A DNA stretch of 38,453 bases from assembly GCA_041603795.1 (NCBI GenBank), contig JBFIDQ010000003.1:1-38453 (forward strand). The letters are read 5' to 3'. The notes under the pieces are model-generated. The model saw nothing but the letters and a program-made list of their open reading frames with translations, ran no database searches and was not told where the DNA came from. This DNA is from Chlamydiales bacterium. Its GTDB lineage: Bacteria; Chlamydiota; Chlamydiia; Chlamydiales; JBFIDQ01. The position numbers and the translations under genes are program-made. How positions within the stretch are numbered: the first letter of the stretch is position 1; each line of letters opens with the position of its first letter. Shown here piece after piece: positions 1-38,453 of the stretch.

Positions 1-212
1 ATATCTGCCGGGACATTCGTCCCTAAAAAATGGCTCTTTCCTAGAGCCTCTCTAGTCCGAACTGACGCTATTTATGAATTCATTTCACGGAATTGGTATA
101 AGGCAGCACTGCAAAAAACGCAAATTCCTTCAAAAATACTTATATAGAAACGTATGGGTAGGGTAGAGCAAATTCGCTAAACATGGTATACCACTCTCTG
201 AGAGGAACTACT

Positions 213-1052
213 ATGCCCGACGTAAAAGATCCCGGATTTAAGGTCATTGAGGCTCAATTGCTTCAACATGACGCCGTACCCCTGTTTGGTGGCTCCCCAC
301 CTTTCCCACTTGAGCATATTCTACAAAAAGCCGGTGATCTCTTTGAAATAGAGGGCCTTACGGGACATATAGGCGGGGCTCAATGGCGCAAGCCGGAAGA
401 TCTGATGCAAGGCATGGCAACGCCTTCTATGCCCATAGACGTCGTCTGTGGCGATCTAGATGGACGTGTCATTTTTTTGCTAGCTGACCCAGAATGGGAC
501 CAACTGATGACTTGGCTTCTTACAAAAGAGGCCAAAACGTGGGGAATACCTGATTCTGGCATCCGCGAGGGATTCCTTAAGTTCGTAGCTGCTGAGACTC
601 TCAGCCTTCTCTCCCAAGAAGAGAGCTATGGTGACATCTCCTTCCGCCTCGCTGATCATAAAAAACTTCCCGATGAACCTACCTTTTGCGTCGATCTAAC
701 CCTCAAGTACAAAGGCGAAAAGATTTCAGGTCGAGCGCTCATCACCTCCTCTTTCCATCGCAGCTGGAGCGAGCGATTCGCTCCGCGCAAACCGACCGAG
801 ATCACTCCCGAAATGGCTGTCACCCTAGAAGTCGATGTCCATCTGGAGATGGGGCGCGTTGCTCTCAGTCAGACCGAATGGTCAACCCTGCAGGCAGGCG
901 ACTGCCTTCTCCTTGATCAATGTGGATGGGATATGGATGCTGGCGAAGGGCCTGTGGTCTTGACGTCAGATAACAATGCGTTATATCAAGGAAAAATGAA
1001 TAATCAAGGTACCATCCAAATCACGCAAGTGGCGACAGGGACCCAAAGGTAA
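213..1052 (+). CDS. sctQ: Type III secretion sorting-platform protein SctQ/CdsQ, N-terminal part (FliM-like, one SPOA domain)
   Basis: C-terminal SPOA-like segment LEVDVHLEMGRVALSQTEWSTLQAGDCLLLD; adjacent to a FliN-like ORF and a pkn5-like kinase as in chlamydial T3SS loci. ATG 213 is preferred over 183 because GAGAGG precedes it. Confidence 0.75.
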   Translation: MPDVKDPGFKVIEAQLLQHDAVPLFGGSPPFPLEHILQKAGDLFEIEGLTGHIGGAQWRKPEDLMQGMATPSMPIDVVCGDLDGRVIFLLADPEWDQLMTWLLTKEAKTWGIPDSGIREGFLKFVAAETLSLLSQEESYGDISFRLADHKKLPDEPTFCVDLTLKYKGEKISGRALITSSFHRSWSERFAPRKPTEITPEMAVTLEVDVHLEMGRVALSQTEWSTLQAGDCLLLDQCGWDMDAGEGPVVLTSDNNALYQGKMNNQGTIQITQVATGTQR

Positions 1053-1055
1053 ATC

Positions 1056-1517
1056 ATGAAAGATGAAGAGACGCTTCCGGAAGACGAAGAACTTGAGAAC
1101 GAGGTAACTCCCCTCGACATCGATATGGATCTTGATATCGATGAGGAGGACGAGGGCACCCTCGAGGAAGAAGACGAGGACGAGGAAACAGAAGAAGACG
1201 AGGACGAGGAAACAGAAGAAGAGGAAGAAGAGGTGACCTATGAAGAATCCTCCGAACCTGAGGTGCCAATTGCTGCGGCTATACGCCCCGATAAGCCCAT
1301 CGACATTCATGACGTACCTCTTCACGTGGTCATCGAAGCGGGACGACTCAAGATGTCCCTGCAACAACTCCTCGACCTCAAAGCGGGTAATCTTCTCGAG
1401 CTTGGAATCACACCACAAACGGGTGTCAACTTGGTCGTATCCGGAAAAGTTGTCGGCCGAGGTGAACTCGTACGAGTAGGCGATGCCTTGGGAGTACGGG
1501 TCCTTGAAAAGGGGTAG
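1056..1517 (+). CDS. SctQ C-terminal / FliN-like SPOA protein with acidic N-terminal linker
   Basis: DVPLHVVIEAGRLKMSLQQLLDLKAGNLLEL...VVGRGELVRVGDALGVRV is a classic FliN/YscQ-C SPOA domain. It is in the same frame as the upstream ORF, after TAA-ATC. Confidence 0.85.
   Translation: MKDEETLPEDEELENEVTPLDIDMDLDIDEEDEGTLEEEDEDEETEEDEDEETEEEEEEVTYEESSEPEVPIAAAIRPDKPIDIHDVPLHVVIEAGRLKMSLQQLLDLKAGNLLELGITPQTGVNLVVSGKVVGRGELVRVGDALGVRVLEKG
1167..1222 (+). repeat. 24-bp tandem repeat (2 exact copies plus a partial) encoding EEDEDEET
   Basis: GAAGAAGACGAGGACGAGGAAACA at 1167-1190 and 1191-1214. Confidence 0.9.
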
Positions 1518-1522
1518 TTTCA

Positions 1523-3043
1523 TTGCCAGCTTCAGAATTTCATAAGCAATCCACTCAACCAATCCTCACCTCCGGTGAGGAGGGGGAACTCCCTAAGCAG
1601 ATAGGGCGCTTTACCATTGAGAAATCGATGGGAGAAGGCGGGATGAGTCGGCTCGCCTTGGCGACGGATTCGAAGTCGGGAGAGCCCGTCGTTATAAAAC
1701 TAATCGCCGAGAAACAGAGGGGAAAGGAATTCGCCCGCGATATCCTCAAAGAGGAAGGCGAGATTCTGCAGCAACTGAATCACAAAGGTGTGGTCACTCT
1801 CGTGGAAAAGGGCGACGATTGGATTGCCTTGAAATACATCTCGGGCGTATCCCTCCGGCAACTCCTGCAAAGAAGCGCTCCGTCCGTTCAGCGCGCCCTC
1901 GACCTCAGCATAGGTCTCGGCGAGACAATCGCCTACCTCCACAAGAAGGGCGTCATCCATCGCGACATCAAACCTGAAAACGTGCTGGTCAATGATCAGG
2001 GGAAGCTTATTTTACTCGACTTCGGCATCGCCCTCCGCAAAGGTGCCACTCATCAGTCCACACCAAAAGTTCTAGGCACACCGTTCTATATGAGTCCGGA
2101 GCAAAAACAGGATCCACAGGCGGTGACCTTCGCCTCAGATCTCTATTCTCTAGCCCTGGTCACCTACGAAATGCTCATCGGCAAGCCAAGCGAGGGTCGC
2201 GTAAAAATCGCTCTTCTGCCAAAAGGACTTCACTCTCTCTTTCGAAAAGCGCTCCAGCCGCAGCCGTCAGATCGCCCTAAAGATGTAAAAACCTTCATCG
2301 CGGCGCTAAAAGAGTACCGTGATTCAGATCGACTCGAAAAAGAAATGCGCGGTGTTGACTGGGTACGAAGCAAGGCAGAAGGGATCCACGACGCACAGTC
2401 GACGTCGCTACCGACGACCCCACCTAACTGGAACCGTATCGACGTAGGGGTCGCTTTCCACCCAGGTGCTGCCCTAACGGGCCTCTTCTTCGACTTCCTG
2501 GACCTCCCAGAGGGGGCCAAAGCGCTAGTTTTAGGAGAGCCTGAGGAGGGTGTAAAAGGAGCCGCTTACCATAGCGGATACATCAGAGGACTTTTTCGCG
2601 CTCTTGGTCCGCTCACAGCCGATCCAATTCAACTCATGAAAATGGTCAATGAGATCGTCTGCTCAAACGAGTCACCTCCTAAATTCCGAGTGAGTTACCT
2701 AATGCTTGGGGCAGGGACCAATTCCCTGCAGTTCGTTACCGCCGGACCCCAGCAGTTTTGGCAAATTGCATCCGGAACCCAACAAGCACGGCTCCACAAA
2801 GGAGCAGATCCCTTGCTCGGAGCGAAGCAAGGATCCAACTACCACTCGATCAAACTCAAGTGGTCCAAAGGCGACCGCATCGTCATAAGCCGCTTTCCCG
2901 TGGAAGAAGAGACCCTTACCGCAGCGCTAAGTGAAGACGAACAAAAGCTCGCACAGACCGTACTGCGGCACACAATCAGGCAGAGCGCCCATCGCCCTGA
3001 CCCAAGAGCCGCTGCCGTCTTCTGCCTTAAAAACTCTAACTAA
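1523..3043 (+). CDS. pkn5: Hanks-type Ser/Thr kinase (Pkn5-like) with a C-terminal degenerate PP2C/SpoIIE-like domain
   Basis: Kinase motifs GEGGMS, VVIK, HRDIKPEN, DFG, GTPFYMSPE, SDLYSL. The C-terminus GLFFDFLDL...ALVLGE...KGDRIVI resembles SpoIIE. It lies directly downstream of sctQ. Confidence 0.8.
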   Translation: MPASEFHKQSTQPILTSGEEGELPKQIGRFTIEKSMGEGGMSRLALATDSKSGEPVVIKLIAEKQRGKEFARDILKEEGEILQQLNHKGVVTLVEKGDDWIALKYISGVSLRQLLQRSAPSVQRALDLSIGLGETIAYLHKKGVIHRDIKPENVLVNDQGKLILLDFGIALRKGATHQSTPKVLGTPFYMSPEQKQDPQAVTFASDLYSLALVTYEMLIGKPSEGRVKIALLPKGLHSLFRKALQPQPSDRPKDVKTFIAALKEYRDSDRLEKEMRGVDWVRSKAEGIHDAQSTSLPTTPPNWNRIDVGVAFHPGAALTGLFFDFLDLPEGAKALVLGEPEEGVKGAAYHSGYIRGLFRALGPLTADPIQLMKMVNEIVCSNESPPKFRVSYLMLGAGTNSLQFVTAGPQQFWQIASGTQQARLHKGADPLLGAKQGSNYHSIKLKWSKGDRIVISRFPVEEETLTAALSEDEQKLAQTVLRHTIRQSAHRPDPRAAAVFCLKNSN

Positions 3044-3100
3044 TGTCAGTTCGACCTGCAGCCCGGCCGCAAGTTGATGCAAATCGGAGCCCAAAGCTAC

Positions 3101-4522
3101 CTATCCTCCAGACTGGAGAAGCTGATCAAATCGGATAAGTGAGGTGAAATAGCCGGAGGCTGCAACTGCACTTGAGAGATCACCTTCGTAGATCAGTATT
3201 GGACGTACTGAGGTGGTCGTTGGCACCTTTAGGCGGTCGATTTTTTCGGCCATCTCATCAATCACGGCGCTCCCTATTTTTTTGCGAAACTTGATTTCGC
3301 AGACGTACATGCAATGGTGAGTTTGTATCAGAAGATCGATTTGGCACCCTTTCCGACGCTGAGTGCGATTTTGGTAGTAGGGAGCTGCGCTTAAAACGTT
3401 GCTCGGTGCTATGTCGAGCAGCTTTTGAACCTGCAAAAGATTGTTGAAAACCAGGTTCTCAAACTGAAGGCCCATAATGCTGCTCCATTCAGGCAACTGC
3501 TCCAACCCTATGTTTTCATATAGACCCTGCTCAATCAGTTCTTTTTTTGGAGCGATGTATTTCAGGTAGAAACGAAGGTAGTTGTCACGTAGGCGAAATT
3601 TACTCTGCTTAGGCTTCTTTTTGTTTCCACTCCAAACGTAGTCTCTTTGGATAAATCCTGATTGCATCAGAATCGTCAGCTTTTTGCTAAAGCCGCCTGT
3701 CGGCTGGATCGCGAGCTTTTCGCATAGCGGACCGAGTTCAAGAGCGCCATCTACCAAAGCTTCTACTATTTTCTTGTAATCACTTGCACGTGACTCAAAG
3801 ATGTCGCGGAATATCTTTTCGAACTCTCCAAAGAGGATGCCACCCGACATGAAGCATAATTCTTTGATATTCTGTTCGGCTGTTTTTCCAGGTTGAATCT
3901 CTTCCAAGTAGCGCGGGACTCCGCCCGTAATCCCTAGGATCTTAAATTTCTCATACGCGGAGACGTGTGGTGCAGTGGCCCAAAACTGATTCGCATCATG
4001 CAGCGGCATCTCGTCAAGATGCAGGGTAAGTGAGATGCGCCCCATAAATCCCTTGTCACTAAGAATATTCTCCTCTATCCATGAGGAGACGGAACCACAG
4101 AGAATAAGAATGAGGTCTTTGTTTTTTTTGAACCTCGTATCCCACACTCCCTTCAGTTTCCCTGAAAAGTCTTTGTCACGACTTCCCATCCAACTAATCT
4201 CATCCAAGAAAACAATGACGGGCCCTTGTTCGCTGAAAGCTGCTAACGTAGTCAACGCTGCGGTCCAGCTATCAAATTTCATAGGGGGGATTTTGAAGGC
4301 TATGCCGATTTGCTCCCCAAAGTGATCGAGTTGATCCTGGTTGGTCATCTCCTTTCTTGGAGCGAGTCCATAAAACTCAAGGAAACGCGATCCTTCTGCG
4401 AAGTGCTCGATGAGGGTGCTTTTTCCGATCCGCCTCCGGCCACTGCAAACAATTAGCCCCGCAGTTTTTCTTCCACGAAATTCTTTTAGGCGCTTGAGCT
4501 CAGGTTCTCTACCGATGAACAT
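3101..4522 (-). CDS. P-loop ATPase (archaeal-type ATPase_2 family) with probable wHTH and C-terminal PD-(D/E)XK (DUF234-like) domain
   Basis: MFIGRE start, Walker A GRRRIGKS, Walker B VIVFLDE, GGVPRYL, and QIDLLI...VCEIK. Confidence 0.85.
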   Translation of the reverse strand: MFIGREPELKRLKEFRGRKTAGLIVCSGRRRIGKSTLIEHFAEGSRFLEFYGLAPRKEMTNQDQLDHFGEQIGIAFKIPPMKFDSWTAALTTLAAFSEQGPVIVFLDEISWMGSRDKDFSGKLKGVWDTRFKKNKDLILILCGSVSSWIEENILSDKGFMGRISLTLHLDEMPLHDANQFWATAPHVSAYEKFKILGITGGVPRYLEEIQPGKTAEQNIKELCFMSGGILFGEFEKIFRDIFESRASDYKKIVEALVDGALELGPLCEKLAIQPTGGFSKKLTILMQSGFIQRDYVWSGNKKKPKQSKFRLRDNYLRFYLKYIAPKKELIEQGLYENIGLEQLPEWSSIMGLQFENLVFNNLLQVQKLLDIAPSNVLSAAPYYQNRTQRRKGCQIDLLIQTHHCMYVCEIKFRKKIGSAVIDEMAEKIDRLKVPTTTSVRPILIYEGDLSSAVAASGYFTSLIRFDQLLQSGG

Positions 4523-4544
4523 ATTGGATCCATAGGGTATATCT

Positions 4545-4690
4545 CTGACTGAACAATACCCTTATGTCGATTTTCAGTCAACAATAACCCCTACAAAACT
4601 GACTAAAGAACGACAATACGTCAATTTTCAGTCAGTAAAATTGAGTACCTTAGCTGACTGAATAACAATATTGTCGTCTAGTTTCAGCTA
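4545..4690. repeat. Three ~37-bp imperfect palindromic units (CTGACTRAA...TTTCAG) at 54-55 bp period
   Basis: Units at 4545-4581, 4599-4635 and 4654-4690. Confidence 0.75.
4553..4581 (-). promoter_or_regulatory. Putative sigma66/sigma70 promoter of the ATPase gene
   Basis: TTGACT-N17-TATTGT on the minus strand, about 30 nt upstream of ATG 4522. Confidence 0.5.
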
Positions 4691-4796
4691 CTGTGTGCTT
4701 TTTTAAGCGTTGGCAATTTTATGATTGGGGCCCAATTATTCTTGTTTTCCATACGGCAGGAGTTCTAGGCCTGCCCCTTCGCGTTCAATTGAAGGG

Positions 4797-7364
4797 CTAA
4801 CTTTCCTGTTTCTTCATGTGTCCGCTGAGAACCTTGGTCATCTGAAACATTTGCATTGGCTCGTCACTTCCGAAGACCTTTGCGAGTTTTGCATCTGGGA
4901 TGATCATGCGCTTGTCTTTTGGATCCTGCAAATTGTGCTCTTTGATGTAGACCCATACCTGCTTGGTCACTTGCGTGCGCGGCATCTCTTTCGCTCCTAC
5001 GATGTCGCCAAGCTCCGGTGTCAGATCGACTGGCGGCATGTTGCGCGGCTTTGTTGGCTTCTTTCTTGTCTTCTTAGCAGCGGCCTTTTTGCCCTTGGCG
5101 CCCTTCCGTTCCTTCTTCACATACGGCGTACGTTCGTGATTGGGGTACTTCTCTGCCAACTTGCTGAGGTCGTTAACAATGACGTTGCAGTCGGGAAACG
5201 TGGAGCAGGAAAAGAATGTCTTTCCAAAGCGCGATTTACGCGCTGAGAGTCGACCCTCGCATCCGATCGCTGGACACTGCGGCATGTCCTCCGGAGGGAT
5301 AAATTCCTCGCCAACCTTTGGAATATTGACGATGCCCTTACAGTCAGGGTATTTGGAACATCCAAGGAAAGGACCATAACGTCCGTGGCGCAGCGTCATT
5401 TCATTCTGACAAAGGTAACACTTTTGATCCCAGTCGAAATTTTCTGCGTAGTCCGCCTTATCGAACTTCATCTCCTGCTCTGTTGTCGTATAGTCGCAGT
5501 CCGGGTAACCCGAGCAACCCAGGAAATAGCGCGAACGCGACCAGATCTTTTGCAGAGGCTTGCCACACTTGGGGCAGTCGATTTCCGTATCGATCTTAGG
5601 AACGTGCGCTTCCTTTTCAGCGATCTCTACTAGAGGGAAGAAATCCTTCCAGAAGTCACGTAGCAGCTCCTTCCAGTTCTGTTCACCCTCAGCAACCCGT
5701 TCCAGGGCATCTTCCATTCCCGACGTGAAGTCCGTGTTCATAATCATCGGAAAGCTTGTCTCGAGCATGGCCGCGATGACCCGTCCGAGTTCCGTAGGAA
5801 TCAAGCGACCACTTTCCTTCACCGTATACGAACGGCTCTGGATTTTGTTCATAATCGCAGCGTAGGTGGACGGACGTCCCACTCCGGATTTTTCCAGTTC
5901 TTTGACTAGGGAAGCCTCAGAAAATCGTGCGGGAGGTCGAGTAAACGCTTGCTCGGATGAAACATCCTTCAGGCTAATCGGTGCACCCACTGCGAGATCC
6001 GGCAAAATTTTCGGATCATCAACTTCCTGATCCTCATCACTTTTCTCCTCATAGACGATCAAGAATCCGCTAAACTTAATCGTCGACCCTGTAGCGCGGA
6101 GAAGAAGATTCGTATCCGTCACAATATCGGCTGACACCGTATCGTACACGGCTGGATTCATCTGCGAAGCAAGGAAGCGCTTCCATATGAGGCAATAGAG
6201 GAGAAACTGATCGCGATCGAGTTTGCCCTCTAGGAGTTCTGGTGTATTTGCGAGACTCGTAGGGCGTATCGCCTCGTGAGCGTCTTGCGCGCTTTTCTTC
6301 GACGAGAACACGCGTGGTTTTGCCGGAAGGTAGTCATCGCCATATTTTCCCTTGATGAACGTACGCGCCTCTTCTACAGCCTCGGGTTCGATACGGACCG
6401 AATCCGTACGCATATAAGTAATCAGACCCTCAGGACCATCATTACCTAAGTCAACACCCTCGTAGAGGCCCTGTGCAGCCTTCATCGTGCGCAGAGCGGA
6501 AAATCCGTGGTAGCGGCTTGCCTCCTGCTGGATCGTTGACGTGATGAAAGGAGGCACCGGATTGCGTCGCTTTTCCTTCTTGTCCACCCGAGTGATCGAG
6601 AACTTGGAGCCGTTAAGCTTTGCGACGATATCGCCAGCCAACTGCTCATTGTTCACCAGAGCGAAATCTTGTCCCTCAACGAGTTCCTTCTCGACCCGCT
6701 TGCCATCGATCGAGTGCAGAGCCGCAGAAAATGTCTTGCCGTTCTCTTCCAGCTTAAGGGTCGTGCCAATGTTCCAGTACTCCACCGGATTAAACGCCTC
6801 GATCTCCTTTTCCCGATCGACAACGAGCTTGAGTGCAACTGACTGCACACGTCCAGCAGAGACCGTTCCTTCCTTGCCACGTTGAACACGTCGATTGAGG
6901 ATAGGTGAGATTTTATACCCTACGATTCTATCGAGCAGGCGGCGTGCCTGCTGTGCGTCGACGAGATCCTGATCGATCTCTCTCGGATTATTCAACGCCT
7001 CTTGCACCGCATCTTTTGTAATCGCGTTGAACGTAGCCCGCTTACATTTTGTGCCCTCTGGGAGGATGTTGGCAATGTGCCAAGCGATCGCCTCTCCCTC
7101 ACGGTCGGGGTCAGGTGAGAGGTAAACCGTTTCCACCTTCTTAGCAGCCGCGATCAGCTTTTTGATCACATCCTTCTTATCACTTAGCGTCTCATACGTA
7201 GGCTCGAAGTCCGCCTCGATATCGATTCCAAACCCCCGCTCGGGCAAATCTCGAACGTGACCGACCGACGACTCAAAGAGGAAGTCAGGACCAAGAAATT
7301 TTCGCAGAGTCTTAATTTTCGCAGGTGACTCGACGATGATGAGGGACTTTCCCTTACTACTCAT
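4797..7364 (-). CDS. topA: DNA topoisomerase I with zinc ribbons and a C-terminal SWIB domain
   Basis: IVESPAK, DPDREGEAI, SAGRVQS, ITYMRTDS, three C4 zinc ribbons, and a SWIB tail (PRTQVTKQVWVYIKEHNLQDPKDKRMIIPDAKLAKVF). The TopA-SWIB fusion is characteristic of chlamydiae. Confidence 0.97.
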   Translation of the reverse strand: MSSKGKSLIIVESPAKIKTLRKFLGPDFLFESSVGHVRDLPERGFGIDIEADFEPTYETLSDKKDVIKKLIAAAKKVETVYLSPDPDREGEAIAWHIANILPEGTKCKRATFNAITKDAVQEALNNPREIDQDLVDAQQARRLLDRIVGYKISPILNRRVQRGKEGTVSAGRVQSVALKLVVDREKEIEAFNPVEYWNIGTTLKLEENGKTFSAALHSIDGKRVEKELVEGQDFALVNNEQLAGDIVAKLNGSKFSITRVDKKEKRRNPVPPFITSTIQQEASRYHGFSALRTMKAAQGLYEGVDLGNDGPEGLITYMRTDSVRIEPEAVEEARTFIKGKYGDDYLPAKPRVFSSKKSAQDAHEAIRPTSLANTPELLEGKLDRDQFLLYCLIWKRFLASQMNPAVYDTVSADIVTDTNLLLRATGSTIKFSGFLIVYEEKSDEDQEVDDPKILPDLAVGAPISLKDVSSEQAFTRPPARFSEASLVKELEKSGVGRPSTYAAIMNKIQSRSYTVKESGRLIPTELGRVIAAMLETSFPMIMNTDFTSGMEDALERVAEGEQNWKELLRDFWKDFFPLVEIAEKEAHVPKIDTEIDCPKCGKPLQKIWSRSRYFLGCSGYPDCDYTTTEQEMKFDKADYAENFDWDQKCYLCQNEMTLRHGRYGPFLGCSKYPDCKGIVNIPKVGEEFIPPEDMPQCPAIGCEGRLSARKSRFGKTFFSCSTFPDCNVIVNDLSKLAEKYPNHERTPYVKKERKGAKGKKAAAKKTRKKPTKPRNMPPVDLTPELGDIVGAKEMPRTQVTKQVWVYIKEHNLQDPKDKRMIIPDAKLAKVFGSDEPMQMFQMTKVLSGHMKKQES

Positions 7365-7366
7365 TT

Positions 7367-8449
7367 TTAGCTAGCCTTTTTATAGATCTTACCAGGATAC
7401 TCTTTTATCGCTTTTTTTAAGAGTAAAGACATAAGTAGAATATTAACCTTAACTGTGGGCAATCCCGTAAGCCGCGTTATTTCATCTACTCCACGCTCCC
7501 CTTCGTTCAAAGCGTTCATAATCGTCATCTCAGTAGAATTCAAATTATTTTTTTTATTCATCACTGCACGCTGAGGAAATAGCGTGTCAAAATAGGAGGC
7601 GATCTCTCCAGCTGTCTCGACAAGTTGGGTATCCCCCGCCTTAAGCAAAGCGTGGTTCCCTCGAAAATTTTCTTGATCCACTCGACCTGGCAGGGCGAAG
7701 GTGGGCCTCTCTTCTTTAATGGACCGGCGCATGGTCTGCATGGCCCCACTTTTCAGGGGCGCTTCGATGAGCAGGGCCGCTCGCGTCATGCCACTTACAA
7801 TACGGTTTCTCTGTGGAAAATTCTGTCGGTCTGGCGGTGCGAGGAGAGGAAATTCGCTAATCAGGGCGCCATTGGCCACGATGCGCTCTGCCAGCTGCTC
7901 GTTTTCTTGTGGGTAGAGGCGGAGGAGTCCGGATCCGATCACGCCAATGGTCCGTCCCCTCTCAAGAGCGCCGGTGTGAGCGGCCGTGTCGATTCCGCGG
8001 GCGAGTCCACTCACCACAGTAAAGCCGGCGGAGGCCAGATCGCGCGCAAAGGAGGCGGCCATTTCCCGCCCATAGATCGTCGCTTGTCGCGTCCCTACAA
8101 TAGCCAATCCTTGAGCATCTTGTGGAGTCAGTGTGCCTTTCACGTAAAGAAGCACTGGCGCATCGGGAAGTTTTTTTAGAAGACGCGGGTAGGAGGGGTC
8201 GTCACAGGTAATGAGATCAATCCCGTTACGTTCCGCCAACTCCATCTCTTCCTCAGCCTGCTGCAGATAGTCCGCTGCAAAAAAGGAGTTGATTACAGCA
8301 GGACCGAATCCAGGCAATGCACGAAGTGCATCTTCCGTTGCATGAAGAGCCTCCTGAGCGCTCTCAAAGTTCATGATTAGTTGTCGGATGCGCACCGCAC
8401 CGAGGTGCGGCACTTTTGCTAGAGCGATCCGTGCCAACGTTTCGTTCAC
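7367..8449 (-). CDS. dprA: DNA-processing protein DprA/Smf
   Basis: AIVGTR, VVSGLARGIDTAAH, FPQRNRIVSG, C-terminal wHTH; classic dprA-topA synteny. Confidence 0.95.
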   Translation of the reverse strand: MNETLARIALAKVPHLGAVRIRQLIMNFESAQEALHATEDALRALPGFGPAVINSFFAADYLQQAEEEMELAERNGIDLITCDDPSYPRLLKKLPDAPVLLYVKGTLTPQDAQGLAIVGTRQATIYGREMAASFARDLASAGFTVVSGLARGIDTAAHTGALERGRTIGVIGSGLLRLYPQENEQLAERIVANGALISEFPLLAPPDRQNFPQRNRIVSGMTRAALLIEAPLKSGAMQTMRRSIKEERPTFALPGRVDQENFRGNHALLKAGDTQLVETAGEIASYFDTLFPQRAVMNKKNNLNSTEMTIMNALNEGERGVDEITRLTGLPTVKVNILLMSLLLKKAIKEYPGKIYKKAS

Positions 8450-9435
8450 ACCGTCACCTTTTCTACGTCCATCGCACGAATCACAATTTCCTCACTGACA
8501 AAATGCTTTGCAGATACCTTACCCGGCTCGTCAGCTATTACACAAGTAATTTGGCCCGATTGATTTTTTTTATCGCGACGCATCCCCTTTAGAATCTGTT
8601 CTGAAGGCAAATTTGTCTGAGTGGGCAATCCAATCTTTTGCAAAAGTGATTCGATGCGATCGTGTAATAACCAACTGGAACGGCCCATGCGTATCCCTAG
8701 GCGAAGCGCCATGAGCATTCCAATTGCGACAGCCTCTCCATGCAAGTAGCGTTGGTAGCCTGAAGCCCATTCGATGGCGTGACCAAAAGTATGCCCAAAG
8801 TTAAGCTGGGCGCGAGCTCCGTTTGAATCGCGCGGATCAAGAGCTACAATTTTTTCCTTTATCAGCACACACCGCTTGATGAGCTGCTCCGGGATAAATG
8901 AGGAGCTCACCTCGGACTCAATCTGTTCGAGCAGTTCTGGTCCGTCAATCACCCCATATTTGACCACCTCAGCCAAACCCGCAGCAAACTGACGGCGATC
9001 TAAAGTCGCCAAGAAAGCGGACTCCAACCAGGTTTCCTTTGGCGGCCAAAACGCCCCCACAAGATTTTTTCCTTCTGAAAGATTAACGCCCGTCTTCCCG
9101 CCGATCGCAGCATCGACCATTCCAAGAAGTGTTGTTGGCACAGCAATCCACTCGATACCCCGCATGTAGCCACTAGCAACAAATCCCGCTACGTCAGTGA
9201 CCACTCCACCGCCAAGAGCGACGATAAGAGTATCGCGACCGCATCCCCAATTTGCCAACTGACCCCAACAGCGCTCTACCGTAGCCACGATTTTGCTTCC
9301 TTCGCCGGGTGGCAAGGTAACGACTCGATCAAAGCGCGGAATTTTCCCTGCGTAGAGCTCCATAACAGTACTGTCGCTGATAAGAATGACTTCCCCATGG
9401 TTTAGGGAAGCGAATTTGTTTTGAATTGACTTCAT
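8446..9435 (-). CDS. aroB: 3-dehydroquinate synthase
   Basis: GGGVVTDVAGF, VPTTLLGMVDAAIGGKTGVN, KNLVGAF, LNFGHTFGHAIE, HGEAVAIG. Start placed at ATG 9435 because the longer ORF-track start runs through a terminator. Confidence 0.93.
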   Translation of the reverse strand: MKSIQNKFASLNHGEVILISDSTVMELYAGKIPRFDRVVTLPPGEGSKIVATVERCWGQLANWGCGRDTLIVALGGGVVTDVAGFVASGYMRGIEWIAVPTTLLGMVDAAIGGKTGVNLSEGKNLVGAFWPPKETWLESAFLATLDRRQFAAGLAEVVKYGVIDGPELLEQIESEVSSSFIPEQLIKRCVLIKEKIVALDPRDSNGARAQLNFGHTFGHAIEWASGYQRYLHGEAVAIGMLMALRLGIRMGRSSWLLHDRIESLLQKIGLPTQTNLPSEQILKGMRRDKKNQSGQITCVIADEPGKVSAKHFVSEEIVIRAMDVEKVTV

Positions 9436-9459
9436 GCTCGAAAGAATAGCAGCTCTTCC

Positions 9460-9498
9460 AAAAAAAATGGCTGGCATCGTCGGACACCGATGCCAGCC
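9460..9498 (-). terminator. Rho-independent terminator after the TPR gene
   Basis: 11-bp stem GGCTGGCATCG/CGATGCCAGCC (9469-9479, 9488-9498) followed on the minus strand by a T8 run. Confidence 0.8.
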
Positions 9499-9583
9499 CG
9501 CATTCATGGATGAGTGAGGAATTGCCTCACTCGATGGACACCTAATCAACCCACCCTATTCAGCGGATTGTTTTGTTTGATTC

Positions 9584-9934
9584 TTACTGTGATTGTTCAT
9601 TTTCACTGCGGAGCTTTTCGATGAGATCAGGAACAATGCCCGACCCCTTATCTGCAGATCCCGCAAGTTTCGTGTAGCTACTGAAGGCGCGAATCGCCTC
9701 CTTACGCTTTCCCAGAATTTGCAGAGCTGTTCCCATATGGTAGTAGGCCTCTGGCGGATGACCATTGCATTTCACGGCGCGCTGAAAGCAACGCACTGCC
9801 TTGTTATGCCGGCCCATTCGGACGTAGGCTAGACCAAGGTTGGTATGAATGATGGCACTGTCAGGTTTTGTTTTCAGGATTGCTTTGTAGGATTGAACGG
9901 CAAGTTCATCCCAGAATTGTCGATTAGCAAACAT
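9584..9934 (-). CDS. Small TPR-repeat protein
   Basis: TPR-like helices (IHTNLGLAYVRMGRHNKAVRCFQRAV; AYYHMGTALQILGKRKEAIRAF); RBS GAGGAG upstream. Confidence 0.8.
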   Translation of the reverse strand: MFANRQFWDELAVQSYKAILKTKPDSAIIHTNLGLAYVRMGRHNKAVRCFQRAVKCNGHPPEAYYHMGTALQILGKRKEAIRAFSSYTKLAGSADKGSGIVPDLIEKLRSENEQSQ

Positions 9935-10173
9935 AGTGGACTCTCCTCAACTTCACTAGTTTAAGTTAGGTTGAGGGGTCGATCACAAATCGAATCTGGT
10001 TCCTCAGCCTACAGAATGGTCCGTCTCTCTCTCGCCGCCGTGGTCTTCGGCCGCTTTTGTTGAGAGGAGATGTTTCCTTTCTTTCTCAAAATGGGTATCG
10101 GTCCCTGCGAAGCCAGACCTTAGAAAAAAATAATTTTTCTGCTATGTCTTAGGAGCTTCATCAACCTTAACCC

Positions 10174-11436
10174 GTGAAGGGTGTAATGCCTGTGGCCTTT
10201 CGATTCGTTGCTTTTCTTGCCGTTTTCCTCACCGCACAGGGTGTTTGTGCTGAGGGCAGGCTTTATGATTATCTCTATCAGGCAGCCGAGCAAAACGCTG
10301 GAATCAAATCCGCCTTCGAAAACTGGCAAGCTTCGTTAGCGAGAGTGGCTTATTCGAACAGGCTCCCCGACCCTAAGATCACTTATGGGCACTTCATTGA
10401 GTCCGTAGAGACCAGAGTCGGCCCTCAGAAATTTCGACTTGGGTTGGGTCAGATGATCCCCTGGCTGGGAAAGCTATCGTCCAGAAAGGATGTTGCAAGT
10501 CAGCAAGCTCTTCTTGCTGAAGAGATGCTCGCCCAGGCTTACGTAAGCCTTCGGTTGGATCTGACCGAAGCCTTTCTTCACTACCTCTATATCGAAAAAG
10601 CGATTGGGACCCAAAAGGATTACATTGATTTGTCTCGAACCCTGGAGCAAACCGCGCAGGTTCAGGTCAAAGTGGGAGGGTCCGGGGCGGATGTGATTCA
10701 AGCACAAATGGAAGTGAATCGTTTGGAGTATGAGCTCGTCACTCTAGCGGAAAAAAGGATAACAGCGATGGCACGCATCAATGCGATTCTTAACGTGCCA
10801 GCAGGTAATGAGGTTCCTCTTCCATCGGACATTGAGGAGTATGTCGCGCCTCCCAAAAAGAAGCTTGCGCTGTTGGATGAACACGATTTGAAGTCCGCCA
10901 ATCCGGAAATGAAAATAATCGATGCACAAAAGCGAGTACTCGAGGCCCGGCGCAAGCTCGTACATAAAGAGCGATTCCCCGATTTTACGGTCGGCGTCGA
11001 CTGGATAAAGACTGACCGAGCTGTAATGGCTACGCCGGACAGTGGAAAAGATCCAGTGATGGCATTCGTGTCGATTAATCTTCCCATTTGGCGAAGCACC
11101 TATCGATCTCAGGAGAGGGAGGTCGAAAACCTAGTGGAGAGCGTAGCTCACACCTATCGTCAGCAAGGCTACCGCCTTCAATTTGAACAGGAGAGAATAC
11201 TCTTTAACTTTTCAGATGCAAAGCGACGAATCGAGCTGTACGGCGATCTGCTTCTACCAGAAGCGGAGCAGGCGCTCTCGATACTCACGGATGCCTATAA
11301 AACAGGGCGGAGCGATTTCGAGCGCCTACAGAATGCAGAAATTGCCTTGTTGAATCTGCAATTAAAATTAGAGAGGGCGCGGTCTGACTTAGGGATCGCA
11401 GTCGCACAGTATCAAGCTATGGTGGGAGAGTCCTAA
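10174..11436 (+). CDS. TolC-family outer membrane efflux protein (CusC-like)
   Basis: Signal peptide, LPDP, QMIPWLGK, FPDFTVG, SINLPIW; first gene of the RND operon. Confidence 0.88.
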   Translation: MKGVMPVAFRFVAFLAVFLTAQGVCAEGRLYDYLYQAAEQNAGIKSAFENWQASLARVAYSNRLPDPKITYGHFIESVETRVGPQKFRLGLGQMIPWLGKLSSRKDVASQQALLAEEMLAQAYVSLRLDLTEAFLHYLYIEKAIGTQKDYIDLSRTLEQTAQVQVKVGGSGADVIQAQMEVNRLEYELVTLAEKRITAMARINAILNVPAGNEVPLPSDIEEYVAPPKKKLALLDEHDLKSANPEMKIIDAQKRVLEARRKLVHKERFPDFTVGVDWIKTDRAVMATPDSGKDPVMAFVSINLPIWRSTYRSQEREVENLVESVAHTYRQQGYRLQFEQERILFNFSDAKRRIELYGDLLLPEAEQALSILTDAYKTGRSDFERLQNAEIALLNLQLKLERARSDLGIAVAQYQAMVGES

Positions 11437-12878
11437 TGAGTAGAAAACTACGGATAGGCGGAGCAATTGCCGGGGTGCTGCTGCTTTTGGGTGCGGTTTA
11501 CCTCGTATTTTCTGGTAGTGGCGGCGACCACCAACAGGAGAGGGAGAGCGGGACGATTTGGAGCTGCGCTATGCACCCCCATATCAAAATGCCGGAGCCC
11601 GGCAACTGCCCCATTTGTGGAATGAAGTTAATCCCCCTAGAGACAGAAAAAGCAGGTGAAGAGGCCCCCGCTTCTCTTGTCCTCTCAGAGAGAGCACGAA
11701 AACTGGCTCAGGTTGAAACGGCAGTTGTCCAAAGGGGAGAGGCACACCTCAACGTATTCTTATATGGAAAGTTAGAGTTTGATGAGTCCCGAGTGGCTCA
11801 TATCACCTCCCGAACTCCGGGGAGAATTGAACGATTGTTCCTTGACTTCACCGGGATTTCAGTGAGAAAAGGCGACCACATGGTGGAGCTGTACAGCCCG
11901 GAACTCGTGATCGCTCAACAGGAGCTCATCCAGGCGGCTCAAACAAAAAAAAACATGCGAGAGGATGCCTCGCCATTTCTAAAGAGAAACCTGCGAGACA
12001 ACTATGATTCTGCCCGAGAAAAACTTCAGCTGTGGGGAATCTCGGATGAGCAGATTGCAGAGATTGAAAAAGAGGGTGCTCCAGAAGAGGTGCTTACTAT
12101 TAACGCTCCCATTGGTGGTGTTGTGGTTCACAAGGAAGCGATTGAGGGCCGGTATGTCAAGGAAGGCACGAAGATCTATACGATTGCAGATCTGTCCGAA
12201 CTCTGGCTGATCCTCGATGCCTATGAGGCAGACCTGGCATGGCTGAGGCATGGACAGAGGGTTGAATTTCAAGCGGAGGCTATTCCAGGAAAAATTTTTA
12301 AGGGAACCGTCTCGTTTATCGACCCTGTGCTTAATGAGAAAAAAAGGGCGGTACGCATTCGCGCTAACGTAAGCAATGAAGATGGAATACTAAAACCAGG
12401 GATGTTTGTTCGCGCAACGGTAAAACCCCTGCTGGGTGCCACGGGAAGTATCGTATCCAAAACATTGGAGGGTAAATGGGTGGGCCCTATGCACCCGCAG
12501 ATTGTCAGAGATGAACCAGGAGCCTGCCCAGTTTGTGGAATGGATCTTGTGACAGCCGAATCTCTTGGGTATGTTTCGTACGACTCCGAAAATGGACAGC
12601 CACCACTTTTGATTCCCGAAACGGCCCCGCTTATCACCGGAAGGCGAGCGATCGTATTCGTGGAAGATGCAAAGGCTCCTGGGGTCTATACCGCTAGAAC
12701 CATTACGCTGGGCCCTCGAGCTGAGGACCACTACCTCGTTTATGAGGGGCTTCATGAAGGAGAGAGGGTGGTCACAAGTGGCAATTTCAAGATCGATAGC
12801 GCCTCTCAAATTCTAGGAAAACCAAGTATGATGATGCCCAAGGGGGCTGCGAAGCCAATGAAGGGACATAGCCATTAG
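11436..12878 (+). CDS. cusB: CusB-like RND periplasmic adaptor with two heavy-metal-binding domains
   Basis: CAMHP...PGNCPICGMKL and GPMHP...PGACPVCGMDL motifs, YSPEL, LKPGMF, SGNFKID. Confidence 0.88.
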   Translation: MSRKLRIGGAIAGVLLLLGAVYLVFSGSGGDHQQERESGTIWSCAMHPHIKMPEPGNCPICGMKLIPLETEKAGEEAPASLVLSERARKLAQVETAVVQRGEAHLNVFLYGKLEFDESRVAHITSRTPGRIERLFLDFTGISVRKGDHMVELYSPELVIAQQELIQAAQTKKNMREDASPFLKRNLRDNYDSAREKLQLWGISDEQIAEIEKEGAPEEVLTINAPIGGVVVHKEAIEGRYVKEGTKIYTIADLSELWLILDAYEADLAWLRHGQRVEFQAEAIPGKIFKGTVSFIDPVLNEKKRAVRIRANVSNEDGILKPGMFVRATVKPLLGATGSIVSKTLEGKWVGPMHPQIVRDEPGACPVCGMDLVTAESLGYVSYDSENGQPPLLIPETAPLITGRRAIVFVEDAKAPGVYTARTITLGPRAEDHYLVYEGLHEGERVVTSGNFKIDSASQILGKPSMMMPKGAAKPMKGHSH

Positions 12879-12880
12879 CA

Positions 12881-15800
12881 ATGAGTAACGAACCTGACTC
12901 CTTACCCAGCAAACTGATTCGCTTCTGTCAAAACAACCAACTGGTTGTGATTGTCATCGCTCTCTTTTCCCTATTTATGGGGGTGATGATTGCTCCATTT
13001 GATTGGAGCATAGAAGGGGTCGGTCTATCGAAAGTTCCCGTGGATGCGATCCCTGACATAGGAGAAAACCAGCAAATTGTCTTTACCCAGTGGCCTGGGA
13101 TTTCTCCAAGAGATATCGAAGACCAGGTGACCTATCCCCTCACCTCCGCTCTGCTTGCCACCCCTGGAGTCAAGACGGTTAGGGGTTACTCCATGTTTGG
13201 CTTTTCCTCGATCTATGTAATTTTTGAGGAGGGAGTCGATTTCTACTGGTCGCGATCACGTATCCTAGAAAAACTAAACAGCCTTCCGAGCGGGACCCTT
13301 CCCGACGGCGTTCAACCGGCGCTAGGACCGGACGCTACGGCTCTTGGTCAGATCTTCTGGTATACCCTTGAGGGACACGATAAAGATGGAAATCCAACCG
13401 GAGGATGGGGCCCCGATGAACTTCGAAGCGTCCAGGATTGGGTCGTCCGCTACGCATTACTTGCGGCCTCTGGCGTTAGTGAGGTCGCCTCTGTTGGAGG
13501 ACATGTAAAGGAGTATCAGGTTGATGTAGATCCTGACGCCATGAAGGCATATGGGGTTACTCTTAGCCAAGTTCTTGCCGCGGTAAAGGGATCCAATGTT
13601 GACGTAGGCGCGCGCACTATGGAGGTCAACCGGGCTGAATACATCGTCAGGGGAGTCGGACTTCTTAAAACAGTAAAGGATTTAGAAAATACGGTGATTA
13701 AGGCCGTAGATGGCAACCCTATTTTCCTTCGAAACATTGGACATATCTCCCTGGGTCCTGCTCTTAGGCGAGGGGCGTTAAATAAAGAAGGGGTTGAGGC
13801 AACCGGAGGTGTTGTCGTCGTTCGATATGGTTACAATCCGCTTGAAGCCATCCAGAATGTAAAAGAGAAGATTGCGGAGATAGCTCCGAGCCTTCCCGAG
13901 AAAACACTTGCAGATGGCACTGTTAGCAAGCTTACAATTGTTCCGTTCTACGATCGAACCCTTCTAATCAACGAAACACTCAATACATTGAGTGAGGCTC
14001 TCATATTGGAGATCCTAGTCACGTCCCTCGTAGTGATCATTCTTCTCCGTCATTTGCGCAGCGCTCTTTTGATCGCAAGTACTGTTCCTATGGCGGTCCT
14101 TCTTTGCTTTCTTGTGATGAGGATTTCAGGCGTCGACGCAAACATTGTCTCTCTCTCAGGCATTGCAATTGCCATCGGTACGATGGTGGATATCGCAATC
14201 GTGATCTCTGAGAGTATCGTTAAGCGCCTAGATGGGGGTTTTGGTGAGAGCCGAAAGGAGTCTGTTTATCATGGCACCCGAGAGGTTGCCGGTGCAGTGC
14301 TCACGGCCCTTGCGACAACGGTGGTTGGATTCCTCCCCGTTTTTGCGATGGAGGCGGCGGAAGGAAAGCTCTTCCGACCACTTGCCTTTACCAAAACGTT
14401 TGCTCTGCTTTCTGCCATGCTCCTGGCACTTACGGTTATCCCTGCAATCGCCTCATTTATCCTGCGTCCGTCTAAAAAAGACGGCACCAAGGTTAACTAT
14501 GCCGAGTTGCTCTTGCTCTTTGGTGTAGCTGTAACCCTGACTTATCTTTGGATGCCGCTCGGTCTCGAAAAAGGGATTTTTCAAAACGCGTCTTTCGTAT
14601 TCCTTGCAATTGGAGGACTACTCTTGGGAGCCTACGGGTTCATGTGGGTCTACCCAACGCTCTTGCGGTACTTCCTAAAGAACAAGAAGCAGTTTCTGTG
14701 TATCCCTTGTGGCGTTGTTTTGTTCGGCATGGTTGTTTGGTTGGGAATCCCCGGTTTCTACAAGGGAATGGGAAAAGAATTTATGCCGCCGCTGGACGAG
14801 GGCAGCTATCTATTTATGCCAAGCACCATGCCCCACGCCTCCATCACAGAGTCTCTCGATGTCTTGGCTAAGCAGAACATCCTAATTGATCGAATTCCTG
14901 AAGTGAAAGGAGTGGTTGGAAAGATCGGCAGAGTAGAAAGTCCACTGGACCCCGCACCGATTTCGATGGTTGAGACGGTTATCGACTACCACCCTAAATA
15001 CCTTCAGGACAAAGATCGAGCAACACTGTTTTTTGACTTCGATAGTTCCGAGAGGGATTTTGCAAGGGCGGTCGATGGAACGCCTCTTTTGGCGCCCGAC
15101 GGCAAGCCTTATAAGGTTCAGGGGAAGTTCAATCGTGACGAAGAAAATCAATTGACCGCAAGCCGATTCGGTCAACCCTTCCCAATGTGGCGTCCGCCCC
15201 TGGACAAGCAGCTAAACCCCGGCAGAGAAAGTTGGTCTGGCATCCGCAACCCCGACGATATCTGGAATCAGATCACTGTTGAGTCCACCATTCCTGGGGC
15301 AACATCAGCTCCCAAGCTTCAACCCATCATGACAAGAATCGTCATGCTTCAAAGCGGAATGCGAGCGCCGATGGGAATCAAGATCAAAGGCCCAACTCTG
15401 GAAGCTATCGAAAAAGTTGCGCTTCAGTTTGAAAATGCTCTGCGGAGCGTTCCTAGCATCGAGAGCAACACCGTGAATGCCGATCGCCTAATTTCCAAAC
15501 CTTACCTCGAAATCAGGATCGATCGAGAAGCCATAGCTCCGTACGGAGTCAAAATCACTGATATTCAGAAGGTGATCACGGTCGCGATCGGTGGAATGAA
15601 GATGACCACTACTATTGAGGGGAGGGAACGCTACCCTGTTCGCGTTCGCTACATGAGGGAGCTGCGCGATCAGATCGAAACGATCGGCGAGATTCTAGTC
15701 AATACACCCTCCGGTGCTCAAATCCCCATTTCGCAACTTGCGAAAATTGAGTACATCAATGGCCCTCAGGTTCTTAAGAGCGAAGATGGTTTTTTGGTAG

Positions 15801-16549
15801 GCTACCTTACCTTTGACATGAAGAAGGGATTCGCCGAGGTAGGAGTGGTAACAGATGCCAAAGAGTACCTCGATAAGATGATCGATGCAGGCCACATCAC
15901 CATGGAAAAAGGAGTCTCCTATATCTTCGCAGGTTCCTTTGAGAACCAGGTGCGAGCAGAAAAGAAGCTGGCGCTCGTTGTGCCGGCAACTCTACTGATC
16001 ATTTTCCTGATTTTGTATCTGCAGTTTAAATCGACTTACACATCGCTCACAATTTTCTCTGGCATCCTTGTGGCCTGGGCCGGAGGATTTATCCTTCTTT
16101 GGTTTTATGGCCAGCCGTGGTTCTGCAACTTCTCTCTGTTTGGAGTGAATATGAGAGAGCTCTTTCAGATGCATACCATCAACCTGAGCGTTGCCATTTG
16201 GGTAGGCTTCCTGGCGCTCTTTGGGATTGCGTCCGATAACGGCGTGCTGGTGGCATCTGCTTTGGACAGGGAGTTTGAAGAAAGAGACATCTCTTCCATC
16301 GATCAAATTCATGAAGCAACGGTCACTGCAGCTCAAAGGAGAATTCGTCCGGCCTTGATGACATCCGCCACAACGATTCTGGCTCTTCTTCCGGTCCTTA
16401 CCTCTTCTGGTAGAGGATCGGATATCATGATTCCAATGGCCATCCCTTCATTTGGAGGCATGCTAATCTCTCTGGTCACGCTTTTCGTAGTACCCGTCCT
16501 CTACTGCCACAGAAAGGAACGCCACTACACACGCAGGACGTTCCGATGA
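12881..16549 (+). CDS. cusA: CusA/SilA-family Cu(I)/Ag(I) RND permease, long variant
   Basis: PVDAIPDIGENQQIV, YWSRSRILEKL, GPDATALGQI, EFMPPLDEG, DPAPISMVET, RRIRPALMT. Confidence 0.93.
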   Translation: MSNEPDSLPSKLIRFCQNNQLVVIVIALFSLFMGVMIAPFDWSIEGVGLSKVPVDAIPDIGENQQIVFTQWPGISPRDIEDQVTYPLTSALLATPGVKTVRGYSMFGFSSIYVIFEEGVDFYWSRSRILEKLNSLPSGTLPDGVQPALGPDATALGQIFWYTLEGHDKDGNPTGGWGPDELRSVQDWVVRYALLAASGVSEVASVGGHVKEYQVDVDPDAMKAYGVTLSQVLAAVKGSNVDVGARTMEVNRAEYIVRGVGLLKTVKDLENTVIKAVDGNPIFLRNIGHISLGPALRRGALNKEGVEATGGVVVVRYGYNPLEAIQNVKEKIAEIAPSLPEKTLADGTVSKLTIVPFYDRTLLINETLNTLSEALILEILVTSLVVIILLRHLRSALLIASTVPMAVLLCFLVMRISGVDANIVSLSGIAIAIGTMVDIAIVISESIVKRLDGGFGESRKESVYHGTREVAGAVLTALATTVVGFLPVFAMEAAEGKLFRPLAFTKTFALLSAMLLALTVIPAIASFILRPSKKDGTKVNYAELLLLFGVAVTLTYLWMPLGLEKGIFQNASFVFLAIGGLLLGAYGFMWVYPTLLRYFLKNKKQFLCIPCGVVLFGMVVWLGIPGFYKGMGKEFMPPLDEGSYLFMPSTMPHASITESLDVLAKQNILIDRIPEVKGVVGKIGRVESPLDPAPISMVETVIDYHPKYLQDKDRATLFFDFDSSERDFARAVDGTPLLAPDGKPYKVQGKFNRDEENQLTASRFGQPFPMWRPPLDKQLNPGRESWSGIRNPDDIWNQITVESTIPGATSAPKLQPIMTRIVMLQSGMRAPMGIKIKGPTLEAIEKVALQFENALRSVPSIESNTVNADRLISKPYLEIRIDREAIAPYGVKITDIQKVITVAIGGMKMTTTIEGRERYPVRVRYMRELRDQIETIGEILVNTPSGAQIPISQLAKIEYINGPQVLKSEDGFLVGYLTFDMKKGFAEVGVVTDAKEYLDKMIDAGHITMEKGVSYIFAGSFENQVRAEKKLALVVPATLLIIFLILYLQFKSTYTSLTIFSGILVAWAGGFILLWFYGQPWFCNFSLFGVNMRELFQMHTINLSVAIWVGFLALFGIASDNGVLVASALDREFEERDISSIDQIHEATVTAAQRRIRPALMTSATTILALLPVLTSSGRGSDIMIPMAIPSFGGMLISLVTLFVVPVLYCHRKERHYTRRTFR

Positions 16550-16596
16550 ATGATATTTGATCCCCACAGTGCACCCCTTTACGCATAATTATTTTC

Positions 16597-16927
16597 GACG
16601 GAAATTTGCAGCGGCCGAATTCCACGTGGCGGTAGCCACGACATATGCTAGCCCCGTGCCACGAGCGATAGCGAGGCAGCTCGGGGTTTATCAAAACGAC
16701 ATTATGCGCCCCGGTAGGGGCGCTACCAATCATCCCGACAGCAATCTGAGAGCGATGACTTCGATAAGAGTGAGCACAGAGCCTTAGTGTTGTAGACGTG
16801 GCGCCCCTACCGGGGCGCATAATGTCGTTTTGATAAACCCCGAGCTGCCTCGCTATCGCTCGTGGCACGGGGCTAGCATATGTCGTGGCTACCGCCACGT
16901 GGAATTCGACCGCTGCAAATTTTCGTC
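16597..16927. repeat. Long inverted repeat (two 127-bp arms, 77-bp spacer), REP/REPIN- or MITE-like
   Basis: 16597-16723 is the reverse complement of 16801-16927 with 2 mismatches. Each arm holds hairpins CGTGGC-GGTA-GCCACG and GCGCCCC-GGTA-GGGGCGC. Confidence 0.92.
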
Positions 16928-16948
16928 ACCTCAATCTCTAGGGAGTCG

Positions 16949-17962
16949 TTATTCCATGCTTGGCAGGTATTCGCCCATGCTGGCGGCAGAATTGAACACG
17001 GCACGCTTGTGTAGTGCTTGTTGAGCTTTCTCTTTATTGGCCAGCTTGCCATTCCAGGCTTTTAGGGCGGGGGCCTGTAGGGCTCTGCCGTAGGAGAAGC
17101 TAAGGCGCCATGGCCGACTACCTCCTAAGGCATTCATCATATTAAGGTGTGCTGTTGCCTCGACATCACTTTGTCCACCTGACAGGAAGTTGATCGTTGG
17201 AACAGCGGCCGGTACGGTCTGACGCAAAATGCGGACGGTGGCTTCAGCGACCTCTTCGGTAGTGGCCTTATTTGGATTGTCACTTCCCGTAATAACCATA
17301 CTTGGTTTGAGTATCATGTATTCCAGCTGGACCCGATGCCGGTGTAGAGCATGAAAAACTTCGTGAAAAACGGCTAGATGAACCTGTTCGGACCTTTCCA
17401 GATCGTGAGTCCCCTCCATGAGTACTTCAGGCTCAACAATTGGAACGATACCTTGCGCTTGACAAATCGCAGCATAGCGCGCCAGGCACTCCGCGTTGGT
17501 CTCAATTGCGAGGCGGCTAGGGAGCGCATCTGTTATGGAGTATACGGCGCGCCATTTGGCAAAACGGGCCCCTTGTTCCTTGTAGGTTGCCAAACGATCG
17601 GACAGGCCATCTAAGCCCTGAGTCACTTTTTCACCGCGGGTTCCGGCCAGTTCAGCTAGACCTTTATCGACTTTGATGCCGGGTACGATCCCTTGTTCTC
17701 GTAAAATCTCTGGGATAAGCTTTCCATTGCTTGCCGTTTGTGCGAGTGTCTCCTCGAACAGAATGACGCCATGAATCTGCTTTCCTAAATCCGGAGTGCT
17801 AAATAGTATCTCGCGGTATTCACGTCGAGCGTCTTCCGTAGAGTCAACCCCAATGGTCTGAAAACGTTTGGCGATGGTTGGAGAGCTTTCATCGGCGGCC
17901 AAAATTCCTTTGCCGGGGACGCTCATCTTCTCAATGGTTTCTTGCATTTCAGTCTTACTCAT
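16949..17962 (-). CDS. fba: Fructose-bisphosphate aldolase class I (glycolytic family)
   Basis: GKGILAADES, GIKVDKG, ARFAKWR, VPIVEPEV, ILKPSMV (Schiff-base Lys), FLSGGQS, FSYGRALQ. Confidence 0.96.
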   Translation of the reverse strand: MSKTEMQETIEKMSVPGKGILAADESSPTIAKRFQTIGVDSTEDARREYREILFSTPDLGKQIHGVILFEETLAQTASNGKLIPEILREQGIVPGIKVDKGLAELAGTRGEKVTQGLDGLSDRLATYKEQGARFAKWRAVYSITDALPSRLAIETNAECLARYAAICQAQGIVPIVEPEVLMEGTHDLERSEQVHLAVFHEVFHALHRHRVQLEYMILKPSMVITGSDNPNKATTEEVAEATVRILRQTVPAAVPTINFLSGGQSDVEATAHLNMMNALGGSRPWRLSFSYGRALQAPALKAWNGKLANKEKAQQALHKRAVFNSAASMGEYLPSME

Positions 17963-18189
17963 AAATTCTCCTTCAAAATTAGGACTCCAGGATAGAAAGT
18001 ACCTTCATTAGAAATGGGTCAAGGGGTTTCATCTTAGATATAGCATCATGGAGAGAAGTTAGCACCAGGTTGGATGCCGAAATTTGATCATAGGCGGATG
18101 GGTAGCTGCAAAACGTGGGGGTTAAGCATCCGTCGTTTCTTCCGATAGCCTTCCTGAGCCCAAGGATGGGCAGGTGATAGGAGTTGGTT

Positions 18190-19167
18190 ATGTGGAACCT
18201 TAGAATGGCAGTAGCCGTTTTGCTGAGTTCGCCCTTGTATGGTGATGGAAACCCGGAACCATTTGGGCTGGAAGAAGTTGGGCCTGTGGTTCAGGCCAAT
18301 GCCCCCGTTGATGCTGCCCACCAGGCGTATCAGGATTTTCGTGCGACCATCCTCAATTATCTCGATGACCCTAATAATCAATCGAATAGCGGCAGCACGC
18401 CCTTTTTTGATCCCGTTGCCGGAACATTCATGGGTGGAACCCTCGTCGATGACAACCGTATTGTCCTCCCAATAGCGGCCCACCTACGCATGTATTTTGT
18501 TCGAGAAACGGCGGGATTTTCAAATAGCTTGGGGTTTGTGAAGAGCGAAAACACGGATCTTTTTGATCCTGTGAATCACAACTCACTCATTTTTCCGCTA
18601 ATCGCTGCTGATGGCGATGGTGTTGCTGATCAAGACCTTATTGGCGGACCCGGTTTTTTCAATAGTGGCATAACCGCTTCGCTGCCGGAGGCACCTGTTC
18701 TTCGGGAGCTATTCAATCCGGTAGACGATTTTGTCGACTTAGGAAGTTTTAACGAAGGCCAGGAGATCGAATTCTATTTGATTCCTGATGGCGCAGATGT
18801 TGCGTCCGATGCCACCCTTGCTACAGCAAAGCCCTGGTGGAATCCAAACGACGCATTCGATGCGGATGCACCGGTCTGGTGGAGCGATGATACAAAAAAC
18901 ATCGATTCCAATGATGGGGATACGGATGGCGTCCGACACCTACGTGTTTCCAGCTTTAGCCAGGCACAGACCACGTACTACCTGATGGCGTGGGAGGACA
19001 CTCCGTTCCCTGAAAACCTTGGGGACCCCGTGGATTTCAATGACGTCGTCACCGTTCTTCAGGTTATGCAGGTGCCTGAGCCATCCTTCTACCTTACGCT
19101 AACCGTATTCCTTTGCGTGGCTATGCTGACGAAGAAGCATCGCAAAGTCAAAAGAAGACGAATTTGA
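18190..19167 (+). CDS. Secreted PEP-CTERM sorting-domain protein with a DUF4114-like acidic domain
   Basis: N-terminal signal peptide, AWED...DFNDVV motif, and C-terminal VPEPS + hydrophobic helix + KKHRKVKRRR. AGGAG lies 6 nt before ATG 18190. Confidence 0.85.
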   Translation: MWNLRMAVAVLLSSPLYGDGNPEPFGLEEVGPVVQANAPVDAAHQAYQDFRATILNYLDDPNNQSNSGSTPFFDPVAGTFMGGTLVDDNRIVLPIAAHLRMYFVRETAGFSNSLGFVKSENTDLFDPVNHNSLIFPLIAADGDGVADQDLIGGPGFFNSGITASLPEAPVLRELFNPVDDFVDLGSFNEGQEIEFYLIPDGADVASDATLATAKPWWNPNDAFDADAPVWWSDDTKNIDSNDGDTDGVRHLRVSSFSQAQTTYYLMAWEDTPFPENLGDPVDFNDVVTVLQVMQVPEPSFYLTLTVFLCVAMLTKKHRKVKRRRI

Positions 19168-19214
19168 ATTTCAATTCCCCTATCGGCTAAGGTGCCGTAG
19201 CAGGGAGCACGAGA

Positions 19215-20633
19215 ATGGATTTGTCGTTTGTCAGTGATCAGGATGTCCTCCGTTGGCTTGCAACGGGTACGTTACTGTGCCTCGTCGTTCCAGCTCTAGC
19301 TTGCCTCTGTTTGGTCAGTCGACGGGTCATGCAATTCACGTTTGGGCTCATGGTTTTCTCTGTTTGTAGTCCGGATGATTTCGGCGTCAGCTTTCTTTCC
19401 CGACCGGAATATCGCGCTGCCATTCGCGGATTCGATCTTTACCTTGCCGACTTCTGCGCATTGTCTCTTGCCTTCGTCATTATTTTCCAAGCTAAAACCC
19501 GTCACGTACGCTGGGCTGTTCCACTTTTTTGGCCCTACGTATTGTTTTTGTTAGTGGGTCTATTATCGTGGGGCGCGGCTGTGCCCTCCCTTGTTGTCCC
19601 AGACACACGTGTCCTTGAAACCATAACGGTCACGCCCCCACCCTATTCAATCTTTGACACCTCACTCTACCCTTGGTTTGAGATATGGCGTGTCGTACGG
19701 GGATTGCTCGTGTTCTGGGTTACCGTGAATTTCGTCCGCGACGAAAAAGACCTCCAGACGTTCGTCTGGGCCCTCCTTGCCATGGCGGCCTACCTCACTC
19801 TACAGGCCTTACGAGAGCGCTATTTTTATGGCTCCTATCGTGTATCGACCAATCTACTACACCCCAACGACTTTGCCATTTTTTGCGCCATGCTAAGCGC
19901 CGTTTTCCTACCGCTAGCAATTCAGCAAAAAAACATATGGAAGAGTCTTATTTTGGGCGTGGCAACGCTTGCTATGGGCGGATGTATTGTCATGACCGTT
20001 TCCCGTAGTGCCCTAGCCATTTACCTCGCTATCGCCCTCCTTACCGTTCTGATTCTGCTACCGCGATACTTTAGCGGAAGGAACCTTGCCTACCTTGGAG
20101 CTGCTTTGATTCTGATGGGAGCCGGTGCGGCACGAGCATGGGATACATTGGAGAATCGTTTTTTTAGATTGGCGAGTGTTGAACGCAGCATGAACGAGAG
20201 AGATATGTTCAATAAGGAAGCTGTGCTGATGGTGAGAGACCACCCGTTTGGCGTCGGCCTCGGCAATTTTTCCGCTTGGTCATGGGAGAAGTATGCTGAG
20301 TTGGTGGATGCCGACCTCGAGCCTGGTGTCCCCGCCCATAACATTTGGTACCTTACCTATGGGGAGATGGGTTTTGCCGGAGTAGCAGCCCTCCTCGCGA
20401 TTTGGTTTCGGACCTATCAGCTATCCCTTGTGGGGTGGTGGAGAGGATTAGAAGACTTCCCTAGAGTTCTTCTACTCGGAATCGTTCTCGCCACCGTTGC
20501 CCTTCACTTGCAAAGCCTGTTCCATTTTTCCTATCGAAATGGCGGCATCTATCACCTATTGCAAGTTTTCGTGGGCATATTGGTTGCGCTTATTTTGCTT
20601 CAGAAGGAGCAACGGCGAGCCACTCTTGCATAA
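19215..20633 (+). CDS. O-antigen ligase / Wzy_C-family polysaccharide polymerase
   Basis: Multi-TM protein with HPND, TVSRS, HPFGVGLGNF and AHNIWY...GEMGFAG motifs. Confidence 0.85.
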   Translation: MDLSFVSDQDVLRWLATGTLLCLVVPALACLCLVSRRVMQFTFGLMVFSVCSPDDFGVSFLSRPEYRAAIRGFDLYLADFCALSLAFVIIFQAKTRHVRWAVPLFWPYVLFLLVGLLSWGAAVPSLVVPDTRVLETITVTPPPYSIFDTSLYPWFEIWRVVRGLLVFWVTVNFVRDEKDLQTFVWALLAMAAYLTLQALRERYFYGSYRVSTNLLHPNDFAIFCAMLSAVFLPLAIQQKNIWKSLILGVATLAMGGCIVMTVSRSALAIYLAIALLTVLILLPRYFSGRNLAYLGAALILMGAGAARAWDTLENRFFRLASVERSMNERDMFNKEAVLMVRDHPFGVGLGNFSAWSWEKYAELVDADLEPGVPAHNIWYLTYGEMGFAGVAALLAIWFRTYQLSLVGWWRGLEDFPRVLLLGIVLATVALHLQSLFHFSYRNGGIYHLLQVFVGILVALILLQKEQRRATLA

Positions 20634-20701
20634 AAGGCGTCATCCTGGTATTTGATAAAAATAAGATTATATAATTTAGCTGTTTGAGATGAGGGTAGTG
20701 T

Positions 20702-22936
20702 ATGGACGATGATCACCCATCCCCTGAGGAAGAAAAGCCTCCCGAGGAAGAGCTCTCTAGTGAGGAAATGGCTCGCGCCTACCGCAATTTGGCCTCTCTA
20801 GAGGACTCATTTCGCAGTCTAAAACAAAAACTAGGTCATGCTGAAGGAGGCGACGTGAACCCATCTGAACCAGAAGCATCTACCGATAGAGAAATCCCCT
20901 CACTCTGCCGTGATACGAGTGAACAAGACTTTGTCACTCGCGTAGACTGGAGTAAAATAGGTCTCGGTGTGAAGCGTAAGCTTTGGCTGGTCATGACCTG
21001 CGGCGTGATTGCAGCCGCTATTGGTGCTTTAGGCGCCTTCTCCATGTCGAAAATGAAGCAAGCGACGGCCGTCGTTCTCTTCACCCAGCAACAGAGCATT
21101 AGCGACCCACAGGGGGTCATAGCATCGCGATTCAACGTACAAACCATTGCGGAAATGATCCAATCCCCTCACCACTTTGAAAAAGTGCGTCAGATGCTTG
21201 GAATTGATATTGACGTGAATCGAATTGCCTCAATGGTAAAAGTGATTTCAAGCCGCACCTCAAACGTCATTCAGATCACGGCGGCCTCCGAAAATCCGGA
21301 CCTCTCCATCGATGTGGCAAATGCCCTTGCCCAAGTTAGTGTGGACGACAGCAAGCGTCGCTATCGTGAGCACGCTATGGGCGCCTACGAATACTACGCA
21401 AAAGAGGAAGAGGGTGCTCGAAAGAATCTCGACGAGTACTCCGCTGCAATCACTCGATTCAAGCAGCAGGCTAAAGTGTTTGAGATGGACCTCTCCAACG
21501 AAAGCGCCTCTGAAAACGCTTCCAATCTACAAAAAGAGTACCGTGATGCGGCTATTGAGTATGAGGAACTTCTAGTAGAGTATGAGAATCTACAGAGGGA
21601 AATTGACAAGCTTCCAGAGCACGTGGTGCGCTATGAGTATGATGATAATCCTCTCAAGGCACGAATTGGCCACAAAGAAATGTCGCTGTTGGAAGCTCGC
21701 ACAAAATATGGCCCAGAAAATCCAAAAGTTCAGCTCCTAGAGGAAGAAATCCGACAGCTTCGCATGGCCCTATCAGACTCCAGCTTTGACGACAGTCGTG
21801 AGCAGGTGTATGAGAGAAACTTCATCAAAGAGCAGCTCAATATCGAACAGATGCGGCTACAGGGGAGACTAAGAGGGGCTCAGAAAAAACGCGAAACGCT
21901 AAAACTTGCTTTGTCAGATCTTGACGATAGTTATGAGGAGATCCCTCAGGAGCAACTTGAATACGCAGCACTTTTACGGCGATCCAATCTAGCAAATGAG
22001 GAGGTGATCAAACTCACCGAAGTTAAGCGCGATGCAAAGAGCGCTATGGAACGGGAAGTGAGTGATCTCAAAATTAGGGAGGAGGCCACTGAGGCCACTC
22101 GCCGAAGCACATTTGCTACGCGTGCGCTCCCAACCCTAGCGTTTGCCTTTGGAAGCATACTGGGACTCTTTTTCGTGGCGATTTCAGAAATCACCGATGG
22201 AAAAATCACGACTCCTGGTCAGGTTCGCAAAAACTACAGATCACCTCACCTACTGAGCATTCCGAGGCTAAAAAATCTGGAAACTGATTCGGAAGAAAAG
22301 CTCCTGTTTTACATCCGCACTCTCTCTGAGCGATTGAGTCAGTTGGTACACGATCGCCCCTTCGGTTCGGTAGCGTTCACTAGCTCAAGCGTGGGTGAGG
22401 GAAAAAGCACCATCGCATTCCATCTGGCGAAGTACTACCAACGCCTTGGAATTCGTACGGCCTATGTCGACTTCAGTTATGGTCCGAATCCATACATCAA
22501 TAGCGAATCGGGAATGGTCCTCAACACCTTCCTACATGGCGAAGCAACCCTCGCAGACATCACCATTCCGGGTGTAGTTGATTGCTTCAAGGCGGGCAAT
22601 GAGGAGGACATGAAAGAGCTCCTCAAAAGCGTCAAGATGCGGGAACTCTGGCAACAGCTGAACGACGAGTATGACATGGTCGTCGTAGAGACTCCGGGAC
22701 TGATCGAAGAGCAATATGCTGTCAATATCGCGATTCGTGCCGACCTCTGTCTCTTCGTCCTTGGAGCCTCTCAAGTTGAAAAATCAGAAATCGACTCAAG
22801 CCTACATGAGCTAGAGAGCAGTGGAGTCCGCCCTCACGGGATACTTCTAAGTCGGGTAAACCCTTCGTACATTGAGGACCCGATCATACTAGCCCATGTC
22901 AAAAAGAACGGGCGGAGTAGTGGCCGATCAGCCTAA
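20702..22936 (+). CDS. Wzc/GumC-like chain-length determinant with BY-kinase-like domain
   Basis: Two TMs flanking a coiled-coil periplasmic region (YGPENPKV); Walker A TSSSVGEGKST. Confidence 0.85.
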   Translation: MDDDHPSPEEEKPPEEELSSEEMARAYRNLASLEDSFRSLKQKLGHAEGGDVNPSEPEASTDREIPSLCRDTSEQDFVTRVDWSKIGLGVKRKLWLVMTCGVIAAAIGALGAFSMSKMKQATAVVLFTQQQSISDPQGVIASRFNVQTIAEMIQSPHHFEKVRQMLGIDIDVNRIASMVKVISSRTSNVIQITAASENPDLSIDVANALAQVSVDDSKRRYREHAMGAYEYYAKEEEGARKNLDEYSAAITRFKQQAKVFEMDLSNESASENASNLQKEYRDAAIEYEELLVEYENLQREIDKLPEHVVRYEYDDNPLKARIGHKEMSLLEARTKYGPENPKVQLLEEEIRQLRMALSDSSFDDSREQVYERNFIKEQLNIEQMRLQGRLRGAQKKRETLKLALSDLDDSYEEIPQEQLEYAALLRRSNLANEEVIKLTEVKRDAKSAMEREVSDLKIREEATEATRRSTFATRALPTLAFAFGSILGLFFVAISEITDGKITTPGQVRKNYRSPHLLSIPRLKNLETDSEEKLLFYIRTLSERLSQLVHDRPFGSVAFTSSSVGEGKSTIAFHLAKYYQRLGIRTAYVDFSYGPNPYINSESGMVLNTFLHGEATLADITIPGVVDCFKAGNEEDMKELLKSVKMRELWQQLNDEYDMVVVETPGLIEEQYAVNIAIRADLCLFVLGASQVEKSEIDSSLHELESSGVRPHGILLSRVNPSYIEDPIILAHVKKNGRSSGRSA

Positions 22937-22958
22937 ATATTGGAAGGAGAGAACGAGT

Positions 22959-24146
22959 ATGGCAAGGAAATGGACCTCACTGTTGGCGCTGCTCCTTCTC
23001 TTGATGGTGACCTCCTGCGCAAGAAAAACAGCAGCAGTAAAAGTACCCGCAGAAAAACGCGCTGCAAAACTCACCGATGATGGTTGGCGAAGAGTTGGTG
23101 ATAAAACGGATTGGGACCGAGAGGGAAAAATCCGTGCGGGTCTAACAGACGATGACTTCAAGCCGTATGATCCAAGCAAGTACGTCATCGCCGTTGGGGA
23201 TATTCTTGAGGTCTCCATCTTTGGACACGGCGACCTCCTCAGCAAGGACATTCCTGTTGCCCCGGATGGTCACCTCTACTACTTCTTTCTCGATGGCATT
23301 CCAGCTGCTGGACGCACCCCTAGAGATGTCAGCAACGAGATAGAGGCCAACATTCGCCATCTATTTGCTAGTCCAGAAGTCACCATCATTCCAAAAAATA
23401 CGACCTCGTCAACCTATGTCATCATGGGCAAGGTACAGCACCCTGGCGAATACACGATCGATTCATCACTGACCCTACGTCAGGCCATCGGCTCGTCCGG
23501 AGGCCTCGCCTCAGGTGGGTACCGAGGCACGTCCATCAACGTGGCTGCCCTCGACCACTCGTTTGTGGTACGTAATGGAAGAAAGCTTCCTGTCGACTTC
23601 AAAAAGCTGCTCAGTGAGGACAATCCGGATGATAGCCAGGATATCTATGTGCGACCAGGTGACTACATCTATATTGCATCTGGGCTGATTCATAAGATCT
23701 ATAAGCTCGGAGCTGTTCCAGAAAATCGAGCGGTAACTTGGTCAGATGATTTAACATTGGTCACAGCACTAACTGGCTACTCCGGACAAGATGGCGGATT
23801 CCATGGCACGGTGACCAGCACGTCCAATGCTGATTCGACTCACTACCGCACTACTGATTACGGCGGTGGGCGTGGCGTTGACCTCCCATACCGTGCAGAG
23901 GCGGCGATCGATCGCATCCTCATCATTCGCGGAGCCCTCGAAAAGCCTAGCGTTTTGACGGTCAATTTGGTCGACATCTTGAACGGAAAGGCCAACGACG
24001 TTTACCTCGTGCCGGGAGACATCATCTTCGTACCTGAAAAGAAACATAAGTTTACCCGCCACCTCATCAAGCGAGCAATTCTCACCTTCGCTTCCAGCTT
24101 TGCTGGTACGGCAGGGGATCACTTTACTGAAGCATGGTTGGATTAA
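22959..24146 (+). CDS. Wza-like polysaccharide export lipoprotein (Poly_export + SLBB)
   Basis: Lipobox MARKW...MVTSC, YVIAVGDILEVSIFG, VRPGDYIYI, LVPGDIIFVP. Confidence 0.85.
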   Translation: MARKWTSLLALLLLLMVTSCARKTAAVKVPAEKRAAKLTDDGWRRVGDKTDWDREGKIRAGLTDDDFKPYDPSKYVIAVGDILEVSIFGHGDLLSKDIPVAPDGHLYYFFLDGIPAAGRTPRDVSNEIEANIRHLFASPEVTIIPKNTTSSTYVIMGKVQHPGEYTIDSSLTLRQAIGSSGGLASGGYRGTSINVAALDHSFVVRNGRKLPVDFKKLLSEDNPDDSQDIYVRPGDYIYIASGLIHKIYKLGAVPENRAVTWSDDLTLVTALTGYSGQDGGFHGTVTSTSNADSTHYRTTDYGGGRGVDLPYRAEAAIDRILIIRGALEKPSVLTVNLVDILNGKANDVYLVPGDIIFVPEKKHKFTRHLIKRAILTFASSFAGTAGDHFTEAWLD

Positions 24147-24149
24147 AGG

Positions 24150-25247
24150 ATGGGCATGATGTCGCAATTTCTAACGTTTTTGGCCCTCTTCTTTATGACA
24201 GCAACTCCCGTTGTTAGTGAAGAGTTCGTTCCTGTGGAAATAGGACCGCTAGCGGGGGATGATGCACTCCTCACGAGTGACGAGGATAGAGTCGTCAACG
24301 ATCGCAAGTTCTTTGAAAAAGCGGAGGAATCTCTGCGAAAGGAATCGATGGTCGTCGATGGTTACCGACTTCGAGTGGGGGATACGATTCAGGTATCCAT
24401 CTATGGAGAGGCCAATACGGAGCGTGTGCTGACGGTGGACAGTCATGGCGGAATCTCCTATCTGCTGATCGATCGAGTGCTAGCCGTTGGAAAAACCATC
24501 AATGAGCTACGCAAAGAGATCAATGACAAGCTACGCGAAAAGCTGCGCTTTGCCCTCGTAAACGTGGTACCGGTTCGCTTCGGAGGCCTGCACTACACTT
24601 TACTTGGTGAAATAGAGATCCCGGGAAAAAAGCCCATTGTCGGCACAACGACTCTGCTAGAGGCTCTCGCATCTGGCGGTGGATTCCGAATGGGGTACTT
24701 TCGCGATGGAACGGTTGACTTAGCCGATCTTCACTATGCCTTTGTGGCGCGCAATGGGGAGTACGTACCGGTGGACTTCTATGCTCTTATTGTCGAGGGC
24801 GATGTCTCGCAAAATATTGAGATCAAAAACAATGACTACATCTATATTCCAAGTTCACTAAACCGACAGATCTATGTGCTGGGTCAGGTCAACCTCCCAG
24901 CAAATATTGGTTACCTCAACAACCAAACCCTACTGGGCGCGATCGCCAAGGCAAGAGGAATTACCCCCCTGGCATCAGATGATGCGTACATCATTCGGGG
25001 ATCGCTCGCCGAGCCTCAGAAGATAAAGGTCAATTTGCACAAAATGTTTCGTGGCGAGGAACCAGATATCCTTCTGAAGCCGGGAGACATTGTTTTCGTG
25101 CCGCCAAGACAAACGCTATTCATCGAGGACATCCTAAAGACAGCCATCCGCTCCTTCGTTTGGGCCTCTGCTCACGTGATGGGCCGTGAGGCGTTCGAAG
25201 AGGTGCACCCACACGCTGCCGGTAGCGGCAGCTTCAACGCTTTTTAA
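24150..25247 (+). CDS. Second Wza-like polysaccharide export / SLBB protein
   Basis: Signal peptide, YRLRVGDTIQVSIYG, IYVLGQV, LKPGDIVFVP. Confidence 0.85.
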   Translation: MGMMSQFLTFLALFFMTATPVVSEEFVPVEIGPLAGDDALLTSDEDRVVNDRKFFEKAEESLRKESMVVDGYRLRVGDTIQVSIYGEANTERVLTVDSHGGISYLLIDRVLAVGKTINELRKEINDKLREKLRFALVNVVPVRFGGLHYTLLGEIEIPGKKPIVGTTTLLEALASGGGFRMGYFRDGTVDLADLHYAFVARNGEYVPVDFYALIVEGDVSQNIEIKNNDYIYIPSSLNRQIYVLGQVNLPANIGYLNNQTLLGAIAKARGITPLASDDAYIIRGSLAEPQKIKVNLHKMFRGEEPDILLKPGDIVFVPPRQTLFIEDILKTAIRSFVWASAHVMGREAFEEVHPHAAGSGSFNAF

Positions 25248-25249
25248 CG

Positions 25250-26506
25250 ATGAAAGAGATCAAGAAGGTCTGCCACATCATGAGGCGCTTCACCCTCGAT
25301 CAATGGGGGGGAACGGAATCTTCTGTTCTCAATATTTCACGACACCTTGAAATGCGGGGTATCGAAAGCATCATCTATTCAACCGACATGTTTGAGTCGG
25401 CTGGCCACGATGAAATCGACGGAGTCGAGGTGCAGCGCTACCGTTATTCATTTCCTTGGTTTCAATTGAGTGAACAGGAAAAAATGGAAATGGCTCTAAG
25501 AGGGGGGAGTCCGCTCTCGCTACCTCTCTTCTTTTCACTGCTCAAGGAAAAAGATCTTTCTCTCATCCACACTCATGTTCAGGATCGCCTCGGGGGAATG
25601 GCAAGGACTGTTGCACGGTGGCGGCGCATTCCATACTTCGTGACCCTACACGCGGGCTATCTGACCCTATTGAAGAGTCATTCTGAGAGGGTGATGGAAC
25701 CGTTTCAAGACAAGTGGGAGTGGGGCAAAGCATTTGGATTTGCTTTTGGATCTCGACGCACTCTAGTCGATGCTGCGGGTATCATTTGCGTGGGTAAAGA
25801 CGAATATGAGGTCCTCTCAGAAGAGTATCCTGACAAAAAGATTTTCTACCTCCCCAATGGTGTGAACACTGAGCGCTTTTGCAATGGCGACGCCTCCTTG
25901 AGCCGCGCGCATTTTGGGTACACTCCAGACGACTACCTCATCATCAACGTAGGCCGTATTGACGAGCAGAAGAATCAAGTGCTTCTAGTGCAAGCCTTTG
26001 CACATTACGCAAAAAATCACCCCAAAGCAAAGTTGCTCATTGCGGGGCCAGTAACTGTCGACAGCTACCGCCAATACATTGAGCAAGTGATCGTAGAGAA
26101 GGGAATTTCCGACCGAGTGAAAGTGATTCCAGGCATTCCACCACACGACCCTCTTCTTGCGAGCCTCTTTAAGGCAGCTGACCTCTTTGTCCTGCCAAGC
26201 CGCATTGAGCCGTTCGGCATTGTAATTCTGGAAGCATGGGCGGCGGGACTGCCAGTAGTCGCAAGTCGTGTCGGCGGCATACCAGGGTTTACACGCCATC
26301 GTGGAAACGCTTTGCTGTTCACTTCGGAGAATGAAAAGGAACTTGTCCAGGCGATGGAGGAGGTCTCCACTAATGAATCACTTGCTCAACGCCTGATCGC
26401 AAACGGAAAAAAAGAAGTGTTGCAATACGACTGGGAAACGGTAACCGGCCAACTGCTAGAGATCTACGACACGGTACGGCGCGGCAGGGGTGCAGCAAGG
26501 GTATAG
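25250..26506 (+). CDS. Glycosyltransferase family 4
   Basis: WGGTE, PNGVN, VGRIDEQKNQ, FVLPSRIEPFGIVILEAWAAGLPVV. Confidence 0.92.
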   Translation: MKEIKKVCHIMRRFTLDQWGGTESSVLNISRHLEMRGIESIIYSTDMFESAGHDEIDGVEVQRYRYSFPWFQLSEQEKMEMALRGGSPLSLPLFFSLLKEKDLSLIHTHVQDRLGGMARTVARWRRIPYFVTLHAGYLTLLKSHSERVMEPFQDKWEWGKAFGFAFGSRRTLVDAAGIICVGKDEYEVLSEEYPDKKIFYLPNGVNTERFCNGDASLSRAHFGYTPDDYLIINVGRIDEQKNQVLLVQAFAHYAKNHPKAKLLIAGPVTVDSYRQYIEQVIVEKGISDRVKVIPGIPPHDPLLASLFKAADLFVLPSRIEPFGIVILEAWAAGLPVVASRVGGIPGFTRHRGNALLFTSENEKELVQAMEEVSTNESLAQRLIANGKKEVLQYDWETVTGQLLEIYDTVRRGRGAARV

Positions 26507-27707
26507 GAGGGGGATTGATTTGACGCTAGCTGAGCAAAAAGTGAAGGTGAGGGCAAAACTTAGCGTGGGATTTTCCAGCTTCGTTCTGCAAAGCGGCCTA
26601 TCAGGAATCTCCACCTACATCGAGAATCTCTTGCCCGCTTTGCTGAAAGCAAACCCAAACAATCACTACGATGTTTTTATTCCTGAATGCGACCGACATG
26701 TTCTTCAAGAGCTAGGGAGCCAGGAACGTCTAATCTCGACCTCATCGCATTTCACGCGCCCCATTCCATCCATTCTCTGGCACAATCTAGTTCTACCTCG
26801 CATCACAAAGAAGCAGAAATACGACTGCATCCATATCCCCACGTATCGTCGAATCCCTGCCATCAAAAAATGCCCAGTAGTCGCCACGGTACACGACCTC
26901 GCTCCGCTCTCCTATTCCCGCAAATATGGTCGACTGCACACTCTGTTCAATGCGACAACGGTCCCTCGATTGATAGAGGGATGTGACCACGTGGTAGCGG
27001 TGAGTCACTATACCAAACAGGACATCTTGAGGTACTCTAATATTCCGGAAGAAAAAGTTTCCGTGATCTATTCCGGAATCGATCATGACATCTACCGCCG
27101 TGCACCCGAAGATGAGGCGTGGCAACGTCTGGGAGAACGATATAACCTTAACCAGCCTTTCATGATCTACGTCTCACGCCTCGAATACCCCGGAAAGAAT
27201 CACCTCAACCTCATCCGCGCCTTCGAATCGTTCAAGCGCCGCAACCAAACCCAACATCAGCTCGTATTAGTAGGTGCAGACTGGCCAGGAGTCGACCAAA
27301 TTCGGGCAGCAGCGGCGGCAAGTGAGTTTGCGCACGACATTCATATCCTCGGATTTGTGCCCACGCAGGACGTCGTGGCGCTCTATTCCGTATGTGATCT
27401 GATGGTGCACCCTTCGTACTTCGAAGGATTTGGGTTCCCCGTGGTGGAAGCTTCCGCCTGCGGCGCTCGCGTCATCTGCTCGAATAACTCATCGCTACGA
27501 GAACTCGGCAAGCTCGGCAACCTGCCCATGTTTGTCCCAGGGGATATGATTGCAATCCGCTCCTGCATGGAGACCGCTCTTTCACAGGAGTGGACACAAG
27601 CCGACCGTGCCGAAGCGGTACGCTTTGCTGACCAATTCCAATGGAACGAAACGGCCAACAGGCTCCTCGATGTCTACGAAATGGCCGCTAACAGCGGGTC
27701 CCGATAG
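26490..27707 (+). CDS. Glycosyltransferase family 4 (start uncertain)
   Basis: SGISTY, TVHDL, VSHYTK, HPSYFEGFGFPVVEASACG. Confidence 0.9.
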   Translation: MQQGYRRGIDLTLAEQKVKVRAKLSVGFSSFVLQSGLSGISTYIENLLPALLKANPNNHYDVFIPECDRHVLQELGSQERLISTSSHFTRPIPSILWHNLVLPRITKKQKYDCIHIPTYRRIPAIKKCPVVATVHDLAPLSYSRKYGRLHTLFNATTVPRLIEGCDHVVAVSHYTKQDILRYSNIPEEKVSVIYSGIDHDIYRRAPEDEAWQRLGERYNLNQPFMIYVSRLEYPGKNHLNLIRAFESFKRRNQTQHQLVLVGADWPGVDQIRAAAAASEFAHDIHILGFVPTQDVVALYSVCDLMVHPSYFEGFGFPVVEASACGARVICSNNSSLRELGKLGNLPMFVPGDMIAIRSCMETALSQEWTQADRAEAVRFADQFQWNETANRLLDVYEMAANSGSR

Positions 27708-27845
27708 ATTTACACCTTATGGCTCACGCCAATAGCTGGAGTTCTGACCAGGCGTAGTCTCTAGCAAGTCATATCGAGCGACGGCATCAACTTGTGGACA
27801 CGAAGCAATCGGGCTATAGGTTCACTCCATTCATAAATCGTAAAA

Positions 27846-28388
27846 CTATCCACTCTCAGTGGATGGTTGCTGAAAATGATCTTCGCTAGGAGAGTTGTCC
27901 ATGATCTCTATCGCTTCCTGCCAGGTTTCCTTGTGCATTCCCAGAAAAGACATCTCCTCGGAAACCTGGCTATCATAGTAAATCTTTTCAGGAATACCAG
28001 TAACAAGAGCTATATTTTTTACTACACCCCCTCTAGGATCATAAAAGTAGAAAGTCAAACGTAGATGCTCAAAACCGAAGACCCCACCTTCAGCAAACGA
28101 TCGAAGTTTTGAATTCCGATTAAGTTGATTAATAAACTCTCGACAGGAGCCCACAAATATCTCTCTTGCTTCAGAAACAACGGGGTCAAGAGGTATTCCG
28201 ACCATCAAGCTAATGTACTGGATTTGACCCTTGAGATGCGCCACCCAAATTTCACAACTCTCGGAACCTGGGTATCTCTGCTCGATTTTGTCAGCAAAAA
28301 TAGAAGCTTCTGCGTAGGCTTCTTTTACCCCCTCTCCTTGAAAGCAGCAAGTAAGCATCATTAGAAAAAAAACAAGCAATGGATTCAT
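27846..28388 (-). CDS. Putative orphan Rhs immunity protein (lipoprotein-like), paralog of 28516..29061
   Basis: Hydrophobic leader ending in LTCC. Shares AY.EA..FA.KIE.RYPG, QI.YISL and ETWQEAIEI.DN.P.EDHF with its neighbour. Confidence 0.7.
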   Translation of the reverse strand: MNPLLVFFLMMLTCCFQGEGVKEAYAEASIFADKIEQRYPGSESCEIWVAHLKGQIQYISLMVGIPLDPVVSEAREIFVGSCREFINQLNRNSKLRSFAEGGVFGFEHLRLTFYFYDPRGGVVKNIALVTGIPEKIYYDSQVSEEMSFLGMHKETWQEAIEIMDNSPSEDHFQQPSTESG

Positions 28389-28504
28389 CCAGCATATCTC
28401 CTTTGGAATCTTCTATTATTATCCCGCCTAGCCTCAGCATATGTCTCGCTAACGAGCGGATGGGGGCTAGTCATAGGTTTGTTATTTAGGGCACCACGCA
28501 CCAT
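28385..28504 (-). pseudogene. Orphan Rhs toxin C-terminal remnant (39 aa, not in the ORF track)
   Basis: Reads MVRGALNNKPMTSPHPLVSETYAEARRDNNRRFQRRYAG*. It aligns without gaps to the Rhs C-terminus (8/25 identities), and its TGA overlaps the ATG of the next gene. Confidence 0.7.
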
Positions 28505-28515
28505 TCTGCCGTTGC

Positions 28516-29061
28516 CTACTCAATATTTTGTTCAAAGTGATCTTCACCTGGAGTGTTATCCACGATCTCTATGGCTTCCTGCCAGGTTTCCTCGTGAATT
28601 TTTTCAAGCTTTCCACTTTTCTTTGAATCATGGTAATAGACAAGTGAATCGCGAATAGAGAAGACATCCGTTATATTTTTTTCAGAATTGCTACCAGAAC
28701 TAGCGAATTCAAGCCTTAAATTCGAGTGAGACTCATTAAAAATATTTTCTTTCGTAAAAAGACGCAATGCTATGTTTTGATTAAGCTGATTGACAAATTC
28801 AAGGCCGAGACTAACCGATAAAACCCTAGCCTCCATCAGGTCAACTTCAACAGGAATGGCAATCGCTAAGCTTATATAGTGAATTTGCTCATCAAAATAC
28901 GACCCTCCAATTCCATAGGCTCCAGCACCCGGATACCTATGCTCGATTTTCTGCGCAAATAAACCTGCTTCTGTATAAGCCCCGTCAACATGATCTTTCA
29001 TTTCAGACCCTTCAAAGCAGCTGGAAAAAATTAAAATAAAAAAAATAAATAAAAATCTCAT
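28516..29061 (-). CDS. Putative cognate Rhs immunity protein (lipoprotein-like)
   Basis: ATGA overlap with the Rhs stop, leader MRFLFIFFILIFSSC, visibly AT-rich. Confidence 0.75.
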   Translation of the reverse strand: MRFLFIFFILIFSSCFEGSEMKDHVDGAYTEAGLFAQKIEHRYPGAGAYGIGGSYFDEQIHYISLAIAIPVEVDLMEARVLSVSLGLEFVNQLNQNIALRLFTKENIFNESHSNLRLEFASSGSNSEKNITDVFSIRDSLVYYHDSKKSGKLEKIHEETWQEAIEIVDNTPGEDHFEQNIE

Positions 29062-32000
29062 AATTGGCCGTAATGTTCAAAAAATTCTGCGTGATCACGC
29101 TTTCGCGCATGCCTATATGTCTTATTAAAGAAGCCGTGCGCACTACCCCAGGCTTCGTTAGGATCCCCCAAGTACGTTATGTAGGGGCGTCGCACGCCAT
29201 CTCGCACGTCTTTATTGAGCAACCGTGGGACAAGATCTCCTCTTGCCACGTAGTTCATGACGGAGGCGTAGCGCTTTGTATCGGTAACCAGTAGTCCACC
29301 ATAAGTTCGGACATGAATACGTTTGGCAGTGAAGTCCGATAGGGCAGCTAGCGCAAGTCCCCCTTGAATGGTGCCGTCACTGTGGAGGGTGACATAAGTC
29401 ACCTTATTAGGGTTTTCTCGCACCATCTTCTCAATTTCAAACTGTAGCCTTCGACTTTGAGGTGTTCTAGTCTTCAGAAACAGAGCGCGGGGGGTGTGCT
29501 TTAACTTGGAAAAGTGCGAGTAGCACGGGTTGTAGACAGCACCGCTATTACAGCCTCCAAGTCCCCTAGACGCGTCATCAAGCATTTTCAATGCATCAGA
29601 TGCCCTACAGTTCCAACCATTCATGGATATTGCCTGAATTCTAGAGTTGGGATTGCTTCCGATGTCGAAACGAAAAAAGGATGTCTTGCGGTGATTGGTC
29701 CATGTTGTCGGACGAGAGTGATACTGAGTTCCTGGTCGGAAAGATGCCGTTGAACCTAACCAAGAGGAGCTCGCGCTACTTGCAAAGGTAGAAGATTGGA
29801 AGAGTCCAGTGGGATCGACGGAGTCAAGTGTCTGATTTTTTACGTAGGCGTAGAGGTTGGGGCCGTCAGCAAAATCAAGTGGATCTGGGGTGAGGAAGCG
29901 ACCCGTGGAAGGTTGATAATAACGCTTGCCAAAGTAGTGGAGGCTAGACTCCCCATCAAAACGTTTTCCCTGATAGCGCCATGGAGAAAGCGTGTTGGCC
30001 TCCTCCTGTTCGCCGAAAGCAGAATAGCGGTAATTTGCTGCTATCTCGCCATCTCGTGAGACAAGGCTAAGGATGCTACCTCGATGGTCGTAGAGGGGAA
30101 TATAGGTTTGACCGTGGAGCTCGAAGGCTACCGAATGGTGAGGCCCGGGTAGACGCAGCTCTATGATGGCATCGTCTTGGTAGCTTCCAATTTCTTCGTC
30201 GCGGTAGTAGAAGTATTGCTCTGCCTCTTCTGCCTGCTGCTTGCTAAGGCGTCGACCAAAGGAATCATAGGTGTAGGTTGTTTCGATATCTCCTTGCGTT
30301 ACACTTACAAGTCGGTTGAGAGCGTCATAGGTATAGATGTTTTGGGAGTCTGAGAGCAGATTGCCATTTGCATCATACCGGTAGTTATTGTGGCCGTCGC
30401 TTTCCAGCTGATTGAGGTCATTTACTTCGTGTGCGGCGCCATCCTTGCTCTGGCGACTGTGGAGGGAATCGTTTTCATAAGTGTGGTCCGATAGGCCACT
30501 TTCCGTTTGGAGCTGATTGCGCCCATCATAGGAGAAGTTATGTGTTTGACCATCGATGGAAATCTGTGTGATCCGGCCGCCATTATCGAGGGCGTCGATG
30601 GTGTAGTCGAGTTGTGGGGTTTTGATTGAAGAGGGGCGTCCCGCAAGATCATATTGGGTGGCACGCTGGCCTGCGTTACCCATGAGCGTTTGTTGCGTGG
30701 GGCGCCCTTGCCAGTCATATTGATCGAAGGAGTGGGTTTGCCCCTTGCGCATGATCTCGGTGACAAATGGGCCGTCATACCTGTAGTCGATAAGAGAATC
30801 GTCAGGAAGAATAATGCGAGAAAGGCGGCCCATGGCATCGCGTTGGTAGTCGCTTGCCAATCCATTGGCCATTTGCTCGTGAACCAGACTGTCCCACTCG
30901 TCGTATTTTCTGATGGTACTTGACCCGTCGATCTGATTCGTGATCTCGAGAAGGTTATCCTTTAAATCGTACGTATAGATGTAATGAATGGTGCCATCGG
31001 AGCTTCGGTAGGTGGCAAGGCGACCCAATGGATCATAGCTTTTGTATAAGACCTGGCCATCTGGCTTGGTCGTTGCAATGACCCTACCCGCAAGATCATA
31101 TTGGTAGCGAGTCACCTTGCTTCCCTCGACAAGAGAGAGGACCCGCCCCATTTGATCACGTTCCCATTCAACTTCATAGACTCCACGACTCTCACCACGA
31201 AAAAGCCTGTGGTTGATCTGCTTTACGATTTTGCCACTGGCGTCGTAGAGCGTTTCGACTTTCTCTGTGCGTTCGCCAAAGGAGTTAAATCGCTGTTTGA
31301 GCGCCACTTTTCCGTTGGAATTATGGACTTCAACCAGCTGATTCCCGAGGGAATCTGTGGAAGAGCTTTTTAGGACTCGCTGTCCATGCTTGTTCAGATG
31401 ATCATAGTCGTAACAGTAGTGTGTTTCTCTCCCCTCCGGATCGATGAGCAGAACGAGTTTTCCTCTTGAGTCATAGAGCGACTGGGTTACTGATGCCTCG
31501 TGATCACTGCTCCAGACACGTTTCTCGATCACTCGATTGCAGTCGTCGTAAATTGACTCCTCTTTAGAGAAAATATCACTAGCGTCACTCACAGAACATA
31601 TTTCGATTACTCGACCCGCCACATCAAACGTTTTGAGCGTTCCGAGTCCGCCTTCCATGACGGAACACTCGCGTCCCATCGTGTCGTAGCCGAAATGCGT
31701 TTCCCTTCCTGCCTTTCGCTCCAAAATCTTTCGTCCGGCACCATCGTACTCGAATTCCGTCACAACCCCATTGGCATCGATCGTCTTGCGAAGATGGAGG
31801 CTATCGTATTCGTGGTAGGTGCCCTTTAGAAAGGTATCGTCGAGCTTGAAGACTTCCATCGCTGTAGGGCGCTGTAGAAGATCATAACTGTAGATCGTCT
31901 TGGTCTTATCACGATGAACTTTTGTGTGGACGGTCCCATTGAGATTGTAGCGGATGCGTTCCTTGGAACCATCAGGGAATATTTTTCGAGTTTGTTGTCC

Positions 32001-34220
32001 CCTACTATTGTAGGTGAGATGAGACGTGCCCCCAGAGGGGTCGGTAATGGTAACCGGCTGATCAAGCAAGTTAAGGGTCCGCTGCTCACTTGTCCGCCCC
32101 ATTCCCCCCTGCGGCGGGTAGCTTACCCCCGTTTGCCGACCTGCCGTATCATAGATATAGCGTGTGGTGTGCCCAAAGGGATCCGTTGATTTAAGCAGAT
32201 TGCCTAGCGGGTTGTAGTTCTTGGTTGCGGTTCGTATCTGCCCATCATCGTACATCTCCTCCGTTCGGATTAGGCGCCCCCCTACGTCGTAGGTGAGCTT
32301 TGTCTGAAATCCGGACCCAACACGTTCTTTTTGCGTGAGTCGATTGTTATCGTCGTATTGGTAGCGAGACACCCTACCTAGGGCGTCGCATTCCACAATT
32401 AGGCGTCGCCGTTCATCATATTCATAGTGAATTGTGTACTGCAGTTCGTCACAGGAATCGTAGAGAGAGCGTGTGGCGACGAGATCACCGTAGGTGTAAC
32501 TGAGCGTCTCCCTTTGCAGCAGCTTCTCCTCTCCCGTTTCAAGATCCAGGTAGAGCGTGCTGATTTGAACGGGAAAGCACTGCTTGTTGTATTCGAACCG
32601 CCTGATGTGTCTCTCCGTCACCCCCGCGAGACTAGTGGGGTCCTTGGAGCTGCCATCATCTTTGTAGTGGGCATATACCGTTGCATTGGAATTGTAATGA
32701 AATAGCTCCCGCAAGACGATTTTGGGTCCGTCGCAGGTGTACTTACCAACCATTAAATTGGTGCCAGGCTTGTATTCGTAGACGATTCTCGGACCAAAAT
32801 CCTCTTGCTGCGACAGCAACAGATTGAATCCATCCTCCGAGTACGTATTTGTCGTCGCAAAGGACTCCTGATGGTCACAAGTCCCCGACAGACTCCCCAC
32901 CAATATTTTCTTTAGAACATTGCCCCGCTTGTCGTAGACAAACGTCTGACTATTGAGCAAAGAGGCTCTGGCATTCTCCAGGCTGCTCATCGTGAGCTGA
33001 CCCTGCTCATCCCAAAGGTAGCGCCGAACCGAAAGGAGCCCCTCGTTTACCCCCTTTCCCAGATAACGTTCGATCGAAGAAATGCGGCTATCTTTGGTCA
33101 GACGGTAACGCGTTTTTGTTCCGCTCGGATCAAAGTGGTCCGTGAACTCAGGGAAATACTCAAAGCGGTGAGTCACCACACTCGCATTTCCCACTCCCAG
33201 AGGCTGAGAGATCTCTTTTACTCTCGAGCTATTTTCGTAGTAGGAAAGCTCAAGGTGCGAGCCATCCTTATAGAGCTTGGTAGGAAGCGGAAGCTTAGTC
33301 TTATGACCAGCGTGGTCCACAACTTTTAAGCGTGTCCACTCCGTAGATGTTTTGTCCCCCCGATCATTTTCACTGCTGTCCGTGAAGTAGCTGTAGAAGG
33401 GAGCATATCTAGTGCCGCCTACACGCCCTTTCTTAATTTCTTTTTTGGAACGATGGTAGTGTGCCCATTGTCCATTGCTTCCTTCAATGGTAACGCAATC
33501 CCCGCCCCAATCTACCTTAAGTTCTGCAAGAGTGGACTGCTCATCGCTATCCATGCTGCGGACATGGATCGTTTTATCGGAGTCATTGTAGTCATAGAAA
33601 ACTAGATTCCCATTGGGAAGGATCTCCTTCTCCAATTGAAACGCCTCCCGAATGCCTCCCAATTTAGAATAGGGCCGATAGATGCGCTTTAGACCATTCC
33701 CCTCCGTAACAACAGCCTCACCATCCATGAAGAACTTGTTAAACTTTGAGAATTCCAAACGGCTATTTTTGACATGACCACCACCACGTCCAAAATTTGT
33801 GTACCCAGACTGATAGACCTTCGGATCCACTCGCCCTTGATAGAGTTTGGATTTATCTTTTCCCGCGAAAAAGTGGCGACTCGCCCCTCGGCGGCTTTCC
33901 ACCTCAAAGACGATTTGGCCCTTTTTATTCCTTCCCCTTTTGTGCATGAAGTAGGGGATGGAACAGCCCTCGCCGTATCCGAGTTCCGTTGTAACCCCCT
34001 CAGTGGCCTCGTAGATACGGTTCCAGCTAAGCGGTGCGGGTCCGCCAATCTCCACATCTTGATTCGACTGAAAAAATGAGCCCGAAACAACGTTTACACA
34101 TCCCTCTACAGTAAGGGACGGCTCCGCCTCAGCAGCGAGTCGAGGTATCTCCGTGGTCACCGGATCCTCTGCCAAAAGAGAGGCTAAAGGAAGAAAAAGG
34201 AGAAGAAATAATAGCTGCAT
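29058..34220 (-). CDS. Rhs/YD-repeat polymorphic toxin with Sec signal peptide and alpha/beta-hydrolase-like C-terminal domain
   Basis: Many YD repeats; core end RYYQPSTGRFLTPDP...NLYAYV...DPTGL; tip with LHSDG, GDLVP and SAHGF. Confidence 0.92.
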   Translation of the reverse strand: MQLLFLLLFLPLASLLAEDPVTTEIPRLAAEAEPSLTVEGCVNVVSGSFFQSNQDVEIGGPAPLSWNRIYEATEGVTTELGYGEGCSIPYFMHKRGRNKKGQIVFEVESRRGASRHFFAGKDKSKLYQGRVDPKVYQSGYTNFGRGGGHVKNSRLEFSKFNKFFMDGEAVVTEGNGLKRIYRPYSKLGGIREAFQLEKEILPNGNLVFYDYNDSDKTIHVRSMDSDEQSTLAELKVDWGGDCVTIEGSNGQWAHYHRSKKEIKKGRVGGTRYAPFYSYFTDSSENDRGDKTSTEWTRLKVVDHAGHKTKLPLPTKLYKDGSHLELSYYENSSRVKEISQPLGVGNASVVTHRFEYFPEFTDHFDPSGTKTRYRLTKDSRISSIERYLGKGVNEGLLSVRRYLWDEQGQLTMSSLENARASLLNSQTFVYDKRGNVLKKILVGSLSGTCDHQESFATTNTYSEDGFNLLLSQQEDFGPRIVYEYKPGTNLMVGKYTCDGPKIVLRELFHYNSNATVYAHYKDDGSSKDPTSLAGVTERHIRRFEYNKQCFPVQISTLYLDLETGEEKLLQRETLSYTYGDLVATRSLYDSCDELQYTIHYEYDERRRLIVECDALGRVSRYQYDDNNRLTQKERVGSGFQTKLTYDVGGRLIRTEEMYDDGQIRTATKNYNPLGNLLKSTDPFGHTTRYIYDTAGRQTGVSYPPQGGMGRTSEQRTLNLLDQPVTITDPSGGTSHLTYNSRGQQTRKIFPDGSKERIRYNLNGTVHTKVHRDKTKTIYSYDLLQRPTAMEVFKLDDTFLKGTYHEYDSLHLRKTIDANGVVTEFEYDGAGRKILERKAGRETHFGYDTMGRECSVMEGGLGTLKTFDVAGRVIEICSVSDASDIFSKEESIYDDCNRVIEKRVWSSDHEASVTQSLYDSRGKLVLLIDPEGRETHYCYDYDHLNKHGQRVLKSSSTDSLGNQLVEVHNSNGKVALKQRFNSFGERTEKVETLYDASGKIVKQINHRLFRGESRGVYEVEWERDQMGRVLSLVEGSKVTRYQYDLAGRVIATTKPDGQVLYKSYDPLGRLATYRSSDGTIHYIYTYDLKDNLLEITNQIDGSSTIRKYDEWDSLVHEQMANGLASDYQRDAMGRLSRIILPDDSLIDYRYDGPFVTEIMRKGQTHSFDQYDWQGRPTQQTLMGNAGQRATQYDLAGRPSSIKTPQLDYTIDALDNGGRITQISIDGQTHNFSYDGRNQLQTESGLSDHTYENDSLHSRQSKDGAAHEVNDLNQLESDGHNNYRYDANGNLLSDSQNIYTYDALNRLVSVTQGDIETTYTYDSFGRRLSKQQAEEAEQYFYYRDEEIGSYQDDAIIELRLPGPHHSVAFELHGQTYIPLYDHRGSILSLVSRDGEIAANYRYSAFGEQEEANTLSPWRYQGKRFDGESSLHYFGKRYYQPSTGRFLTPDPLDFADGPNLYAYVKNQTLDSVDPTGLFQSSTFASSASSSWLGSTASFRPGTQYHSRPTTWTNHRKTSFFRFDIGSNPNSRIQAISMNGWNCRASDALKMLDDASRGLGGCNSGAVYNPCYSHFSKLKHTPRALFLKTRTPQSRRLQFEIEKMVRENPNKVTYVTLHSDGTIQGGLALAALSDFTAKRIHVRTYGGLLVTDTKRYASVMNYVARGDLVPRLLNKDVRDGVRRPYITYLGDPNEAWGSAHGFFNKTYRHARKRDHAEFFEHYGQL

Positions 34221-34439
34221 TTCGGTCGGCTAATGGATTAAAAGCACGCAGTCTACGGCAGAGGACAAAAAAGAGCCAGTGCAACTGCAACTTCGCAGGG
34301 CAATCGAGATTCAATAACGATAAACTGTTTCGAAGCATCTTACATTAAGCGAGATGCTACGTACTAGGGTAATTGCGTAATCTTTTGCGAAAGTTGAGCA
34401 CTGCTCCTTCCGATAACCAGGGGGAAGGAGTGTCCACGC

Positions 34440-35609
34440 ATGAAATATGGCGAGCGAATATCCCTATATATCTTTATTGACGCCCTTGGTTGGGAGGTGT
34501 TGAATCAACACCCTACCTTCTTAGATGGACGCCTTGTGGATCGACGACCCCTGGACACAATTTTGGGATACTCAAGTGCCTGTGATCCATCAATTATTTC
34601 AGGATGTCTCCCTCAAGAACATGGACTCTGGTCGTCGTTTTTTTATGCACCAGAAGGGAGTCCATTTTCTGCTCTACGCACCCTCCATTACCTCCCCTCG
34701 TTCTTAACAAACAATCATAGAATTCGGAATCGCATCAGCAAATGGACGGCATCCTGGCACGAATACACAGGGTATTTTCAACTCTATAATGTCCCTTTCC
34801 AGAACCTCCCTCTTTTCGACTACGCAGAGAAGAACAGCATTTGGAAGCCAGGCGGCATGGCCCCTACACGCACAATTTTCGATGAGATGGCGGAAGCGAA
34901 TATGCCCTATTTCGTCAACGACGCGGGCATTGGCGACGAGGCACAGTTTTCTGAGGCTGCAAAACAAATCGAGGGCGGTCAGACAAAATTTCTCTATTTG
35001 CTGTGCGGGAAACTGGATGCACTCATGCATGCAGTAGGGAAACAGCACAAGAAAGTGGATGCTCTCATGAGCTGGTACGATCGACAAATTCGATCCCTAC
35101 TGGAAGTTGCGGAGACCTATTATGAGGATGTCGATCTCTTTATCTTTTCTGATCACGGCATGCACGATGTAACAGCTACCGTCGACTTGCAGAATGATAT
35201 TGGTCGCCTTGGCTACCGGTACGGAAGAGACTACGTTGCCTTCTATGACTCCACAATGGTCCGCTTCTGGTTCCTCTCCAATGAGGCTCGTGGCACCATC
35301 AGCGAGGCTCTTAACGGATTTCAGTGCGGTAGAGTACTAAACAAACAGGAGTTGATGGAGCAAGGCGTTTGGTTTGACGACGGAAAATACGGAGAACTCA
35401 TTTTTCTGCTGGACCCAGGCGTTCTTGTGATCCCAAGTTTTATGGGTAGACGCGCCATTGCCGGCATGCACGGATACGATCCAATGGACAGTCACTCACT
35501 TGCGTCTATCTGCGCAAATCAGGTGATTTCTGAGGACGTGACCAAAATTCACCATATCCACGGACTGATGCAACGCTCAGCCTTTGGGAGCAGGGAGGTT
35601 CTGGTATGA
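34440..35609 (+). CDS. Alkaline-phosphatase-superfamily (nucleotide pyrophosphatase/phosphodiesterase-like) protein
   Basis: FIDALG, LDALMH, FSDHGM and GMHGY motifs. Confidence 0.8.
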   Translation: MKYGERISLYIFIDALGWEVLNQHPTFLDGRLVDRRPLDTILGYSSACDPSIISGCLPQEHGLWSSFFYAPEGSPFSALRTLHYLPSFLTNNHRIRNRISKWTASWHEYTGYFQLYNVPFQNLPLFDYAEKNSIWKPGGMAPTRTIFDEMAEANMPYFVNDAGIGDEAQFSEAAKQIEGGQTKFLYLLCGKLDALMHAVGKQHKKVDALMSWYDRQIRSLLEVAETYYEDVDLFIFSDHGMHDVTATVDLQNDIGRLGYRYGRDYVAFYDSTMVRFWFLSNEARGTISEALNGFQCGRVLNKQELMEQGVWFDDGKYGELIFLLDPGVLVIPSFMGRRAIAGMHGYDPMDSHSLASICANQVISEDVTKIHHIHGLMQRSAFGSREVLV

Positions 35610-36580
35610 AGACTCAGGTGCAAGGAGTCGACTACTCGGCTCTGTCGGAAAGGATGGGTGAAGAGGTACTGAGTCGACGCCTGATGGCACAGACAAATCT
35701 CAATGCAAAAATGTTAAGCGCACGGACCAGTTGGTTCAATACCGACAGTCTATATGGACTCAACAACGCGCTAGAGGCGTGCCTCTGGCTTACTGGAATG
35801 AAAAAAACTGGTAACGAGAACTTCCGCAAAATTCAAGTTTGCTATGAAGAGACTTATTTCGATCACCTGCCCAAGGCATTCGATGGATTCACCATTTTAC
35901 AACTTACAGATCTACATATTGATGGTGATCCGGGCCTAACGGATGCGATCGTGGAAACGCTGAGCTCCATTAGCCACTACGATATTTGTGCGCTAACAGG
36001 TGACTACCGGTATCGTGTCACGGGAGCAATTGAACCGTGCATGAACGAAATGCAGAAGATTCTCCAGGCGGTCCATTCGCCCACCTACGCCGTCCTGGGC
36101 AACCACGACGATGTGGAGATGGTGCCACAGCTGGAGGAGCTCGGCGCACGGGTGCTTCTCAATGAGTCGCTGACCCTAAAACGGAATGACGAGCGGATGT
36201 ATTTGCTTGGCGTAGATGACCCTCACTACTACGGTACACATGACATTGCTGCTGCGGCAAAGGCGATCGCTCCGGAGGAATTCAAGGTACTCCTGGTGCA
36301 CTCACCGGAAGCCTACCGGGAGGCAGCACACTCTCAAATTGACTACCTTCTATGTGGCCACACCCATGCGGGTCAGGTCTGTCTACCTGGTGAGGTGCCG
36401 ATATTGCTCAATACGCGATGTCCTAGACGCTTTGGCTGCGGGGCATGGGCTTACGGCAAAATGAAGGGCTATACCTCCAGAGGGACGGGCGGATCGGGTG
36501 TCGCGGTTCGGTTCTTTTGCCCACCGGAAATCACCATTCACAAACTACGAAGAAGAGGCACTAACAACTATGAAACGTAG
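35606..36580 (+). CDS. Calcineurin-like metallophosphoesterase (YkuE/YaeI-like)
   Basis: DLH, GD, GNHD, HSPE and GHTHAGQ motifs. Confidence 0.9.
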   Translation: MKTQVQGVDYSALSERMGEEVLSRRLMAQTNLNAKMLSARTSWFNTDSLYGLNNALEACLWLTGMKKTGNENFRKIQVCYEETYFDHLPKAFDGFTILQLTDLHIDGDPGLTDAIVETLSSISHYDICALTGDYRYRVTGAIEPCMNEMQKILQAVHSPTYAVLGNHDDVEMVPQLEELGARVLLNESLTLKRNDERMYLLGVDDPHYYGTHDIAAAAKAIAPEEFKVLLVHSPEAYREAAHSQIDYLLCGHTHAGQVCLPGEVPILLNTRCPRRFGCGAWAYGKMKGYTSRGTGGSGVAVRFFCPPEITIHKLRRRGTNNYET

Positions 36581-37898
36581 CCTAATTCTTGGAATTCCAG
36601 TGGACAACAGAAACATGGAGGAAACGGTCGATGCCGTGATGAGTGCCATAACGCGCCATACTCCAGAGACTCCAGCAAAATACGTTGCTACGGTGAACGT
36701 AGACTTCCTACGCAACAGTTTTGGATGGAATCCAGGTACGATACGACACCCCGAATTGCTCAGAGTCCTGCGACATGCTGATTTTGTGACGCCTGATGGA
36801 ATGCCCATCGTATGGCTAGGCCGCCTGCTTGGCCTTCCTCTCAAGGAACGAGTGGCTGGCGCCGATCTCGTGGACCAATTGGCAAAGGCGGCAGCAGAGA
36901 AGGGGTCGTCCATATATTTTCTTGGGGGACGCGATCACTTGGGAGATCAAGCCGCAGCTACCCTGAAAAATCGCTATCCCAAGCTAAAAATTGCGGGGGT
37001 GGCAAATCCTCGCATTGCCATGTGTGGGGAAAAACTTACCGGCGCGTACGAAAGCGACAAGGCGATCGTGGAGGCCATTAACCAATCGGGAGCCGGACTT
37101 CTTTTCATCAGCCTAGGCAATCCGAAGCAGGAAATTTGGTTCAACCGAGTGCAATCGATGCTGAATGTACCCGTCTCCATTGGAATCGGAGGATCCTATG
37201 AGTTCATCGTAGGTAGCGTTCAGAGAGCGCCAAAATGGGTGCAGCGCTGTGGAGGCGAGTGGATCTTTCGCCTTGCTCAGGAGCCTGGAAGGCTCTGGCA
37301 AAGGTACGTAGGCGATCTCTTTCAGTTTCTCTATATGGCCTTCCCCGTACTCGCATTACGACTCATTCAAGCGATTGGAAGGGAGAAGGAAGCGCCTCAA
37401 CAGGAAGAGCAGGACGGAACAATTTCACTAAAGGGTGTTTCAATAGCCGCGCAGGAGAGATTGTCTAGATGTGTCGACCGCTGGAAAGAGTTCCATTCCA
37501 CAGGAAAGGCGTGCCATTTCGTCGATGTTTCCAACAAATCACTTCGAATCGCTCGACTTCACCGTTTTTCTGATGTGATCCACGGGGAACAACGAACTGA
37601 CGCAAACAAAACCGGTGCGCCGTTCTTGTGGAACGATGAGGGTCATCTCCTGACCCTATCCATTCATGAAGAACTCAATGGCCAGCTCGCATGTACCTTG
37701 GATACCGAGCTTAAATCGGTACAGTGGCAAGGCAAAACGGTCACCCTCGACCTAGAGAACTGTCCGGGAACGACTACTCACGGAATCGGCTGGGTACTGA
37801 ACTTCAAAAAGCACCTCGCAGACAATAGTGGCCACTTGAAGATGGCCAATCTATCAAAGCTAATCGAGAGAGAATTTGAAGTCGCCACCGTCGACTAA
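36570..37898 (+). CDS. WecG/TagA/CpsF glycosyltransferase fused to a STAS-like domain
   Basis: TVNVD, PDGMPIVW, ERVAGADL, LGNPKQE, RAPKWVQ..GGEW..RL.QEPGRLWQRY; C-terminal VTLDL...GIGWVL...GHLKMANL. Confidence 0.85.
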   Translation: MKRSLILGIPVDNRNMEETVDAVMSAITRHTPETPAKYVATVNVDFLRNSFGWNPGTIRHPELLRVLRHADFVTPDGMPIVWLGRLLGLPLKERVAGADLVDQLAKAAAEKGSSIYFLGGRDHLGDQAAATLKNRYPKLKIAGVANPRIAMCGEKLTGAYESDKAIVEAINQSGAGLLFISLGNPKQEIWFNRVQSMLNVPVSIGIGGSYEFIVGSVQRAPKWVQRCGGEWIFRLAQEPGRLWQRYVGDLFQFLYMAFPVLALRLIQAIGREKEAPQQEEQDGTISLKGVSIAAQERLSRCVDRWKEFHSTGKACHFVDVSNKSLRIARLHRFSDVIHGEQRTDANKTGAPFLWNDEGHLLTLSIHEELNGQLACTLDTELKSVQWQGKTVTLDLENCPGTTTHGIGWVLNFKKHLADNSGHLKMANLSKLIEREFEVATVD

Positions 37899-37924
37899 AT
37901 CTTTACCGAAGCAATTTGGCCGTC

Positions 37925-38188
37925 TCAGTCGCTTATCCTCAGCTCAGGACGTAGCTCAAACAGTTCATGAGACATATTAAGCGGATAATACACTTCTCCG
38001 AGAGCCTTCGAGAAAAGTGGGTGGTCTAGTCGTATCACTTTTTCTCCGGCATATTGATTGCGCAGTAAGTGAGGAATGGCAATTCCAGTAATTTGCCACT
38101 CTCTTTCTAAATTTTTATCATAGATCTTCGCCTTATTGTTGTTCACTTCGGCTACTATCTGACCCGTACTTCGGTGTACGATTTTCAT
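37925..38188 (-). CDS. Small hypothetical protein
   Basis: 87-aa ORF with RBS GGAGGGG upstream of ATG and an AT-rich promoter region; no recognisable motif. Confidence 0.6.
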   Translation of the reverse strand: MKIVHRSTGQIVAEVNNNKAKIYDKNLEREWQITGIAIPHLLRNQYAGEKVIRLDHPLFSKALGEVYYPLNMSHELFELRPELRISD

Positions 38189-38326
38189 CTGCCCCTCCCA
38201 ATCCTATTTAGATAAACAAACACCTTTTAAACCATGAAATAAAATTCTTTTATTCTCATTCTAATTTTCTGCACAGTTCCCGCAAACCCTTATTCACCGA
38301 CGCTACTGTGGCCTCCGGCTTACTTG

Positions 38327-38453
38327 ATCGGGTAGGAGAGGAGCCTCCCGGCCCCTCGTCCCCCCACACCACCGGGCATACGGATCCGTACCACGGCGGT
38401 TCCTAAACAGCAGCGTTCATAGCCACCGCCCTTGATTTGGACGACTTGTATTG
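38327..38453 (-). mobile_element. 3' end of a group II intron (class C-like): end of intron ORF, domains V and VI
   Basis: Minus strand reads ...GCTGTT-TAG-GAACCGCCGTGGTACGGATCCGTATGCCCGGTGGTGTGGGGG...CTCCTACCCGAT: a short DV with CGC triad and a canonical AY terminus. Confidence 0.88.

Follow-up and report, generated by a model that had tools for sequence, protein, structure and literature searches.

A probable surface-polysaccharide export locus and a PEP-CTERM/exosortase system in an environmental chlamydia

Introduction

Why would a chlamydia carry genes for building and exporting a surface polysaccharide, and are such genes its own? Chlamydiae are usually pictured as capsule-less, with a disulfide-linked protein envelope and truncated LPS as the hallmarks of the infectious stage. 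The locus that raises the question lies in a 38,453-nt stretch of DNA, here called the window, from the marine metagenome-assembled genome (MAG) of a host-dependent environmental chlamydia (395 contigs, 93% complete, contamination estimate 1.3%). An initial annotation had read it as a PEP-CTERM protein heading a Wzy-dependent exopolysaccharide locus. The system proves to be of a known kind, in a phylum previously unreported for it in the literature that we searched.

Results

Positions 18190–27707 of the window hold seven ORFs on the plus strand in the order originally described: a PEP-CTERM-type gene and, across a 47-bp gap, a Wzy/ligase-type gene, a Wzc-like gene, two Wza genes and two GT4 genes. 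The first (18190–19167, plus strand; ATG start, with a TTG at 18184) encodes a DUF4114 protein (Pfam DUF4114, 29.2 bits; cut-off 27) that is probably secreted and is a putative exosortase substrate. Its N-terminus is short and hydrophobic (MWNLRMAVAVLLSSPLYG) and was judged by eye to be a signal peptide. Its C-terminus, VPEPSFYLTLTVFLCVAMLTKKHRKVKRRRI, has the architecture that had been proposed for it, with VPEP, 17 mostly hydrophobic residues, KKHRKVKRRRI and then the stop, but it does not reach HMM cut-offs: it scored 7.3 bits against TIGR02595 (cut-off 16) and gave no match to PF07589 at E≤10, so that we class the tail as PEP-CTERM by architecture and family alignment and not by HMM. In an alignment of the protein with 12 chlamydial homologs (13 members), P-E-P and a Tyr three residues after it are invariant, and all 12 homologs share the hydrophobic N-terminus. 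Two paralogs are encoded in the same genome, on contigs C174 (41% identity) and C81 (75% over 65 aa); the former passes TIGR02595 with 19.8 bits. The gap to the next gene (19168–19214), on the same strand, has no terminator-like site.

The second gene (19215–20633, plus strand) encodes a Wzy_C-family polytopic membrane protein (PF04932, 49.2 bits; cut-off 31.7) with approximately 9–11 hydrophobic segments; no NCBIfam model matched it at E≤0.01. Orthologs with 33–39% identity lie near the Wzc gene in three relatives (G104, G256 and G064). PF04932 takes in polymerases, O-antigen ligases such as WaaL and O-oligosaccharyltransferases; sequence by itself does not tell these activities apart, and the protein may have any one of them.

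The third gene (20702–22936, plus strand) encodes a polysaccharide co-polymerase whose cytoplasmic part is a P-loop ATPase domain. The label "Wzc-like" holds for its architecture: a periplasmic Wzz-like domain lies between two TM-like segments (residues 93–116 and 474–498) and is followed by a cytoplasmic Walker-A domain with CbiA and MipZ P-loop matches and the motif GEGKS. The match to Pfam Wzz falls just under the cut-off (24.6 bits against 25.5), and the best NCBIfam matches, to XrtA-system models of chain-length determinants and tyrosine autokinases, all stay below cut-off; PDB matches are to CapB/Etk/Wzc kinase domains and PslE. The label fails for the C-terminal tyrosine cluster, which is absent here (1 Tyr in the last 30 residues) and from all 22 chlamydial Wzc orthologs. 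GEGK[ST] is kept in 20 of the 22, with GEGR in G278 and G162, and the Walker B acidic residue in this genome is E.

Two OPX (Wza-like) export proteins follow, both over cut-off for Poly_export and SLBB_2 and both with XrtA-system models as their best NCBIfam matches. OPX 1 (22896–24146, plus strand; 49.6 and 36.7 bits, respectively) is probably a lipoprotein that starts at an internal Met at 22959, as its lipobox-like LMVTSC suggests. OPX 2 (24150–25247, plus strand; 50.7 and 52.2 bits) has a signal-peptide-like N-terminus without a lipobox cysteine and aligns with residues 98–277 of the E. coli Wza chain (2J58; E 3e-15); the alignment ends before the C-terminal outer-membrane helix of Wza. 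Of the two GT4 glycosyltransferases, the upstream one (25250–26506, plus strand; Glycos_transf_1, 132.6 bits) has orthologs with 52% identity near the export genes of G256 and G064, and the downstream one (26490–27707, plus strand; Glycos_transf_1, 94.9 bits; Glyco_transf_4, 81.4 bits) has no clear ortholog in the loci of eight chlamydial relatives.

Domain searches of the window returned no exosortase, flippase or priming transferase, as the initial annotation had said; it had made its reading depend on an exosortase being present in the genome. One is encoded on C204, a separate 5.9-kb contig (PF09721, 70.2 bits, cut-off 25.7; TIGR04178, 48.6 bits, cut-off 23). Cys171, Arg216 and His237, presumably the catalytic residues, are invariant in 11 chlamydial sequences. 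Every named exosortase subtype (XrtA to XrtY and the cyanoexosortases) scored below its cut-off, the best being XrtA with 41.4 bits against 208. The gene adjoins a TPR gene, whose product gave 37.2 bits against PrsT (cut-off 312). Proteins of this type are ~270 aa long and occur in at least 12 phyla, and in 73 of 80 loci their gene is immediately preceded by a TPR gene; they define a TPR-coupled exosortase subfamily outside every named NCBIfam subtype. An EpsI-like ORF on contig C33 stays under the EpsI (DUF3485) cut-off (18.3–18.6 bits against 26.1) and is 38% identical (E 8e-52) to a DUF3485 protein that does pass it (30.6 bits), encoded two genes downstream of the exosortase in the relative G367. 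The genome contains ~14 PEP-CTERM ORFs: 12 that exceed the PEP_CTERM cut-off, and the window protein and one on C124 recognized by pattern. Three Bac_transf priming transferases, five Wzx-like flippases and 4–5 Wzy_C genes complete the set. Of the further parts that had been suggested as worth seeking genome-wide, other PEP-CTERM proteins and Wzx were thus found, while the PrsK/PrsR pair was not, neither reaching cut-off anywhere in the genome (best 84.5 bits against 300 and 424.2 against 502.6).

The organism is a chlamydia, given a TopA-SWIB fusion and T3SS SctQ, both found in the window by domain search, and four NTT transporters, a family detected in 0/14 control genomes. TopA shares 61–67% identity with its counterparts in relatives; the NCBI labels on the contigs of these relatives read Parachlamydiales, Waddliaceae or Chlamydiae. 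A 331-bp dispersed palindrome at 16597–16927 lies between the half of the window with TopA and T3SS genes and the half with the polysaccharide locus. GC content is even along the window and the composition of the locus is not deviant. Two intervals, 16631–16879 within the palindrome and 19095–19122 inside the tail-coding region, were not bridged among the listed Logan contigs, so these joins depend solely on the MAG assembly.

We surveyed 400 genomes of the phylum and found a chlamydial-type exosortase in 20, corresponding to ~5% of sampled chlamydial species. All 20 have a Wzc-like gene, the Wzc-Wza-Wza triad and PEP-CTERM ORFs, the last identified by the PEP_CTERM HMM in 18 and via PEP-tailed DUF4114 homologs in 2. 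Among the other 380 genomes, only 3 gave a PEP_CTERM match, in each case single and weak. The triad also occurs in three genomes (G195, G199 and G286) that gave neither an exosortase nor a PEP_CTERM match, so the export module can stand alone. TopA-SWIB is present in all carriers, which belong to nine or more GTDB families; T3SS and NTT genes are present in the genome studied here. The set includes assemblies of 2–4 contigs in which one contig is shared by these genes and TopA; TopA lies on one contig with the exosortase gene, the Wzc gene or both in G104, G333, G064, G256, G215 and G376. In genus g4 (24 genomes, 1.0–1.3 Mb), which we infer to be Chlamydia, exosortase, Wzc and PEP-CTERM were found in 0/24, in keeping with the earlier statement that such sorting is not a feature of Chlamydiaceae.

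Gene order was compared with that in eight chlamydial relatives. An ortholog of Wza1 directly follows Wzc, and an ortholog of Wza2 follows Wza1, in 8/8, and no other portion of the module is as well conserved as this triad. In none of the eight is a PEP-CTERM ORF found closer than 10 kb to the triad, so the coupling of this PEP-CTERM protein to this locus is not conserved; the view that a PEP-CTERM gene heads the locus is correct for this genome, with its 47-bp gap, but describes an arrangement special to it. Six relatives have homologs of the window protein, and in five of these they lie 4–13 kb from the exosortase gene. In the nearest relative, G104, a Wzx-like gene and a GT4 gene occupy the position upstream of Wzy where this genome has its PEP-CTERM gene. 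In G367, a ~17-kb cluster holds genes for TPR, exosortase, EpsI-like protein, glycosyltransferases, Wzy_C, Wza2, Wza1 and Wzc, and two DUF4114/PEP-CTERM genes lie just upstream of it.

Phylogenetic analysis of Wzc, which the initial annotation had called for against Verrucomicrobia, placed the chlamydial sequences in a single clade (support 99) that is sister to a verrucomicrobial clade (93; support for the union, 98), the latter represented by 8 full-length loci from 10 matching genomes among 251 sampled. GTDB family labels change 8 times on the Wzc tree and 9 times on the exosortase tree, where the minimum is 8. The partner of this genome (G000) is G104 whether the tree is of TopA (98) or of Wzc (100). 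The parts of the system co-occur and have descended largely vertically across ~20 chlamydial species. The trees speak for a single, old origin inside the phylum, with verrucomicrobial genes as the sister group; PVC ancestry and one ancient transfer both agree with them.

Could the locus, the exosortase or both have come from a co-binned verrucomicrobium or other free-living bacterium through a chimeric contig or bin? The MAG is fragmented, the palindrome that separates the two halves of the window is unbridged by the listed Logan contigs, and the exosortase contig has a low GC content (0.47, 5th percentile of the bin). The palindrome, however, recurs on at least 25 contigs of the bin, including one that carries an NTT gene (C208), and the coverage check that had been proposed gave an even k-mer depth of 8.5–8.9 over 12–26 kb of the window, equal on both flanks of the palindrome. 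The export genes are closest to those of chlamydial genomes (28–41% identity, E 1e-82 to 1e-171), the Wzc protein matching G104 with 41% identity against 20–32% in other phyla; the exosortase falls inside the chlamydial clade (support 89), as Wzc does in its own; and relatives carry the same genes on contigs of 1–4 Mb, some of them with TopA-SWIB. With the contamination estimate as low as it is, we regard a chimera, named at the outset as one of two findings that would overturn this reading, as highly improbable. Recent acquisition by this lineage from a free-living PVC or other bacterium is scarcely more credible. The exosortase subfamily does move between phyla, since it is so widespread and Chlorobiota and deltaproteobacterial clades stand near the chlamydial one; against this, the Wzc and exosortase trees track family labels almost perfectly, the pairing with G104 agrees with TopA, and the locus is compositionally unremarkable.

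Discussion

We consider it probable that the window contains a chlamydial locus for Wzy-dependent assembly and export of a surface polysaccharide, working with PEP-CTERM/exosortase sorting encoded elsewhere in the same genome. From the parts present we infer the following course. One of the three Bac_transf enzymes would prime undecaprenyl phosphate; the two GT4 enzymes, with others, would assemble the repeat unit, and a Wzx-like flippase would flip it. The Wzy_C protein would then polymerize or ligate the unit, and the Wzz/P-loop co-polymerase, the probable lipoprotein OPX and its paralog would export the polymer across the outer membrane. The DUF4114 protein is predicted to be secreted by Sec, held by its C-terminal helix and cleaved at the PEP motif by the TPR-partnered exosortase with the help of the EpsI-like protein, after which it could be handed to the cell surface or the polysaccharide layer; the ~13 other PEP-CTERM proteins would be handled likewise. 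A capsule or glycoprotein surface role at the extracellular stage, as suggested initially, would fit this scheme.

The Wzy_C protein could instead be a ligase or O-oligosaccharyltransferase that places the glycan on lipid A–core or on the PEP-CTERM proteins, giving a glycoprotein coat and no free capsule or exopolysaccharide. The breadth of PF04932 is in line with this, the number of Wzy_C genes in the genome means that their roles could be divided, and the authors of the founding EpsH paper reportedly also proposed glycosylation of PEP-CTERM proteins. In the part of Haft et al. 2006 that we consulted (PMC1569441), glycosyltransferases are among the proteins that co-occur with EpsH. We nevertheless think this outcome unlikely: a co-polymerase and two OPX proteins serve to export long polymers, and they form the best-conserved portion of the module. 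A separate doubt attaches to the PEP-CTERM gene itself, which might stand beside the export genes by accident as one of ~14 substrates with no special link to the polysaccharide. Its absence near the triad in the relatives, the clustering of their homologs near the exosortase gene and the different genes at that position in G104 make this a real possibility, though we lean against it: the gene shares the strand of the export genes across a short gap that lacks a terminator-like site, and in G367 PEP-CTERM genes, exosortase and export genes are joined in one cluster.

If a polysaccharide is indeed assembled and exported here, the conserved and mostly vertical exporter and exosortase system in ~5% of sampled species suggests that some environmental chlamydial lineages build a polysaccharide/protein coat, which would matter for how they survive away from hosts, attach and are taken up. 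Much more tentatively, the extracellular stage of host-dependent chlamydiae in nine or more GTDB families might be covered by an exported polysaccharide in which exosortase-processed PEP-CTERM proteins are anchored, the module having come from an ancestor shared with Verrucomicrobiota and been lost in animal-pathogen lineages. A capsule or matrix would then be ancestral in chlamydiae and would mark an environmental phase of attachment to surfaces.

The closest known systems are the PEP-CTERM/exosortase (EpsH, XrtA-type) exopolysaccharide systems of Proteobacteria, Cyanobacteria and Verrucomicrobia. As far as the consulted part of PMC1569441 describes them, they share with the chlamydial system several proteins whose C-terminus is made up of PEP, a TM helix and a basic cluster and whose N-terminus is, in the chlamydia, a probable signal peptide; a polytopic exosortase with Cys, Arg and His; and TPR, EpsI-like, chain-length determinant, export and GT4 proteins as neighbours. 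That part of the paper does not mention chlamydiae ("chlamydia" occurs 0 times), and our full-text literature search found no report of PEP-CTERM/exosortase or such a surface-coating system in them; the present results extend it to Chlamydiota. The preference of the chlamydial Wzc and Wza genes for XrtA-system NCBIfam models is a further likeness. The chlamydial system differs in that its exosortase reaches no named Xrt subtype cut-off, PrsK/PrsR were not found in this genome, its parts are spread across three contigs or more here, and the host is a chlamydia bearing T3SS and NTT genes.

The Wzy-Wzc-Wza system of E. coli group 1 capsules (Wza, PDB 2J58; Wzc, 7NHR) shares three features with the locus: its membrane protein is of the Wzy_C family, its co-polymerase has two TM segments and carries a P-loop domain on the cytoplasmic side, and its OPX combines PES and SLBB domains with a lipoprotein signal, which is probable in the chlamydial OPX 1. 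The differences are that the chlamydial Wzc orthologs lack the C-terminal tyrosine cluster, domain searches of the window showed no Wzb phosphatase, the alignment to Wza falls short of the outer-membrane helix, and two tandem OPX paralogs, one lipoprotein-like, are conserved. The Wzc-Wza module of a subset of Verrucomicrobiota is homologous: across its whole length Wzc shows 29–32% identity in the 8 loci of the tree (in the two remaining matching genomes, 27–29% along a portion of the sequence), and a Wza1 ortholog adjoins it in 8/8, although the verrucomicrobial and chlamydial sequences form separate clades.

Components of the sorting and export system in the genome

The proposal that a PEP-CTERM protein heads a polysaccharide export locus in this chlamydia describes a real observation and is supported: the parts missing from the window were found elsewhere in the genome, and the export genes are chlamydial by phylogeny. 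Seven plus-strand ORFs lie within 18190–27707, as the initial annotation had described. ORF 1 (18190–19167) encodes a 325-aa protein, whose DUF4114 domain scores 29.2 bits (cut-off 27), and is followed, after a gap of 47 bp, by the gene for a polytopic Wzy_C protein (19215–20633; 49.2 bits), which from its sequence may be either a polymerase or a ligase. A co-polymerase (20702–22936), two proteins with Poly_export and SLBB domains, Wza1 (22896–24146) and Wza2 (24150–25247), and two GT4 glycosyltransferases identified by family match (GT4a, 25250–26506; GT4b, 26490–27707) complete the locus. For the co-polymerase, Wza1 and Wza2 the top NCBIfam models are those of XrtA/PEP-CTERM systems, every score being below cut-off. 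Promoter and terminator scans of 17800–28000 gave counts no higher than chance, and Rfam returned 0 matches in the entire window.

Domain scans confirmed that the window contains no exosortase, flippase or priming transferase. The window forms contig C3 of a MAG (G000) of 2.9 Mb in 395 contigs, with completeness estimated at 93% and contamination at 1.3%. A search of this genome, as the initial annotation had suggested, recovered the rest of the system; for PrsK/PrsR, no ORF scored above cut-off. The exosortase, on contig C204, has 272 aa and matches PF09721 with 70.2 bits and TIGR04178 with 48.6 bits; none of the named Xrt subtype models matched at cut-off. Its residues Cys171, Arg216 and His237, which we take to be the catalytic triad, are invariant across 11 chlamydial sequences. 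The gene immediately upstream encodes a large TPR protein. A GT2 gene that also adjoins the exosortase was ruled out as a conserved partner, being found beside it in 0 of 80 loci. Twelve ORFs scored above the TIGR02595 cut-off, and a pattern scan added two more, the window's own protein and one on C124. A Pfam scan of nine of these ORFs found four above the PF07589 cut-off, one with BNR/Asp-box repeats and one with DUF4114. An EpsI-like ORF on C33 falls below the Pfam cut-off and is 38% identical (E 8e-52) to a DUF3485 protein of a relative, G367, whose gene lies two genes downstream of that genome's exosortase; a small membrane ORF precedes the EpsI-like gene in both genomes. Elsewhere in G000 there are three Bac_transf priming enzymes, five Wzx-like flippases and 4–5 Wzy_C proteins. 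On C246 a second co-polymerase-like gene adjoins a Wzy_C gene and on C245 a Wzx-like gene adjoins a Bac_transf gene; more than one polysaccharide locus appears to be present in the genome.

The first protein and the export proteins

ORF 1 encodes a short hydrophobic N-terminus, an Asp/Asn-rich body containing DUF4114, and a C-terminus consisting of VPEP, 17 mostly hydrophobic residues and KKHRKVKRRRI. The PEP-CTERM tail assigned to it stands by architecture and kinship but not by HMM: TIGR02595 scores the product at 7.3 bits, where the cut-off is 16, and PF07589 does not match it. A paralog on C174 with 41% identity passes TIGR02595; another on C81, 75% identical over 65 residues, ends at the contig edge. 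Of 22 other chlamydial genomes searched, six have homologs, and in five of these six at least one homolog lies 4–13 kb from the exosortase gene. In a 13-sequence family alignment every member has the hydrophobic N-terminus and a D-(Y/F)-(N/D)-D motif, and in the tail P-E-P and the Tyr three residues on are invariant. On these sequence features we regard the protein as a PEP-CTERM protein. The family profile gave 0 matches to PDB sequences at E≤1. A homolog search with the ORF 1 product returned a self-match only; because it reached only word-sharing relatives, it does not prove the protein to be an orphan.

The export proteins depart in several respects from their textbook counterparts. Description of the co-polymerase as Wzc-like is borne out by a Wzz-like region (24.6 bits, slightly below cut-off) flanked by two TM-like segments and followed by a P-loop domain, but not by a C-terminal tyrosine cluster, which was found in 0 of 22 chlamydial orthologs. 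The P-loop reads GEGK[ST] in 20 of these 22 and GEGR in the remaining two, the Walker B acidic residue of the G000 protein is Glu, and matches to the CapB/Etk/Wzc kinase domains and to PslE are weak. Wza1 has a lipobox-like LMVTSC downstream of an internal Met at 22959. Wza2 is without a lipobox, and its alignment with E. coli Wza is confined to chain residues 98–277. The Wza2 ortholog of the nearest relative, G104 (C40; L057 13181–15979), has 932 aa, of which about 600 form an N-terminal extension without a Pfam match.

Distribution and gene order in the phylum

A sample of 400 genomes from the phylum was scanned with PF09721 (E≤0.001) and PEP_CTERM (E≤0.01). PF09721 matched in 26 genomes, 20 of which, G000 included, have an exosortase of the chlamydial type (E≤1e-18); identity to the G000 protein in BLASTP is 46–58% in ten compared directly and 43% in a further relative. 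Four matches are weak. Longer exosortase ORFs, unrelated to the chlamydial type, occur in G273 (L015, C1; 534 aa, PF09721 E 1e-61) and G355 (L016, C13; 646 aa, E 5e-31). Wzc-like and PEP_CTERM matches are lacking in both genomes, and these ORFs may belong to different sorting systems or stem from contaminant contigs. A full-length Wzc-like protein was found in 22 of the 400 genomes (E 1e-82 to 1e-171, 28–41% identity), and in G285 it is split between two contig ends. All 20 genomes with the chlamydial-type exosortase have the Wzc-like protein, which is also present in G195, G199 and G286, where no exosortase matched. PEP_CTERM matches occur in 21 genomes, namely 18 of the 20 with exosortase and, as single weak matches, G014, G283 and G288; the other two exosortase genomes, G104 and G162, carry PEP-tailed DUF4114 homologs. 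The system had been held to be absent from Chlamydiaceae, and in agreement with this the 24 genomes (1.0–1.3 Mb) of genus g4, presumed to be Chlamydia, have no match for exosortase, Wzc-like protein or PEP_CTERM.

Wzc, Wza1 and Wza2 are adjacent and in the same order in 8/8 relatives fetched. Within the 20-kb stretches examined, a Wzy ortholog accompanies them in three of the eight and a GT4a ortholog (52% identity) in two; a PEP-CTERM-tailed ORF within 10 kb of the three genes was found in none. In G104, a Wzx-like flippase gene and a GT4 gene lie upstream of Wzy-Wzc-Wza1-Wza2. The clearest chlamydial case of the whole system at one site is G367 (C12:14000–33900, L060), where a cluster of about 17 kb comprises two TPR genes, the exosortase, the small membrane ORF, the EpsI-like gene, several GT2 and GT4 genes, Wzy_C, Wza2, Wza1 and Wzc, with two DUF4114/PEP-CTERM genes directly upstream.

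Origin of the system

In the Wzc tree the 22 chlamydial sequences form one clade (support 99) that is sister to eight verrucomicrobial sequences (93; union 98). Ten of 251 Verrucomicrobiota genomes sampled have a Wzc at 27–32% identity, full-length in the eight that were fetched, and a Wza1 ortholog adjoins it in 8/8 of these loci. The exosortase subfamily comprises 80 loci in at least 12 phyla, with a TPR gene immediately upstream in 73. A quick maximum-likelihood tree places the G000 exosortase and all 17 Chlamydiota-labelled sequences in one clade (SH-aLRT 89, not starred), together with eight unlabelled sequences, at least three being contigs of genomes that GTDB places among chlamydiae, and two labelled Verrucomicrobia, one from a GTDB chlamydia (G278) and the other long-branched. 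Neighbouring this clade are Chlorobiota and deltaproteobacterial clades, and Verrucomicrobiota lie deeper. Joint travel of exosortase and export genes between phyla was considered and dropped because the Wzc of five non-chlamydial genomes carrying the exosortase subfamily (Chlorobiaceae, Desulfoluna, Limisphaerales, Pedosphaera) is only 20–24% identical. GTDB family labels change within the phylum 9 times in the TopA tree, 8 in the Wzc tree and 9 in the exosortase tree, the minimum being 8, and G000 pairs with G104 in both the TopA (98) and Wzc (100) trees. These patterns fit a single old origin within Chlamydiota, after which the system descended mainly vertically and was lost many times. That origin may lie in PVC ancestry or in one ancient transfer, both being compatible with the data.

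The system type itself is already known. A conserved, mostly vertically inherited module of this kind, with predicted function, in host-dependent environmental chlamydiae appears to be unreported so far: the full texts searched, mostly from outside subscription journals, yielded no report of an exosortase/PEP-CTERM/polysaccharide export system in a chlamydia. The papers returned, among them PMC10957091, name Chlamydiae only within PVC, and in Haft et al. 2006 (PMC1569441) "chlamydia" occurs 0 times.

Host assignment and integrity of the contig

The window carries chlamydial hallmarks at 1056–7364: a SctQ/FliN-like gene, a gene joining a Ser/Thr kinase to a PP2C/SpoIIE-like domain, and a TopA-SWIB fusion. 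TopA is 61–67% identical to that of 22 relatives, several of whose contigs are labelled Parachlamydiales, Parachlamydiaceae, Waddliaceae or Chlamydiae in GenBank. G000 encodes four full-length NTT/TLC nucleotide transporters, and a contig end carries a fragment of a fifth; 14 control genomes yielded 0 members of this family. Among the relatives, positive genomes include assemblies of 2–4 contigs (G215, G256, G376), and in G104, G333, G064, G256, G215 and G376 TopA lies on one contig with exosortase and/or Wzc.

Whether the contig is chimeric was addressed by read coverage. The public runs listed as holding the stretch are one of DNA and zero of RNA, and the DNA run, a marine metagenome, is probably the source of the window. 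GC is even over the locus and the k-mer depth of the run's contigs is 8.5–8.9 over 12–26 kb. Logan contigs cover all bins of the window; 16631–16879 and 19095–19122 are unbridged among the pieces listed. The former is spanned by a 331-bp near-perfect palindrome (16597–16927; 130-nt arms 98% complementary, 71-nt centre) between the RND pump and aldolase genes, where k-mer depth climbs to 24–45. At least 25 further contigs of the bin carry copies with 77–96% identity, frequently at a contig end, and one of these contigs is the NTT-bearing C208. The palindrome has no Rfam match and appears to be a dispersed, MITE-like repeat responsible for breaks in the assembly. No repeat was found at 19095–19122, within the tail-coding region of ORF 1. 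Both the linkage of the locus to the TopA half and the final codons of the tail therefore depend on the MAG assembly. That the export genes are of chlamydial origin is independent of these joins and follows from the relatives in the phylum.

Other features of the window

The gene for a WecG/TagA-family glycosyltransferase (36498–37898; 196.8 bits), possibly a member of the same glycan pathway, lies 9 kb downstream from the locus; about 190 aa at the C-terminus of its product form an extension without a family match. Between this gene and the locus, the stretch 27846–34220 encodes on the minus strand a 1720-aa RHS-repeat protein (29058–34220) with a DUF6531 domain, an RHS core and a C-terminal region of about 250 aa without assignment, followed in a GC dip (0.415) by two paralogous 180-aa ORFs (28516–29061 and 27846–28388) with lipoprotein-like N-termini and no family match; together they resemble a polymorphic toxin gene and its candidate immunity genes. 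Upstream of the locus, a CusCBA-like efflux operon (10174–16549) encodes an outer-membrane factor, a membrane-fusion protein that has two heavy-metal-binding domains, and an RND pump of 1222 aa.

Follow-up and report, generated by a model that had tools for sequence, protein, structure and literature searches.

An Rhs polymorphic-toxin locus of Sec type in a chlamydia-like bacterium, with the probable scar of a change of toxin tip

The genes discussed here lie on the minus strand of a single 38-kb contig (38,453 nucleotides), which is the whole stretch of DNA that was analysed (the window) and the source of all the evidence. In the direction of transcription there follow one another the gene for a full-length Rhs/YD-repeat polymorphic toxin (29058..34220, an ORF of 1720 aa), a small gene that we call imm1 (28516..29061, 181 aa), a gap of 127 nt, and imm2 (27846..28388, 180 aa), an intact paralogue of imm1. 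The present toxin tip, CT1, is made up of residues 1474-1720 of Rhs (29061..29801), and the entire gap between imm1 and imm2 is spanned by 44 open codons and a stop (28385..28519, likewise on the minus strand), here termed the stub of CT2. The contig also carries SctQ followed by a Ser/Thr kinase gene, an order that we take to be chlamydial, and TopA with a SWIB domain at residues 778-850 (Pfam), matched over its full length and at 1349.7 bits (cut-off 868) by NF004966, the NCBIfam model of a 'DNA topoisomerase I/SWI domain fusion protein'. The TopA-SWIB of C. trachomatis is described as unique in the account given of that protein (PMC12445093). Judged by this gene content, the contig is chlamydial.

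Both toxin-proximal junctions have the same form. The Rhs stop (TGA, 29060..29058) and the imm1 start (ATG, 29061..29059) overlap as ATGA, as do the stop that ends the stub (TGA, 28387..28385) and the start of imm2 (ATG, 28388..28386), and in each case the overlap leads into one of the paralogous 180/181-aa genes, just as the first-pass annotation had pointed out. No terminator, Rfam family or unusual RNA fold was found in the imm1-imm2 gap, so that co-transcription is plausible.

The N-terminus of Rhs has one hydrophobic, signal-peptide-like segment (hydrophobic-window scan), and no T6SS domain was found among the 21 large ORFs scanned in the window. The body of the protein contains nine stretches of RHS_repeat (E 1.2e-57) and a DUF6531 domain (E 8.7e-09; both Pfam), with YD_repeat_2x (142.5 bits, cut-off 15.8) and, at residues 1399-1473, the Rhs-associated core (Rhs_assc_core, TIGR03696; 80.8 bits, cut-off 32.5; both NCBIfam). 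This core ends in DPTGL (1469-1473), a motif of the DPxGL type that marks cleavage at the end of Rhs-associated cores, and the variable C-terminal domain comes after it.

That domain, CT1, found no match in Pfam or NCBIfam even at E 10. Its 12 remote homologues, eight of which form the C-terminus of an Rhs-like protein (526-1840 aa), are members of a rare family (13 representatives at E <= 1e-3 among 1.84 billion) with seven invariant positions: G62, S78, H140, S141, D189, H222 and Y229. The HSxG motif (H140-S141), D189 and H222 are kept in this order (Ser, Asp, His) in 13 of 13 aligned sequences, and in Rhs numbering the putative triad is Ser1614 (29381..29379), Asp1662 (29237..29235) and His1695 (29138..29136), the last being tip position H222. 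In PDB profile alignments the Ser falls on (Y/H)SQG both in a CE5 esterase and in a cutinase chain (E 0.014-0.024), the nucleophile elbow (small-x-Ser-x-small) as a whole giving weak PDB profile matches to cutinase, CE5 esterase and lipase (E 0.014-0.05), and there are sub-threshold matches to DUF676 in two of the 12 homologues and to Cutinase in one. It seems reasonable to regard CT1 as a putative Ser-Asp-His serine esterase/lipase-like domain with a presumed enzymatic activity, and its family is, on the profile searches, an unnamed toxin family. An alpha/beta-hydrolase-type domain at the C-end of a polymorphic toxin recalls Tox-ABhydrolase-1/2/3, as they are characterized in the survey of Zhang et al. 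(2012, PMC3482391), a comparison with CT1 made by description.

The products of imm1 and imm2 are identical at 75 of 180 positions (42%; E 5e-46), and the genes at 55% of their nucleotides. A 73-nt block in the 3' end of each (28528..28600 in imm1, 27867..27939 in imm2; repeat search and codon analysis) is 84% identical, the rest of the two genes being much less alike, and within it the third positions of synonymous codons are conserved in 12 of 15 cases, against 26 of 54 elsewhere. Each protein has one N-terminal hydrophobic segment, and a Cys at a lipobox-like site is common to both: IFSSC in imm1 fits a PROSITE-type lipobox pattern, but LTCC in imm2 does not, and there is no K or R before the hydrophobic core of imm2, which may therefore (with its imperfect lipobox and without a positive n-region) be less functional than imm1. 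The mature parts are acidic (pI 4.70 for imm1 and 4.76 for imm2), a charge complementary to that of the basic CT1 (pI 10.1) and stub (pI 11.5). Neither protein matched any Pfam family at E up to 10, any NCBIfam or PHROGs entry (permissive E-values included), or a PDB structure (best E 1.2), so the suggestion that the small genes belong to an unnamed family has held. The SUKH and Imm-type Pfam families gave no profile match to either, nor do imm1 and imm2 match SUKH, Imm66 or Imm69, the partners given for Tox-ABhydrolase-2/3 in the survey already mentioned (PMC3482391). A word-indexed search of 5.8 billion proteins yielded, among the matches listed, only imm1 and imm2 as members of the family; one weak PADLOC match was judged to be due to chance. 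On these searches, imm1 and imm2 constitute an unnamed immunity-like family of putative lipoproteins, with imm1 the putative cognate immunity lipoprotein of CT1.

The frame that fills the gap is open for 44 codons (28388..28519), without stop or frameshift, and reads VGNGRMVRGALNNKPMTSPHPLVSETYAEARRDNNRRFQRRYAG up to its terminal stop; an ATG ORF of 39 aa (28385..28504) lies within it. The first-pass annotation had aligned the gap peptide without gaps to the end of Rhs, naming the identities correctly: over 25 residues there are eight (S, H, T, Y, A, R, F and Y), and the putative catalytic His among them proves to be the family-invariant H222 (Rhs H1695). How far might such a likeness be accidental? 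The pairwise score is modest (local BLOSUM62 score 44), being reached by 11 of 1000 shuffles against the whole of Rhs, by six of 3000 against its last 300 residues and by none of 5000 against the last 60; and an open frame in a gap of 127 nt would be expected about one time in three over three frames, on a rough estimate. That an ordinary spacer should be open and look like the end of Rhs by accident is, however, hardly credible in the light of the profile search. For this, an HMM built from the 12 remote homologues, with the window's own Rhs left out, was used to search the six-frame translation of the window, cut into its 1445 stop-to-stop fragments of at least 15 aa. Rhs itself came first (124.6 bits) and the stub second (13.1 bits, E 0.0029), the third-best fragment reaching 4.3 bits (E 1.4), and none of 10,000 composition-preserving shuffles of the stub attained 13.1 bits (maximum 6.8). 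By shuffling of both kinds the alignment is thus better than chance, as the first-pass annotation had required of it. Moreover, the match is in exact C-terminal register: it occupies profile positions 218-242, of which 242 is also the last position reached by the full Rhs, stops at residue 43 of 44, and covers the invariant His and the last helix. The stub is so supported over 28391..28465 (P19-A43), and its catalytic-His codon is 28462..28460.

On these comparisons the gap is what is left of the C-terminus of another toxin, one that shares its family with the tip now present on Rhs. The term 'orphan toxin tip' used in the first-pass annotation holds for a remnant of a toxin tail, but not for a complete domain, what is left being a stub that spans 25 to 44 codons and is without the Ser and Asp regions of the triad. 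Since these are absent, the stub should be inert and could not be put to use again as a toxin module. The HMM picked out no further fragment, in any of the six frames of the window, that resembled a core or the upstream part of a toxin. The AAGGAG Shine-Dalgarno sequence of imm2, 9 nt upstream of its ATG, sits inside the stub.

The state of the stub bears on its origin. In a leave-one-out comparison the equivalent tails of 13 real members scored 9.9-31.4 bits (mean 20.4), and the stub, at 11.5-15.5 bits, falls in the lower part of this range, three of the 13 real tails having 13.1 bits or less; with a score in the range of real tails and no stop or frameshift, it looks like an undecayed tail. 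Its best family match is P0005 (11/25 identities), and CT1 ranks sixth of 13 in likeness to it (7/25), a difference without statistical meaning on 25 positions; its mean identity to the family is 27%, against 26% within the family. At the DNA level it is only 46% identical to the CT1 tail. In GC content it is close to CT1 (0.492 and 0.491, respectively), unlike imm1 (0.376) and imm2 (0.426), in flanks of about 0.50-0.52.

These values are relevant to the idea that the last ~130 nt of Rhs and an immunity gene were duplicated in tandem in situ, the imm copies then diverging to 42% identity, with a superfluous toxin tail as by-product. Such an event would place stub and CT1 in one family and imm1 and imm2 in another, and would have the stub begin right at the end of imm1, as at a tandem junction; the 84% block of 73 nt, with its synonymous third positions kept, speaks of sequence exchange or common descent; and all of the four full-length relatives of Rhs carry the same toxin family on a colinear Rhs body (31-36% identity in the body, 25-32% in the tip). 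We nevertheless consider it unlikely. A useless tail as old as the 55% DNA identity of the imm genes implies should have lost the family-conserved residues, yet the score of the stub remains among those of functional tails and well clear of its shuffles; the stub is no closer to CT1 than to unrelated members of the family, and has stayed at the GC level of CT1, as an undecayed toxin tail would. For the tip replacement proposed in the first-pass annotation, then, a remnant of the same family in the same register has been established, and the arrival of a module is more probable than duplication in situ.

We also considered whether a truncated stub and imm2 might have been inserted together downstream of Rhs-imm1 by horizontal transfer, an immunity gene being gained without any replacement of the tip. 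The architecture would be the same as that expected from displacement, the GC content of imm2 differs both from that of imm1 and from that of the flanks, and transferred orphan immunity genes are known from the V. cholerae loci described by Kirchberger et al. (2017, PMC5361080). But no mobile-element gene, tRNA or flanking repeat marking an insertion was found at the locus, and no spare sequence separates the stub from the imm1 stop, so that it is simpler to suppose that the junction was made when imm1 arrived. Insertion of a ready-made cassette appears very improbable.

Displacement of a tip is accordingly the best reading of the stub and imm2, and we would put at roughly 70% the probability that a chlamydia-like bacterium has here an Rhs polymorphic-toxin locus of Sec type bearing the scar of a tip change. 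The gap would represent the final 25-44 codons of CT2, a tip earlier than CT1 or alternative to it; the upstream part of CT2, including Ser and Asp, would have been cut away when a CT1-imm1 module joined in; in this presumed order of events the left crossover would have taken place through homology in the Rhs body, and the right junction would be illegitimate, directly after the imm1 stop. At present imm1 would be translated by stop/start coupling with Rhs, and its product would encounter and block CT1 either in the periplasm or at the outer membrane. The stub would still supply the ribosome-binding site and the ATGA junction for imm2, a gene putatively kept from the displaced tip, to which it would have given immunity; being intact, imm2 probably gives standing protection against relatives still firing CT2. 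The search proposed with the first-pass annotation, for a full-length Rhs with a stub-like tip, drew a blank: neither such an Rhs nor an imm2 orthologue beside one was among the matches listed in searches of protein and genome collections. The sole genome-collection match was an antisense artefact.

As an event, this would be ordinary, since displacement of tips with retention of immunity is textbook in enterobacterial Rhs, CDI and Vibrio T6SS loci. Displacement of Rhs C-termini with dissociated tips is established in the account of Jackson et al. (2009, PMC2935791), in which, as here, a full-length rhs with its tip and partner is followed by a piece of another tip, lacking a proper translation start, and its partner. 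Those hosts are enterobacterial, whereas ours is chlamydia-like, and the classical dissociated tips described there have a partial core, the core-end repeat and a complete, unrelated tip, and can be re-loaded. With only profile positions 218-242 matched, the stub falls outside that definition: there is no core, 25-44 codons remain, old and new tips are of one family, and there is one stub rather than a long array. In the T6SS clusters of V. cholerae, for which replacement of effector-immunity modules is reported, a new module likewise displaces the old effector, the old immunity gene is kept and the 3' end of the old effector can stay behind, homology-facilitated illegitimate recombination being the proposed mechanism (Kirchberger et al., 2017, PMC5361080); those effectors are, however, T6SS-linked and not Rhs proteins, while the present Rhs is of Sec type with no T6SS gene in the 38-kb window. 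The orphan cdiA-CT/cdiI and rhs-CT/rhsI modules treated by Poole et al. (2011, PMC3150448) also combine a toxin fragment without initiation signals, in some cases without the demarcating motif, and an immunity gene with its own Shine-Dalgarno sequence and start, which is thought to widen protection. Most of them are whole, still toxic CT domains, unlike a stub that has lost two of three catalytic residues.

What is less ordinary is the setting on a chlamydial contig. Many toxins but hardly any immunity genes are reported for intracellular bacteria in the relevant part of the survey of Zhang et al. (2012, PMC3482391), which was the only work that we found relevant to chlamydial Rhs toxin-immunity biology. 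Here, by comparison, a toxin is coupled to a partner gene, and another partner has been retained after the loss of its toxin. Might the small genes instead be accessory or surface lipoproteins, and the toxin be aimed at the eukaryotic host? The stub would then be uninformative on bacterial antagonism. No homologue of known function was found for imm1 or imm2 (Pfam, NCBIfam, PDB and protein searches), the survey describes the toxins of intracellular bacteria such as Waddlia as mostly without immunity genes and used on hosts, and it lists a Parachlamydia alpha/beta-hydrolase toxin without an immunity gene (PMC3482391). But the small gene stands directly 3' of the toxin with a stop/start overlap, tail and small gene co-vary as a unit, an acidic partner accompanies a basic toxin, and an intact partner has been kept after its toxin was lost. 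Position, co-variation, charge and retention being standard marks of toxin-immunity pairs, and occurring twice here, we think it distinctly unlikely that the small genes have no immunity function. There is also precedent for lipoproteins that give immunity to lipases acting in the periplasm, Tli3 being one of the outer membrane; in the described T6SS pair Tle3/Tli3, as supposed here, a serine-hydrolase toxin that would attack membranes from the periplasm has as its partner an inhibitor that is secreted or a lipoprotein (PMC9860674). The likeness to Tle/Tli does not extend to families (CT1, imm1 and imm2 match none in Pfam) or to delivery, T6SS in the one case and an Rhs cage with a signal peptide in the other.

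Retention of a partner after loss of its toxin is a signature of selection for immunity, and so of attack by relatives. By analogy, active diversification and chlamydia-versus-chlamydia antagonism, as supposed in the first-pass annotation, may be at work, the presumed target being bacterial; a toxin directed at the host, with the small genes giving self-protection, would be an alternative. A parallel may be seen in the CRCT/CRCA modules of Rickettsia, Rhs/CDI-like toxin-antidote modules, some of them degraded, in an obligate intracellular lineage, which Verhoeve et al. (2022, PMC9111745) read as weaponry aimed at related bacteria; as presented there, these differ in phylum, in families, in the upstream position of the antidote and in having no full-length Rhs carrier. 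The fuller picture, of an environmental chlamydia that fights its relatives with a Sec-exported Rhs cage, a lipase-like tip and hitherto unseen acidic periplasmic lipoprotein inhibitors, by like-for-like swaps of alleles, is a tentative one, to which we give clearly less than even odds. If it is true, like-for-like swapping of toxin and immunity shapes specificity and leaves stubs and spare immunity genes behind, co-infection of single host cells must be frequent or contact must occur at an extracellular stage, and the view that intracellular bacteria are without immunity genes and conspecific conflict, as put forward in the survey, is contradicted (Zhang et al., 2012, PMC3482391).

In any case, two unnamed families have been delimited, a rare Ser-Asp-His toxin domain and an immunity-like family of putative lipoproteins, and CT1 with imm1 or imm2 offers a clean, testable comparison of cognate and non-cognate pairs. 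Finally, we draw attention to the fact that a single family for both tips, a single family for both small genes and the 73-nt block are features also expected from internal duplication.

The Rhs gene of this contig (29058..34220, minus strand, 1720 aa) is, to judge from its domains, a complete Rhs/YD toxin gene: its product matches Pfam RHS_repeat (E 1.2e-57) and DUF6531, carries one hydrophobic, signal-like segment at the N-terminus, and includes the NCBIfam Rhs_assc_core at residues 1399–1473 (80.8 bits; cut-off 32.5), with DPTGL at its end. It is followed on the same strand by imm1 (28516..29061, 181 aa), a gap of 127 nt and a second small gene, imm2 (27846..28388, 180 aa), which is convergent with a glycosyltransferase gene ending at 27707. 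One minus-strand frame of the gap is open for 44 codons (28388..28519). This frame, here called the stub, starts 2 nt before the imm1 stop and ends in a TGA overlapping the imm2 ATG, and the Rhs/imm1 and stub/imm2 junctions are both ATGA; the 39-aa ORF of the first-pass annotation is the part running from its first ATG (28504). The stub and CT1 (the current tip of Rhs) have the same GC content (0.492 and 0.491), whereas imm1 (0.376) and imm2 (0.426) are AT-richer. Along the sequence this appears as a GC trough at 27846..29061, over the two small genes; the stub, CT1 and the body of the Rhs are all at about 0.50. CT1 itself is not AT-rich, in contrast to the tips of classical rhs loci. In the gap no terminator-like site and no Rfam family was found, and the RNA fold is unremarkable (z = +1.05). 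Promoters and terminators predicted across 27500..29400 are not in excess (3 and 1, against 3.3 and 1.4 in shuffles), and scans for tRNAs and Rfam families found none.

CT1, the 247 residues after DPTGL, has no match in Pfam or NCBIfam with the threshold relaxed to E 10. With CT1 as query, HMMER run over the full set of 1.84 billion representative proteins gave 13 hits at E up to 1e-3: the Rhs and, at 25–35% identity, 12 remote relatives. In eight of the 12 the CT1-like domain forms the extreme C-terminal end of a protein of 526–1840 aa, and all but one of these eight pass the Pfam cut-off for RHS_repeat (the exception, P0009, falls just under it). The other four are short (209–322 aa); in one, P0008, the start falls within the conserved core-end motif, which would be expected of a dissociated tip or of a truncated gene. 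Colinearity extends from signal peptide to tip in four full-length proteins, at identities of 31–36% in the body and 25–32% in the tip, and the CT1 toxin family is the cargo of the Rhs clade represented here. The family alignment has as invariant residues G62, S78, H140-S141 (HSxG), D189, H222 and Y229. Its Ser-Asp-His order, which is that of alpha/beta-hydrolases, is represented in the Rhs by S1614, D1662 and H1695. The family profile gives weak matches in the PDB to CE5 esterase, cutinase and lipase (E 0.014–0.048), centred on the nucleophile elbow, and Pfam hits below threshold were found among the homologues (DUF676 in two, Cutinase in one). Because of the Ser-Asp-His pattern and these weak matches, CT1 is predicted to be a serine esterase/lipase-like toxin. 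Two colinear relatives, P0007 and P0012, have lipobox-like N-terminal signals (..FFSC.. and ..ITSC..), while the signal-like segment of the Rhs studied here has no Cys; some lineages may thus anchor the carrier by a lipid, and the present one may leave it free.

According to the first-pass annotation, the gap encodes a peptide that resembles the end of the Rhs and includes its putative catalytic His. The two 25-residue segments quoted for this comparison do align without gaps, with 8/25 residues identical. The pairwise local score of the gap peptide against the Rhs end, 44, was reached by 6/3000 shuffles with the last 300 Rhs residues, by 0/5000 with the last 60 and by 11/1000 with the whole protein; the pairwise likeness is modest but real. 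An independent HMM, built on the 12 remote relatives and not on the Rhs under study, was run against the window, translated in all six frames and divided at stop codons into 1445 fragments of 15 aa or more. The Rhs ranked first (124.6 bits) and the gap fragment second (13.1 bits, E 0.0029), followed by a fragment with 4.3 bits (E 1.4). Stub residues P19-H20 to A43 align to profile positions 218–242, and the C-terminal register is exact, since position 242 is the final one for both the stub and the full Rhs. Shuffling the stub 10,000 times with its composition kept never gave 13.1 bits (maximum 6.8), and the His singled out in the peptide is the invariant His of the family. Profile rank, exact register, shuffles and invariant His together confirm the resemblance, and make its being a chance feature of the gap so improbable that we regard this as excluded.

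Of the toxin domain the stub retains just the His and the terminal helix. Among the six-frame fragments of the window, no match in any frame was found to the Ser region, the Asp region or the Rhs core, and the stub can be neither an active toxin nor one that could be re-loaded. It appears undecayed. Its 44 codons contain no stops or indels, with a DNA identity to the CT1 tail of only 46%; in leave-one-out profiles it scores 11.5–15.5 bits, where the corresponding tails of the 13 genuine members range over 9.9–31.4 bits (mean 20.4, sd 6.5) and three of those 13 score 13.1 or less. From the His onward it is closest to the CT1-family relative P0005 (11/25 identical), CT1 ranking sixth of 13 (7/25), and its mean identity to the family is 27%, compared with 26% within the family; with 25 positions compared, these differences are no more than suggestive.

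The products of imm1 and imm2 are clear paralogues (75/180 identical, E 5e-46), matching no Pfam, NCBIfam or PHROGs family and no PDB sequence. In both, one hydrophobic segment is present, at the N-terminus, and Cys15 is invariant; in imm1 this Cys lies in a lipobox-like IFSSC; in imm2 the motif is LTCC and no basic residue precedes the hydrophobic core, and its export signal therefore seems imperfect. The mature proteins are acidic (pI 4.70 for imm1, 4.76 for imm2), in contrast to the basic CT1 (10.1) and stub (11.5). A Shine–Dalgarno-like AAGGAG of its own stands 9 nt before the imm2 ATG, within the last codons of the stub, and imm1 has none; translation of imm1 probably depends on ATGA coupling. 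Three apparent matches were set aside. The sole genome-collection match to the imm1/imm2 alignment, at 10001–10279 of locus L001 (a Saprospiraceae MAG), is antisense within an 812-aa dehydrogenase-like ORF and is a pattern-driven false positive; a PADLOC match of imm1 to GajA-ATPase (E 0.0033, 15.3 bits) was judged to be due to chance because imm2 gives none; and an antisense fragment at +28113..28361 that matches the imm profile (E 0.037) was treated as an artefact.

C-terminal displacement is the best reading of the stub and imm2. A CT1–imm1 module would have been joined to the Rhs body, with its right junction inside the old tip, directly after the imm1 stop, and the last 25–44 codons of the old tip would have been left fused to the old immunity gene; the swap would have altered specificity, not activity. 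Such an event would follow the displacement model described for rhs loci (PMC2935791). The likeness is closer still to the replacement of effector–immunity modules in V. cholerae, where the old immunity gene persists, in some cases along with the old effector's 3' end; the mechanism proposed there is homology-facilitated illegitimate recombination (PMC5361080). Classical dissociated Rhs tips differ from the stub in that a portion of the core and an entire, unrelated tip are retained, whereas here the new tip and the old one are alleles within a single toxin family. That shared membership of the tips, and likewise of the small genes, would also be expected from an in-situ duplication of tail and immunity gene, which would yield the same map. 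A further point in favour of duplication is a block of 73 nt that imm2 (27867–27939) and imm1 (28528–28600) share at their 3' ends. The block encodes H(K/E)ETWQEAIEI(M/V)DN.P.EDHF and is 84% identical compared with 55% gene-wide, with synonymous conservation at third positions in 12/15 identical codons as against 26/54 elsewhere; gene conversion, a recombination anchor or nucleotide-level constraint are possible explanations for it. The undecayed state of the stub counts against an old duplication, and we consider duplication unlikely. That the stub and imm2 arrived together as a truncated incoming cassette is very improbable in our estimation.

These comparisons cover one contig and an imm family of two members. 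The homologue and genome-collection searches revealed no donor and no orthologous locus, and tblastn gave no match to plasmids (with CT1, imm1 and imm2) or phages (with CT1 and imm2). Word-indexed searches, which need shared 5-residue words and work within length windows, returned only the Rhs itself when its tip was sought among Rhs-length proteins, and, with imm2 or the imm profile as query, only the two imm proteins from 5.8 billion proteins, which does not prove absence.

Tip displacement as a phenomenon is well known, and Rickettsia provides a precedent for toxin modules in obligate intracellular bacteria (PMC9111745). For chlamydiae, our literature search on Rhs toxin–immunity systems found nothing more specific than a 2012 survey of polymorphic toxins, which lists toxin domains on chlamydial RHS proteins, but credits intracellular bacteria such as Waddlia with hardly any immunity genes and, probably, no fights with conspecifics (PMC3482391). 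A chlamydial Rhs locus with a coupled partner gene and a retained, toxin-less partner is modestly surprising for that reason. The small genes might instead have a role other than immunity, alongside a toxin directed at the host; this seems to us distinctly unlikely, as the two putative pairs both have the look of toxin–immunity pairs. The CT1 toxin family and the imm partner family are both unnamed.

The contig (GC 0.50) encodes a DNA topoisomerase I (TopA) with a C-terminal SWIB domain (4797..7364, minus strand), matched over its full length by the NCBIfam 'DNA topoisomerase I/SWI domain fusion protein' (1349.7 bits; cut-off 868); the corresponding fusion of Chlamydia trachomatis is described as unique (PMC12445093). 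Adjoining topA on the same strand are genes for an archaeal-type ATPase (ATPase_2 and DUF234; 3101..4522) and, directly downstream, the DNA-processing protein DprA (7367..8449), which would fit a capacity to recombine incoming DNA. The type III secretion cytoplasmic-ring protein SctQ is encoded on the plus strand by two adjacent ORFs separated by TAA and 3 nt, one for the N-part (183..1052, 289 aa) and one for the FliN-like C-part (1056..1517, 153 aa), a split that may be natural or due to a sequencing or assembly stop; a Ser/Thr kinase gene with a SpoIIE phosphatase domain follows (1523..3043), in an order that we take to be chlamydial. Because of the TopA-SWIB fusion and the SctQ–kinase order, the term 'chlamydia' is justified for this contig if taken broadly, at the level of the phylum. 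A CusCBA-like heavy-metal RND efflux operon (10174..16549, plus strand) comprises genes for an outer-membrane factor, a membrane-fusion protein with two HMBD metal-binding domains and a 1222-aa AcrB-family pump. On either side of the Rhs locus lies a large plus-strand surface-polysaccharide cluster (19215..27707 and 36498..37898) encoding a Wzy-like ligase, a Wzc-like chain-length/tyrosine kinase protein, two Wza-like export proteins and two GT4 glycosyltransferases, with a WecG/TagA transferase on the far side of the Rhs locus; to our knowledge, such a cluster is unusual for the classical Chlamydiaceae.
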